Shown here: in pieces, positions 1 through 32,000 of the stretch
Layout: each line of letters begins with the position of its first letter
Position numbering within the stretch: position 1 is the stretch's first letter
From: Acaryochloris marina MBIC11017
Lineage (GTDB): Bacteria > Cyanobacteriota > Cyanobacteriia > Thermosynechococcales > Thermosynechococcaceae
Direction of reading: 5' to 3'
Length of the DNA stretch: 32,000 bases
Assembly (NCBI RefSeq): GCF_000018105.1
Contig: NC_009925.1
Span: 780,001-812,000, forward strand
The notes under the pieces: model-generated
The model's input: the letters and a program-made list of their open reading frames with translations, nothing else
What the model was told of the DNA's origin: nothing
Database searches by the model: none
Translations under genes and position numbers: made by a program

Positions 1-803
1 GGCTGAAAGTTCATAAACTCAATTTTAACAATGGATTTCGCACCCTTGAATCCATATTTCCACGGCGTAACCATGCGGATCGGTGCCCCATGCTGTTTCG
101 GCAAGAGATGGCCATAAATCCCCACCGCAAAAAACGCTAAGTCATGGGCCATTTCATCAATTCGCAAGCTTTCTGTGTAGGGCCAGGGCAAACCGCTGGA
201 ATCCGTAAACCCGCCGGGGCCAGGGGTGACCTGGGGATCGTAGTAAGAGGTAAAGCGCACAAACTTGGCATTGGATTTGGGTTCGACGTCTTGCAGTAGC
301 GATCGCATCGGGAATCCCAACCACGGCACCACCATGGCCCAAGCTTCTACACATCTAAATCGGTAGATCCGTTCCTCTAGGGGGAATTTCTGGGTTAAAT
401 CATCCAAATCATAGGTCTGAGGCCGATTTACCAGCCCCGTCACCTCCAACTTCCAAGGATCCGTCGGCAGCGCTTGAGCCGCTTGCCAAATATCTTTTGT
501 CCCGCCAAATTCATAGAAATTGTTATAGCGACTCGTTTTCGCCTCTGGCGTCACCGTCAATCCCTGTCCAGAATAGATGGGAGACCGTTTGACATTAGGA
601 AGCTGGCCTTGAGGTAACGTTGCCTGGAGGTCCGGCTCAATCTCGCTATCTGACCGAGAACAACTAATGCTGGGAAAGACGGTTGCACCAATGCCAAAGC
701 CAATCATATTTTTTAGAAATCGTCGCCGATGCCAATAAGCCGTTTCTGAAGTGATCGGCTGCGATTCGATCTGCCAAGGCTTAGGAATGCGAATAAGAAC
801 CAT
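1..803 (-). CDS. msrP: Protein-methionine-sulfoxide reductase catalytic subunit MsrP (YedY-type molybdopterin oxidoreductase); N-terminal part only, gene runs off the left edge
   Basis: Absent from the supplied ORF track because it is open at the window edge. My minus-strand translation from the ATG (complement of 801-803) reads MVLIRIPKPWQIESQPITSETAYWHRRRFLKNMIGFGIGATVF (twin-arginine RRRFLK signal). It continues ...SRYNNFYEFGGTKDIW...DPWKLEVTGLVNRPQTYDLDDL...PLEERIYRFRCVEAWAMVVPWLGFP...HGAPIRMVTPWKYGFKGAKSIVKIEF. These blocks match the conserved YedY/MsrP core as I remember it from E. coli MsrP. Confidence 0.85.
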   Translation of the reverse strand, partial: MVLIRIPKPWQIESQPITSETAYWHRRRFLKNMIGFGIGATVFPSISCSRSDSEIEPDLQATLPQGQLPNVKRSPIYSGQGLTVTPEAKTSRYNNFYEFGGTKDIWQAAQALPTDPWKLEVTGLVNRPQTYDLDDLTQKFPLEERIYRFRCVEAWAMVVPWLGFPMRSLLQDVEPKSNAKFVRFTSYYDPQVTPGPGGFTDSSGLPWPYTESLRIDEMAHDLAFFAVGIYGHLLPKQHGAPIRMVTPWKYGFKGAKSIVKIEFMNFQ

Positions 804-1060
804 GAAGTGAACCTGATAGCGGGATATCTGTATCTTTCCCGTTCGCTGCAGTACTTCAACTACCAACGGGCATCAACCCCGGACCTCTAGCTTAGCGAAG
901 TCAGAGAGCCTGGCGAATCTCCACCATAATCGCTATGCTCTTGCCAGCACGAATCAGGCAGTTTTTAATTGAAAAGATGCCCTGAGCATTCGTTTCATCC
1001 AATGGTTCCGAAGATCATCCATAGTCTTCAAGTGTCCAGCCACTCTAGTCTTTGAGCAAC

Positions 1061-1987
1061 ATGACTGATTCAACCCCCGAACCTCAAATCGTCAATATCA
1101 GAGATCGACAGCAGCAGCTCATTCGCCAGCGCAAACAAAAATTTCGGCGCGGTGCTTGGCGGACATTGATCATCTTAGGCATGACGGTAGGATTGGGATG
1201 GGCAGTCTGCCAACCCGAATGGCAAATTCAACAATCGAATCAAGTCACCCTAACGGGGAATGAAGCCATCGACAGCCAGACCCTGGAACACCTGATGGTG
1301 CTACAGTTTCCGACTTCTCTGATTCGCTTTCAGCCTCAAACCTTGATTGCTCAGTTGAAAAACAACGCCCATGTTAACCATGTGATTGTGACGCGGAAGC
1401 TGTTTCCTCCTAGGGTAAATGTGGTCGTGCGAGAATTACCCCCGGTGGCCATGACGGAATGTAAAGGATGCACCCTCGTCCTAAAGCCCGGTCAAGCTGA
1501 TTCCACCACCTTGGGGCCGGCCAATGTTTGGTTATTAGATCAGCGGGGCGTCGTTCTACCCGCTGATAGTTATCCCAAACTGGAAAAAGCCCATCAACTT
1601 CCCAAACTCACCTTAAAAGGCTATTTACAACCTGAAGCCAATGAGGACACTTCAGACAATCCCCCTGTCGATTCAGCGACGCAACTTGTTTCAATTGACC
1701 GTCAAAAACAACAACAATGGCAGCAGATGTATGCCTCAATGGAGACGAGTCCCGTTCAGATTAAACATCTCAATTGGGAAAACCCGAATAAACTGATGCT
1801 GACCACCAAATTGGGCCAGATTCATATTGGTCCATTTAGTGACAATTTTGATCGGCAACTTCAAGCCTTAGATGAAATGCGAACATTGCCTAAATCTGTC
1901 GATCCGAAGCAGATTGTTTATATTGACATCCAAAATCCTGAAAGTCCCGTTCTAGAATTGCGGAAACCATCCCCACCTAGTTCTTAA
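1061..1987 (+). CDS. ftsQ: Cell division protein FtsQ (cyanobacterial divisome, POTRA-type)
   Basis: Track ORF 1052..1987, with a TTG at 1052 and the first ATG at 1061. It has a basic N-terminus (RQRKQKFRRGAWR) followed by one TM helix (TLIILGMTVGLGWAV) and a periplasmic domain. It sits directly upstream of ftsZ in the conserved ftsQ-ftsZ arrangement. The start codon is uncertain. Confidence 0.8.
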   Translation: MTDSTPEPQIVNIRDRQQQLIRQRKQKFRRGAWRTLIILGMTVGLGWAVCQPEWQIQQSNQVTLTGNEAIDSQTLEHLMVLQFPTSLIRFQPQTLIAQLKNNAHVNHVIVTRKLFPPRVNVVVRELPPVAMTECKGCTLVLKPGQADSTTLGPANVWLLDQRGVVLPADSYPKLEKAHQLPKLTLKGYLQPEANEDTSDNPPVDSATQLVSIDRQKQQQWQQMYASMETSPVQIKHLNWENPNKLMLTTKLGQIHIGPFSDNFDRQLQALDEMRTLPKSVDPKQIVYIDIQNPESPVLELRKPSPPSS

Positions 1988-2153
1988 CCTTAAGAAAAAC
2001 TTCTGTTTTTCAAAAACCCAGTGAAATAGGTTTTTACCCGTCAGAATCAATAGGTTTACAGCCAATACCGCCCAATTGGTTTTTGGAGGAACTTGTCCTA
2101 TAGTTGAGTAACGAAGATCGCCCATCCTTTTTTGCTGTTCATAACTAGTCAAA

Positions 2154-3467
2154 ATGACGCCTGCAGATCAAACCTTTACAGATTCCCTATTCACGAATGA
2201 AAATGATGACCGCCTCAATGGTGGGCCTGTGGATCAATTAGGGGGAACGGGGGAAAGTTCTGACGCAGGGTCTCAGGATAGTTTAGAGAATATTTTTGAC
2301 TTTGAAGATAGCGCTCCCCCCTCTGCACCCCGTAAGGATGTGAGTATGGAAGACGACAATATTGTTCGACATGGTGCAGCCACCATTAAAGTGATTGGGG
2401 TTGGCGGCGGTGGCGGGAATGCCGTTAATCGAATGATCGCCAGTAACGTCTCAGGGGTAGAATTCTGGTCGATTAATACAGATGCCCAATCCTTAACTCA
2501 ATCCTCTGCAGCAAAGCGTCTTCAGGTCGGCCAAAAGCTCACCCGTGGTCTCGGGGCAGGCGGCAACCCTGCCATTGGCCAAAAAGCAGCAGAAGAATCT
2601 CGCGATGATATTGCTGCAGCCCTAGCCGGTTCTGATCTAGTCTTTATTACTTGCGGCATGGGAGGGGGTACTGGAACCGGTGCAGCTCCGATTATTGCTG
2701 AAATTGCCAAAGAAATGGGGGCCCTCACGGTTGGTGTGGTCACCCGTCCCTTTACGTTTGAAGGACGTCGCCGCAGTCACCAAGCCGAGGAAGGCATTGC
2801 TGCCTTGCAAACTCGGGTGGATACGCTCATTATGATCCCCAACGATAAGATTCTGTCGGTGATCGCTGAACAAACCCCTGTGCAGGAAGCCTTTCAGACT
2901 GCAGATGATGTTCTTCGGCAAGGTGTACAGGGCATTTCCGATATTATTAATGTCCCCGGCTTGGTGAATGTGGACTTTGCAGACGTCAAAGCGATTATGG
3001 CCGATGCAGGCTCAGCCATGATGGGCATTGGTGTGGGATCGGGTAAATCTCGGGCGAAAGAAGCTGCGATCGCAGCCATTGATTCTCCCCTATTAGATGC
3101 CTCAATTCGAGGAGCGAAAGGAGTGGTCTTTAATATCACTGGTGGCCATGATTTATCGCTCCATGAGGTGAATACCGCAGCCGAAACCATCTACGAAGTC
3201 GTCGATGCCAGTGCCAATATTATCTTCGGTGCTGTCATTGATGAGTCCCTTCAAGGTGAGATCAAAATGACCGTGATTGCCACGGGTTTTTCCAGCGATG
3301 CCGGGACTCCACCTCGTAAATCAGAAGCAAAACCCAAAGCAAAAGCCGCCACGCCCACCCAACAGCAAAAAGCAGCCCCCAAAACCGTCACTCAGCGGCC
3401 TCCCACTCGAGGGGGAAATCTCGATATCCCCGATTTCCTACAAAAGCGTCGTCCAGGTCGTTCCTAA
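2154..3467 (+). CDS. ftsZ: Cell division GTPase FtsZ
   Basis: Carries the tubulin signature [10 protein letters not shown] (in [21 protein letters not shown]), plus [17 protein letters not shown] and NTDAQSL. The roughly 75-aa acidic N-terminal extension and Pro/Lys-rich C-terminal linker ending [10 protein letters not shown] are typical of cyanobacterial FtsZ. Confidence 0.97.
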
Positions 3468-3579
3468 GCTTTTTTACCTAGTACTTGAGGGATATTAGGA
3501 TCCCTCGGAGGAATTTAATTAAAACTCACAATTTTCAACCGTACTAAGGGCAATTCTGGATGCTAAGATTGCCTAGAAT

Positions 3580-4593
3580 GTGTTTTGGGGACTCGTAGTG
3601 ATCCGTCCTGCAACTCTAACTCTGCAACCTCCTCTGCCTCTGGTTGCTGAGAATAATCGGCTGAAAATCTTCTCCGGTTCTGCCAATGTTTCCCTGGCCC
3701 AAGAAGTGGCTCGCTACCTAGGCGTTGATCTGGGCCCCATGGTTCGCAAGCGCTTTGCTGATGGCGAACTGTATGTCCAAATTCAAGAATCAATTCGGGG
3801 TTGTGATGTCTATTTGATCCAACCCACCTGCCACCCCGTCAATGACAATTTGATGGAATTGCTGATTATTATTGATGCCTGTCGACGGGCTTCTGCCAGG
3901 CAAATCACGGCAGTGCTGCCTTACTACGGATATTCAAGGGCCGATCGGAAGACAGCCGGTCGAGAATCCATTACGGCCAAGTTGGTCGCCAACTTAATTA
4001 CCCAAGCAGGAGCCAGTCGCGTTCTAGCGATGGATTTACACTCCGCTCAGATTCAAGGCTATTTTGATATTCCGGTGGATCATGTTTATGGGTCTCCTGT
4101 ACTCTTGGAGTACTTGGCCCGCAAAAAATTGCCTGACCTAGTGGTTGTTTCCCCTGATGTGGGGGGCGTAGCTAGAGCCCGTGCCTTCGCTAAGAAACTA
4201 GATGATGCCCCATTAGCCATTATTGATAAACGCCGCCAAGCCCATAATGTCGCCGAAGTGATGAACGTGGTTGGTGATGTCAAAGGGAAAACGGCTGTAT
4301 TAGTGGATGACATGATTGACACGGCAGGCACTATCTCTGCTGGAGCCAAACTACTACGAGAAGAAGGGGCTCGCCAGGTTTATGCTTGTGCAACCCATGC
4401 CATTTTCTCCCCCCCTGCCGTTGAGCGCTTATCTGTAACGGGGCTGTTTGAAGAGGTATTGGTGACTAATACCACCCCGATCCCCCCAGAGCGTCATTTC
4501 CCCCAACTGCGAGTCTTATCCGTGGCCAGTCTTCTAGGTGAGACCATCTGGCGAGTCCATGAGGACAGTTCTGTGAGCAGCATGTTCCGCTAG
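3580..4593 (+). CDS. prs: Ribose-phosphate pyrophosphokinase (PRPP synthetase)
   Basis: Motifs seen: LKIFSGSANVSLAQEVARYLG, RFADGELYVQIQESIRGCDVYLIQP, YYGYSRADRK and the PRPP-binding loop VLVDDMIDTAGT. A GTG at 3598 is an alternative start. Confidence 0.95.
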   Translation: MFWGLVVIRPATLTLQPPLPLVAENNRLKIFSGSANVSLAQEVARYLGVDLGPMVRKRFADGELYVQIQESIRGCDVYLIQPTCHPVNDNLMELLIIIDACRRASARQITAVLPYYGYSRADRKTAGRESITAKLVANLITQAGASRVLAMDLHSAQIQGYFDIPVDHVYGSPVLLEYLARKKLPDLVVVSPDVGGVARARAFAKKLDDAPLAIIDKRRQAHNVAEVMNVVGDVKGKTAVLVDDMIDTAGTISAGAKLLREEGARQVYACATHAIFSPPAVERLSVTGLFEEVLVTNTTPIPPERHFPQLRVLSVASLLGETIWRVHEDSSVSSMFR

Positions 4594-4619
4594 CCGCTAG
4601 ATTCGTTTGAATGTTTTGT

Positions 4620-5066
4620 TTAAGGCTCTTGGTAGAACCGATCCCGATGTTCTGGCAGGGGCCAATCTTCATTTTCGCCCCCGATCAATAGCTGCTTAAT
4701 TTCGATAAACTCTGTGTTGAATTGCTGCAAGGCATTGAGTAGGACATCTAGTGCGATCGCATCGCTAGTACCCAAATCAAACCAGCACCGTGCCCAGCAG
4801 CCTTCATACTCAATTTCCCCCATATTGTGCATCAGAGCCATCAGATTGCCATCTTTAGCTTCTACTTCATACTGGAGATAGCTCAATTCATAGCCAGCAT
4901 CTTGCACTTGCAAATTCTCGGCATTAAATCCCCCCAATTTCCCTAGAAAAAACCAGGAATCAAAGACTTCTTCTAAGTATTGTTTTTCTTGTTCCGACAA
5001 GACGGTTTCAAATTCTAGCCAAAGCCATAAATCAAAAGAATTAAATTCACAAAACTGAATGTTCAT
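4620..5066 (-). CDS. Conserved hypothetical protein (acidic, 148 aa; possibly the cyanobacteria/plant DUF3531 family, from memory and unverified)
   Basis: Clean 148-aa ORF, convergent with prs across a 26-nt gap. It contains a HIP1 site (4753-4760) and no competing ORF. No catalytic motif was recognised. Confidence 0.7.
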   Translation of the reverse strand: MNIQFCEFNSFDLWLWLEFETVLSEQEKQYLEEVFDSWFFLGKLGGFNAENLQVQDAGYELSYLQYEVEAKDGNLMALMHNMGEIEYEGCWARCWFDLGTSDAIALDVLLNALQQFNTEFIEIKQLLIGGENEDWPLPEHRDRFYQEP

Positions 5067-5229
5067 AGACTGAAAACAACACGACGAGCCAGAAGATTAA
5101 CAAGAGTCGCCTCTTTGTCCCCTAGGGTCAGCAAGTAACATCTTCCCGATTGGGCATGCTGATATAAAGGGGAATGGTACAACCCTCAAACCTGCTCCTG
5201 ATTGTAGTTGATTGCATTACGCTAAAAGA

Positions 5230-5898
5230 ATGCTTCGATTAAAACAACTCCTTTATCATCCAGCGGCAACTTCAACTGCAATTCTCAAGGCAGTCACTTT
5301 GGAACTCCCGCCTCAACAGCTGGGACTAGTGATTGGTCCAAGCGGTTCTGGGAAGAGTACCCTGCTAGAAATAGTGGCTGGCTTAGCGGCACCGACCTCC
5401 GGTGACCTCTATTGGCGTCAGCAAGAACTCAAACCCAATAATTTGCAGCAGCTAGCTGGTCTAGTCTTTCAATTCCCAGAACGGCATTTTTGCGGGGGCA
5501 CCATTCTGGAGGAATTACGCATTGGTCACCCCGAACTAGGATCAGAACAGGTCCATCAAGCCCTATCGGAAGTAGGGTTAGGGGACTTGTCCCTCTTTAC
5601 TTCTCCACAATCCTTGAGTGGTGGTCAACAGAGGCGTTTGGCTTTGGCAGTCCAGTTAATTCGTCAGCCTCATCTTCTACTTCTAGATGAGCCCACCGCA
5701 GGCCTCGATTGGTCTATGCGACAGCAGCTGGTGGCCCTGTTAGGAAAACTCAAACAGCATTGGAGTTTATTGATTGTTACCCATGATCCGGCAGAACTCG
5801 TCAGTATTGCCGATCGATGTTGGACTTTAAACCAGGGGCAACTGGCCACGGTCGATCCGGCTTCTTTACAAGCGAAGACCTCGGTGGCATCCCTATAG
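5230..5898 (+). CDS. ABC transporter ATP-binding protein (ECF/CbiO-like), with no adjacent permease gene
   Basis: Walker A GPSGSGKST, ABC signature LSGGQQRR, Walker B LLLLDEPT and H-loop VTHD. The track ORF starts at a TTG at 5212; the first ATG at 5230 (MLRLKQLLY) is the more likely start. Confidence 0.9.
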   Translation: MLRLKQLLYHPAATSTAILKAVTLELPPQQLGLVIGPSGSGKSTLLEIVAGLAAPTSGDLYWRQQELKPNNLQQLAGLVFQFPERHFCGGTILEELRIGHPELGSEQVHQALSEVGLGDLSLFTSPQSLSGGQQRRLALAVQLIRQPHLLLLDEPTAGLDWSMRQQLVALLGKLKQHWSLLIVTHDPAELVSIADRCWTLNQGQLATVDPASLQAKTSVASL

Positions 5899-6007
5899 AA
5901 TTTTTATGGGTCAGAGCTTAATCTGTTCACAACCCCGAATTTACCTGTGCTTTAGCACTATCTCTTAGTCTGTAGTCAGATCACTACACCTCATTCATTG
6001 CTAATAG

Positions 6008-6646
6008 ATGCTGCAAACTCAGGTATCCGTGTCGCCAGCTCCAACCGATTGGCGTCAAGTCTTTGAAGAAGCTTATCAGGGACGACATACATATGACTTC
6101 AAAAGTGGAAGCACTATACCCATGGGACCGCAGGACCTATGGATTGTTTGTCGAGGAATTGTGCAATTAGGGACCTTGTTCGCATCTGGTGATGAAGCTG
6201 TTTTAGGTTTTGTCTACCCAGCAATGCCCTTTGGTTTGCCCTTAACACAGCTGAATCCCTACGAAGCGTTCGCCCTGACTGATGTTGTTCTAATGCGTCT
6301 CAATCAGGTGGAGCTAGAAAGTTCCCCATTATTAGCCCAGGGTGTTCTCCAGCAATTGAGTCGGCGATTGCAGCAAACCGAGGCCATCTTAGCGATGATC
6401 AGCCAACGACGGGTATACGATCGCTTAGTGCAGCTGTTATTGATGCTGAAACAGGAAGTAGGACATGTAACGCCGGATGGTGTGCGTTTAGAGGTGCGCT
6501 TGACCCATCAACAGCTCGCTAACCTGCTAGGCACAACACGAGTGACGATTACCCGATTGTTAGGACTGTTGCGTCAAGAGGGATGGCTAACCATTGATCG
6601 AACTCGGCACTTTGTCATTGCTGATGCCCCCTCTGAAAGCCTGTAG
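6008..6646 (+). CDS. Crp/Fnr-family transcriptional regulator
   Basis: An N-terminal cNMP-binding-like beta-roll region is followed by the C-terminal HTH LTHQQLANLLGTTRVTITRLLGLLRQEGWL. The size (212 aa) is typical. The last roughly 85 nt belong to the left copy of the island-flanking repeat. Confidence 0.85.
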   Translation: MLQTQVSVSPAPTDWRQVFEEAYQGRHTYDFKSGSTIPMGPQDLWIVCRGIVQLGTLFASGDEAVLGFVYPAMPFGLPLTQLNPYEAFALTDVVLMRLNQVELESSPLLAQGVLQQLSRRLQQTEAILAMISQRRVYDRLVQLLLMLKQEVGHVTPDGVRLEVRLTHQQLANLLGTTRVTITRLLGLLRQEGWLTIDRTRHFVIADAPSESL

Positions 6647-6883
6647 GTAGCCGCCCATCCCAATCTTTGCTGGATGGCTTCTGATCCAGACGCGTTGCTT
6701 GTTCCAAAGCCCCTTTCTCTTTGGCTCGTTGGTCATAGGGGTGGAGCTGTTCAAGTATCTATCCTGTCAATAAGCACAAATTATCGAGGGTCACTCCCCA
6801 CATCAGCATATCGATGCACCAGGTTTGTTGGGCCTGTTCCAGACAAGGGGGGTGACCTACTAAGGTGGACATCTCTTCCGTCC
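6560..6883. repeat. Left copy of a ~320-bp diverged direct repeat (crp 3' end, short spacer, 3' end of the TetR-family gene)
   Basis: By-eye alignment with 20342-20657. The crp-derived part is about 70-75% identical. The tetR-derived part is about 89% identical (about 26 differences in about 235 nt). The repeat is also visible in the ORF track: antisense ORFs 6674..6898 (MASDPDALLVPKPLSLWLVGHRGGAV) and 20448..20726 (MASDLDALLVLKPLFLWLVGHRGGAV) begin almost identically. Confidence 0.85.
6650..6883 (-). pseudogene. Decayed 3' fragment (~75 codons) of a paralogue/orthologue of the TetR-recombinase-like gene at 20434..21645
   Basis: The minus-strand translation is TEEMSTLVGHPPCLEQAQQTWCIDMLMWGVTLDNLCLLTG*ILEQLHPYDQRAKEKGALEQATRLDQKPSSKDW. 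The intact gene reads TEGMTTLAGHPPHLEQAQQTWCIDMLMRGVTLDNLSLLTGWTLEQLHPYDQRAKEKAALEQATRLDQKPSSKD*. The fragment has an in-frame TAG where the intact gene has TGG, its natural stop is mutated to TGG, and it has no 5' part. Confidence 0.75.
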
Positions 6884-6961
6884 CATCTCATTGTATGAAA
6901 GGCGATAGGAGCTTATATTCGAGAGAGAATATCAGTGCCTGCTTGAATAGGGAAGCTTGTA

Positions 6962-9900
6962 ATGAGAACTCATCAATACGTTCATAAGAAACGAGCCGCC
7001 CAGTCTTCCTATAACCCTGTTCCTCGATCTTCTAAAGTTCAGTCTTCAGTGCAGCCTCCGGCAATTCAAGCCAAGTCGAATGAAGAGGGTTTAGCTGAAC
7101 ATGCTGAGCGGTTGAGAAAGTTCCAGCGGCTGGGTACTTCAATGATACAAATGGGTCCACCCAGACTCGGGAATGATGAGTCCAGTCCATTACACCCAAA
7201 ACCCTGGCTTCAACGGAAATTGACGCTTGGGCAGCCAGGAGATAAGTATGAACGAGAGGCAGATCGGATTGCATCTCAAGTAGTGCAAACCATAAATCCC
7301 CCTGCTTCAAAAGAAAACATTATTAGGCAGTCGATTCAGCGCGAGAACGACTTAGAAGGGGTAATGTCCGCGAAAGGCTTTCAAGCTGCTATCCAGCGAA
7401 AGCAAGCAATAGCAGGTGGAGAAGCATCATCGGATTTAGAGTCTGCTATCAATAAAGCGAGAGGGAGTGGACAACCATTGAATGCAGGGTTGCAACAGTC
7501 AATGGGTCAGGCGATGCGTGCAGATTTTAGTGGGGTAAGAGTACATACAGATACTCAGTCAGACCAGTTAAATCAATCGATTCAGGCTCAGGCATTTACG
7601 ACGGGGCAAGATGTTTTTTTTCGACAAGGGGCATATCAGCCTGAAAATCAAGCAGGGCAGGAGTTGATTGCCCATGAGTTGACCCATGTCATTCAGCAGA
7701 ATTCTGGAGCGGTGAGAAGGCAACGTCAGTTTAGAAAAAATGATGAACTGCTGCATGGTCAATTTGAGGCAAACGTTAAACCAATGCAGCTTCAACCCAA
7801 TGGTCAATCTACTGATCTCCAAAAGGTTACGCCTGAGCAGAGGAAAGGTCGCCTGGAAGACTTAAACAACATCGATCTGTCAGATGTACAAGTCCTACAG
7901 CAAAGGCAAGGGCGAATAAACCCCATAATGCAGACCCATTACCCTGCGGCAGAGGGAGAGGCCAAATTTATAGAGGCAAAAACAGACCTTATTCAAGGAT
8001 TTACCCCTTCTGATCGGCCCTTCTTAAAAACTAGCCCTGATATGGTGCAGATGGACCGTAAAGAAAAAGTCGATCTTCTCAACCTGACAGTCGGAGAATT
8101 CGAAACCCATCGGAAGGCTGAGCAGATGGACTGGGCCAACGTGAAGAAATTTACAAAAAAAGAACGCAACACCATCTGGCAAATTATCGACTGGCGGCTG
8201 AACGGCTTAGACCCATTCATACTCAAGGATGTCGTTGACAAAGGTAAAAATAGTATAAAAAACCTCCGTAATATGAAGGCCTATTGTGACGGACTCAATG
8301 GCGAACTTAATGGGCAGAAAACCGTTCGACTGGCACCACAGACTACATTGGAAAAAGCCATCTACTACGGACACTGGCTTCAAAAAATTCATGGTCTCCT
8401 TGGGAAACGAACCGAGCTTGTTGTACCGACGAATGTATTCACTCAGTTAGTTGACACTGATTCTGGCAAAGTTGCTGAGGCTTTCATCAAGTACTTCAAT
8501 GAGATGAATCCCAACCTACAAACCCCTTCGGGCAAAGAAATTACATCTTTCATCAAACTTATGCATGAAGAAAAAGCCAAGATCGGGGATTACAAGAACG
8601 TTCTAAAAGACATTCGAAACTTTCATAAGTTTCCCAAGGAATCGCTTGATAAGCTAAAGGCTGATCTGTCCGTAAAGGACAAACCACTAACTCTTATTTT
8701 GCATTCTCTTTACGATCATAATGGCGCTTTTATTCGCCATGAGCATGTTAACAAGGTCATCAAAAACGACAAAATTAAGGTTTATCTCATTGAGGGTCAT
8801 GCTATAGAGAAGGTAAAATCTCTCATCCGTGGTGGATTCCAAGAACTAGCGAAGAAGTATGGCCTTGACGGCAAAATCACTCAGGTTATGGCCGTTGGTC
8901 ACGGTGAATCTACCGAGATTGAATTCGCTGGTGGCGGTACAGAAGTTACTGAAGACGGGGGCAAGACGTCGATCGATCAGAAAGATGTAGTTCCGATAGA
9001 ATTAGAAGGAACAAACGCGCGTGTCTTTGCCCTGTTCTTTGAACAAATTTTCGCCAACATGGAAGAGAAGAAGGGGCTGAAGCCCAAGGTGTTGTTGCGT
9101 GCTTGCCTAAGTGCATCGAATGAGGTTGACGAGAATAAGCTTAAGGAGTTGATGAAAAAAGAGAACATCCTTGATCTTGATGCGGTGGTTGATACAAAAA
9201 CTGCCGAAAATCAGGAAAAGATTCGAGAAGGCATTAGGAAGTACATTGAGAAGCATGGAAGTCTTGCCACAAAATTGGGCGACCAAGCCAAAGGGAGAGC
9301 GGAGGTTCTTGGAGCCCAGTCCTCAATTACATCAGTTGATACAGGTGCAATCAAAGAAGATACTGGCGAGTTGGATTTTATTACACTAGCTGATCCTCAT
9401 GTTGCTGGCCCAAAACTCACTTATGTTCGTCATGGTAAAGAGCCTTCTGGTGCCCTTAGAGCAGTTATTGAGAGCTGGGCAAACGATCCAGTTACTTGCT
9501 TCGCAGAAATGCAGGACCGCATTGATACGGTTCTAGTTAACAGTCATGCAGAGTTCATTATTAACCTTCTCTACCATACATTACTAACCCAGTATAAGAG
9601 TGACATCCTTACAGCAAACAAGTTCACTAAAACAGCCCATGTGCTTATGGGTGTCTTAGAAGGTAAAGATGGCTGCCGCTCTGCCAGACTGGCTGCGGAT
9701 GATATGAGTAAAAAGCACCGTGACGCTTTTTATCCGTTGCTTATTACACATATTACACAGTTTGGGAATGATGCTAGGCCAAAACTTGTGATCTACCAGG
9801 ACTGGATGCTTCATAATGACACTAAGCGCAATAACTTTATGGCGATGCTGGGGATACCCGGCTGTACAAGAACCATAGCCGACAAATACCTTGATTTCGC

Positions 9901-10429
9901 ACTCATCAAGGACTCAGTTGAAACTCTCGTAAAAATGACGGCAGCTCCCATGAAGGCTCGGGTTTTGCTGGCACTATGTGGCTTGATTCGTCAGAACCCA
10001 ATCGAGTCTTGTAAAACCTTTCTTTTGACTCAAGTTAAAGGGGACAACTCCTTAAAGAAAAGCATTACTGATGAGTTAGATGGTTATTCAGTATCTAAGC
10101 TTCGTGACAAACTCGACTTAGAGGAAGAAATCGCGCAACCTGACTCAACCGCTGCCCATCCCAAAAATGTTGGTGGTGAAGGCGAATTTCACGTTAAGCC
10201 GATTAAAACAAAAGTTGAAAAAATAAAAAAAAGCACCCGTAAAAACCAGGCTAAATCACGCATTGAGCCTCGTCAGGATGCCAAAGTCGCGTTAACGCTA
10301 ACCCAAAAGAAGAACTACCATATTGTTGGTGAAGTCGTGAACACTGATGACACTAAAACGGGGTGGTATATGCTCAGGTTGAGTGCCGGGAAAATTGCCT
10401 ATATCGAGCAGAAGTATTTTAGCAATTAG
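6962..10429 (+). CDS. Large multidomain polymorphic-toxin-like protein: DUF4157 (HExxH 'PVC-metallopeptidase') prefix, ~900-aa unknown region containing a His/Cys clan-CD-like module, and an SH3b-like C-terminus
   Basis: 1155-aa ORF. DUF4157 hallmarks span about aa 85-246: LQRKLTLGQPGDKYEREADRIASQVV, then GQPLNAGLQQSMGQAMRADFSGVRVHTDTQSDQLNQSIQAQAFTTGQDVFFRQGAYQPENQAGQELIAHELTHVIQQ. The HELTH codons are at nt 7673-7687. No signal peptide is present. The C-terminus KNYHIVGEVVNTDDTKTGWYMLRLSAGKIAYIEQKYF resembles a bacterial SH3 domain. Confidence 0.85.
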   Translation: MRTHQYVHKKRAAQSSYNPVPRSSKVQSSVQPPAIQAKSNEEGLAEHAERLRKFQRLGTSMIQMGPPRLGNDESSPLHPKPWLQRKLTLGQPGDKYEREADRIASQVVQTINPPASKENIIRQSIQRENDLEGVMSAKGFQAAIQRKQAIAGGEASSDLESAINKARGSGQPLNAGLQQSMGQAMRADFSGVRVHTDTQSDQLNQSIQAQAFTTGQDVFFRQGAYQPENQAGQELIAHELTHVIQQNSGAVRRQRQFRKNDELLHGQFEANVKPMQLQPNGQSTDLQKVTPEQRKGRLEDLNNIDLSDVQVLQQRQGRINPIMQTHYPAAEGEAKFIEAKTDLIQGFTPSDRPFLKTSPDMVQMDRKEKVDLLNLTVGEFETHRKAEQMDWANVKKFTKKERNTIWQIIDWRLNGLDPFILKDVVDKGKNSIKNLRNMKAYCDGLNGELNGQKTVRLAPQTTLEKAIYYGHWLQKIHGLLGKRTELVVPTNVFTQLVDTDSGKVAEAFIKYFNEMNPNLQTPSGKEITSFIKLMHEEKAKIGDYKNVLKDIRNFHKFPKESLDKLKADLSVKDKPLTLILHSLYDHNGAFIRHEHVNKVIKNDKIKVYLIEGHAIEKVKSLIRGGFQELAKKYGLDGKITQVMAVGHGESTEIEFAGGGTEVTEDGGKTSIDQKDVVPIELEGTNARVFALFFEQIFANMEEKKGLKPKVLLRACLSASNEVDENKLKELMKKENILDLDAVVDTKTAENQEKIREGIRKYIEKHGSLATKLGDQAKGRAEVLGAQSSITSVDTGAIKEDTGELDFITLADPHVAGPKLTYVRHGKEPSGALRAVIESWANDPVTCFAEMQDRIDTVLVNSHAEFIINLLYHTLLTQYKSDILTANKFTKTAHVLMGVLEGKDGCRSARLAADDMSKKHRDAFYPLLITHITQFGNDARPKLVIYQDWMLHNDTKRNNFMAMLGIPGCTRTIADKYLDFALIKDSVETLVKMTAAPMKARVLLALCGLIRQNPIESCKTFLLTQVKGDNSLKKSITDELDGYSVSKLRDKLDLEEEIAQPDSTAAHPKNVGGEGEFHVKPIKTKVEKIKKSTRKNQAKSRIEPRQDAKVALTLTQKKNYHIVGEVVNTDDTKTGWYMLRLSAGKIAYIEQKYFSN

Positions 10430-10554
10430 CAACGGTGATTTTAGGCCAATTTTGATAATTAATTTGGAAATATTAACGATTTAGGCCTTCATCTTATGAT
10501 TAAGTCAGTGAAATTCTTTGAGGTTTAGTCTAGTGACCATCTAGAGGCTCATAA

Positions 10555-11454
10555 ATGGAAATTACACTCGACCAGAAAACGACATGGCACCTAGGTGGAG
10601 AGGCTCATGTACTTCATCTCTTAAGGTTAGTTGCCCAAATCAATGATGAAAATTGGTCTGCTGTCAGCGTTGTGCTTGAATGTGCCCCTGTTATCGCTGC
10701 GAGAGGTGAAGAACTGAGCTGGTTTCACAACCGCCTGGAGAGTCGCCTTGATTGGCAAAATCGGCCATTTCTGGAAGATCTGCCTGTTCGGATGGAGATT
10801 GCATTGAGGCCCGAGTACTATCCTCGCTTGCCTTGTCCAAGTTCTGATGCAGTGCAACGTCTCACTGACCTATTTGTAATTGAGCCACCCCCTTCTCCTG
10901 AACTATTCGATGATGCGGTCTGGAATGCGATACAGCTCTGGCAAGAGTACCCTATCGATCCATCGATTGGTGGTGGTACGATGCGGGTTGGCTATCGAAC
11001 AGCGTTTTCTATGTTCACTGACGAGGTTGATCGACTTCGTCGCCGGGGCCCAGTCTCTCGTATTATCGTCGATGCGTTGATTGAGTCTGGTATTCCGATC
11101 TCTTGGATTGAGGAGGATCCGGTTTTTACTGTTACGCTCTATGCTGAAGACCGTGGCTATCTCTGTCGAATTCGTCCCAACGAGTCTTCTTCTGGGATAA
11201 CTGTCAGTGTGGAATGGATAGAGCAGCTCTCTGATGCTGGGGTCGCAAAACTTTCATCACATATTGCTGTAGCTGATACTGACCTCGTTTTCGGTTCCTT
11301 GACTCTAGTCGATGGGCGAATTCGCCTTGATAACCTAACCCTATTAGGGCCGTCTATTACGGAGGAAACGATTATCGAAACTTTGCGTGCTGCAGTATCA
11401 GCTCTCAATAGCAAGGTCAATGAGTGGTCAGAGTTAGATCTCACGGCGGGTTAA
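10555..11454 (+). CDS. Hypothetical protein; candidate immunity protein or chaperone for the upstream toxin-like protein (C-terminal half resembles the YbjN / type III secretion chaperone-like fold)
   Basis: 299-aa ORF, co-directional and 125 nt downstream of the 1155-aa gene. The C-terminal half (RIIVDALIESGIPISWIEEDPVFTVTLYAEDRGYLCRIRPNESSSGITVSVEWIEQL...SLTLVDGRIRLDNLTLL) has the alternating pattern I associate with YbjN/CesT-like proteins. This is a pattern impression only. Confidence 0.65.
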   Translation: MEITLDQKTTWHLGGEAHVLHLLRLVAQINDENWSAVSVVLECAPVIAARGEELSWFHNRLESRLDWQNRPFLEDLPVRMEIALRPEYYPRLPCPSSDAVQRLTDLFVIEPPPSPELFDDAVWNAIQLWQEYPIDPSIGGGTMRVGYRTAFSMFTDEVDRLRRRGPVSRIIVDALIESGIPISWIEEDPVFTVTLYAEDRGYLCRIRPNESSSGITVSVEWIEQLSDAGVAKLSSHIAVADTDLVFGSLTLVDGRIRLDNLTLLGPSITEETIIETLRAAVSALNSKVNEWSELDLTAG

Positions 11455-11461
11455 CCCAAGG

Positions 11462-11575
11462 AATCTGTCAAGACCGGTTAGCGGCTGTTTGAAGCGGCTG
11501 CAGGACAGACCACTGAGATCCGGGACCGGGCCATTCTCTATTAGGGTTCATGCCGGGATAGAGAAATTTTTTCTC
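11462..11575 (+). pseudogene. Short decayed remnant of a tyrosine-recombinase gene (copy B), also the left copy of a nested direct repeat
   Basis: The core 11488-11539 (tttgaagcggctgcaggacagaccactgagatccgggaccgggccattctct) matches 20246-20297 at 46/52 positions by my count. It translates as FEAAAGQTTEIRDRAILY*. RDRAIL is the start of recombinase box I. Flanking homology is weaker. Confidence 0.45.
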
Positions 11576-11600
11576 ACAGAATAGCTGTGAACTATATTTA

Positions 11601-13297
11601 GGGCTTGCTTCGGAAGTCTAAGTTCCAATATTTGCAGTGTATCCAAGTGTTGAGGGCCCTTGAGAAGTGCAAGGAAAATCATTCAAAATATTTAAAACCC
11701 TTGCACCTGCAACCCGATGTATCGCCGTCCATCCCCCGGTCAACTGTCCTTTGAGAACTTCTACTTGCCCTTTGGAGGGAAACTTTCAGGAGAGAATCGC
11801 TGGGTCAAACTAGCCGAGTTGATTCCTTGGGAGAGCTTTGAGTCAGAATATGCAGACCAATTCAGTCAGACCATGGGGGCACCTGCCAAACCCTTTCGTG
11901 TGGCCTTAGGGACCTTAATCATCAAAGAGAAACTGGGTATATCCGACGCAGAGACCGTAGAACAGATTCGAGAGAACCCCTACTTGCAGTACTTTCTGGG
12001 GTTTAGTGAATATCGAGAGAGTGCTCCGTTTGATGCCTCCATGCTGGTTCACTTTCGCCAACGGTTGAATCTAGAGCTGCTAGCTCAAGTCAATGACGCA
12101 GTCGTGGACTCTGTGCTGGCATCCGAGGGGTCTCCTGTGGCGATGTCCCCTGAGTCATCTCCTCCCTCTGACGATGATGAAGATGAGCCTCCTGCCCCTC
12201 CCAACCAGGGCCAATTGTTGATAGATGCGACCTGTGCACCAGCCGATATTCGCTATCCGACAGACTTGGATTTGCTCAATGATGCCCGCAAAGCAAGCGA
12301 AGCCATCCTCGATGCTTTATATGCTCAAGTCATGCTGTCCCTCAAGTGCAAACCTCGCACCTACCGCCAGAAGGCCCGCAAAGCCTATCTGGCCATTGCC
12401 AAAAAACGTCAACCGAGCCGCAAGCTGATTCGTAAAGGGATTCGTCAGCAGTTGGGCTATGTGCGTCGCAATCTAGCCCATATTGATGGGTTGATAACAT
12501 TGGGGGCTTCCCTATCCCAATTGTCCCGGCGGCAGTACCGTCTGTTGCTGGTGATTCATGAAGTCTTTCGACAGCAAGAATGGATGTATCAACAGTCAGT
12601 ACGTCGAGTGGACGACCGGATTGTCAGTATGAGTCAGCCTCATGTCCGACCGATGGTCCGAGGCAAAGCTGGAACACCCGTTGAGTTTGGAGCCAAGCTA
12701 TCCCTCAGTTGTGTGCGTGGATGTGTGTTTCTGGAGCGCTTGAGTTGGGATGCGTTCAATGAATCCCAGCATCTTCAACATCAAGTGGAAGCCTTTCGTC
12801 GTCGCTTTGGCCATTATCCTTTCTCAGTCCATGCTGACCAAATCTATCGGACTCGGGCTAATCGACGATGGTGTAAAGCTCGGGGGATTCGCTTGAGTGG
12901 ACCGCCGTTAGGAAGACCTCAACAAGACCCACAAGTACAGACCCAACTCAAGCAACAAGCGTGTGAGGATGAAAAGGTGAGGGTCCAGATTGAGGGTAAG
13001 TTTGGGCAGGCCAAGCGACGGTTTGGCTTGAATCGAGTGATGGCGAAGTTAGCGGATACGGCTGCCAGTGCGATTGCTATCACGTTCTTGGTCATGAATC
13101 TGGAGCGGTGGCTCAGCCACTTTTTATCGTTCATTTTTGGGGTGGGATTGCTGGTTTTGGAAAGCGTTATGGAGCTGTCAGGACTTCCTTGGGGCTTTGC
13201 TAGGGCCAGTCAAAGGATATGGCTCTGGCCGTCACAAATGGGTTGCTTGTACGATTTGATGCATGGAATTTGCTCAATTTACTTTCTCAGCAAACCC
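11601..13297 (+). mobile_element. IS5/IS1182-like insertion sequence (~1.7 kb)
   Basis: Terminal inverted repeats are IRL 11601-11617 gggcttgcttcggaagt and the reverse complement of IRR 13281-13297, gggtttgctgagaaagt (13/17 matches). TATTTA directly abuts both ends (11595-11600 and 13298-13303) as a perfect direct repeat, consistent with a 6-bp target-site duplication. One DDE transposase ORF fills the element. Confidence 0.75.
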
Positions 13298-13336
13298 TAT
13301 TTAGCAGTACTTTTCAGACTTCGAATTTACAAGTAA
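11717..13336 (+). CDS. DDE transposase, IS5/IS1182-like (N-terminal DUF772-type domain plus DDE_Tnp_1-type catalytic domain)
   Basis: N-terminus SFENFYLPFGGKLSGENRWVKLAELIPWESFE. Candidate DDE residues lie in LLIDATCAPADIRYPTD, VHADQIYRT and VQIEGKFGQAKRRFGLNRVMAKL. The reading frame crosses the IRR, and its stop (13334-13336) lies about 39 nt outside the inferred element end. Confidence 0.9.
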   Translation: MYRRPSPGQLSFENFYLPFGGKLSGENRWVKLAELIPWESFESEYADQFSQTMGAPAKPFRVALGTLIIKEKLGISDAETVEQIRENPYLQYFLGFSEYRESAPFDASMLVHFRQRLNLELLAQVNDAVVDSVLASEGSPVAMSPESSPPSDDDEDEPPAPPNQGQLLIDATCAPADIRYPTDLDLLNDARKASEAILDALYAQVMLSLKCKPRTYRQKARKAYLAIAKKRQPSRKLIRKGIRQQLGYVRRNLAHIDGLITLGASLSQLSRRQYRLLLVIHEVFRQQEWMYQQSVRRVDDRIVSMSQPHVRPMVRGKAGTPVEFGAKLSLSCVRGCVFLERLSWDAFNESQHLQHQVEAFRRRFGHYPFSVHADQIYRTRANRRWCKARGIRLSGPPLGRPQQDPQVQTQLKQQACEDEKVRVQIEGKFGQAKRRFGLNRVMAKLADTAASAIAITFLVMNLERWLSHFLSFIFGVGLLVLESVMELSGLPWGFARASQRIWLWPSQMGCLYDLMHGICSIYFLSKPYLAVLFRLRIYK

Positions 13337-13713
13337 TTGATAGTCCATTCTTTTGGGGGAATGAATATCCATAAGGGTTCCCCGGCCAAATAAAATTACA
13401 GCATTTGAATATGGGAAAGTCAGTGTCACTCGTATTGGCATGATGGCCATTTGCAAGTGTGAAATTTAGTTTTTAACTAGGTTCTAGCGATTTGATCATA
13501 GATAGCCCCCCGGCCATTATGAGCCCTAAGCTGAGCAAGATAACGAGAAGAGGGGGGCATCAGAGACTATTCTTGAATTATGCAAACCAGGAGTGCAGGC
13601 GACCATTAGAATCGCTGAAAACAGTGGAACTCAATGGTCAATGGCAACAGCTCTGATTTCTGCAAACCGCTGCGGAGTATGAAAACCCAGAACAATTTAC
13701 AGATGGGATATTA

Positions 13714-14934
13714 TTAACTCTTAACTGTTTTGCATTGCAATGCGACCAGTAAATCAGAGCCCATTTTTTCTGCAATACTACGCCCTGGGCACTCACGCCG
13801 CTTCGCTTCACCTACTGAGTTAAAGCTGAGTGCTGCCAATAGGTTGTCTCGATGAGGATTGAAGTCTAAGGGGTTCTCAAAGACCGTACTGTCTAGATTA
13901 GCCAACCCGATGTTTGCGGAGAACAGCGTACCCTTGGGAAACTTACGTTTTCGGCCATTGATGGTCACCTCTGTTTCTGTCTGGGCAATGGTATTGATGT
14001 TATTCACTGGCGAGTGTCGACGAGCTGTTTCTAAAACTACTCGCAACACTTCATGACGATTATCTACATCGATCTCCAGATCGCGTGGAACCTTGGCTAT
14101 TAAGGACCGGAGTAAACTCTCACTACCTAGACATCCTGCAATTGCGATCGCTTCCAGTAGCAAAGTACTCAGTTCTGTTCGACTTAAATCATTTTCAGTG
14201 GTTGGAACATACCTACTCATAACAGGAGAGTTCTCAATCAGGTTAAGGGCGATCCCTTCTAATCGTTTAACTTCCTGCAACTTATTAGCAGATGGGGCTA
14301 AAGGTTTCACCCTTGAGATCAGCAATGATTCCTTTGGTTTTGAGGAGAAGAATAGCGTTTTTAGAGATGATAGTTGCTGTGGAGAAAGTTTGACTTCTAA
14401 TAGCACTAACATGATGTATTGGATGACAGTGCGTTGAATGTCATCGCTAATGTCATCTAAAGCCGGAGGATTTCCATGTTGATTAGCAATGGTGGCTAAC
14501 TGATTCAACAGATCTTTAGCTTCTTGGGACTCAGTATTATCAAAGGCTGGTTTAAAAACGACCTCTAAAACGGCTGATCTTGCTTTTTTATGAGTAGTAT
14601 CACCCTTTACTTCTTTATCAGACAGAAAAAGCAAAAAATTCTTAGAGAATCGATCAGGAATGCAGCGAAAACGGCCAATATAAGGTTCTCTTTGTTGGGG
14701 CTCTGCAATGATTTTTGCAGCAAGATTATATTCACCCACAATAATTCTGCCTAAAGCCGCAAAGTTCTGGCCAAAAAGCTGTTGTCTTTTACCTAAAAAT
14801 TCTTGAGGAGTAACAATACTATAACTAATAACATCCACTACATAGAAAAACCTCATAAGCATTGTAGTTAGGATGTTAGGGTGCCGCAATAGACAAATTT
14901 GGATACGGTTTGAGAAACGAATTAATAAACTCAT
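13714..14934 (-). CDS. Divergent cytochrome P450-like haem-thiolate protein (candidate fatty-acid hydroperoxide-converting enzyme)
   Basis: ExxR motif in VVLETARRHSPV and a PERF-like FNPHRD. The Cys-ligand loop is SFNSVGEAKRRECPGRSIA, which is FxxG...CxG with 4 extra residues compared with the canonical FGGSNRRCLG of the P450 at 24662..26026. The I-helix position reads IAGCLGSES and lacks the acid-alcohol (E/D-T) pair. The gene is AT-rich and lies 230 nt downstream of, and co-directional with, the lipoxygenase gene. The start codon is uncertain (M1, M24 or M26). Confidence 0.6.
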   Translation of the reverse strand: MSLLIRFSNRIQICLLRHPNILTTMLMRFFYVVDVISYSIVTPQEFLGKRQQLFGQNFAALGRIIVGEYNLAAKIIAEPQQREPYIGRFRCIPDRFSKNFLLFLSDKEVKGDTTHKKARSAVLEVVFKPAFDNTESQEAKDLLNQLATIANQHGNPPALDDISDDIQRTVIQYIMLVLLEVKLSPQQLSSLKTLFFSSKPKESLLISRVKPLAPSANKLQEVKRLEGIALNLIENSPVMSRYVPTTENDLSRTELSTLLLEAIAIAGCLGSESLLRSLIAKVPRDLEIDVDNRHEVLRVVLETARRHSPVNNINTIAQTETEVTINGRKRKFPKGTLFSANIGLANLDSTVFENPLDFNPHRDNLLAALSFNSVGEAKRRECPGRSIAEKMGSDLLVALQCKTVKS

Positions 14935-15164
14935 AGCTGCCCCATTAATTTATCAACAGAATTGCAAAACATGGTAGTCCTAGAGAAGTAATGACAGGAG
15001 AGGAACATCCTTTATGGCTAGAACTTCTAGGATTCAAACTCTTGAAAAGAGCTTAGCGAAAGGAACAAATTCTGGATAAGCCATTTTGGGAAATGGCCTG
15101 ATTGGTCGGCGTTACCCTTTTTTGGCCAGATCTGAACAAAGCCCTTGATTGGAGAAAGTCAAAC

Positions 15165-17183
15165 TCAGATGTTAATACTCTGAGGGATTTTATTAGGATG
15201 TAGGAAATCATAAAAGGTTGGGCGAACACTGTTCCGTTCATCAATGATGATGCCAATGGCATCTAACTGTTGCTGAAATGCTTTGAGTAGAGGTTGCACC
15301 CTAGTATCCGTAAAGTGCTCTTCTCCATATTCCCCTAATAGGGTGTAGTAAAGAGAACCCAACAAATAGGTCATATCCATCTGGGTCTCTGCCTGTTTCA
15401 GGGAAGGAAGAAGGTTGAAATAGTCTTGAGTGGTTGCCTTTGTTGACTTTGGCGCGGGTCGATATCCCGCTAAAGGCAAGTTGGGGATATAGGTCATATA
15501 AGTCGATTGGGAGAAGTTCACGGCTGCATGTTGGGCACTCCCTGTAAAAATAATGAGCGTCACCATATCTGCCAAGTAAGCTTTAGTGCGCAAGCTAGGT
15601 TGCTCCTGATCCGATGCGGTTTCCCCAATTTCTGTCATGCGCCCTCCGTCTTGAGCGACCATTTCTGCTAACCAAGCTTGGAGTTCGGTGTCCTCTACCA
15701 CATCCTGATCGCTGAGGTAATACAAGTCTAGATAGCTCTCAACCCAATCGTGAATCGCATTCCAAACGAGTAGTGCATCATCTCGATAGGGATAGTCAGG
15801 AAGCTGATCCACATTATCGACCCCCCGTCTGGAGAGTGTGGCGGGTAGCATCGAATCATTAAAACCGTAGGGGAACCCTTGTACGGCTTTAACGCTGAGC
15901 TCTTTAGAAGATTCAATAGTGCCAGACATCACTGAATCCACGGTACCTCCATCATTAACAAGGCCAGAAATGGCTGCATTATTAATAAACAATGTTCCTT
16001 CAAAATGAGGACGCAATAAGGCGCTGAGGGGATGATTAGGGGCCAGTTGACGATAGGTAGCCACTACAATGGGCTCGATCAATAAGTGGGTCCGACCGAG
16101 ATGAGAAATGAGCTCATGGTAATTGCCATCAGCGATTTGAACGATGGTTTTTGCCATCAGCCAAGCCCATTGCTCGGACTGGGGGCTACCCTCAGGGGGT
16201 GGAGTGAAAATAGGATTATCAGAGCCTGGCTGCTGCTGGCACTGAATGGCTACGGCTGTGAGGGAGCCGCTTCCTTCCGCAGGTACTGCAAACAGGGCGA
16301 GGGGAGCATAGACATATTTTTGAGCATCCGGAAAAGTGCCCGGTTCTAATAGGTTCAACACTGCATAATCAGTGATATAAAGTCGCCCCTCTGCTCCAGC
16401 CTTTTGGAGAGAATCAGCAGTTCCCATCACGGCCTGATATTGATCGTTAGTGACAGGGAAGTGGTCTGGTAATCTCTTGCATTGTTCTAGAACTAAAGGG
16501 TTCGCTCCCGCAACTCGCTGGGCGACAAAGGCTCGATCTGTCCAGAACTGTTGGCTAATACAAGGCAAATAAATAATCTGAAACAGATCGTTATAGGCTT
16601 GAAAGAGTTGGCTGTAGTCTGACAAACTGTCTTGGGCTTGCTTAGCCTGCATAGCTAAAGCTTGATGGTCGAGCTTCTGCTGCTCTTGAGCATGGTCTCG
16701 GGGATCTTTGACCTCAGAGATTAATGTTTCCAGTAACGGCTGGTGGATATCGTTCACTTTGGCCGAGGGGGTTTGGGAACTGTTTTGCTCAATGGAGGGT
16801 GGTTTGCCATCTTGCAAGCGTTGAACCAACCGAATAATTGGCAGAACTTTGGCTAACAAAAACTTCAAAAAGCCAGCACGTTTAGGGTTATTCAAGAAAC
16901 GGGTGACACGGGTAAGCCAGGCAAATCGGCGGAGTTTTCGGACAGAACCTGTTTCATTAACGTCTTGTAAAGCTTGGTTAGCATCTATTCTCAGCAGCAG
17001 AGATAAGGCATCTTGAAGCCAAGGAAATTTGCCAAGGGATTGATCTTGTGGGGGCACTTTCTCGGCCATTGCCCCGCCATTAGGGAGGTAAGTGTAGTTA
17101 TAGCGATAGTCTCGACGAGCAGCCACTAAAGCCGTTTGCCGTTGAACAGGATTGGAATCATTTTGAGGTAGAGAGATATTCAT
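15165..17183 (-). CDS. Lipoxygenase (bacterial type, no PLAT domain)
   Basis: Iron-ligand motifs WLMAKTIVQIADGNYHELISHLGRTHLLIEP (HxxxxH) and GSAQHAAVNFSQSTY (H...N). The C-terminus IPQSINI ends in the Ile that supplies the carboxylate ligand. The track ORF begins at a TTG at 17204; the first ATG is at 17183 (MNISLPQ). Confidence 0.95.
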   Translation of the reverse strand: MNISLPQNDSNPVQRQTALVAARRDYRYNYTYLPNGGAMAEKVPPQDQSLGKFPWLQDALSLLLRIDANQALQDVNETGSVRKLRRFAWLTRVTRFLNNPKRAGFLKFLLAKVLPIIRLVQRLQDGKPPSIEQNSSQTPSAKVNDIHQPLLETLISEVKDPRDHAQEQQKLDHQALAMQAKQAQDSLSDYSQLFQAYNDLFQIIYLPCISQQFWTDRAFVAQRVAGANPLVLEQCKRLPDHFPVTNDQYQAVMGTADSLQKAGAEGRLYITDYAVLNLLEPGTFPDAQKYVYAPLALFAVPAEGSGSLTAVAIQCQQQPGSDNPIFTPPPEGSPQSEQWAWLMAKTIVQIADGNYHELISHLGRTHLLIEPIVVATYRQLAPNHPLSALLRPHFEGTLFINNAAISGLVNDGGTVDSVMSGTIESSKELSVKAVQGFPYGFNDSMLPATLSRRGVDNVDQLPDYPYRDDALLVWNAIHDWVESYLDLYYLSDQDVVEDTELQAWLAEMVAQDGGRMTEIGETASDQEQPSLRTKAYLADMVTLIIFTGSAQHAAVNFSQSTYMTYIPNLPLAGYRPAPKSTKATTQDYFNLLPSLKQAETQMDMTYLLGSLYYTLLGEYGEEHFTDTRVQPLLKAFQQQLDAIGIIIDERNSVRPTFYDFLHPNKIPQSINI

Positions 17184-17610
17184 AAGACCAAATGTGACTA
17201 ACAACAGCGTGAGGGGAAAAGGTTTAGGGGAAAACGATGAAAGCTACTTCAAAAAGGTAGAAACTAAAAAAAAATGGCGAAAAGTAATTAATTTCTTCTG
17301 ATTTTGTCCATTACTGGGGTGTATCCAGTTTTTATAGGAGATGCATGGGCAGTAGGAGAGTGAATTCAGGTAATTGTGATTCTCTACAGCAGGAATGTAA
17401 ATAGGTAGATAAGGGGACCGTCTACCACAGAACTAAGCGTACTTTTACTGCACTAAAAATGGCGTGATCTATATCAAAGTTTCCCTGAATAATTTTCTAA
17501 TTTATTGACTTTATAATTCTGGAGGTAACTGACCAAGAAAATTATTAGGAGTGGTTATATAAGTTGATTAAAGTTGCAATATTAATTTCTACATTTTTCC
17601 TTTCCTGTTA

Positions 17611-17865
17611 TTAAGCAGCCTGGAATATTTCTGCGATTTCACTAACACCGCTGATGAATTTTTTTCTTTTTTCAGATAGAGACACGAATTCTGCGATATG
17701 ACTGCGAGATCTCAAAACGTGACTCACCTCATCTACGGCTTTGCAGAAAAGGCACTTCCGGGGGTTAGTACTCCACTGGATATTGTCTGGTGGAGTACTA
17801 ACCCGTACTCTTGCCTCTTGACTACTGATAGACACTGACAAAGAGGGTTGCACCGGGTTGATCAT
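17611..17865 (-). CDS. Hypothetical small protein (84 aa), questionable
   Basis: Its only ATG start overlaps the 3' end of the lysozyme/LDT gene by 44 nt in another frame. The one notable feature is a CxxC pair (CLFCK). No recognisable family. Confidence 0.3.
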   Translation of the reverse strand: MINPVQPSLSVSISSQEARVRVSTPPDNIQWSTNPRKCLFCKAVDEVSHVLRSRSHIAEFVSLSEKRKKFISGVSEIAEIFQAA

Positions 17866-19327
17866 ACAAAGGCACCACTTTGTCTCTTAAATCTTGGTTA
17901 TGCATTCTAATGCAGCCTAGGGTGGAGAAAAGAGCTTGCTTTGGTGCCCAAGCTCCTGGCCATCCGCAACCGCTGCCGCCGCCGTGGAGCATAATGCCTG
18001 CCCGACCCAGGTTGGCTTCTTGGTTTTCGAGTTCAACTAAATCGAGACTATACCAGCCATAAGACATGCGATCGCGGGTATAGGCAGAACTTTCACCCGC
18101 TTGCTCATAGTCGCGATAAATTTGCCCACATTTGTAAAGACCGGCGGGGGTATCCCCATGACGGCCAAAGTAATTGTCCTCAAACTGACCACGACAGAGA
18201 CAGGTCAATTCCCACATTAGCGTGCCGCTATAGTCGTAACACTTGATCTTGCCAACGGCATCATTGGCCACCAGATGGTAGTCTCCGGGCTTAAAGCCAT
18301 GGGCATCCGGATGGGACTTGGGACCTTTCATCCCTGCAATAATATTGGCTTGGCGAGGACCAGCCGATGGGGTGGGTTGCGAGACGGTTATCGTTGGTTC
18401 AAAACCTACTACCCTCGGTGGGTTTGTTTTGAGTCGCTGTTCAATGGGTTCGCAATCCTGGGCCGTTTGAATTTCCTGGGCAGCGGCGGCACAGGCGGTG
18501 GTCGGTGCTTCGCCACACCAGACTTTGGCCTCGGCATATCGACGGCGACCCAGCCCCACTTCCACATTTTCGCTGGGGTTGCGATACATCATCAGGGTGC
18601 CGGGAACCGCCTGCCAATCTTTGTCTTTTAAGTTGCGGGTGATGGTTCTATGGTTCGGTGATCCATAAAAATCAGCACCATTGTTATAGGCAAAGCTGGT
18701 CAGTGCGGCTCGTTGTAGATCAGTCATGTCGTCCCAATAAGGGATGGTCGATTGCAGCTTGAGCCAAAAATCTTTGTGGCAAATATAGTCGTACAGGTCA
18801 TCTGCTTCAGCTTGGGTGATGATATCTCCCATTTGGATGGCTGACCCATTTTTATAGTAGGTACTGCCCCAACCGATGGTGACGGGTAAGCCCCCACTGC
18901 CAGCCCTTGGATCCGGGTAAGCTTGGATTCGCCCGTCCGGTAATTTCCGTTGACAGCCTTCGTAAAAGTGGTTGAGTTGGGCTACTTCCGGCGGTAATAA
19001 CGGAGCAGAGGGAGTCTCTGGTTGAGAGGGAGTAGAAGCTGGAGCCAGGGCAGAAACGGGCTGCTGTTCCCATGCATCTTCTGGAATATCCCATGAGATG
19101 GGATTGATATACCGTTTGACACCCGTTTCAATGGTTGGGTAATGGTCATGCCAGGTATAAGGCCCCGCCAAGATAATCTCAGCCAACTGTGAATTGACAG
19201 TAGACACTTTGATAACGCCTAAGATTCCCCCCTCATAGACTTTTGCGAGTTGATTTAATTTTTGAAGGTGGGGTTGGTGTGGTAGGGGTGCCAGGAGTGT
19301 ATTCTTTTTCGCTGTGATAAATGGCAT
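17822..19327 (-). CDS. Fusion protein: unknown N-domain, Pro-rich linker, GH24 (T4/lambda-type) lysozyme domain, YkuD-type L,D-transpeptidase catalytic domain
   Basis: GH24 catalytic region: NHFYEGCQRKLPDGRIQAYPDPRAGSGGLPVTIGWGSTYY (Glu, Asp, Thr triad pattern) followed by LTSFAYNNG. YkuD region: HGDTPAGLY...GIMLHGGG...STLGCIRMHNQDL. The catalytic Cys codon is the complement of 17912-17914. No signal peptide is present. Confidence 0.9.
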   Translation of the reverse strand: MPFITAKKNTLLAPLPHQPHLQKLNQLAKVYEGGILGVIKVSTVNSQLAEIILAGPYTWHDHYPTIETGVKRYINPISWDIPEDAWEQQPVSALAPASTPSQPETPSAPLLPPEVAQLNHFYEGCQRKLPDGRIQAYPDPRAGSGGLPVTIGWGSTYYKNGSAIQMGDIITQAEADDLYDYICHKDFWLKLQSTIPYWDDMTDLQRAALTSFAYNNGADFYGSPNHRTITRNLKDKDWQAVPGTLMMYRNPSENVEVGLGRRRYAEAKVWCGEAPTTACAAAAQEIQTAQDCEPIEQRLKTNPPRVVGFEPTITVSQPTPSAGPRQANIIAGMKGPKSHPDAHGFKPGDYHLVANDAVGKIKCYDYSGTLMWELTCLCRGQFEDNYFGRHGDTPAGLYKCGQIYRDYEQAGESSAYTRDRMSYGWYSLDLVELENQEANLGRAGIMLHGGGSGCGWPGAWAPKQALFSTLGCIRMHNQDLRDKVVPLYDQPGATLFVSVYQ

Positions 19328-19695
19328 TACCAGCCCTCCTGTAAAACGGCGGTTAATTCTTTCTCAGGGGTTTGGACCTTGATCACTTTGGATGTAGTTG
19401 AGACCATCTCGGTGGAAGGCACCGTTACAGTTGGAGATGCTGCTACTGTTGTTGGAACCGCTGAATTCAATACAGGCTTCTCGTCACGCTCGGAGAATTT
19501 TTGCAAGCCCTTCATACCTGCACCGCCAATGGTTAAGGCCCCGGTGAGGATGTAAAGGTTTTCGGAAAAGGTCTTCCCTCGCCATTCACCAGCGGCCAAA
19601 GTAATGGCGAGACCCAATCCCACTAATACTGATGCAGTGGTCTGCAGTCTGCCTGAGGATCGCTTACCTTTAGCATCTTGTAATATCCCGGTCAT
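19327..19695 (-). CDS. Small two-TM membrane protein, holin-like candidate
   Basis: The likely start is the ATG at the complement of 19693-19695 (MTGILQDAKGKRSSGR), preceded by AAGGAG 7 nt upstream. The track's longer ORF (to 19776) has no such RBS. TM1 is TTASVLVGLGLAITLAAG, TM2 is LYILTGALTIGGAGM, and the tail is hydrophilic. Its stop overlaps the start of the lysozyme/LDT gene (TAATG), which implies translational coupling. Confidence 0.6.
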   Translation of the reverse strand: MTGILQDAKGKRSSGRLQTTASVLVGLGLAITLAAGEWRGKTFSENLYILTGALTIGGAGMKGLQKFSERDEKPVLNSAVPTTVAASPTVTVPSTEMVSTTSKVIKVQTPEKELTAVLQEGW

Positions 19696-20094
19696 ACATA
19701 ATCTCCTTGAATAGCGATAGATGGTGTTGTGTTTTGCTGCAATCCTCTGATTTGTGCAGATATCCCTAAGACTCAAGACACGTATCGTTAGCCGATCTGG
19801 TGAAAGCTATTCGATACTTCAAATCAGTCTTCAAATTCTTGTGGCATTAGTCTATTTCCAAGAGAAATAGTGAATTAGCCCTAAGGATTGATTTGAGCTG
19901 ATTTCTATCTGAATTAGAGCACCCGTTTTAGGGGTATTCAGTGATATATGATGATTTTCAAGGTGATTGTGAGCACATTTTGTGTGTTCACTGTGGTTGA
20001 GACTGTAACCGTCTGGAGCAGACCTATTAACTAAAATTGCTCTGATGTACGGCTGCACACTGAAAAATGGTACAGCCGATAGTTGATGCAAGGC

Positions 20095-20341
20095 TCCGTG
20101 GGCGCTGTCTTGATCGCGATCAAGAGCTTCTTTTCCGGGTTGATAAAGGCAGGGTATATCGAGGGTAACCAGTGCAGCCATCAGTATTCCGGTTACGCCA
20201 GAAACGGAATGGAAGAACCTGGCATTGTTTCAGGTGGAAGCATTATTTGAAGCGGTTTCAGGCTAGGCCACTGAGATCCTGGACCGGGCCATTCTCTGTT
20301 TGATGATCTATGCAGGGGTAAGGGCTGAGGAAATCTCTCTT
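20095..20341 (+). pseudogene. Decayed tyrosine-recombinase (integrase) gene remnant (copy B'), truncated after box I
   Basis: One frame from about 20098 reads GAVLIAIKSFFSGLIKAGYIEGNQ, resembling the core-binding-domain helix (..LRSFY.YL...G.I..NP). After a frameshift the next frame reads AAISIPVTPETEWKNLALFQVEALFEAVSG*ATEILDRAILCLMIYAGVRAEEISLL. This matches the box I consensus RDRAIL.LL..TGLR..EL..L, including the catalytic Arg. It contains a stop and a frameshift and ends abruptly at the crp-fragment junction (20341/20342). Confidence 0.55.
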
Positions 20342-20418
20342 TTAGGCAATCTGCGGCAGGAGGGGTGGCTGTCCATCGACCGAACACGGCATTGCTGATG
20401 CCCCCTCAGAGAGTCTGT
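20342..20418 (+). pseudogene. Orphan 3' fragment of a crp/fnr-family gene
   Basis: It translates LGNLRQEGWLSIDRTRHC*, against LGLLRQEGWLTIDRTRHFVIADAPSESL* in the intact gene at 6008..6646. An 8-nt deletion relative to the intact copy causes the premature stop. Most nucleotide differences before the deletion are synonymous. Confidence 0.7.
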
Positions 20419-20657
20419 AGGTAGCCACCCAGCTCAATCTTTGCTGGATGGCTTCTGATCTAGACGCGTTGCTTGTTCTAAAGCCGCTTTTTCTTTGGCT
20501 CGTTGGTCATAGGGGTGGAGCTGTTCTAACGTCCACCCCGTCAATAAGCTCAAATTATCGAGGGTCACTCCCCGCATCAGCATATCGATGCACCAAGTTT
20601 GTTGGGCCTGTTCCAGATGGGGAGGGTGACCTGCTAAGGTGGTCATCCCTTCCGTCC
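20342..20657. repeat. Right copy of the ~320-bp diverged direct repeat (crp 3' fragment, spacer, genuine 3' end of the TetR-family gene)
   Basis: See the left copy (6560-6883). Homology ends at about 6883 / 20657 (tccgtcc, then the sequences diverge). Confidence 0.85.
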
Positions 20658-21645
20658 AGCTTTTCCACCGATCAGCCAGTGTTGTCGGCGTCAGGGGCTG
20701 TTGCTGATCATCCACAAACATTGTAGGTTCATCATCTTTGCGAGATTTTAGCCATTTGGTCAGGGGATTGGAAGTATAGGAGCCAACACGTTTCCCCATG
20801 ACCCACTGATTGACGGCTACCTGGCGGCTGGCCTGGATTTGCAGCAGATGCTGTTGATTATTGCTGATCTGTTGCGATCGCAATAACCCGATCACTTCGG
20901 GTGATGATAAACCTGCCCCAAATAAAACATAGGCCAGAGCATGATCTTGGGTACTCTGTTTCTTGGCTTGTCGGAGAATAAGATGAACGGTTTCCGCAGG
21001 CAAATCAGCCACGGTTGTGGGCTGTGGGGGAGAATCTCTGAAAGTGTCACTTGCAATACTGCCAAACAGGATCATCTGCACCGCATGCTCTAAAAAGTCG
21101 TCTTGGTGATGCCATAGCTGATGGTATTCACTGGTGAATTCGATAACGGCATACCCGAGCAGCAAGCATTCCAATAAGCTTGCCAGTTTTTCCGTTGAGA
21201 ACTGGGGGGTTAACTGCCGCTCAGCCATAAAGGATTCTAGATACTGAGCCATATATTGGGTGATTTCTGTCATCCGCTTTCCCAAGGCCAGTCGATTGTC
21301 GGCGGGGTATTGGTTGGCTTCTCCTACTAGAGATCGAATTAAATCAGGCACTTGCTCTAATGCATGCAAGCAATAACTTGCATATTCTTGAAAGGCTTGC
21401 TCCGTTGATGCAGCGGACTGATTTTGACGGTTCAGGGCCTGTCCCAGGCTCTGAAAAGCCGTTGACTCTTCTAAGACCCCCAATAAAAGGCCATGTTTAC
21501 TGCCGAAATGCCGAAACAGCGTCACTTCGTTCACTTCGGCGGCTTCAGCAATTTGGCGGGTGGTCGTTCCACTAATTCCTTGAGTAATAAAGAGCTGAAG
21601 AGCCGACTGAATCAAGCGTTGGCGAGTTGATGACTGAGAAGACAT
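20434..21645 (-). CDS. TetR/AcrR-family regulator fused to a C-terminal catalytically degenerate tyrosine-recombinase-like domain
   Basis: N-terminal TetR HTH: RQRLIQSALQLFITQGISGTTTRQIAEAAEVNEVTLFRHFGSKHGLL. The C-terminal ~200 aa follow the recombinase catalytic-domain pattern. The box I-like segment DHALAYVLFGAGLSSPEVIGLL has Ser where the catalytic Arg should be. The box II-like segment LEQAQQTWCIDMLMRGVTLDNLSLLTGWTLEQLHPY has Q..Q in place of H..R, GW in place of GH, and keeps the Tyr position. Confidence 0.9.
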   Translation of the reverse strand: MSSQSSTRQRLIQSALQLFITQGISGTTTRQIAEAAEVNEVTLFRHFGSKHGLLLGVLEESTAFQSLGQALNRQNQSAASTEQAFQEYASYCLHALEQVPDLIRSLVGEANQYPADNRLALGKRMTEITQYMAQYLESFMAERQLTPQFSTEKLASLLECLLLGYAVIEFTSEYHQLWHHQDDFLEHAVQMILFGSIASDTFRDSPPQPTTVADLPAETVHLILRQAKKQSTQDHALAYVLFGAGLSSPEVIGLLRSQQISNNQQHLLQIQASRQVAVNQWVMGKRVGSYTSNPLTKWLKSRKDDEPTMFVDDQQQPLTPTTLADRWKSWTEGMTTLAGHPPHLEQAQQTWCIDMLMRGVTLDNLSLLTGWTLEQLHPYDQRAKEKAALEQATRLDQKPSSKD

Positions 21646-21653
21646 AGATAATA

Positions 21654-21670
21654 TGCAAGTATTACTTGCA
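21654..21670. promoter_or_regulatory. Perfect 8-1-8 palindrome TGCAAGTA-T-TACTTGCA, candidate TetR operator
   Basis: Read directly from the sequence. It lies 9 nt upstream of the TetR-like gene's start codon, in the 162-nt divergent intergenic region shared with desC. Confidence 0.55.
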
Positions 21671-21701
21671 AGACTTAGGGATGGGTGTTAGCATGACAGC
21701 A

Positions 21702-21718
21702 TGCAAGTGATGCTTGCA
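21702..21718. promoter_or_regulatory. Second, imperfect palindrome TGCAAG-TGATG-CTTGCA sharing the ATGCAAGT half-site; candidate second operator
   Basis: Read directly from the sequence. Its centre is 48 bp from the centre of the first palindrome. Confidence 0.45.
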
Positions 21719-21807
21719 CTATTACTTTACCCAGTATTCAAACAAAAAGCGAGGCCCACCTCTGCAGATATGGGCTAGCGTTGTTCATCTTTTTTCATAG
21801 GACTGTT

Positions 21808-22665
21808 ATGACTACCAACCCTGTCGTCACTGCCTCCGCAGGCAGACCTGCCCTGAGCTGGATCAATGTTGGCTTTTTTGGTGCATTTCACCTACTAGCT
21901 ATCAGCTTAGCCCCCCATTATTTCTCATGGTCAGCCCTAGGGGTCGCCCTATTCTTACATTGGCTGCTAGGAGGGATTGGCATCTGCTTGGGGTATCATC
22001 GTCTCCTCAGTCACCGGAGTTTCCGCGTGCCCAAGGTATTGGAATATGCGATCGCAACCCTAGGTTCCCTCGCTATACAGGGTGGTCCTATCTTCTGGGT
22101 GAGTGGTCACCGTCAACACCATGCTCATACCGAGCATGTCAACGATGATCCCTACTCTGCCCAGCGAGGCTTTTGGTGGAGTCATATTCTCTGGATTTTT
22201 TATCCTCGTCCTGAATATTTTGATGCCAAACATTACCGCAAAAATGCCCCCGACTTGGCCCGCCAACCCTTTTATCGTTGGTTAGATCGAAATTTCCTGA
22301 TGCTCCAAATCCCCTTGGCTGCTGTGCTATATGCCTTAGGGGGATGGTCCTTCGTGGTCTACGGTATTTTTGTCCGGGCCGTCATTCTTTGGCATTCCAC
22401 CTGGCTAGTGAATTCTGCCTCTCATATGTGGGGATATCGCACCTTTGAATCCGATGATGGCGCTCAAAACCTGTGGTGGGTTTCTCTATTGACTTATGGT
22501 GAAGGCTGGCATAACAACCATCACTCCTATCCTCATGTGGCCAAGTCTGGTTACCGTTGGTGGGAGATCGATTTGACCTGGTGGGCCATTTGTGCCCTCA
22601 AGCAAATGGGATTGGCCAAGAAAATTGTGACGTACCCTAAATCCCTTCAGTATGTGAGGAAGTAG
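21808..22665 (+). CDS. desC: Acyl-lipid/acyl-CoA delta-9 fatty acid desaturase
   Basis: Three histidine boxes, HRLLSH, HRQHHAH and HNNHHSYP, plus four hydrophobic segments. The track ORF starts at a TTG at 21781; the first ATG is at 21808 (MTTNPVV). Confidence 0.93.
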   Translation: MTTNPVVTASAGRPALSWINVGFFGAFHLLAISLAPHYFSWSALGVALFLHWLLGGIGICLGYHRLLSHRSFRVPKVLEYAIATLGSLAIQGGPIFWVSGHRQHHAHTEHVNDDPYSAQRGFWWSHILWIFYPRPEYFDAKHYRKNAPDLARQPFYRWLDRNFLMLQIPLAAVLYALGGWSFVVYGIFVRAVILWHSTWLVNSASHMWGYRTFESDDGAQNLWWVSLLTYGEGWHNNHHSYPHVAKSGYRWWEIDLTWWAICALKQMGLAKKIVTYPKSLQYVRK

Positions 22666-22687
22666 CAGTTTCAAAAGAAGCTTTTCG

Positions 22688-22713
22688 AACTCCCAGAGCC
22701 GGCTCTGGGAGTT
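22688..22713. terminator. Perfect 13-bp-arm palindrome between convergent desC and grx; candidate bidirectional terminator
   Basis: The sequence aactcccagagcc|ggctctgggagtt was read directly. It lies 23 nt after the desC stop and 29 nt after the grx stop. The U-tracts are poor on both strands. Confidence 0.5.
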
Positions 22714-22741
22714 CTTCTATAGGTCCAGATAGATCCAGACT

Positions 22742-23059
22742 CTAACTCGCAGCAGGTTGAGAGAGTAGGTCGTCTAGCTGGCCCATCGTGTCCATCTGAT
22801 ACAAGTCATCACAGCCACCAATATGCTGATTATTGATAAAGATTTGAGGAACGGATCTGCGGTTATTGGCCCGTTCAGCCATTTTGGCCCGTGCAGCCTC
22901 ATCTCCATCAATCTTGTATTCGGTGTATTTCACCCCTTTCCAAGACAACAATAATTTGGCTCGAATACAAAACGGACAAGTTTGCCAAGTATAGATTTCG
23001 GTGTTGGCCTTGACTCGCTCAGGATGGCGTCCCAAAAGGTTGTTTAAGAAATTTGGCAT
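22742..23059 (-). CDS. grxC: Glutaredoxin (Grx3/GrxC type)
   Basis: Active site CPFC (YTWQTCPFCIRAK), plus RSVPQIFINNQHIGGCDDL. Confidence 0.92.
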   Translation of the reverse strand: MPNFLNNLLGRHPERVKANTEIYTWQTCPFCIRAKLLLSWKGVKYTEYKIDGDEAARAKMAERANNRRSVPQIFINNQHIGGCDDLYQMDTMGQLDDLLSQPAAS

Positions 23060-23098
23060 GGGAAATTCCTAATTGGCAACAGGTAAGAACTTACTATT

Positions 23099-24418
23099 TT
23101 ATTGTGACGTAACCGATTGATCTGCGAGAGTGATTGAAGCACAATCTCGATTGGCATCTAGTTCAAGATGGTCAGGTAATTTAGTCCGGCACAGTTTGCA
23201 CTCTTCTAACTGATCGACTTCTAGAAAAATAGCCCCCCGTAGATCAGCCCCACTCAGATCAGCCTCTCGAAATTGAGTACGTTGGAAAGAAACCTCCCGG
23301 AGATTGGCATCGGTAAAATCTGCTCCCTCCAGATTGGCATCACTCAAATCAGCCCCTGTGAAATTGGCTTCACTTAAATCCGTATCCGCAAGCTGTGCCC
23401 CGATAAGCTTCGCCGTCCGAAGGTTAGCACCCACTAATTTTGCGTGACTCAGATTGGCATCACTAAGATAAACACCAATTAAATCTGCACTATTCAGATT
23501 GGCCCCCAGGAGATTCGCACTACCCAGATACGCCCCCCGCAGATTGGCTCCCGTCAAATCGGCATTTTGAAAATTGGCACTATTCAGATTGGTCCCCAAC
23601 AAATTGGCACTGCTGAGATTGGCCTGGGTCAAATCCGCCTCACTCAGATTGGCACTTAAGAGATCCGCATTACGAAGATTGGCTTCCCGTAGGTCTGCCT
23701 CCCGGAGATTGGTTCCAATCAGGTAAGTCCCTTGGAAGTTAGCACCCTGAAAATTCCCTTGAATTAAGTTGGCTTGAATCAAATAGGCATCTTGAAAGTC
23801 CAAGGAACTCGTTTCGAATTGACCATGGCATCGGGCAATCACGGTCAGGGCAGCTTGAATATCCGTGGGTACTCTCAAGGTATTGACTTCATTAGACCCC
23901 AACTGTCGGGTATCTCCCACTCTGGTGCTATGTTCTCGGATATAAGCCGTTAGAATTTCCAACACAATCGCTTGTTGTTCAGAAGAATCACTAGCGATTT
24001 GTTCCAGAAGATATATTCCCCCCAATCGCACTTCTATCTTGTCTTTGGCCGCCAACAACTCCACTGCTTTGCGGAAATCATGAATATTGTGCCTTCGATT
24101 TTGTCTGTGGTAATTTTGCCAAGAGAAGTATGTCCCCAAGCCCCCCAACAATCCTAGGATTACTAGCAGCAAGGTATCCCGCTGTTTTCCTTCCAGTTGT
24201 GCACGCCGATAAGTCTCTTCTCGTTCCAGTTGCAGTTGATCCGTTATGGGTAATTGTTGCAGACGATTCTGATCTAAGACAGGAAGTTGGTTAACCTGCC
24301 ACTGGGGCACCAACCATAGAAGCAGGATTAAACAAACGCCTGCTGAAGCTGCATTGAACAGCATTCTCTGAGTCAGATGATTTTGGGGAGAGGTATACCG
24401 AGTCACCTTACGTCTCAC
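23099..24418 (-). CDS. Pentapeptide-repeat protein with N-terminal membrane anchor(s)
   Basis: More than 35 consecutive A(D/N)LxX pentapeptides (ANLREADLREANLRNADLLSANLSEADLTQANLSSANL...). There are N-terminal hydrophobic segments (VCLILLLWLV and LLLVILGLLGGLGTYF). Confidence 0.92.
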   Translation of the reverse strand: MRRKVTRYTSPQNHLTQRMLFNAASAGVCLILLLWLVPQWQVNQLPVLDQNRLQQLPITDQLQLEREETYRRAQLEGKQRDTLLLVILGLLGGLGTYFSWQNYHRQNRRHNIHDFRKAVELLAAKDKIEVRLGGIYLLEQIASDSSEQQAIVLEILTAYIREHSTRVGDTRQLGSNEVNTLRVPTDIQAALTVIARCHGQFETSSLDFQDAYLIQANLIQGNFQGANFQGTYLIGTNLREADLREANLRNADLLSANLSEADLTQANLSSANLLGTNLNSANFQNADLTGANLRGAYLGSANLLGANLNSADLIGVYLSDANLSHAKLVGANLRTAKLIGAQLADTDLSEANFTGADLSDANLEGADFTDANLREVSFQRTQFREADLSGADLRGAIFLEVDQLEECKLCRTKLPDHLELDANRDCASITLADQSVTSQ

Positions 24419-24661
24419 CGTCTTAACAGTAGGCTACTTGCTTAGAAATAAGCTGAAGGAATTATTTTAGTTACGCTTCAGGTGTTAACCATTCCTACAG
24501 GGATTACCTGCCTCTTGGGATCTAGTGTAGCGGTAGACGTCTGTGTTCTATCGATGACTGCCTCACAGATTCTGGTGCAGCCTCATACAGAGGTACGTTA
24601 CACTGCCGATGAGTGCACCTCTCTACAGCACTGTTTCCCTAAGCTGGTTAAGACAAGATTG

Positions 24662-26026
24662 ATGCAAACGATAGCAGCTCAACCCTCCACTCACAAATTA
24701 CCCGAGGGTCCCTCTTCTTCTGGATTGTGGCAAATGTTGCAATGGATTGGACGGCCCCTTGGGTTTATGGAAGCCTGTCGGCAACGGTATGGGGATTTAT
24801 TTACCTTACAGTTGGGGCAATTGGGCCAAATTGTTTTTTGTAGCAATCCCGTCGGCATTGAAGAGATTCTGACGGCAGATCCTAAAAAGATGGATGCAGG
24901 TTGCAATAACTCTGTATTGTTGCCTTTGCTCGGTAATGCATCCGTCATCCTCTTAGATGGCGAATCCCATCAACGACAGCGACAGCTTTTGATGCCCCCA
25001 TTTCACGGAGAACGGATGCGGGCCTATGGCTCATCCATCACTCAGATTACGAAAGATATTGCTTCACCTTGGCAAGTCAACCACCCCTTTGACGTGCGAG
25101 AGGCCATGCAGGCTATTTCCCTCAATGTCATCGTCAAAACGGTGTTTGGCGTGTCGAACCCTGAACGATACCAAGCTTTGCAGGCACTATTGCCTCAATT
25201 TCTGGACTTAACCGGATCACCGGCTGGTGCGAGTTTGCTGTTTCTACGAGGATTACAGAAGGATTGGGGGGCTTGGAGTCCTTGGGGGCGGTTTCTACGG
25301 GTGAGATCGCAACTCGATCACCTCCTCTATCAGCAGATGGACGAACATCGAAGTCAATCCGAAATGGGATCAGACATCCTCTCCCTCATGCTGGCGGCCA
25401 CAGATGAAGTGGGCAATCCCATGACCGATATAGAGCTGCGAGATGAGTTAGTTACCCTGCTGCTAGCAGGGCACGAGACCACCGCTTCAGCATTGACCTG
25501 GGCATTGTATTGGATTCATTTCCTCCCAGATGTGAAGGAAAAACTGATCGCGGAATTAGCCACTGCTGACCTCAATGACGCCAAAAGCATCCAGCGTTTA
25601 CCCTACCTGAATGCAGTGTGCTCTGAAACCTTGAGGATTTATCCGATCGCCCCGATCACCTCTCCTCGAACAACGAGAATGCCCCTATCCCTAATGGGAC
25701 ATAACCTTCCCGTCGGAACCACTGTAGCCCCCTGTATCTATCTCACCCATCGCAGTCCTGAACTCTATCCGAATCCTCAAGCCTTTCAGCCAGAGCGCTT
25801 CCTGGAACGTCAATTTTCCCCCTACGAATATCTGCCATTTGGGGGTAGCAATCGCCGTTGTTTGGGGATGACCTTCGCCCTATTCGAGATGAAACTGGTC
25901 CTCTCGACACTCCTGACTGGCTATCAATTCCAGCTAGAGCAGCCTCAACCCTTAAAACCCGTGCGTAGAGGAGTGACCTTAGCACCGCCCTCTCACTTCA
26001 GAATGATCTTGACCCAGCGACGTTAA
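24662..26026 (+). CDS. Cytochrome P450 (CYP110-like, canonical)
   Basis: I-helix LLAGHETTA, ExxR in ETLRIYP, PERF in FQPERF, and the haem loop FGGSNRRCLGMTFAL. The track ORF starts at 24482. The ATG at 24662 (MQTIAAQPSTHKLPEGP...RYGDLFTL) gives the usual ~454-aa P450 N-terminus. Confidence 0.92.
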   Translation: MQTIAAQPSTHKLPEGPSSSGLWQMLQWIGRPLGFMEACRQRYGDLFTLQLGQLGQIVFCSNPVGIEEILTADPKKMDAGCNNSVLLPLLGNASVILLDGESHQRQRQLLMPPFHGERMRAYGSSITQITKDIASPWQVNHPFDVREAMQAISLNVIVKTVFGVSNPERYQALQALLPQFLDLTGSPAGASLLFLRGLQKDWGAWSPWGRFLRVRSQLDHLLYQQMDEHRSQSEMGSDILSLMLAATDEVGNPMTDIELRDELVTLLLAGHETTASALTWALYWIHFLPDVKEKLIAELATADLNDAKSIQRLPYLNAVCSETLRIYPIAPITSPRTTRMPLSLMGHNLPVGTTVAPCIYLTHRSPELYPNPQAFQPERFLERQFSPYEYLPFGGSNRRCLGMTFALFEMKLVLSTLLTGYQFQLEQPQPLKPVRRGVTLAPPSHFRMILTQRR

Positions 26027-26087
26027 GGGAACATAAAGTCCTGCTGTTGCCATTCTCAACCTCTTTGAGCTTCAGTACAATGACCTC

Positions 26088-26786
26088 ATGTCTGGTCATA
26101 ATCACTACCAAACCCTAGAAGTCGATCCAGCTGCAACGCCAGCTGAGATCAAATCTGCCTATCGGCGTCTGGCTAAGTTATTTCACCCCGATAGCCATCA
26201 TCAGATGGCGAATCATGAGCGCATTGCTCAGGTGAATGAAGCTTACGAAGTTTTAAAAGATCCCCATCGACGGTTGGCCTATGACCAACATCGCCGTACG
26301 GCTCCCACCAAAGGTTCATGGGGAAATGCACAGGCTGGCGCTACCCGCAGTCAAGCCTACCAAAAACCAACCCAAACTGCCCGCACAACAGAGATCCATC
26401 TCCAGCAATGGTTAAAGCAGGTGTACACACCTGTCAATCGGCACCTGGCTAATATTCTTAACCCCCTAGCCGATGAAATCCAATGTTTATCTGCCGATCC
26501 CTATGACGATGATTTAATGGCAGATTTTCAGGATTACTTAGCCGATTGCCGGACTTGCCTAGAAAAGGCTCAAACGATCTTCCAATCTTTCCCGAATCCC
26601 GGCAATATTGCCAGTGTTGCTGCCCATTTATACTACTGTCTCAACCATATTGAGGACGGTATCGAAGATCTGGAACGGTTTACCTACTGCTACGACGATA
26701 GTTACCTCACTACAGGACGAGAATTGTTCCGCATCTCCAAAAAATTACGAAATGAAGCTCAAGATGCAATCAAAGCCGTGTTTTAG
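26088..26786 (+). CDS. J-domain (DnaJ-like) protein with a non-DnaJ C-terminal domain
   Basis: J-domain NHYQTLEVDPAATPAEIKSAYRRLAKLFHPD with the HPD tripeptide. There is no Gly/Phe or zinc-finger region. Confidence 0.9.
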   Translation: MSGHNHYQTLEVDPAATPAEIKSAYRRLAKLFHPDSHHQMANHERIAQVNEAYEVLKDPHRRLAYDQHRRTAPTKGSWGNAQAGATRSQAYQKPTQTARTTEIHLQQWLKQVYTPVNRHLANILNPLADEIQCLSADPYDDDLMADFQDYLADCRTCLEKAQTIFQSFPNPGNIASVAAHLYYCLNHIEDGIEDLERFTYCYDDSYLTTGRELFRISKKLRNEAQDAIKAVF

Positions 26787-27217
26787 GTTGAATGAACCTG
26801 CAATTCTGCCTGACTTGGTCCTGTTCCAAGAAAAATCGACGCCATTTTGTATGGAGGGGAATCAATTCAGTGGCTTTGAGTCATTTCAATGGCTACAAGC
26901 TGTTCATAGATGAGGCGAGGGGATTGGGCTCAATTTTTATCTTGGGTGGTTGAAGTGAGGAAATTTAATGAGTGTAGTTTGACTGTGATCAGTTCATAAT
27001 CAAGATTCGACTAAATCTCGGATAAGCCCAGACTCTACAGAGCTTACAAGGATTTATCAACTCAATCAGCATTTATATTTCGCTAAGCTTGCACATGAAA
27101 GTCAATTGGTTTCATGAGTATTATGTAACTTTTATTTCATCTTCCGACAGATCCCTCTCACCTCAAAATTTCTCATGTAACCTGATAAATATAAAGAGAA
27201 TCTTAAAGGCCGGATTC

Positions 27218-27454
27218 ATGTCTCCTGAAGCAATCCGTAAGTTTTGGTCATTAATTGAAGAGACACAAACCAATATCTTATTGACCCTGGACAATGATGC
27301 TTTAGTGATCTGGTTGTCTCGGCAGCTTCGCCGAGAAGAATTCCTCAAACGGGTCGATACTCGCGATTTGAACGCCTATATCAGTGAAAGACTCCCTTTA
27401 ATTCGGGATTTAGCCCAGGAAAGACTTGCGTATCAGTCCCATTCCTCTGGTTAG
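27218..27454 (+). CDS. Hypothetical small protein (78 aa)
   Basis: This is the in-frame ATG (MSPEAIRKFWSLIEE) within track ORF 27089..27454. The upstream part of the track ORF is AT-rich and looks non-coding. No family was recognised. Confidence 0.45.
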   Translation: MSPEAIRKFWSLIEETQTNILLTLDNDALVIWLSRQLRREEFLKRVDTRDLNAYISERLPLIRDLAQERLAYQSHSSG

Positions 27455-27471
27455 CTCTTTATCTATAAAAG

Positions 27472-27852
27472 CTACAGCACCCACCCCAATACCTGGGCAA
27501 TTTGACTCGCTAGCGTTAGGGAATTAAAAGGCTTTGTAATCACCCCAGCAACCCCTAAGCTTTGAAATTGCTGTTGTTCTGCGGCTTGAGCTTTTGCCGT
27601 GAGTAAAATAACCGGAATGCTACGGGTTAAAGGGCCTTGCTGTAGCTGTTTGAAGGTTTCTATTCCATCCAGCATCGGCATCATCACATCTAACAAAATA
27701 GCGTCAGGTTGCTCCTGGCCAGCAATGGCGATTCCTTCAGCCCCTGAATTCGCGGTGATGACTTGCCAGTCAGCTTCCATCTTTAAACTGAGGCTAGCTA
27801 CAGCTTGAATCGCTTGCTCATCATCAATAATCAGGATGCGTTTTTCTGCCAT
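27472..27852 (-). CDS. Single-domain response regulator (CheY-like receiver)
   Basis: RILIIDDE (acidic pocket), phospho-acceptor context AILLDVMMPMLDG, and PVILLTAKA. It lies 37 nt downstream of the histidine kinase gene on the same strand. Confidence 0.92.
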   Translation of the reverse strand: MAEKRILIIDDEQAIQAVASLSLKMEADWQVITANSGAEGIAIAGQEQPDAILLDVMMPMLDGIETFKQLQQGPLTRSIPVILLTAKAQAAEQQQFQSLGVAGVITKPFNSLTLASQIAQVLGWVL

Positions 27853-27888
27853 AGATTGGGTCTAGGTATAGGGGATGGAAACCAACGA

Positions 27889-30033
27889 TTAACTGACCTC
27901 AGCTTTTTCCACTAACCAACAGGACATGGGTAAGGCCACAAAAAAGCAGCTGCCTTGGCCCAAAACACTTTCGGCCCAGATTTTGCCACCATGTTGTTCT
28001 ACAATTTTGCGGCAGATGGCTAAGCCCAGACCAGTACCACCTTTTTCCCGAGCATCTGAAGCATCGACTTGTTGAAAGCGCTCAAAAACGCTTTCCAGTT
28101 TATCAGCCGGAATGCCTTGGCCCTGGTCAATCACTTGAAACCACAGTTCAGTATGTTTAATCGTGATGGGAAAGGGGGTGTCATGACTCTCTGGTGGAGA
28201 GGAGCTATCTTTGGCTCGTCGCTCTTCAATCCGAAGTTCAGCTGCTAACTCAACCGTTCCACCGGGCTGGGAAAACTTAATGGCATTGCTGATCAAATTA
28301 GTTAGGGTTTGCACCATGTAATCTGGATTGGCCCAAACCATGGTTAAGAGCGGCGTGCTTTTTAAGGTGACCTGATGGTGGTAGGCCATACTCCGCATCG
28401 CGTCTGTAGCATGGGTCATTAAGTCTGCCGCATCGCAGAGGTGCTTACTAATCTTGGCTTGCCCCGATTCGATCCGTTGTAAGTCCAGAACATCACTGAC
28501 TAGACGAACGAGACGATCGGTATTTTGATCGGCAATATCGAGCATTTGTTGGCCATCATCCGATAAATCCCCGAGTTGGCCTGTGGCTAGGAGCTTGATC
28601 GATCCGTGAATTGAAGTCAAAGGCGTTCGTAACTCGTGGCTCACCACGGAAATAAATTCGTCTTTGATCCGTTCTAAGGCTTTGCGATCGCTAATGTCCC
28701 GTTGCACCACCAAAATCGATGTTTTTCCCAGGGGGTCTTTAACCACTTTGAAAGAGCAATCCACGGTCAAAATCTTGCCATTTTTGCCCATAAACTCCAG
28801 CTCTTGCCGATGGCTCCCCTGGGCAAGTAAATCTCCAAATTGCTGCTGGCAGAGCACCTGAGATTTAGGGGCAAAGAGATTAATGAAAGGATGACCTTCT
28901 AGTTCGGATTTACGGTAGCCTGATCGTTCAATCACCACCGGGTTAACATGCTGAATCACCCCTTTGGTGTCTAAAACATAGATAAAATCGGGGGCAGCTT
29001 CAAATAAAGATCGAAATCGCTGCTCGCTTTCTTGCAAGGCGGCTGTCCGTTGCTCAACCCGCATCTCTAACTCTCGATTGAGCTGTTGTAAAGCAGCTTC
29101 GGCCTGCTGGCGAGCGCTTACATCCTGTGCCATGGAGAGGATCGACACCAAGTTGCCCTCTGCATCAAACAGGGCTGAGCTGTACCACTCGCAATCAATC
29201 AGATCGCCTGCTTTCGTATAGTTGCGGGTCAACCGCTCCATATCTGGATTGGCGTAATTGGGAAAGGGGTGTCCAGTCAGGTTCAGCACATGTTCTCGAA
29301 AGAGATGGAGATCGTCGGTATGAATAAACCAGTGATCTGGCCCTCGGCCGATGACTTCCTCTCCCGACCAACCAAAAATTCGTTCAGCCTGAGCCGACCA
29401 GCGCTGAATGCGGCAAGCATGATCCCATTCGATCACCGCTAGGGGAGAATTCTCCACATGAAATCTGAGCTGTTGATGGGCTTGATTCAAATCGGCCAAG
29501 AGTTTGGCCTGAGCTAGGGCAATTCCCGCTTGATCGGCAAGTTGTTTGAGCAAGTCCACTTCAAAGGCTTGCCATTCCCTTGGGGCTGAACATTGGTGAG
29601 CGATCAGCAACCCCCACAGCTGTCCCTGACTAATGATCGGGATAACCAGATTGGCCTTTACTTCAAATTGCCGTAGTAAATCAGCATGGCAAGGGGTAAT
29701 CGGCGCTGTTTCGATATCGCTGATGGCCGAAACGCGCCCCTGTCGATAGGAATCGATAAAGCTGGTACCAAAACAGGTATCGACAATATTTTGGTTAATG
29801 GATTTTGACCAACCGGGCAACACTGCTTCTTGCACCACAGTTCCTGCCCCATCAGGATGAATTTGGAACATGACAACGCGATCAGCATCTAGGAGCTGGC
29901 GCACCTCAGTAACAGTGGTCTGCAGAATTTCGTGGAGATCCAGGGATTGCCTAATTTTGTAGGTAACATCCGCTAACAATTGCATCCGTTGGTTGTGCTT
30001 CTCTAAATTCATTGCGGATAACGGCAGACTCAT
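27889..30033 (-). CDS. Sensor histidine kinase (GAF, PAS, PAS, HisKA, HATPase_c)
   Basis: H-box FISVVSHELRTPLTS, N-box LTNLISNAIKFS, and G-boxes IDQGQGIP and GGTGLGLAICRKIVEQHGGKIWAES. The N-terminal region is GAF-like and is followed by two PAS-like repeats. Confidence 0.93.
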   Translation of the reverse strand: MSLPLSAMNLEKHNQRMQLLADVTYKIRQSLDLHEILQTTVTEVRQLLDADRVVMFQIHPDGAGTVVQEAVLPGWSKSINQNIVDTCFGTSFIDSYRQGRVSAISDIETAPITPCHADLLRQFEVKANLVIPIISQGQLWGLLIAHQCSAPREWQAFEVDLLKQLADQAGIALAQAKLLADLNQAHQQLRFHVENSPLAVIEWDHACRIQRWSAQAERIFGWSGEEVIGRGPDHWFIHTDDLHLFREHVLNLTGHPFPNYANPDMERLTRNYTKAGDLIDCEWYSSALFDAEGNLVSILSMAQDVSARQQAEAALQQLNRELEMRVEQRTAALQESEQRFRSLFEAAPDFIYVLDTKGVIQHVNPVVIERSGYRKSELEGHPFINLFAPKSQVLCQQQFGDLLAQGSHRQELEFMGKNGKILTVDCSFKVVKDPLGKTSILVVQRDISDRKALERIKDEFISVVSHELRTPLTSIHGSIKLLATGQLGDLSDDGQQMLDIADQNTDRLVRLVSDVLDLQRIESGQAKISKHLCDAADLMTHATDAMRSMAYHHQVTLKSTPLLTMVWANPDYMVQTLTNLISNAIKFSQPGGTVELAAELRIEERRAKDSSSPPESHDTPFPITIKHTELWFQVIDQGQGIPADKLESVFERFQQVDASDAREKGGTGLGLAICRKIVEQHGGKIWAESVLGQGSCFFVALPMSCWLVEKAEVS

Positions 30034-30155
30034 GGATAAAAGGCTGTGATCTGTATTCGGATAGCAACTGTTTCAGTCTAGAAATAAGAATCTGCCCCCA
30101 TCATAAAGGTCAAACGAGGGGTCTGGGCATCTATGAGCAAACTGCAACAGATTCG

Positions 30156-31286
30156 TTAAAAGTCTACACCGCGTTTGAGATCAACGCCCTTCTCGGCATA
30201 GTGTTTGTGGCAAACCATCTCGGAATGGGTGCTGGCTAACTCAAAATAGGCGGGAGGGTTTTGGCAGCGCCCGGTGATGATGATTTCGGTATCTCGGGGT
30301 TTACGTAAAAAAGCCTGCATAATCGGTTCTTCCGGCAGAAGTTCCAGATCCACGGTGGGATTCAGCTCATCGAGAATAATGGTCTTGTAAAGACCGGATG
30401 CGATCGCTGCTCGGGCAATCTCCCAGCCTCGCTCTGCTTCTACATAATCAATCTCTTGCTGTTGCCCCCGCCACACAATGGCATCGCGACCACAACGCTG
30501 ATGATCCACCAGGTTGGGATAGCTTTGCTGCATGGCAGAAATGGCTGCATCTTCCGTATACCCAAGCCCACCTTTGAGCCACTGCATAATCAGAACCCGA
30601 TGGGATTGGTCTTGGCTAATACCACGACCAATGGCCTGAAGTGCTTTACCGAGAGCACTCGTAGACTTACCTTTACCAGATCCGGTATAAATTTCAATCC
30701 CTTCAATCCCTTGGCGAGTCCCTTCATGGGAGTGGGGTTTCATCTCGGAATGGAGATCGGCAACATTAAGCAGGCCTTGGGGTGTCCCTCTCCCTGTGGA
30801 GATCACTTCTAAATGGTCAGGTTTTTTGCGGAGCGACTGAACTACGTCATTGATGTCTAGGAGTCCTAAATCTAGAACCGGATTCAGCTCATCTAGAACT
30901 ACAACCGAGTAGAGACCGGATGCGATCGCACCTTTGGCAATATCCCATCCCCGTTGAGCTTCTTGGCGGTCAAACTTGGTGATATCGTCCGCCCCAAAGA
31001 ACTCAGCCCTTCCTGTTCGCACTTGATCAATTAAGTGGGGAAAGGCACGCTGTAAGGCTTCAATGGCAGCATCTTCAGCATAGGGACGGCCAGGCCCCTT
31101 TAAAAACCGTAGTAGTAGAACACGGGTCGGGAATGCAGACGCAATGCCTAAACCAATTGAACGTAATACCACCCCCAAGGCCGCTTGTGATTTGCCTTTG
31201 CCGGCTCCATCATAAACGTGAATTTGGCCAACAATACGTTCTGAGCGATCTTGGGCTGTATTGATACCAATCCCATTTCTGGCCAT
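30156..31286 (-). CDS. cobO: Cob(I)yrinic acid a,c-diamide / corrinoid adenosyltransferase (CobO/BtuR family), tandemly duplicated domain
   Basis: There are two complete halves, each with a P-loop and following motifs. First half: IHVYDGAGKGKSQAALG...VLLLRFLKG...VVVLDELN...VISTGRG. Second half: IEIYTGSGKGKSTSALG...VLIMQWLKGG...TIILDELN...IIITGRC. Each half resembles E. coli BtuR as I remember it. Confidence 0.88.
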   Translation of the reverse strand: MARNGIGINTAQDRSERIVGQIHVYDGAGKGKSQAALGVVLRSIGLGIASAFPTRVLLLRFLKGPGRPYAEDAAIEALQRAFPHLIDQVRTGRAEFFGADDITKFDRQEAQRGWDIAKGAIASGLYSVVVLDELNPVLDLGLLDINDVVQSLRKKPDHLEVISTGRGTPQGLLNVADLHSEMKPHSHEGTRQGIEGIEIYTGSGKGKSTSALGKALQAIGRGISQDQSHRVLIMQWLKGGLGYTEDAAISAMQQSYPNLVDHQRCGRDAIVWRGQQQEIDYVEAERGWEIARAAIASGLYKTIILDELNPTVDLELLPEEPIMQAFLRKPRDTEIIITGRCQNPPAYFELASTHSEMVCHKHYAEKGVDLKRGVDF

Positions 31287-32000
31287 AATTACTCTGTCTT
31301 TATCCTTTTAATCATTAAATGGGTAGATTGTAATTTAGGCATCCCCTATGGTGAGGGGCAAAATCTATCTTAAAGACTAAGTTCTCCCCTATGAGTCCCT
31401 GGAAGGATGTAGTTAATCGATTATGACCCAAAGTACTCTACCTGGTTCTTAGACTCTCTACATCTTAAAGGGATTGCTATCAATCTCCCAGAGAACCTGA
31501 ATATACTCTGAGCGGCCTCAAAACGAAATCGGGAAATCAGCATTCTACAGCGCCCACCTTTCTTCAGCTCGTTAGTTTCTCTGTTTTTGGATAGGGATAG
31601 TTATGGCATTAGGGCTACACTTTGAAGCCTATCTATCCTTGATTTGAGCAAAAGGATTGAAAGAATGAATATCAAAAGTTAGTCGTTACAAATGGTTATA
31701 CTAATCTGGGTATCCACAAGAGGTAGATGATATTAGAATATAGTGGCCCAGCATGTGGTTTATGTGGCATGAATACCAGCTAATTCACATAAGTAAATAG
31801 GCTGTCTAATATTAAAAATATCAATACCTTTAAGCAAGGTATCAGTTATTGAAAATCTCCTTCGATCTTTTTTACCTAAACCTCACTCTATCGTCCTCCC
31901 TGCATGACTTCTATGCTCTTCCTGTCGTGGGTGCGTTATGCTAGAGCATTGGGCAACCTAACGATGGTTAAAATCTCAATCTCTTTGGCTAGACACTAAT

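Follow-up and report, generated by a model that had tools for sequence, protein, structure and literature searches.

A 13.5-kb accessory gene block bracketed by diverged copies of the crp/tetR junction in Acaryochloris marina MBIC11017

Genes and repeats at the locus

The analysed window is a 32,000-nt stretch of Acaryochloris marina MBIC11017 (NC_009925.1, positions 780,001 to 812,000), and all coordinates below refer to it. A foreign gene block of 13.5 kb lies within a Crp/Fnr-family regulator gene, close to its convergent tetR-like neighbour. The features of the locus are as follows.

6008..6646, plus strand: functional crp (Crp/Fnr family, 212 aa; Pfam HTH_Crp_2 and Crp)
6050..6612: tract of later allelic replacement within crp (from sliding identity and lists of mismatches)
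6560..6883: left repeat copy, with crp codons 185-212, a 13-nt spacer and the dead tetR 3' fragment
6660..6883, minus strand: dead tetR 3' fragment (~74 codons)
6962..10429, plus strand: cargo module A, 1155-aa protein with an eCIS_core (DUF4157) domain (Pfam E 2e-31)
10555..11454, plus strand: cargo module A, 299-aa partner of the eCIS_core protein (homology to a gene of L068)
11488..11560, plus strand: second tyrosine-integrase remnant (~aa 91-116; repeat match and extent mapping)
11602..13297, plus strand: ISAcma17, an IS5-family element (NCBIfam IS5 E 4e-132)
13714..14934, minus strand: cargo module B, divergent cytochrome P450-like protein (406 aa; Pfam p450 E 4e-10, partial region)
15165..17204, minus strand: cargo module B, lipoxygenase (679 aa; Pfam Lipoxygenase E 8e-69)
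17822..19327, minus strand: cargo module B, lysozyme and YkuD (L,D-transpeptidase-like) protein (501 aa; domain searches)
19327..19776, minus strand: cargo module B, 149-aa hypothetical protein (ORF only; no family match)
20077..20340, plus strand: tyrosine-integrase pseudogene (aa 35-124 of a 398-aa protein; frameshift and stop)
20341..20657: right repeat copy, with the displaced crp 3' end, the 13-nt spacer and the genuine tetR 3' end
20341-20420: displaced original crp 3' end, dead, in the right copy
20341..21000: recombinant tract spanning the right copy and part of tetR (identity comparison)
20434..21645, minus strand: functional tetR-like gene (403 aa; TetR_N and a degenerate recombinase-like C-terminal half)

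The initial annotation had described an insertion between diverged direct repeats of the crp/tetR junction, and this structure was recovered. Self-blastn aligned 6570-6883 with 20352-20657 over 314 columns (86.3% identity, 35 mismatches, E 5e-105), and the sole gap was 8 nt long. MAFFT extended the homology outward to ~6560/20341. The segment 6616-6883 aligned with 20390-20657 free of gaps and at 90% identity. The stop-to-stop spacing of crp and tetR was 13 nt in both copies, close to the ~15 nt first estimated. In the crp part, 16 of 84 positions differed; as 8 invariant positions are deleted, this means 16 of 76 aligned positions (79% identity), or 71% with the gap included. For the tetR part, identity was ~90%. 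The earlier estimates of 70-75% and ~89% were therefore about right.

The last 28 crp codons (6560-6643) fall within the left copy, and the live gene keeps its full 212 aa, as in homologues P0001-P0006. The block breaks crp at codon 184/185 and so is not placed between the two genes, contrary to the initial annotation. The displaced crp end carries the 8-nt deletion already described from the letters, followed by a premature TGA (...DRTRHC*). This deletion is private to the lineage of the source strain and is found in neither CCMEE 5410 nor L067. The in-frame TAG and the lost stop of the left tetR fragment were likewise confirmed (W to stop, TGA to TGG).

GC content is slightly lower in the cargo (45% vs 48%), which fits the initial annotation. 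Full-length relatives of the 1155-aa eCIS_core protein occur only in the strains bearing the island and in distant cassettes. Its 299-aa partner shares 28% identity (E 1e-51) with the gene downstream of the distant eCIS_core homologue in L068, and the counterpart in L069 has a YbjN domain. The contexts of the distant homologues in L068 and L069 were unrelated, with no integrase nearby. The 406-aa P450-like protein had weak P450 matches in PDB and NCBIfam. No third junction remnant was found between cargo modules A and B. When the cargo and the left copy were sought on plasmids (PLSDB), only the IS and short eCIS_core domain matches were returned.

ISAcma17 is a late insertion into the island. 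It is flanked by a 7-nt target duplication (TATTTAG, 11595-11601 and 13298-13304), is 99.9% identical to a plasmid copy and is missing from L053 and L067, both of which still bear the island. A composite-transposon or otherwise IS-mediated origin of the block was rejected: there is a single, recent, internal IS with its own 7-nt duplication, and L053 and L067 keep the island without it.

The integrase pseudogene at the right edge had been missed in the first reading. Its 264 nt abut the right copy and are fused in frame to the crp fragment, and the homology ends at aa 124, precisely at the joint. In a tblastn search against Acaryochloris plasmid integrases, identity was 85% across the queried 53-aa fragment. 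A second repeat, likewise absent from the first reading (11488-11542 vs 20246-20300, 55 nt, 87%), consists of integrase remnants in both copies. The right joint shows a microhomology of just ~2-5 nt (CT.TT). Because this joint sits inside the integrase reading frame, it is not an att core, and no common attL/attR core crossover sequence was definable at the ends of the island. Searches for an intact copy of the element, an attP-like circle or a conserved crossover core likewise found none.

Empty sites and the history of the two copies

Strains with crp directly beside tetR, which had been anticipated, were found in at least ten related genomes (L001-L003, L056, L057, L058-L064). As the two genes are adjacent in these Acaryochloris, the 13.5-kb block is a true insertion. 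In the three closest lineages (the source strain/MBIC10699, CCMEE 5410 and L051/L067), the island, the same fragments and identical joints are present, while the lineages themselves differ by 4-6%. The possibility raised earlier that all relatives share the island and its fragments holds for the three closest lineages and fails for the relatives with empty sites. The identical junctions indicate that the island is probably old, fixed and immobile and no longer acts as a mobile element. The crp/tetR junction of other species (L004, L018) is occupied by unrelated cargo. A left-copy-specific 28-mer gave 0 hits in one metagenome scan, and no published description of the island was found in the literature search.

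Compared with the empty junctions of the S15/'Moss Beach' group, the right copy shows 96% identity and is collinear over its full length and from the first base; it is nearly identical to the empty junctions of L058-L064. Given this collinearity, the orphan crp fragment is best taken as the displaced original end and not as an immigrant. The left copy is the more diverged of the two and, judging from these alignments, appears to be the extra copy, with the right copy representing the undisturbed junction type.

Both flanks are mosaic. The tract at 6050-6612, whose right end lies inside the left repeat copy, is 100% identical to CCMEE 5410 and 76-87% identical to L051. On the other side, 20341-21000 shows 96% identity to the S15/'Moss Beach' group and 77% to L057, and the relationship flips past ~21000. 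The exchange with the S15 group may have gone in either direction.

It had been stated that many differences between the copies are synonymous. This applies to the crp part, where 12 of the 16 differences are at third positions (dS about 1.0, dN 0.06), and does not apply to the tetR part, where differences are spread 6:6:10 over the codon positions (dS 0.23, dN 0.075). The high synonymous divergence in the crp part arose because the working crp (~6050-6612) is a later recombinant allele, acquired by allelic replacement in the source strain. In L051, the functional crp end and the orphan crp fragment differ at only 7 of 84 positions. The dead tetR piece has ~10 amino-acid changes, one of them a stop, with 7 synonymous and 8 non-synonymous codon changes, which looks like roughly neutral decay. 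The proposal that both orphans evolved as coding sequence in another lineage was rejected for the crp orphan, which is a resident-type end, and found no support for the tetR orphan, whose changes resemble neutral decay.

That the copies are not recent duplicates was supported. Fixed copy-specific changes (left/right) numbered 5/2 for crp and 18/1 for tetR. The left branch carries 23 changes at 246 near-neutral sites and the right branch 3 at 132 (p about 0.007-0.01); with pseudogene sites alone, the age asymmetry is marginal (p 0.06-0.12). In the crp part, the left copy has five changes of its own, every one of them synonymous (P about 0.001 under neutrality); this segment therefore evolved as the end of a working gene, next to a tetR piece that was decaying. 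The right copy could have been refreshed by S15-like DNA imported later, which would mimic a younger age.

Possible routes of entry

With slightly more confidence than doubt, we read the locus as a degraded integrative island, in which integrase-bearing DNA with a copy of the junction entered by Campbell-type or one-ended homologous insertion. The incoming DNA would have been related to Acaryochloris plasmids and would have carried a tyrosine integrase and the cargo, namely the eCIS_core protein and its partner, the lipoxygenase and P450-like genes and the lysozyme/YkuD gene. It would also have held a junction copy of its own (crp-3'/spacer/tetR-3') that had diverged beforehand. This copy may have paired with the resident junction, and a Campbell-type single crossover or a one-ended homologous recombination would have brought the DNA into the chromosome. 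As a result, crp would have been split at codon 184/185, and the left copy, probably brought in with the incoming DNA, would have given the working crp its last 28 codons and taken the dead tetR piece along. The original crp end would have been displaced by 13.8 kb and come to lie beside the intact tetR in the right repeat. An extra copy arriving with the DNA of the element, as suggested initially, is still the best reading.

The right edge would be an illegitimate joint from the middle of the integrase gene to crp, formed either at insertion or by a later deletion. In the latter case, the deletion would have taken away the remaining integrase sequence together with the attachment region; either route would leave the island immobile. 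The replacement of the crp allele in the lineage of the source strain, the insertion of ISAcma17 and the 8-nt deletion in the dead crp piece probably followed. A simple Campbell integration with its crossover inside the 320-bp repeat was considered and is unlikely: resident-type sequence begins with the first bases of the right copy, so such a crossover would have to fall within ~10 nt of the edge.

The copies could also have formed in situ, if a staggered break or a repair event doubled ~320 bp of the resident junction when the cargo was inserted, with the copies diverging and later imports reshaping them. The 13-nt spacer and the end of the 403-aa tetR are common to both copies, unlike the 92-nt spacer of L056/L057. 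The differences of the dead tetR piece are almost all derived and resemble neutral decay, the rate test on pseudogene sites only is not significant, and the young look of the right copy could come from S15-like DNA imported later up to the heterology boundary. However, the left branch is consistently longer at pseudogene and synonymous sites alike (p about 0.01), target duplications of 320 bp are rare, and an added import event stopping exactly at the island edge is needed. We regard such a duplication as unlikely. A one-step, never site-specific event is quite improbable in our view: linear DNA of a related strain would have been anchored by homology in crp, and its far end joined to the crp of the recipient by microhomology in the integrase gene. 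Homology-facilitated illegitimate recombination usually deletes recipient DNA next to the anchor and does not duplicate it. It would also leave unexplained why a truncated tetR piece already lay beside the cargo in the incoming DNA, and natural transformation of Acaryochloris is not documented here. The left side is scarless and in frame, as a homologous crossover predicts, and the right joint has its short microhomology within the integrase ORF; this pattern would fit such an event and, equally, integration followed by a deletion. The mechanism itself is already defined (PMC3240628).

That the island is still active and excises through its two repeats can hardly be the case. The 314-bp direct repeats could support RecA-mediated deletion, and short-spacer empty sites exist; these sites are not recent excision products, because their flanks are only 83-93% identical to the source strain. 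Moreover, the integrase is reduced to a 264-nt pseudogene, and the junctions are identical in three lineages and have co-diverged with the genome. A more general idea, which we consider doubtful, is that the crp/tetR junction of Acaryochloris serves as a dedicated landing site for a family of plasmid-related, integrase-bearing elements with a captured two-gene junction as attachment arm, which would therefore repair crp on entry. If this were true, successive arrivals would explain the two integrase remnants and the unrelated cargo in L004 and L018.

Known systems compared

The locus is a clear example of a cyanobacterial chromosome that gained a 13.5-kb accessory block (a cell-wall enzyme, a lipoxygenase with a P450-like partner and a cassette with a toxin-like eCIS_core protein) and kept the regulator gene in which it landed. 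With it, the crp/tetR junction of Acaryochloris stands out as variable and prone to recombination. It also shows how diverged flanking repeats can mislead, as the seemingly foreign coding history of one fragment here results from later allelic replacement in the live gene beside it. The insertion is of an already known kind and reveals no new mechanism.

The nearest known case is e14/phage 21 in E. coli icd, where a working icd and a displaced icd' 3' pseudogene are left (PMC6379469; PMC13626634). In both cases, a protein-coding gene is interrupted within its 3' end, and its function is preserved by a slightly different 3' end that the element supplies. The original end comes to lie beyond the element as a pseudogene (icd'/icdC), so that diverged direct repeats result. 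A tyrosine integrase would likewise have been involved in Acaryochloris, where a pseudogene of aa 35-124/398 that abuts the right copy is present. The duplicated piece here spans the ends of two convergent genes with their spacer and is about 320 bp long vs 163 bp, and the cargo is not phage-like. The integrase is present only as a remnant joined illegitimately to the displaced fragment; an att core can therefore not be recognised, and no excision is expected.

Homology-facilitated illegitimate recombination (PMC3240628) is similar in that homology would have resolved one end and a short microhomology the other, with foreign DNA from a related strain. It differs in that here the anchor region is duplicated and the incoming DNA has an integrase, and the event is not experimentally reconstructable. 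Island exchange between strains by homologous recombination in flanking core genes has in common with this locus the mosaic flanks, whose breakpoints are sharp (~6050 and ~6612 in crp, ~21000 in tetR), and the presence of unrelated cargo at this junction in L004 and L018, whereas flank recombination alone gives no duplicated junction.

Repeat copies and the interrupted crp gene

The initial annotation had described an insertion bracketed by two diverged copies of the crp/tetR gene junction. The observation was confirmed, and the interpretation was partly supported. Alignment of 6500–6950 with 20280–20720 gave the claimed end-to-end similarity, from ~6560/20341 to 6883/20657. Self-blastn covered 314 columns at 86.3% identity (35 mismatches, one 8-nt gap, E 5e-105), and an ungapped 268-nt stretch was 90% identical between the copies. 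The gene content was also as described: the genuine crp end plus a dead tetR fragment (W to TAG, stop lost) in the left copy, and a dead crp fragment (8-nt deletion, premature TGA) plus the genuine tetR end in the right copy.

Features of the island and its flanks
6008–6646: working crp (Pfam HTH_Crp_2 and Crp), true end within the left copy
6884–11601: module A, 1155-aa eCIS_core/DUF4157 protein and 299-aa partner, with a 75-nt integrase remnant at the module end
11602–13297: ISAcma17, TATTTAG duplication, late arrival
13298–20076: module B, P450-like gene, lipoxygenase, lysozyme/YkuD protein, small hypothetical protein
20077–20340: tyrosine-integrase pseudogene (aa 35–124 of a 398-aa protein), frameshift and stop
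20434–21645, minus strand: TetR_N protein, 403 aa, true gene end within the right copy
21781–22665, plus strand: fatty-acid desaturase, divergent partner of the tetR-like gene

Directly to the left of the right copy lies the integrase pseudogene, not crp. Its reading frame continues without a break into the crp fragment, meeting it at codon 184/185, with only ~2–5 nt of microhomology at the joint. The island therefore interrupts crp. Integrases on plasmids of A. marina S15 match a 53-aa fragment of the pseudogene at 85% identity. The right copy is nearly identical, along its full length and from its first bases, to short-spacer sites that lack the island. These alignments identify the right copy as the undisturbed junction, carrying the displaced original crp end, and the left copy as the additional one, which keeps crp whole.

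Two antisense ORFs overlapping the pseudogene (19852–20181, minus strand, 109 aa; 20193–20387, minus strand, 64 aa) are probably not genes. In Logan short-read assemblies (L038–L045, L052), many contigs break ~100 nt past the crp stop, within the repeat; a 35-nt stretch at these breakpoints is identical in both copies.

Empty sites, island carriers and cargo

By its TetR-like protein, the window belongs to Acaryochloris. Related strains with adjacent crp and tetR, as predicted, were found. The genes are convergent and directly adjacent, with complete flanking synteny, in L001–L003, in L056 and L057 (92-nt spacer) and in L058–L064 (9-nt spacer; the genomes here include A. marina S15 and those of the 'Moss Beach' type). 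The 13.8-kb segment is thus a true insertion. The island with the same repeats occurs in the three closest lineages: this strain and A. marina MBIC10699 (AP026075; 99.7–99.8% identical to the window), CCMEE 5410 (L036/L046; 94–96%) and L051/L053/L067. Flanks of the island-bearing lineages are 94.6–95.9% identical to the window, and the nearest empty-site genomes reach 92.6% (L057) and 89% (L056). Sharing of the island and its fragments by all relatives had been named as evidence for an ancient fixed rearrangement; the three closest lineages do share them, but empty-site relatives also exist. All three have an identical integrase/crp joint and right copy, so the island is old, fixed in its clade and since then vertically inherited. 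The 8-nt deletion is confined to this strain's lineage.

The same junction holds unrelated genes in two other Acaryochloris species: LysR, flavodoxin-like, isochorismatase, esterase and sensor kinase genes in L004 (11209–19902, 8.7 kb) and multicopper-oxidase-like genes in L018 (11265–16228). No mobility genes were found in either cargo. The junction is therefore a variable hotspot.

The larger integrase pseudogene directly follows module B, and the presence of two such remnants suggests that accretion occurred twice. GC is 45% in the cargo and 48% in the flanks; the tetranucleotide shift is modest. The eCIS_core protein and its ~300-aa downstream partner (6962–11454) form a two-gene cassette conserved in distant genomes (L068, 4864–8956; L069, 8001–12146), the partner being YbjN-like in L069 and showing 28% identity in L068. 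Among island-bearing strains, the eCIS_core protein evolves fast (84–99% identity). At the ISAcma17 site, CCMEE 5410 has an inverted IS5-family copy (L036, 15580–17277) of only 92% identity between flanks of 96–98%, which suggests independent insertion or copy replacement at a TATTTAG hotspot. The lipoxygenase and P450-like pair (13714–17204, minus strand) lies where the GC content of the island is lowest (~40%) and may be an oxylipin-forming unit; the P450-like protein is highly divergent (Pfam p450 only E 4e-10 across 65 residues). A perfect inverted repeat of 15 nt enclosing a 13-nt loop (17762–17804) separates the lysozyme gene from the lipoxygenase gene and is probably a terminator.

Outside the island, the 'TetR-like' protein has TetR_N at its head, while its C-terminal half looks like a degenerate tyrosine-recombinase catalytic domain (NCBIfam XerC on residues 223–343, E 6e-4; weak PF00589 matches in many homologues). 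More than 1700 homologues occur across cyanobacteria at E≤1e-100, and the gene is divergent to a fatty-acid desaturase gene in every cyanobacterial locus with an available 5' flank (L001–L019). The stretch between the desaturase gene and the glutaredoxin gene contains a perfect palindrome of 28 nt (22687–22714), probably a terminator. Within the gene for a 376-aa CobA/CobO/BtuR-family protein, an 84-nt stretch is repeated (30358–30441 and 30880–30963, 76% identity), consistent with tandem two-domain duplication.

Allele replacement and origin of the extra copy

Within the window, the crp sequence differs between the two copies at 16 of 84 positions, and 12 of these differences fall at third positions (dS ~1.0, dN 0.06). 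In lineage L051, the working end and the displaced fragment differ at only 7 of 84. Identity of the window to L051 is 95–100% up to ~6050, 76–87% across crp and 98–100% from ~6600, whereas CCMEE 5410 is 100% identical across the crp tract (6050–6612). By this pattern, the working crp of this strain is a later recombinant allele with its right crossover within the left repeat, which explains why identity steps from ~75% to 90% within the repeat. This replacement also gave the impression that the orphan crp fragment had evolved as coding sequence elsewhere. Identities of 76–87% for crp between close lineages, against 95–100% for its neighbours, point to repeated allelic exchange.

Nor did the tetR fragment bear out coding evolution in another lineage. 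When the S15 group served as reference, the fixed changes comprised 18 that were left-specific, one right-specific and two S15-specific. The left-specific changes hit 15 codons (seven synonymous, eight non-synonymous including the gained and lost stops), with codon positions 4:5:9 and transitions to transversions 15:3, as in roughly neutral decay.

In three-way counts, near-neutral sites changed at 23/246 on the left branch and 3/132 on the right (p ~0.007–0.01); for pseudogene sites only, the counts were 18/224 and 2/84 (p 0.06–0.12). In the crp part, left-specific changes numbered five, every one of them synonymous (P ~0.001 under neutrality). From this excess and the synonymous-only crp changes, the left copy seems to have spent longer as a working crp end with a dead tetR piece than the crp fragment on the right has spent as a pseudogene. 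On moderate evidence, an incoming, already diverged copy is thus favoured over in-situ duplication. A later S15-like import might instead have refreshed the right copy, and exchange with the S15 group may have run in either direction. From the right copy, similarity to the S15 group extends at 96% to ~21000 within tetR, past which the window is 95–98% identical to L057 and only 86–88% to S15.

Mechanism and known systems

The left side is scarless and in-frame, so homologous pairing is required; the right joint, within the integrase gene, is illegitimate. Campbell-type integration (site-specific or RecA-mediated) could have been followed by loss of the DNA between mid-integrase and crp codon 184. 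Alternatively, a single-step one-ended event, homologous plus illegitimate, could have produced both sides; one-ended recombination is defined in PMC3240628. A crossover within the present 320-bp repeat is unlikely, the right copy being resident-type right from its edge.

This integrative island is old and degraded, and its structure is well resolved. It belongs to a known kind and does not represent a new mechanism; its recombination history is instructive. Its nearest known counterpart is e14/phage 21 in icd of E. coli, in which the element provides the gene end and the original 163-bp end remains as a pseudogene (PMC6379469; PMC13626634).

Follow-up and report, generated by a model that had tools for sequence, protein, structure and literature searches.

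The locus analyzed here lies in a 32-kb window of the Acaryochloris marina genome (the window being the whole stretch of DNA that was studied) and comprises a large ORF, a smaller gene downstream on the same strand and, just beyond, an IS transposase gene (Table 1). The large ORF starts with ATG and its product is identical to A. marina WP_012161437.1/ABW25856.1 (AM1_0812), annotated at NCBI under the name 'eCIS core domain-containing protein'.

Table 1. Features of the AM1_0812/AM1_0813 cassette and its 3' border (window positions; residue numbers are those of AM1_0812 unless stated otherwise)
Feature	Position	Strand	Basis and remarks
AM1_0812 ORF, 1155 aa	6962..10429	+	ATG start
N-terminal region, aa 1-171	6962..7474	+	Polar, includes EREADRIA; proposed loading region
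eCIS_core/DUF4157 ('PVC-metallopeptidase') domain, aa 172-249	7475..7708	+	PF13699; HELTH at nt 7673-7687
Predicted disordered linker, aa 250-363	7709..8050	+	AlphaFold pLDDT <50
Helical domain 1, ~aa 364-568	8051..8665	+	AlphaFold helices 110-309 (model numbering), pLDDT mostly >90
Caspase-like alpha/beta domain, ~aa 569-812	8666..9397	+	AlphaFold topology, Foldseek, conservation
Key residues of the caspase-like domain	D585 (nt 8714), E611 (nt 8792), G-H647-G (nt 8900), A-C715-L (nt 9104)		
Helical domain 2, ~aa 813-1050	9398..10111	+	AlphaFold helices 559-791 (model numbering)
C-terminal SH3b-like domain, ~aa 1076-1149	10187..10408	+	Foldseek; SH3_3 in relatives
Partner gene AM1_0813, 299 aa	10555..11454	+	Beta-rich N-terminal half; predicted T3SS chaperone/YbjN-fold C-terminal half
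IS transposase (DUF772 + DDE_Tnp_1_2)	11717..13336	+	Pfam; just 3' of the cassette, at the end of conserved synteny

The original prediction for this DNA had described the product as a leaderless 1155-aa protein carrying the signature of DUF4157, and our analysis agrees with it on the ORF, on the missing leader and on the domain. Pfam PF13699 (eCIS_core, formerly DUF4157) matched residues 172-249 (E=2e-31, 108.4 bits, cut-off 22) in an alignment spanning model positions 1-78 of 79, and all four motifs quoted as the signature were found: EREADRIA (residues 97-104), DFSGVRVHTD (188-197), AFTTGQDVFF (211-220), and HELTH (238-242), the latter being an intact HExxH motif of the zinc-binding type. 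Hydropathy analysis revealed no signal peptide (maximum 19-residue Kyte-Doolittle value of -0.31 in the first 120 residues), and a hydrophobic segment was absent from the whole protein, over which the maximum was 1.18. Only 22% of the residues in the first 171 positions are hydrophobic, and this region is rich in S, Q, A, R, K and P, a composition that suggests disorder. In the AlgoCIS cargos Cgo1 and Cgo2 a disordered N-terminal domain is needed for loading (PMC8894135; bioRxiv 10.64898/2026.05.27.728243), and by analogy residues 1-171 of AM1_0812 may function as a loading region. The combination of DUF4157 with a polar, disordered, non-Sec N-terminus is the form described for eCIS-associated toxins (EATs) (Geller 2021; Danov 2024).

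The remaining ~900 residues of AM1_0812, outside DUF4157, gave no sequence match in Pfam, NCBIfam or the PDB, and the single PADLOC match of the protein was well short of significance (E=0.031). This part had been considered unassignable to any characterised toxin family, but the model and the conserved residues in it point to a caspase-like Cys-His domain. The AlphaFold model of the 896-aa C-terminal part (pLDDT 85, pTM 0.80) consists, in this order, of a disordered linker (pLDDT <50 through most of model residues 1-104, which correspond to residues 260-363 of AM1_0812), a helical domain, the caspase-like alpha/beta domain, a second helical domain and a C-terminal SH3b domain. Searches with Pfam and Foldseek returned no family or PDB match for helical domain 1 and no toxin family match for helical domain 2. 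At the C-terminus, Foldseek matched SH3b domains from NlpC2, lysostaphin and PlySb (probability 0.95-1.0), Pfam SH3_3 (PF08239) was found in 9 of 28 and 15 of 42 relatives, and there was a weak profile match to SH3-type PDB chains, although Pfam detected no SH3b domain at the C-terminus of AM1_0812 itself. The SH3b-like ending that had been proposed is supported, and the most likely role of this tail is to anchor AM1_0812 to peptidoglycan.

The predicted topology of the alpha/beta domain is b1-a-b2-a-b3(His)-insert-a-b4(Cys)-a-a-b5-b6. When the whole 896-aa model was used as the Foldseek query, the best matches for this domain were caspase-2, -1 and -8 (probability 0.38-0.66, E 0.43-0.84, target-normalised TM 0.33-0.46). 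In the model, QVMAVGH647G comes after strand 379-386 and VLLRAC715L after strand 450-454 (model numbering), and the clan CD order is kept: His and then Cys, each ending a hydrophobic beta strand ('His-Gly ... Ala-Cys'). Asp585 comes after strand 1. Among ~168 relatives, these positions are nearly invariant (H647 in 167 of 168, C715 in 164 of 168, D585 in 163 of 165, and E611 in all 167 compared). Pfam matched no curated clan CD family (C14, C80, C25, C13, CHAT and others) in AM1_0812 or in the sets of 28 and 42 relatives, and a profile of the domain run against the PDB matched nothing relevant. The predicted likeness to caspases is one of fold and motif only. At this level, H647 and C715 are the candidate catalytic dyad of a putative cysteine protease of the clan CD type, in which Asp585 might favour substrates with a basic residue at P1.

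With 159 clusters out of 1.84 billion, the payload family is rare. The helical and alpha/beta domains almost always occur together, with most genome matches spanning query residues ~110-890. Thirty-six of 42 long relatives carry eCIS_core and none carries any other trafficking domain. In 7 of 51 other species the payload-family locus adjoins contractile injection system (CIS) genes, whereas at ~40 of the 51 loci the 10 kb around the payload gene contain no CIS gene. The gene order in Solimicrobium is CIS tape measure, AAA ATPase, 1119-aa protein, effector and YbjN-type partner; in Aquimarina, Nitrospira and Taibaiella the tape measure and AAA genes are followed by an effector array that includes a payload-family member; a Leptolyngbyaceae cyanobacterium encodes a member near a tube and a VgrG-like spike, and two actinomycete loci do so near sheath, tubes and spike. 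In genomes other than that of A. marina the family is found at the 3' ends of CIS operons, and in Solimicrobium this is where the whole effector-plus-partner cassette lies. Because the payload family lies inside the CIS operons of other genomes, its link to CIS is direct and goes beyond the name of the prefix domain. Decay was also seen among the relatives, with one locus broken into six ORFs (L053), another split across frames (L012), and a third in which the partner gene is split and displaced by IS elements (L003).

Homologues of AM1_0813 were found directly 3' of the effector in Aureispira (E=9e-40) and in L004, L008, L009 (two copies), L010, L011 and L012. In L004 the effector has no DUF4157 and the partner is kept. 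From this distribution, the partner is conserved across phyla and travels with the payload and not with the DUF4157 prefix. Pfam YbjN (PF10722) matched 8 of 13 partner-family members (best E=3.6e-12), one member matched TY-Chap1, and AM1_0813 itself stayed below threshold against PF10722 (E=0.058). Its structure model (pLDDT 74, from a 6-sequence alignment) gave SicP, ExsC, SchA, SycH, CesT and YbjN as top Foldseek matches (probability up to 1.0), with a probability of 1.0 and a target-normalised TM of 0.68 for SicP and YbjN structure 6vu7 also among the matches. The C-terminal half of AM1_0813 is thus predicted to adopt the type III secretion chaperone/YbjN fold, and no known immunity family was recognised in the protein. 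The original prediction of a classic toxin-immunity layout was right in that the downstream 299-aa gene is a conserved partner; given its chaperone fold and its place outside the known immunity families, the layout itself is unproven. In 24 loci of distant relatives a non-homologous WD40 protein takes the place of the YbjN-fold partner. The partners of Aureispira and Saprospiraceae carry lipoprotein signals, and in diderms a signal or transmembrane segment is present in several of the WD40 partners, which together with the SH3b domain points to a target in the envelope. AM1_0813 has no export signal, and such a target is therefore not indicated in Acaryochloris.

To follow the evolution of the cassette, we compared the window with the L058 allele of a near-identical Acaryochloris strain, in which FtsZ, Prs and ABC are 100% identical. 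Identity between the alleles was 98% in residues 1-171, 95% in the linker and 95-98% over residues 1-363 as a whole, and fell to 75-85% in the payload. The dN/dS ratio was 0.22 in the N-terminal half, ~0.94 in the payload, 1.68 in the SH3b tail and 0.35 in the partner, compared with 0-0.12 in neighbouring housekeeping genes, and payload dS was similar to that of the flanking housekeeping genes. The most divergent patch was in helical domain 2 (codons 901-960, dN 0.33). A payload dN/dS near 1 indicates fast payload evolution, although it could alternatively reflect relaxed constraint. A conserved N-terminal trafficking part followed by a diversifying C-terminal part is a mark of polymorphic toxin systems (Zhang et al. 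2012); together with the DUF4157 prefix, the absent signal peptide and the SH3b tail, this sustains the earlier reading of AM1_0812 as polymorphic-toxin-like.

The earlier picture of a bracketed island was not upheld. No flanking repeats were found around the AM1_0812 region, a single IS transposase lies downstream, and in a second Acaryochloris strain the cassette occupies an identical FtsQ-FtsZ-Prs-DUF3531-ABC-Crp context. The homologous contig of a related strain ends at window position ~11600, and the transposase is probably not a functional part of the cassette. A functional tie to a holin-like/muramidase pair, also put forward earlier, is not supported: the lysozyme-YkuD gene (17822-19327, - strand) lies 7.4 kb from the cassette on the opposite strand, with the transposase and the unrelated P450 and lipoxygenase genes between. 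An ORF upstream of the lysozyme-YkuD gene encodes one transmembrane segment.

Among the window ORFs scanned (most of those of at least 100 aa), none belonged to sheath, tube, baseplate, T6SS or T7SS families, and the statement that injection machinery is missing thus holds for the window only. A further mark of EATs, a location no more than about ten genes away from an eCIS operon, applies to relatives in 7 of 51 loci and not to AM1_0812 in its 32-kb window. The Acaryochloris cassette is an orphan, far from any injection machinery genes. Elsewhere in the A. marina genome, published annotations give AM1_0271 as a tail sheath gene and AM1_6406 as a gp25 gene, which on the strength of these annotations are possible machinery for AM1_0812. 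One eCIS survey scored Acaryochloris at 0 of 2 genomes, and the genes published as co-regulated with the sheath gene include neither AM1_0812 nor AM1_0813.

Taken together, we consider it probable, with some reservation, that AM1_0812 is a CIS/eCIS cargo with a caspase-like payload, an SH3b tail and a chaperone-fold partner, orphaned in Acaryochloris. The polar N-terminal region and the DUF4157 metallopeptidase-like module would form the conserved 'trafficking' half, joined by a disordered linker of ~110 residues to a payload of 790 residues, whose core would be a caspase-like (clan CD type) cysteine protease with His647 and Cys715, set between two helical domains. AM1_0813 would bind the payload and keep it inactive or loading-competent in the producer, its role being that of an immunity protein or of a dedicated chaperone. 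As an orphan, the cassette would depend on loading in trans, onto a particle whose genes lie at another place in the genome, and the protease, once delivered, would cleave envelope proteins of the target cell.

The caspase-like domain could instead have a role within the toxin itself. In MARTX and large clostridial toxins the CPD serves autoprocessing, and so do internal caspase-like domains of polymorphic toxins. The AM1_0812 domain might likewise act from within as a 'releasing' peptidase that cuts its own chain after delivery, the part set free, helical domain 2 with the SH3b tail, then being the true toxin. Most polymorphic-toxin caspase-like domains are internal releasing peptidases just upstream of the toxin domain (Zhang et al. 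2012; PMC3482391), and the AM1_0812 domain conforms to this general rule in being internal, with ~340 residues after it, and in preceding the two regions in which the alleles diverge most, helical domain 2 and the SH3b tail. However, the helical and alpha/beta domains are nearly always one unit (matches ~110-890), the pTM of 0.80 suggests a single compact enzyme, helical domain 2 resembles no toxin family, and DUF4157 has already been proposed as the processing peptidase of this class (PMC3482391); we regard a releasing role as unlikely.

Two further explanations dispense with delivery by an injection system. If the cassette were a decaying relic whose injection system has been lost, neutral drift would account for the dN/dS of the payload (0.94) and the SH3b tail (1.68) against 0-0.12 in neighbouring housekeeping genes, and the 0 of 2 survey score of the genus and the decay in L053, L012 and the L003 partner would fit as well. 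This is very unlikely considering that at least three diverged Acaryochloris-type alleles (P0001, P0002 and P0003) keep the 1155-codon frame unbroken, that the alignment with P0002 and P0003 shows no change at the candidate catalytic residues, that purifying selection acts on the N-terminal half (0.22) and the partner (0.35), and that the A. marina genome has annotated sheath and gp25 genes. The pair might also act without any injection system, either as an intracellular toxin-antitoxin or programmed-cell-death module, in which a chaperone-fold antitoxin would restrain a caspase-like executioner, or as a lysis-released, bacteriocin-like protein whose SH3b domain binds the walls of neighbouring cells, the latter corresponding to the lysis idea of the original prediction. 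Such action would agree with the ~40 of 51 family loci that have no CIS gene within 10 kb, with the cytoplasmic Acaryochloris partner, with the lysozyme-YkuD gene and its upstream single-transmembrane ORF in the window, and with the CIS-linked cell death reported in cyanobacteria and Streptomyces. Against it, the payload is fused solely to the eCIS_core prefix and lies inside CIS operons in seven genomes, the muramidase gene is remote, on the other strand and separated by unrelated genes, no defence family was matched significantly (PADLOC best E=0.03), and the periplasmic lipoprotein partners of Bacteroidota fit protection from an incoming toxin better than an antitoxin. Action of this kind is accordingly judged highly improbable.

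Within the injection-system cargo reading, AM1_0813 could be an effector-specific chaperone or adaptor that recruits the orphan effector, encoded hundreds of genes away, in trans to a non-canonical CIS of a unicellular cyanobacterium, for which the far-red-induced AM1_0271 sheath cluster is a candidate. We hold this more specific proposal to be unlikely, and the evidence would equally fit a simple immunity role or a cassette that has lost its machine; if true, no effector-specific chaperone would have been described before it for an eCIS-type machine, and its client would be a new clan-CD protease acting on the target envelope. Predicted cargo of contractile injection systems comes mainly from proteins with a DUF4157 prefix: the domain occurs in about half of 2,194 predicted toxins, most of them without an annotated payload. 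For one such 'dark' payload there is now a testable identity, namely a caspase-like Cys-His domain with an SH3b tail and two alternative cognate partners. AM1_0812 and AM1_0813 are a candidate new protease effector and its inhibiting or chaperoning partner, which is relevant to engineering injection systems as delivery tools, and the Acaryochloris copy illustrates that cassettes persist and evolve fast far from machinery genes, which bears on in-trans effector recruitment.

As a member of a known cargo class that lies far from machinery, AM1_0812 does not represent a new kind of system. By description, it resembles Cgo1 and Cgo2 of Algoriphagus machipongonensis in having a disordered N-terminus, a central DUF4157, a disordered linker, a large folded C-terminal domain and no signal peptide, Cgo2 having 1228 aa. 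Unlike the orphan AM1_0812, these cargos are encoded within the CIS cluster and fill the tube lumen, in which they have been seen (PMC8894135; bioRxiv 10.64898/2026.05.27.728243); neither Algoriphagus nor Cgo2 was among the matches of the payload homologue searches. 'Tox-Caspase' is a cargo reported behind the PVC-metallopeptidase prefix, with a conserved H and C and with cyanobacteria among its phyla (Zhang et al. 2012; PMC3482391). Compared by description, it shares with the AM1_0812 family the caspase-like fold, the conserved H and C and the DUF4157-led PVC-type architecture, whereas the AM1_0812 domain has no Pfam model, lies between two helical domains in a protein with an SH3b end, and is accompanied by a YbjN-fold protein or a WD40 propeller instead of the listed Imm36. 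With clan CD peptidases (caspases, metacaspases, gingipains and the C80 CPD of MARTX/TcdB) AM1_0812 shares a predicted alpha/beta fold in which strand 3 precedes the His and strand 4 the Cys, but it has no sequence-profile match to them and carries a four-strand beta insert between His and Cys. AM1_0813, finally, is like class I T3SS chaperones of chaperone-effector pairs (SicP-SptP, PDB 1jyo) and YbjN proteins in the predicted a-b-b-b-a-b-b-a fold of its C-terminal half, and like the chaperones in being a small protein encoded beside a large client. It differs from them in its length of ~300 aa, its extra beta-rich N-terminal half and the fact that no T3SS is involved; some of its orthologues are lipoproteins, a misfit with a cytoplasmic secretion chaperone, and, unlike T3SS chaperones, partners of this type accompany the payload and not the N-terminal region.

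The product of AM1_0812, the 1155-aa effector candidate, is identical to WP_012161437.1/ABW25856.1, and the FtsZ and PRPP synthase encoded in the window are likewise exact A. marina proteins. The gene is the longest ORF of the window, and no hydrophobic segment was found over the whole length of the protein by hydropathy analysis. Its sole significant Pfam match was PF13699, the eCIS core domain formerly named DUF4157 (E=2e-31). The 4 DUF4157 motifs named in the original prediction were all found and HExxH is intact; judged by sequence, this is a genuine eCIS_core prefix. Outside PF13699, no Pfam, NCBIfam, or PDB sequence match was obtained, PADLOC gave a single match far from significance, and nothing useful came from PDB searches with the whole protein or with a profile built from 20 sequences of the caspase-like domain described below. 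That a DUF4157 protein occurs here with no injection genes within 32 kb was borne out by the Pfam hit, the motifs, and the ORF scan, in which none of the scanned window ORFs (most of at least 100 aa) matched sheath, tube, baseplate, spike, T6SS, or T7SS families. AM1_0812 and its downstream partner gene AM1_0813 are together termed the cassette below. A promoter and terminator scan was no richer than shuffled sequence. Features are located in the table.

Location of features in the window (nucleotides), in AM1_0812 (aa), and at loci of relatives (L numbers, nucleotides of each locus)
Feature	Location	Strand	Remark
Crp-family regulator	6008-6646	+	directly upstream of effector gene
Effector, AM1_0812	6962-10429	+	1155 aa
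LQRSAGNxAV-like motif	aa 54-63		FQRLGTSMIQ, degenerate
eCIS_core (PF13699)	aa 172-249		Pfam
Disordered segment	aa 260-363		AlphaFold
Helical domain	aa ~364-568		AlphaFold
Alpha/beta domain, caspase-like	aa ~569-812		AlphaFold
Second helical domain	aa ~813-1050		AlphaFold
Small beta domain, SH3b	aa ~1076-1149		AlphaFold and Foldseek
Partner, AM1_0813	10555-11454	+	299 aa
IS transposase	11717-13336	+	DUF772 + DDE_Tnp_1 type, right after cassette
Lipoxygenase and adjoining protein	13714-17204	-	679 aa; 406 aa, only a C-terminal P450 match
Phage_lysozyme-YkuD fusion	17822-19327	-	YkuD (L,D-transpeptidase) match weak
149-aa ORF	19327-19776	-	overlaps and precedes fusion gene; one clear transmembrane segment, aa 44-62
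TetR-family regulator, fatty-acid desaturase, full-length P450	20434-22665, 24482-26026		near lipoxygenase
DUF4157 array, L029	8093-18186		Aquimarina algiphila
DUF4157 array, L039	4476-11884		Taibaiella soli
DUF4157 arrays, L049 and L054			
Large conserved protein, L008	5891-9250		Solimicrobium, 1119 aa
Large conserved protein, L034	4720-7113		Nitrospira, 797 aa
Partner paralog, L009	12416-13444		with lipoprotein signal
Partner paralog, L009	13594-14478		without lipoprotein signal
Broken family member, L053	9397-12603		Saprospirales MAG
Broken family member, L012	9533-12342		
Transposases, L003	13354-16185		metagenomic
Transposase, L004	12806 onward		metagenomic

The payload family is rare: a search of 5.8 billion clusters with aa 260-1155 recovered only 29 relatives, and an exhaustive HMMER search (1.84 billion) returned 159 representative clusters for the central domain. 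AlphaFold modeled this region confidently, with a pLDDT of 85 and a pTM of 0.80 from a 28-sequence alignment. The C-terminal domain was assigned to SH3b by Foldseek with a probability of 0.95-1.0 (NlpC2, lysostaphin, PlySb). The best matches of the alpha/beta domain were caspase-2, caspase-1, and procaspase-8, and they were weak (probability 0.38-0.66, target-normalized TM 0.33-0.46, E about 0.4-0.8); matches of the whole model to mGlu2, MTP, importins, and 14-3-3 (TM <0.2, RMSD >15 A) were dropped as helical noise. The support that the fold score lacks is supplied by strand order, motif arrangement, and conservation. Strands in the model follow the order b1-a-b2-a-b3-...-b4-a-a-b5-b6, with QVMAVG-H647-G directly after strand 3 and VLLRA-C715-L directly after strand 4. 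A His-Gly...Ala-Cys arrangement characterizes clan CD peptidases (caspase-hemoglobinase fold). Counted over about 168 relatives, His647 is conserved in 167/168, Cys715 in 164/168, Asp585 (DHNGAF loop after strand 1) in 163/165, and Glu611 in 167/167. From the strand arrangement and the near-invariant candidate catalytic residues, taken with the weak fold match, the payload is very probably a Cys-His enzyme on a caspase-like scaffold and is predicted to be active. A glutaminase/DJ-1-type Cys-His enzyme was considered and rejected on residue order, His coming before Cys, and on the position of the two residues after beta strands, which is the clan CD arrangement. No curated clan CD family was matched in a Pfam scan of 70 relatives or by the domain profile against the PDB, and on this comparison the payload appears to fall outside every such family.

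When a single genome was scanned for each species, 51 family loci were identified, spanning Cyanobacteria, Bacteroidota, Chloroflexota, Actinomycetota, Myxococcota, Nitrospirota, and Proteobacteria. Pfam detected eCIS_core in 36 of the 42 longest representatives, SH3_3 in 15, SH3_4 in 3, and any other trafficking domain, such as PAAR, Rhs, LXG, or WXG, in none. Unmistakable CIS genes lie within 10 kb of the family member at 7 of the 51 loci. In Solimicrobium silvestre, a CIS tape measure, an AAA ATPase, and the 1119-aa protein are followed by the effector and then by an AM1_0813-family partner; in Aquimarina algiphila, a Nitrospira MAG, and Taibaiella soli, the family member belongs to an array of DUF4157 genes that comes after tape measure and AAA genes. 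Leptolyngbyaceae UHCC 1019 encodes a gp19 tube, a CIS tube, a VgrG-like spike, and a DUF4157 protein ahead of the family member, and 2 actinomycete MAGs have sheath, tube, and spike genes near it. Most family loci, those of Aureispira and the window included, are orphans. No relative was found on viral contigs in the scan, and a phage-borne origin is therefore not indicated.

Several features recur at these loci. The DUF4157 arrays comprise 3-4 consecutive genes with differing C-termini after CIS tape-measure and AAA genes, and a WD40 partner follows the family member only. In 2 unrelated CIS operons, the gene of a large conserved protein without Pfam match separates the AAA ATPase gene from the effector genes. 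An N-terminal LQRSAGNxAV-type motif, presumably shared with other DUF4157 proteins, is carried by several actinobacterial members in which Pfam detects no DUF4157; in actinobacterial and Anaerolineae members of this kind (L024, L026, L043, L048, L050), it recurs before the payload, ~100-400 aa into the protein. The motif may serve loading or recognition and be common to DUF4157 proteins. Two family members are broken into several overlapping ORFs and are pseudogenes unless long-read assembly introduced frameshift errors.

AM1_0813 alone gave no significant Pfam or NCBIfam family match. Homologs lie directly 3' of the effector gene in Aureispira anguillae (29% identity, E=9e-40), on metagenomic contig L004 (35% identity), and in Solimicrobium, a Caldilineaceae MAG, an uncultured bacterium bin (L010), and a Solirubrobacteraceae MAG. 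A Saprospiraceae MAG (L009) has 2 tandem homologs after one effector, and at the metagenomic locus L003 IS elements have moved the partner away. The L004 effector lacks DUF4157, yet its partner is kept; hence the partner tracks the payload and not the prefix. YbjN was detected by Pfam in 8/13 partner-family members (best E=3.6e-12) and TY-Chap1 in 1/13, and the partner model (pLDDT 74, alignment of 6 sequences) best matched SicP, ExsC, SchA, SycH, CesT, and YbjN in Foldseek (probability up to 1.0). Searching a large protein set for the partner family yielded only 5 proteins with a single-sequence query and again 5 with a profile. A WD40 beta-propeller of ~330 aa takes the partner's place directly beside the effector, on either strand, at 24 loci that are more distant. 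Lipoprotein signals occur in the partner from Aureispira and in one from Saprospiraceae (…ITAC, …LLAC), and the WD40 partners of Nostoc, Leptolyngbyaceae, and Myxococcales have signal or transmembrane segments or a lipobox; no signal, transmembrane segment, or lipobox was found in AM1_0813. The 2 tandem paralogs of locus L009 differ in this respect, as if each copy guarded its own compartment, periplasm or cytoplasm. The alternation of two unrelated partner families at the same payload and the frequent export of partners in diderm bacteria favor immunity as the role and the envelope as the target; the SH3b domain, too, suggests the envelope. Given its chaperone fold and, in Acaryochloris, its cytoplasmic location, the partner may instead be a chaperone or adaptor. 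Immunity is rated slightly ahead of chaperone.

The gene order of a second Acaryochloris strain (L058) equals that of the window (FtsQ-FtsZ-Prs-DUF3531-ABC-Crp-effector-partner), and therefore the cassette is a stable chromosomal resident, not a fresh insertion; synteny stops at the IS transposase of the window. The bracketed island of the original prediction was not upheld, given this shared order and repeat matches that were only short and at chance level. Between the strains, FtsZ, Prs, and the ABC ATPase are 100% identical at the aa level (dN/dS 0), aa 1-363 of the effector are 95-98% identical (dN/dS 0.22), and the partner is 94.6% identical (dN/dS 0.35), whereas the payload (aa 364-1155) is 75-85% identical with a dN/dS of 0.94 (dN 0.119, dS 0.126) and the SH3b tail 81% with a dN/dS of 1.68. 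A constant trafficking half joined to an apparently diversifying payload is the polymorphic-toxin pattern. Relaxed constraint would be the alternative reading of the fast payload evolution, but the frame is intact in at least 3 diverged alleles, the candidate catalytic residues are invariant, and the N-terminal half is constrained. Divergence is patchy, with short blocks at 65-77% nucleotide identity, which suggests recombination between Acaryochloris alleles. The Crp-family regulator gene has a dS of 0.78 against 0.07-0.22 in its neighbors and contains a block of 77-88% nucleotide identity (6150-6600) that looks like a recombination patch abutting the effector promoter region. Transposases of the same Pfam type as that of the window stand beside or inside the cassette at the unrelated L003 and L004, at L003 between the effector and a split partner gene; they may reflect mobility or plain decay of the cassette.

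A functional tie of the predicted holin-like/muramidase pair (the 149-aa ORF and the lysozyme-YkuD gene) to the cassette was rejected on distance, opposite strand, and intervening genes, and no lysozyme-family gene was seen to recur in the family-locus neighborhoods. The lipoxygenase region possibly represents an oxylipin gene neighborhood unrelated to the cassette.

The absence of machinery claimed earlier holds for the window; genome-wide, the literature conflicts. The survey of Geller et al. reports 0 eCIS in 2 Acaryochloris genomes, whereas the gene list of the A. marina transcriptome paper contains a tail sheath gene (AM1_0271), a GPW/gp25 family protein (AM1_6406, K06903), and tail-collar genes (AM1_3688-3690), several of the genes listed being co-induced in far-red light. 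Low far-red light induces the sheath gene. AM1_0812 and AM1_0813 are absent from the differential-expression list of that paper. An A. marina protein is also the example given for the aldo-keto-reductase toxin domain, a type listed as PVC-delivered with a PVC-metallopeptidase prefix (Zhang et al., PMC3482391). A tblastn with a cyanobacterial CIS tube protein against plasmids showed no Acaryochloris record among the best 40 of 120 matches; the collection lacks NC_009926, and the result carries no weight.

Starting from the observed domain layout, residue conservation, partner linkage, CIS linkage elsewhere, and fast payload evolution, we propose that the N-terminal region would direct loading of AM1_0812 into a CIS tube, with the DUF4157 module assisting or processing. 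After injection or release, AM1_0812 would be held at peptidoglycan by its SH3b domain and would cleave envelope proteins with its Cys-His domain, where Asp585, judged from gingipains and metacaspases, perhaps confers a preference for basic P1 residues. The partner would block or escort the payload in the producer. The caspase-like domain may instead be a releasing autopeptidase, or the cassette a relic. A further alternative is that the pair needs no CIS and acts as a toxin-antitoxin or cell-death module, or else as a lysis-released bacteriocin.

In architecture, AM1_0812 matches the AlgoCIS cargos Cgo1 and Cgo2; these reside in the tube lumen, and their loading needs a disordered N-terminal domain, not DUF4157 (PMC8894135; bioRxiv 10.64898/2026.05.27.728243). 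By position, AM1_0812 does not count as an "eCIS-associated toxin" in A. marina; it is built like, and predicted to work like, eCIS cargo. Since the payloads of most DUF4157 proteins are known among specialists to be unannotated, the surprise is moderate. What is gained is a specific catalytic hypothesis and a cognate chaperone-fold partner for a dark payload, together with a natural orphan-versus-operon comparison between Acaryochloris and Solimicrobium. The payload resembles Tox-Caspase, a cargo found behind PVC-metallopeptidase prefixes (Zhang et al., PMC3482391), and belongs to a rare, unannotated family that has a helical shell of its own, ends in SH3b, and occurs with two types of partner.

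Follow-up and report, generated by a model that had tools for sequence, protein, structure and literature searches.

In lipoxygenase (LOX) pathways, a second enzyme is required to process the reactive hydroperoxides to hormones, signals, or aldehydes used in defence. Three kinds of haem partner were considered here. P450s of the CYP74 clan are found in plants, in some animals, and in a few proteobacteria, and mini-catalases are found in corals and some cyanobacteria; fungi have P450 domains that are joined to another type of dioxygenase. In the window, i.e., the whole 32,000-nucleotide stretch of Acaryochloris marina MBIC11017 DNA that was analysed, a LOX gene is followed by a gene for a P450-like haem-thiolate protein (Table 1). 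We asked whether this protein could be a LOX partner of another kind.

Table 1 Positions of the genes and motifs in the window.
Feature	Position	Strand	Basis
Iron LOX, 672 aa, bacterial type, without PLAT domain	15165..17183	-	PF00305, NCBI identity, PDB relatives
P450-like haem-thiolate protein, 406 aa, WP_238549158.1	13714..14934	-	PF00067, exact NCBI match, AF2 model
LOX to P450-like intergenic spacer, 230 nt	14935..15164	-
IS transposase (DDE_Tnp_1_2 / DUF772)	11717..13336	+	Pfam
LOX iron-ligand motif HELISHLGRTH (His356, His361; residues 356-366)	16086..16118	-	Translation, alignment to solved LOX
LOX iron-ligand motif HAAVNF (His552, Asn556; residues 552-557)	15513..15530	-	Translation
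LOX C-terminal Ile672 codon (protein end ...SINI)	15168-15170	-	Translation
P450-like I-helix centre IAIAGCLGSES (263-273)	14116..14148	-	Translation, family alignment
P450-like K-helix ExxR (ETAR, 302-305; E302/R305), then family-specific PVNNIN (309-314)	13993..14031	-
P450-like Cys-ligand loop FNSVGEAKRRECPGR (371-385), 4 residues longer than canonical	13780..13824	-

The LOX and P450-like genes

The LOX ORF spans 15165..17204 if a TTG start is used, and the ATG at 17183 yields a protein of 672 aa with full-length identity of 100% to the NCBI entry 'lipoxygenase family protein [Acaryochloris marina]'. This protein matched PF00305 (E = 8e-69), and its best PDB relatives were bacterial and cyanobacterial LOXs (E = 1e-113). 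With HELISH..H, HAAVNF, and the terminal Ile all present, it is the complete iron LOX that an earlier sequence-only reading of this DNA had described. The same reading had placed the LOX 230 nt upstream of the P450-like gene on the same strand; the gap is exactly 230 nt, and both genes lie on the minus strand. On this strand, the spacer contains no terminator-like hairpin, and its promoter-like matches were not above the expectation from shuffled sequences. The two genes may be co-transcribed.

Over the whole genes, the GC content was 47.5% (GC3 45.5%) for the LOX gene and 41.3% (GC3 36.4%) for the P450-like gene, the lowest of the 16 genes measured; the window mean was 47.3%. The contrast reported earlier from spot counts is thus real, but "strong" overstated a modest difference: the lines of 53% and 30% are extremes, because the 60-nt lines span 33–63% in the LOX gene and 27–55% in the P450-like gene. 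The dN/dS of the P450-like gene was 0.13–0.17, and the gene is under purifying selection.

Fold and motifs of the P450-like protein

The P450-like protein scored above the gathering threshold of PF00067 (E = 4e-10; 39.5 bits, cut-off 22.8), with only residues 298–362 aligned. Its AlphaFold (AF2) model had a pLDDT of 88.4 and a pTM of 0.89. A Foldseek search of the PDB with this model gave 1602 matches at E ≤ 0.001, and all of the 50 listed were P450s, at TM values of only 0.5–0.64. The protein thus has a P450 fold, on which the sequence-only reading had also made its proposal depend. NCBIfam has no curated family for the protein, all matches being far under their cut-offs. When 1.84 billion proteins were searched exhaustively, only 92 representatives reached E ≤ 1e-30. 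Family members occur in cyanobacteria, Methylococcales, other bacteria, the green algae Tetraselmis and Cymbomonas, and diatoms (Nitzschia inconspicua, Bacillariaceae). Mid-range eukaryote-like matches checked for CYP5164 proved to be nothing but anonymous transcripts and a single Verrucomicrobiota MAG. Our literature searches found nothing on the family, on a cyanobacterial P450 partner of LOX, or on P450-LOX fusions. The protein is a member of a small, isolated orphan P450 family linked to LOX.

Motifs were compared in an alignment of 23 family sequences from cyanobacteria to diatoms. E302/R305 and F371...G375...R380-x-C382-P-G384 were invariant in 23 of 23, so that ExxR and the Cys ligand (Cys382) are kept. 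The PVNNIN that follows ExxR is modelled at the start of strand beta1-4, in the SRS5 position, where its Asn residues might conceivably have a role. From F371 to C382 of the Cys loop, which continues with PGR, the distance is 11 residues, compared with 7 in the ordinary P450 at 24662-26026 of the window (FGGSNRRC); the inserted part had a pLDDT below 50. In the I-helix, the acid/alcohol positions correspond to C268-L269 or L269-G270 in two plausible registers, and neither gives an acid-alcohol pair. E272-S273, two to three residues further on, is not conserved in the family, whereas A266 and G270 are invariant. A conserved acid-alcohol pair was absent across the 23 members, and the family I-helix groove showed no conserved acidic or hydroxyl residue. 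The retained ExxR and Cys, the four-residue insertion, and the missing pair had all been recognized by the sequence-only reading, and each was confirmed.

That reading had further taken the missing pair and the expanded Cys loop as hallmarks of P450s that rearrange hydroperoxides or endoperoxides, such as CYP74, CYP5, and CYP8A. The comparison with CYP74 stands as an analogy, but a missing pair is not in itself diagnostic: CypX/CYP134A1, the solved protein nearest in sequence (profile E = 2e-10 over residues 249–390), uses O2 and likewise lacks the I-helix Thr. Among the matches listed, the nearest solved relatives by fold were BioI, CYP120A1, and CYP51, which, like CypX, are ordinary bacterial P450s. 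Moreover, the family retains the canonical Phe, Arg-x-Cys-x-Gly, and ExxR of ordinary monooxygenases, which counts against a role in hydroperoxide conversion. These features would suit a conventional O2-activating monooxygenase that receives electrons from a ferredoxin encoded elsewhere and, by an unusual or substrate-assisted proton relay, hydroxylates or epoxidises fatty acids or LOX-derived hydroxy-fatty acids; linkage to LOX would also be compatible with such a second oxygenation step. However, no ferredoxin or reductase was found in any examined P450-like locus or fusion, and, as described above, neither an acidic nor a hydroxyl residue is conserved in the I-helix groove. In addition, the direct fusions to LOX described below carry no reductase domain, which favours a self-sufficient reaction with peroxide. 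We consider the monooxygenase unlikely.

Association of the family with LOX

P450-like genes were searched for in a genome collection using an alignment of eight bacterial sequences. About eight independent lineages of bacteria have a family member adjoining LOX, and the gene arrangements are of four kinds. The LOX gene precedes the P450-like gene at L001/L011 (73–74% identity of the P450-like protein to that of the window) and L032 (39%), and the two genes are convergent at L025 (49%) and L002 (37%). The Methylococcales locus (L003/L004/L012/L031; 41–42%) has the order P450, LOX, and Lipase_3, and at L020 a P450-like gene of a second subfamily (26%) is adjacent to LOX. The P450-like proteins of L002 and L003 shared 57.5% identity and their LOXs 33%; between the window and L001, these values were 73.5% and 50%. 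Divergence is thus far greater between the partner LOXs than between the P450-like proteins, which suggests that the family became associated repeatedly with LOXs that are not orthologous. Chance adjacency is implausible, because <0.5% of the bacterial species sequenced have LOX genes (PMC6612559).

The two domains also occur in single polypeptides. P0177, a 1085-aa protein in a bacterial context, carries a P450-like domain and a full bacterial LOX in one ORF; the former is 35% identical to the window protein and has RMCPGR, and the latter includes the N-terminal motif of the window LOX. A word-index homologue search with P0177 matched P0177 only. P0205 of Tetraselmis striata consists of P450-like, PLAT, and LOX parts, and P0300 of Cymbomonas and the entries P0284/P0310 are similar fusions. 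Co-occurrence with LOX, on which the sequence-only reading had made its proposal depend, was therefore observed both as adjacency and as fusion in a bacterium and green algae.

A LOX neighbour was present in only about 40–45% of the bacterial lineages examined, which weighs against a role tied to LOX. None was found in close Acaryochloris relatives (L009, L010, L023, and L029), at L024 and L030, at the high-GC loci L013, L014, L037, and L038, or at seven second-subfamily loci of Okeania and other cyanobacteria. Pfam revealed no cryptic dioxygenase among the large neighbours at the LOX-less L013, L014, and L015; these neighbours were a histidine kinase, a MopE-like protein, Rpe, HlyD, and GlyQ.

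In MBIC11017 itself, the juxtaposition of the two genes appears to be evolutionarily recent, as had been suspected from base composition. In three to four genomes of related Acaryochloris, the P450-like orthologue has no LOX ahead of it, and MAG IP29b_bin.148 has an orthologous LOX without a P450-like neighbour; relative to this MAG, dS was 0.38 for the P450-like gene and 2.6 for the LOX gene. Two related Acaryochloris contigs stop no more than about 200 nt beyond their P450-like gene. The IS transposase, 377 nt past the 3' end of the low-GC P450-like gene, provides a context for recent rearrangement or acquisition. A composite transposon around this gene was rejected, since the flanking repeats were short and at chance level. 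All of these features of gene order, dS, GC, and IS proximity would also fit an incidental adjacency, in which an IS-mediated rearrangement put the P450-like gene beside the LOX gene and its role there is unrelated. Nevertheless, many unrelated lineages have a family member that lies beside LOX or is fused to it, so that a same-strand landing by chance exactly behind one of so few LOX genes is unlikely. It is simpler to assume selection for clustering, and we regard incidental adjacency as highly improbable.

The repeated adjacency and fusion in bacteria and green algae suggest that the P450-like protein is probably a new type of enzyme converting LOX-made fatty-acid hydroperoxides. We lean towards the family being a LOX-coupled hydroperoxide-transforming enzyme, an analogue of CYP74 and of catalase-AOS-LOX fusions and a member of neither. 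LOX would convert a polyunsaturated fatty acid to a hydroperoxide, which would be taken up by the ferric haem of the P450-like protein. The O-O bond would then be split and the radical or cation rearranged to a product of the allene oxide, epoxy-alcohol, hemiacetal/aldehyde, or divinyl-ether type, with no need for O2, NAD(P)H, or a redox partner. We infer both the LOX hydroperoxide as the substrate and the O2-independent chemistry. Ferric CYP5, CYP8A, and CYP74 cleave fatty-acid peroxides directly and without partners (PMC9214053, PMC10813956).

A broader proposal, which we put forward only tentatively, is that the family forms an independent hydroperoxide-P450 clade with operons and LOX fusions in bacteria and prasinophyte/chlorodendrophyte green algae, and that its diatom members may be the long-missing post-LOX enzymes (epoxy-alcohol synthase or hydroperoxide lyase) of oxylipin and polyunsaturated-aldehyde pathways. 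Diatom oxylipins carry ecological weight in grazer defence and bloom dynamics, and their downstream enzymes are an acknowledged gap. CYP74-like genes have reportedly been lost in diatoms, and the post-LOX enzyme of their oxylipin pathways is unidentified (PMC10864609). If the hydroperoxide-converting role is correct, the family would be a fourth, unrelated P450 lineage repeatedly clustered with or fused to LOX, and would mean that peroxide chemistry recruited the P450 fold convergently. It would also offer ready-made self-sufficient LOX-P450 biocatalysts such as P0177, and candidate genes for missing oxylipin-synthesis steps in cyanobacteria, green algae, and diatoms.

Comparison with CYP74 and other known systems

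The family could alternatively be a very distant true member of the CYP74 clan, sharing a hydroperoxide-converting ancestor with plant AOS and HPL. An hhalign alignment with AtAOS (reference sequence verified against PDB 2rch) spanned 280 columns with a probability of 90.8%, and absence of the acid-alcohol pair and coupling to LOX are common to both. The haem-binding loop of CYP74 has a nine-residue insertion and an aromatic-to-Cys distance of 16 (PMC10813956); Methylococcales and diatom members have insertions of eight or nine residues, and the distance is 15–16 in long-loop members (P0014 and diatom sequences), whereas the window protein has four inserted residues. Furthermore, AtAOS scored more poorly (E = 1.2e-6, 19% identity) than the ordinary P450 encoded in the window (E = 8.8e-8). 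CYP74 chains were absent from the phmmer PDB matches (E ≤ 10) and from the 60 best profile-search matches, and guayule AOS (3dan) ranked 28 in Foldseek with a TM of 0.58. The invariant Ala266 was set opposite the catalytic Asn321 of AtAOS, with moderate alignment confidence there, and the family I-helix has no conserved Asn, which also weighs against the hydroperoxide-converting role. With no specific affinity in any of these searches, CYP74-clan membership is unsupported, and we judge it very doubtful. The earlier comparison with CYP74 thus holds only as an analogy: the family resembles an ordinary P450 at least as closely as it does CYP74, and it lacks the CYP74 Asn. As a separate lineage, it would have arrived at the same task independently within the P450s.

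As an analogue, the P450-like protein resembles CYP74 in its P450 fold, missing pair, longer Cys loop, and presumed action directly after LOX without redox partners. It differs in having Ala for the catalytic Asn, in keeping the canonical Phe, R-x-C-P-G-R, and ExxR, and in its shorter insertion. Fusions of CYP74 enzymes to LOX are not known. The brown-algal and Plasmodiophora EAS / hydroperoxide bicyclases CYP5164 and CYP50918 were found as CYP74 relatives (PMC10813956); unlike these, as described, the present family shows no CYP74 affinity. CypX (pulcherriminic acid synthase) is also a small bacterial P450 without the I-helix Thr, but shares only about 17% identity and a TM of about 0.5–0.6 with the P450-like protein. 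In contrast to the family, it is a cyclodipeptide oxidase that depends on O2 and a redox partner, and it has a Cys loop of normal length and no LOX association.

Catalase-related AOS-LOX proteins are known from Plexaura homomalla and other corals, and catalase-LOX proteins from Acaryochloris marina and Anabaena; A. marina itself reportedly has the catalase-type system (Gao et al.). As in coral cAOS-LOX, the haem domain of the present family adjoins LOX or is fused N-terminal to it (P0177, P0205, P0300, and P0284), and by analogy it may convert the hydroperoxide in situ. Unlike the coral domain, it is a Cys-ligated P450 fold and not a Tyr-ligated mini-catalase, and no catalase match was found by Pfam or Foldseek; its evolutionary origin therefore differs from that of coral AOS.

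Fungal linoleate diol synthases, DOX-AOS, and DOX-EAS join a fatty-acid dioxygenase to a self-sufficient hydroperoxide-rearranging P450 (PMC13049297). The P450-LOX fusions would follow the same principle. The fungal proteins are described as having an N-terminal haem peroxidase/COX-like dioxygenase and a C-terminal P450, whereas the P450-like fusions place the P450 at the N-terminus and use a non-haem-iron LOX as the dioxygenase.

The lipoxygenase gene and its P450-like neighbour

Translated from its ATG, the LOX product matched the NCBI entry 'lipoxygenase family protein [Acaryochloris marina]' at 100% identity along its entire length. It matched PF00305 (Pfam, E=8e-69), solved bacterial/cyanobacterial LOXs aligned to it at E=1e-113, and its translation contained HELISHLGRTH, HAAVNF, and the C-terminal Ile. 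The complete LOX claimed by the sequence-only reading was thus confirmed.

The P450-like gene follows on the same strand after a gap of 230 nt, and NCBI names its product only 'cytochrome P450'. The protein passed the PF00067 cut-off (39.5 bits vs 22.8; Pfam), with residues 298-362 alone being aligned, and none of the NCBIfam models came near its cut-off. The predicted AlphaFold2 structure (23 homologues) is confident (pLDDT 88.4, pTM 0.89), the loop insertion at residues 373-378 being the sole segment with pLDDT <50. Comparison of the model with the PDB (Foldseek, E<=0.001) gave 1602 matches; the 50 listed were without exception P450s, at TM of just 0.5-0.64 and none of them close. These results bore out the P450 fold proposed for the 406-aa protein. 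Its best solved relative by sequence was CypX/CYP134A1 (E=0.0017 single-sequence, E=2e-10 profile).

ExxR, the ligand Cys382, and the four-residue expansion of the Cys loop were all found as first described, the Phe-to-Cys spacing being 11 residues as against 7 in the ordinary P450 of the same window. The acid/alcohol positions are occupied by C268/L269 or L269/G270, depending on the register, and the nearby E272-S273 is not kept across the family; the acid-alcohol pair is indeed missing. The P450-like gene had the lowest GC among 16 genes measured in the window, but the strong contrast with LOX noticed earlier was overstated in size, since over the whole gene LOX has a GC of 47.5% (GC3 45.5%) and the P450-like gene one of 41.3% (GC3 36.4%). 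Its dN/dS was 0.13-0.17 against Acaryochloris orthologues, and the gene evolves under purifying selection. An antisense ORF within it most likely arose by chance.

A TetR-family regulator, a fatty-acid desaturase, and the canonical P450 sit 3-9 kb upstream of LOX; the desaturase could supply the LOX substrate. The protein encoded directly upstream of LOX had a phage-lysozyme match and a weak L,D-transpeptidase (YkuD) match. The sole Pfam match of a 1155-aa protein was the eCIS core domain (PF13699, E=2e-31), which suggests a cargo or toxin related to contractile injection systems.

Features of the window discussed in the text
Feature	Position	Strand	Remarks
eCIS-core protein	6962-10429		1155 aa
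IS transposase	11717-13336		539 aa; DDE_Tnp_1_2 + DUF772
P450-like gene	14934 (start) to 13714 (end)	minus	406 aa; WP_238549158.1
Antisense ORF	14093-14437	plus	114 aa
LOX ORF	15165-17204	minus	TTG start
LOX, translated from ATG	15165-17183	minus	672 aa; ATG at 17183
Lysozyme/YkuD protein	17822-19327	minus	501 aa
TetR-family regulator	20434-21645	minus	
Fatty-acid desaturase	21781-22665	plus	
Canonical P450	24662-26026		full-length; PF00067 E=4e-76

Distribution of the family and its linkage to LOX

The family profile was run exhaustively (HMMER) against 1.84 billion cluster representatives. Just 764 proteins matched at E<=1e-3, and the number fell to 238 at E<=1e-10 and to 92 at E<=1e-30, which argues that the family is a small, isolated clade and not the fringe of a large P450 family. 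Bacterial members were identified in Acaryochloris, Moorena, and other cyanobacteria, in Methylococcales, and in MAGs of Thermoanaerobaculia, Myxococcota, and Verrucomicrobiota; green algae and diatoms (Nitzschia inconspicua KAG7371567.1 and Bacillariaceae MAGs) also hold members. The N. inconspicua protein (P0186, 1589 aa) carries its P450-like domain at 340-745, with no other Pfam domains detected, and may represent merged gene models or a P450-like part flanked by novel domains. In a second subfamily, from Okeania, Leptolyngbyaceae, and Xenococcaceae, the I-helix reads IAALQGPLHL and the Cys loop FHSVGDRSAGRICPGK; its members share 25-28% identity with the window protein.

The order of the window, LOX then P450, recurred in the cyanobacterial loci L001 and L011 (P450-like proteins 73-74% identical to the window protein), in L032 (39%), and in a second-subfamily locus of Leptolyngbyaceae, L020 (26%). 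The genes were convergent in L002 (37%) and in L025 (49%), the latter with one small gene between them, and Methylococcales loci (L003, L004, L012, and L031; 41-42%) had the order PelG, P450, LOX, Lipase_3. The Lipase_3 gene was located at 10291-11155 in L003 and 10286-11149 in L004; this set would make a full lipid-to-oxylipin route running from the lipase through LOX to the P450. The L032 LOX was 72% identical to that of Methylococcales, with the gene order reversed between them. The P450-like proteins of L002 and L003 share 57.5% identity, their partner LOXs 33%; for the window and L001, the two values are 73.5% and 50%. As the partner LOXs are far more divergent, the association appears to have been formed anew or maintained with LOXs that are not orthologous. 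A published figure places LOX genes in <0.5% of sequenced bacterial species (PMC6612559). Given this rarity, chance adjacency at the observed frequency is, in our judgement, not credible.

The strongest evidence for a putative functional tie to LOX comes from natural fusions. In P0177 (1085 aa), residues 5-399 form a P450-like domain that has ExxR and RMCPGR and shares 35% identity with the window protein; the C-terminal part is a complete bacterial-type LOX whose opening residues match the N-terminus of the window LOX. P0177 is a single ORF in a bacterial context (neighbours LysR and TauE; GC 70%). A P450-like + PLAT + LOX layout was observed in P0205 of Tetraselmis striata (1130 aa), in Cymbomonas tetramitiformis KAK3275241.1 (P0300), and in P0284/P0310. 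No ferredoxin or reductase was found in any examined locus or fusion.

LOX adjacency is, however, not universal, and the expected co-occurrence held for only part of the loci. No LOX was found nearby in the Acaryochloris-like loci L009, L010, L023, and L029 (83-89% identical), in L030 (71%) and L024 (65%), or in the high-GC loci L013, L014, L037, and L038; contigs were short in several LOX-less loci. MAG IP29b_bin.148 has an orthologous LOX (81% identical) with no P450-like neighbour, the P450-like gene lying on a separate contig. Unfused eukaryotic members lacked an adjacent LOX in the loci examined, as is no surprise in eukaryotes. LOX was likewise missing from seven loci of the second subfamily in Okeania and other cyanobacteria (L015-L019, L021, and L022), L015 having been checked within 6 kb; LOX may act in trans there, or the substrate may differ. 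The second-subfamily gene adjoins glyQ in L015, and the related L020 and Tetraselmis fusion are LOX-linked.

Origin of the A. marina pairing

The IS transposase gene lies 377 nt past the 3' end of the P450-like gene, and the contigs of two relatives end directly after this gene. Compared with MAG IP29b_bin.148 (L009/L026), dS was 0.38 for the P450-like gene and approximately 2.6, a saturated value, for LOX, indicating that the two neighbours differ in history. Together with the low GC and the unlinked close relatives, these observations suggest that a recent transfer or rearrangement put the P450-like gene behind LOX, in support of the recent pairing first proposed from composition. No IS-derived flanking or terminal repeats were found within 11000-18000 of the window. 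A terminator was not found in the 230-nt spacer, so co-transcription of the two genes is possible.

Predicted reaction and comparison with CYP74

The P450 fold, the Cys ligand, the absence of a conserved proton relay and of a nearby redox partner, and the adjacency and fusion to LOX are shown by the analysis. In the mechanism that we propose, the ferric haem would bind a LOX hydroperoxide, the O-O bond would be cleaved homolytically, and the product would be rearranged as by CYP74, CYP5, and CYP8A (summarised in PMC9214053 and PMC10813956). A 2024 review reports that diatoms have lost CYP74-like enzymes and that the enzyme behind their epoxy-alcohols is yet to be identified (PMC10864609); the diatom members are therefore concrete candidates.

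The likeness to CYP74 lies in the inferred function, and the comparisons run did not support membership. Alignment of the family profile by hhalign with the allene oxide synthase AtAOS (sequence identical to PDB 2rch over residues 24-491) gave a probability of 90.8% and E=1.2e-6 (19% identity, 280 columns), whereas the ordinary P450 of the window scored better (94.4%, E=8.8e-8). Guayule AOS ranked just 28th in the Foldseek matches, and the catalytic Asn321 of AtAOS sits opposite the invariant Ala266 of the family. CYP74 membership thus failed the tests run (hhalign, Foldseek, and Asn321). A family-specific PVNN(I/V)N, not retained in the second subfamily, comes directly after ExxR where strand beta1-4 begins, at the SRS5 position. 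In other P450s, such as P450BM3 and P450cam, this position lines the distal pocket. As a speculation, PVNN(I/V)N is a candidate stand-in for the CYP74 Asn.

We found no published work describing the family, a cyanobacterial P450-type LOX partner, or P450-LOX fusions in a literature coverage with subscription journals mostly outside it. CYP74 carries a nine-residue insertion that gives an aromatic-to-Cys spacing of 16 (PMC10813956); the long-loop members from Methylococcales and diatoms resemble it at 15-16, whereas the window protein has 11. By inference, the window protein would act in a CYP74-like manner. The role into which the family would fit is the known one of a haem protein that processes LOX hydroperoxides.

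Follow-up and report, generated by a model that had tools for sequence, protein, structure and literature searches.

Tyrosine resolvases of plasmids and transposons, such as TnpI of Tn4430, resolve multimers or cointegrates. The Xer recombinases, among them E. coli XerD (PDB 1A0P) and archaeal XerA (PDB 4A8E and 5HXY), consist of a SAM-like and a catalytic domain, without an arm-binding domain of the lambda Int type. In integrative elements the integrase gene usually sits at the edge of the element. Campbell-type integration predicts a host duplication in direct orientation, intact outer genes and abrupt inner ends. For the genus Acaryochloris, gene flux between plasmids and the chromosome has been proposed earlier (PMC8949462, PMC3156569). 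The locus described here contains pieces of a dead recombinase gene in an island flanked by duplicated host DNA.

An island between crp and a tetR-like gene

The window, that is the whole 32,000-nt stretch of Acaryochloris marina MBIC11017 DNA that was analysed, carries the following features (with the evidence in parentheses):

6559-6883: outer repeat H, consisting of the 3' end of crp, a gene that is intact here (to 6646), a spacer and the decayed last ~70 codons of a tetR-like gene (6674-6883, minus strand) (repeat search, blastn against CCMEE 5410 (L001), empty-site alignment)
6884-20340: inserted island of about 13.5 kb (Pfam; empty sites in L004, L005 and L006; GC)
11485-11560, plus strand: remnant B, a 76-nt piece from the same recombinase family as B', ...LFEAAAGQTTEIRDRAIL... 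(blastn E 6e-12, tblastn E 5e-4)
11599-13299, plus strand: IS element with a DUF772 + DDE_Tnp_1_2 transposase (11717-13336) (Pfam; ends and comparison with CCMEE 5410)
20077-20340, plus strand: remnant B', an internal fragment of an Xer-like tyrosine recombinase gene (blastn and tblastn against intact plasmid genes)
20339-20342, plus strand: recombinase/crp junction, where ...GAAATCTCTCT meets crp ...CTTTTAGGCAAT with a 2-nt overlap (CT) (alignments)
20341-20657: outer repeat H', consisting of a decayed crp 3' fragment (20341-20420), a spacer and the 3' end of the tetR-like gene, which is intact here (repeat search, blastn, empty-site alignment)

On the crp side the island is preceded by ftsQ-like, ftsZ, prs, DUF3531 and ABC ATPase genes and by crp itself (6008-6646, plus strand); on the other side it is followed by the tetR-like gene (20434-21645, minus strand), a desaturase, a glutaredoxin and other genes. 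The island contains, in this order, an eCIS_core/DUF4157 gene of 1155 aa, its 299-aa partner, B, the IS, a P450-like gene, a lipoxygenase gene, an IS6 fragment, a lysozyme-YkuD gene, a 149-aa ORF and B'. Its GC content is 43-46% as compared with 47-50% in the flanks. Using the tetR-like protein in a related-locus search followed by tblastn mapping, three Acaryochloris MAGs (L004, L005, L006) were found in which crp and the tetR-like gene adjoin each other in convergent orientation, separated by about 45 nt; their outer neighbours are the same as in the window, and there is no recombinase. The empty site in these relatives shows that the island is an insertion. The architecture drawn up in an earlier note on this DNA (H, toxin pair, B, the block with the IS, P450-like, lipoxygenase and lysis genes, B', H') is real, and represents an insertion relative to the empty crp-tetR site. 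No features were detected in the window by tRNA and Rfam scans.

The locus is syntenic in CCMEE 5410 (93-98% identity), and the exact 299-aa protein is also encoded, with unchanged gene order, in AP026075.1, the chromosome of Acaryochloris marina MBIC10699. When a closer empty site was sought by means of identical Crp proteins, every longer contig either carried the island or broke within H. Among Logan assemblies with an identical Crp (L060-L066), many short-read contigs end ~100 nt past crp, within H. This is where an assembly is expected to break if the H/H' duplication is present, and the island is thus likely to be common in this clade of A. marina.

H (325 nt) and H' (317 nt) form a direct repeat of about 89-90% identity. 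At the positions where they differ, the functional half agrees with the outgroups, in a ratio of 20 to 1 for tetR and 8 to 2 for crp, and drift in the orphan halves amounts to 10-16%. Because the functional halves match the outgroups, both H and H' descend from host DNA. A foreign origin of either repeat was rejected, since it is the non-functional halves that hold the derived changes. The exception to this polarisation is the segment 6559-6570, where the ancestral state was kept by the crp fragment. The crp fragment of H' also has an 8-nt deletion (20390-20400), which is absent from CCMEE 5410 (L001 10310-10330). The inner ends of the island are abrupt; at one of them nucleotide 548 of the recombinase gene is joined to crp, inside the int ORF, and the sequence across this joint in the window reads GAGGAAATCTCTCTTTTAGGCAATCTGCGG; the other joint is at 6880-6895. 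A sensitive blastn comparison of H and H' with 6889-20080 revealed no third copy of H within the island (best E 1.7), and no crp-like sequence was found after B. Another direct repeat of the window, 105 nt long and 71% identical (30337-30441 and 30859-30963), encodes two tandem CobA/CobO/BtuR-like domains of a 376-aa gene (30156-31286) and is an ordinary domain duplication. Four ORFs that run across recognisable remnants or genes of the opposite strand were for this reason dismissed as spurious: 6674-6898 and 20448-20726 on the plus strand, 19852-20181 and 20193-20387 on the minus strand.

The crp/tetR gap is a variable region. In Acaryochloris sp. IP29b_bin.148 (L007 11230-19884) it holds a different insert of 8.7 kb, which has no H-type duplication. 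A Pfam scan of this insert revealed no recombinase; its genes are all of metabolic or regulatory type (glyoxalase, LysR, flavodoxin-like, isochorismatase, esterase, epimerase, response-regulator-oxidoreductase and cNMP-binding histidine kinase).

Several parts of the island resemble plasmid DNA. Genes of Acaryochloris plasmids match the 5' part of the DUF4157/eCIS_core gene with 80-84% identity, and the IS6 transposase fragment (17606-17748; ORF 17611-17865, minus strand) is 79-82% identical to IS6-family genes on such plasmids. This fragment, located between the lipoxygenase and lysozyme genes, is further debris of mobile elements. When PLSDB plasmids were searched by tblastn for a module accompanied by an intact int gene, the lipoxygenase, the lysozyme-YkuD protein and the 299-aa partner gave no match or distant matches only; a plasmid origin is therefore shown for parts of the island only. 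A donor plasmid with the int/crp joint was not found among PLSDB plasmids by blastn.

The lipoxygenase (679 aa) and the 406-aa protein following it (window 13714-17204, minus strand; L001 2275-7087) could form an oxylipin pair. The 406-aa protein matches cytochrome P450 around the heme-binding end only (E 4e-10), and its gene is split by a DDE_Tnp_1 IS in CCMEE 5410. The IS at 11599-13299, which lies near B without abutting it, is bounded by terminal inverted repeats (GGGCTTGC.../...GCAAACCC) and has a TA duplication. In CCMEE 5410 an IS occupies the same site in opposite orientation (L001 166-1863), with an identity of just 91.7% compared with 97.7% for the flanks. The opposite orientation and the drop in identity suggest either replacement or inversion via the terminal repeats, or an independent insertion at the TA target.

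The recombinase remnants and their intact relatives

The B' fragment is 260 nt long and corresponds to codons 95-184 of a gene of ~467 codons (gene nt 287-548). In blastn comparisons 20081-20340 matched the gene of an intact 467-aa protein on a plasmid of A. marina S15 (L002:4695-6098) at 215/262 positions (E 3e-65), and the intact gene of Acaryochloris sp. CCMEE 5410 with 84.7% DNA identity (E 1e-71); the DNA identity to intact Acaryochloris plasmid genes ranges from 82 to 85%. At the protein level the match to the intact plasmid gene had an E value of 5e-34 (tblastn). These results bear out the earlier proposal that 20095-20341 encodes pieces of a tyrosine recombinase, and the integrase peptides quoted in support of it are seen in the translation of 19900-20460. 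A tblastn search of PLSDB identified seven Acaryochloris plasmids with intact genes, annotated as 'tyrosine-type recombinase/integrase', that are 68-80% identical across the full B'. All seven plasmid matches start at base 20081 and end between 20337 and 20343, and this common start and narrow range of ends show that B' derives from the interior of the gene and is sharply bounded on both sides. That the remnant is cut where the crp fragment begins also proved correct, the homology stopping at 20340. In the initial, word-indexed protein search with B' the sole match was a 58-aa ORF of CCMEE 5410; the intact family was found later, by tblastn against plasmids.

With the domain limits taken from Pfam matches of the intact protein (SAM-like 42-128, catalytic 142-311), B' extends from the last core-binding helix of the SAM-like domain through the linker into the catalytic domain, of which it has the first 43 residues, the box I Arg among them, in agreement with the content ascribed to it before. 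This Arg (in AGVRAEE, about 20318-20335) is the only member of the catalytic set in B'. Comparison of the intact gene product with the window by tblastn revealed neither codons 185-467, which include H-x-x-R and Tyr, nor any further recombinase sequence besides B and B'. The window thus retains 19% of one recombinase gene (B') and 5% of another (B), both dead.

The reading frame of B', for which a frameshift and a stop had been reported, is broken three times: by TAG at 20080-20082, by a 2-nt deletion between 20170 and 20171 and by TAG at 20264-20266. The deletion and the TAG at 20264-20266 are shared by the CCMEE 5410 copy, showing that the recombinase gene was dead before the two strains diverged. 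In the CCMEE 5410 copy an 8-nt tandem duplication (GTATTCCG) restores the frame, and the product is annotated there as a 58-aa 'hypothetical protein'. B and B' are gene remnants and not functional recombinases.

In a profile check such as the earlier note suggested, the repaired 82-aa B' fragment alone matched PF00589 with an E value of 0.0058, below the cut-off. An intact relative matched both the SAM-like PF02899 (E 1.3e-10) and PF00589 (E 1.4e-19). The identification of B' as a tyrosine recombinase therefore derives from the strong evidence of the intact relatives and not from the fragment's own Pfam score.

The intact relatives are 398-670 aa long, and their best matches are the XerA, XerC and XerD NCBIfam models (E about 1e-32 to 1e-36) and the XerD/XerA structures. 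Their scores were 110-127 bits, compared with cut-offs of 220-335 for the Xer equivalogs. By these sequence measures the family is Xer-like in fold and layout and its members are not Xer orthologues. The family is cyanobacterial, and some members have a PRiA4_ORF3 C-terminal domain. Intact members, WP_261892244.1 of pREC3 among them, were located here only on Acaryochloris plasmids or plasmid-like replicons, on which split or fragmentary copies are also frequent. On pREC3 the intact gene directly precedes parA-parB, on pMB03 it is near a zeta toxin gene and parAB, and in CCMEE 5410 it lies, on a 416-kb replicon, divergent from fragments of a Tn3-family transposase; further copies are found beside unrelated genes (pentapeptide-repeat or Rpn). 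Judged by this neighbourhood alone, the family looks like a plasmid or transposon resolution enzyme rather than an island integrase.

A different relationship to tyrosine recombinases was noticed in the 403-aa 'TetR' protein (20434-21645, minus strand; orthologues in L004-L022). It is a fusion of a TetR_N HTH and a ligand-type domain with a C-terminal domain of ~190 aa, which is homologous to the catalytic domain of tyrosine recombinases. The profile of the C-terminal domain matched XerA (PDB 4A8E) across the whole domain (E 4.6e-5) and the XerC NCBIfam model (E 6e-4); with the plasmid int family hhalign gave a probability of 19%. In this domain the box I Arg is replaced by Ser, H-x-x-R by E-x-x-Q and His by Trp, and the Tyr is kept. 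The fusion is conserved in full length in genomes of Acaryochloridaceae, Thermosynechococcaceae, Phormidesmis and Drouetiella, always in divergent orientation to a Delta9-type desaturase gene. Its C-terminal part looks like a domesticated recombinase domain, predicted to be inactive, in a regulator.

Remnant B corresponds to gene nt 451-528 (codons about 151-176) with an internal 2-nt gap. It begins 31 nt past the stop codon of the 299-aa ORF and ends 38 nt ahead of the IS, and is 97% identical in CCMEE 5410. With the S15 plasmid gene it shares 61/78 positions (blastn E 6e-12; tblastn E 5e-4). The earlier observation of a second, shorter copy after the toxin partner gene was thus correct, as was that of a nested direct repeat: B and B' are both on the plus strand and are identical at 48/55 positions in an ungapped core and at 61/76 overall. 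The claim that the two copies end at the same relative point was not upheld. In the gene, the traceable homology of B ends at nt 528 and that of B' at nt 548, and the 38 nt that separate B from the IS (11561-11598) resemble the B'/crp junction no better than shuffled sequence does (588/2000 shuffles scored equally well). That the two ends lie within ~20 nt of each other in the gene is mildly suggestive.

Arrival of the island

We consider it reasonably probable that B and B' are debris that travelled with plasmid-type DNA, that their enzyme did not insert the island, and that the insertion was of the Campbell type or illegitimate. Plasmid-type DNA, including the DUF4157 toxin gene, the IS6 fragment and the dead recombinase pieces, would have entered the chromosome, and its insertion between the convergent crp and tetR-like genes would have duplicated about 320 bp of host DNA. 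Either a circle that had picked up a host segment could have undergone single-crossover homologous recombination, or a linear fragment could have been joined in illegitimately at its ends. One of the joints would have cut the recombinase gene at codon 184. A joint that cuts the gene was not made by the recombinase and is not its recombination site, and the 2-nt microhomology likewise points to an illegitimate joint. Each of H and H' runs outward into an intact gene and inward against foreign DNA, as single-crossover integration produces. From such features we infer that the island came from a plasmid, how it was inserted, and that the recombinase took no active part. Several points speak against passive debris: B' is located exactly at the edge of the island and reads toward it, as expected of the integrase of an integrative element; a later deletion that started inside an intact int and reached into a repeat then longer would leave the same arrangement, which keeps the integrase model of the earlier note alive at low probability; and a plasmid origin is shown for parts of the island only, no PLSDB plasmid with the int/crp joint having been found.

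How B and B' are related bears on these events. That B resembles B' by chance, B' being the sole true remnant, can be considered refuted already: B is short and Pfam gives weak evidence for the fragments by themselves, but over 75-78 nt B can be aligned with four independent intact genes (blastn E 6e-13 to 4e-12), and its translation LFEAAAGQTTEIRDRAIL stays in register with the intact genes in tblastn. Alternatively, the two could stem from one segmental duplication within the island, as copies of an already truncated pseudogene that were later trimmed and diverged. Their equal orientation, the equal part of the gene covered, three base states common to both and absent from all seven plasmid copies, and a divergence (20%) similar in order to the 10-16% by which the non-functional repeat halves have drifted would fit a duplication. 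We regard it nevertheless as doubtful, because over the common 76 nt B is as similar to the S15 plasmid genes L002 and L003 (79-80%) as to B' (80%), B' itself being 79-83% identical to them, because B retains ancestral states lost from B' (the CGG Arg codon and GCCGGG), and because the flanks of B and B' share no sequence on either side; moreover, 76 nt are too few to resolve the relationship. The data do not show B and B' to be closest relatives; by sequence they may have arisen from one duplication or be parts of two paralogues.

The model favoured in the earlier note, that this integrase brought the island in two successive integrations or with an internal duplication, makes the island one or possibly two tandem integrative elements inserted at crp/tetR by their own tyrosine recombinase, whose gene later decayed and was trimmed by deletion, B and B' marking the int ends of the two integrations. 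The model would explain why B' lies at the edge beside H' and points toward it, why B, in the same orientation, ends the toxin module, why the two remnants end so close to each other in the gene (a coincidence expected by chance in only a few percent of cases, by our estimate), and why the crp/tetR gap is variable, and the empty site in L004, L005 and L006 is what an integrative element would leave in relatives. We find it unlikely, however. The borders are the 317/325-nt crp/tetR duplication, decayed host DNA, not a short conserved att core repeated at both ends; the joint itself cuts the int ORF; no third border repeat, or trace of one, lies between the modules, either beside B or across the IS, as tandem integration would require; and B is no nearer to B' than to the intact plasmid genes. 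The other insert at crp/tetR (L007) is without a recombinase. In the collections searched, no intact recombinase adjoined the crp/tetR junction in any locus fetched, CCMEE 5410 having identical lesions at the identical place, and the intact orthologue that was to be looked for there was met with on plasmids and plasmid-like replicons only. An Xer-like family that resides on plasmids, sometimes beside parAB, and not at island borders fits plasmid maintenance better than island integration. The suggestion that the island is now immobile is plausible as far as site-specific excision is concerned, yet H and H' could still recombine homologously. It is also conceivable, and in our view very improbable, that the fragments mark the limits of modules. 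The toxin pair, and likewise the oxylipin and lysis genes, would then each have come in as the cargo of a circle whose Xer-like gene was interrupted at ~nt 530-548 by captured host DNA, the island resulting from repeated plasmid-to-chromosome transfer via one recombination-prone spot. If true, this would mean a recurrent route of gene flow in Acaryochloris and not a one-off accident.

Under the reading preferred here, passenger debris of plasmid-type DNA, the remnants correct the story of the island's arrival, giving no sign of mobility driven by an integrase. What they indicate is exchange of the chromosome with the many large plasmids of Acaryochloris, and later decay that took place before the split of MBIC10699 and CCMEE 5410. 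The island, a mosaic that probably derives from plasmids, would then be a small, concrete and ordinary example of the gene flux proposed for the genus, without revealing a new mechanism.

Comparison with known systems

In their two-domain layout the intact relatives of B and B' agree with XerD and XerA, aligning from end to end with both (E 1.4e-17 for XerD); like Xer, they lack an arm-binding domain of the lambda Int type. Unlike Xer, they have a C-terminal extension of 150-350 aa, are plasmid-borne and multi-copy, and score far below the equivalog cut-offs. They resemble the tyrosine resolvases of plasmids and transposons in the proximity of intact genes to parAB (pREC3, pMB03), a zeta toxin gene and Tn3-family fragments; they differ in that other copies neighbour unrelated genes, and the neighbourhood is what suggests a resolvase role.

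With integrase-bearing islands whose int gene has decayed, the locus shares a foreign block at a fixed site, direct repeats, a recombinase pseudogene at the edge and a lower GC content. It departs from them in its ~320-bp host repeats spanning two gene ends, in an int gene cut by the junction and in having no tRNA nearby. Campbell-type integration accounts for the arrangement seen here, with the direct-orientation host duplication, the intact outer genes and the abrupt inner ends; the donor circle that it involves was not found, and a linear fragment joined between staggered breaks would yield the same product.
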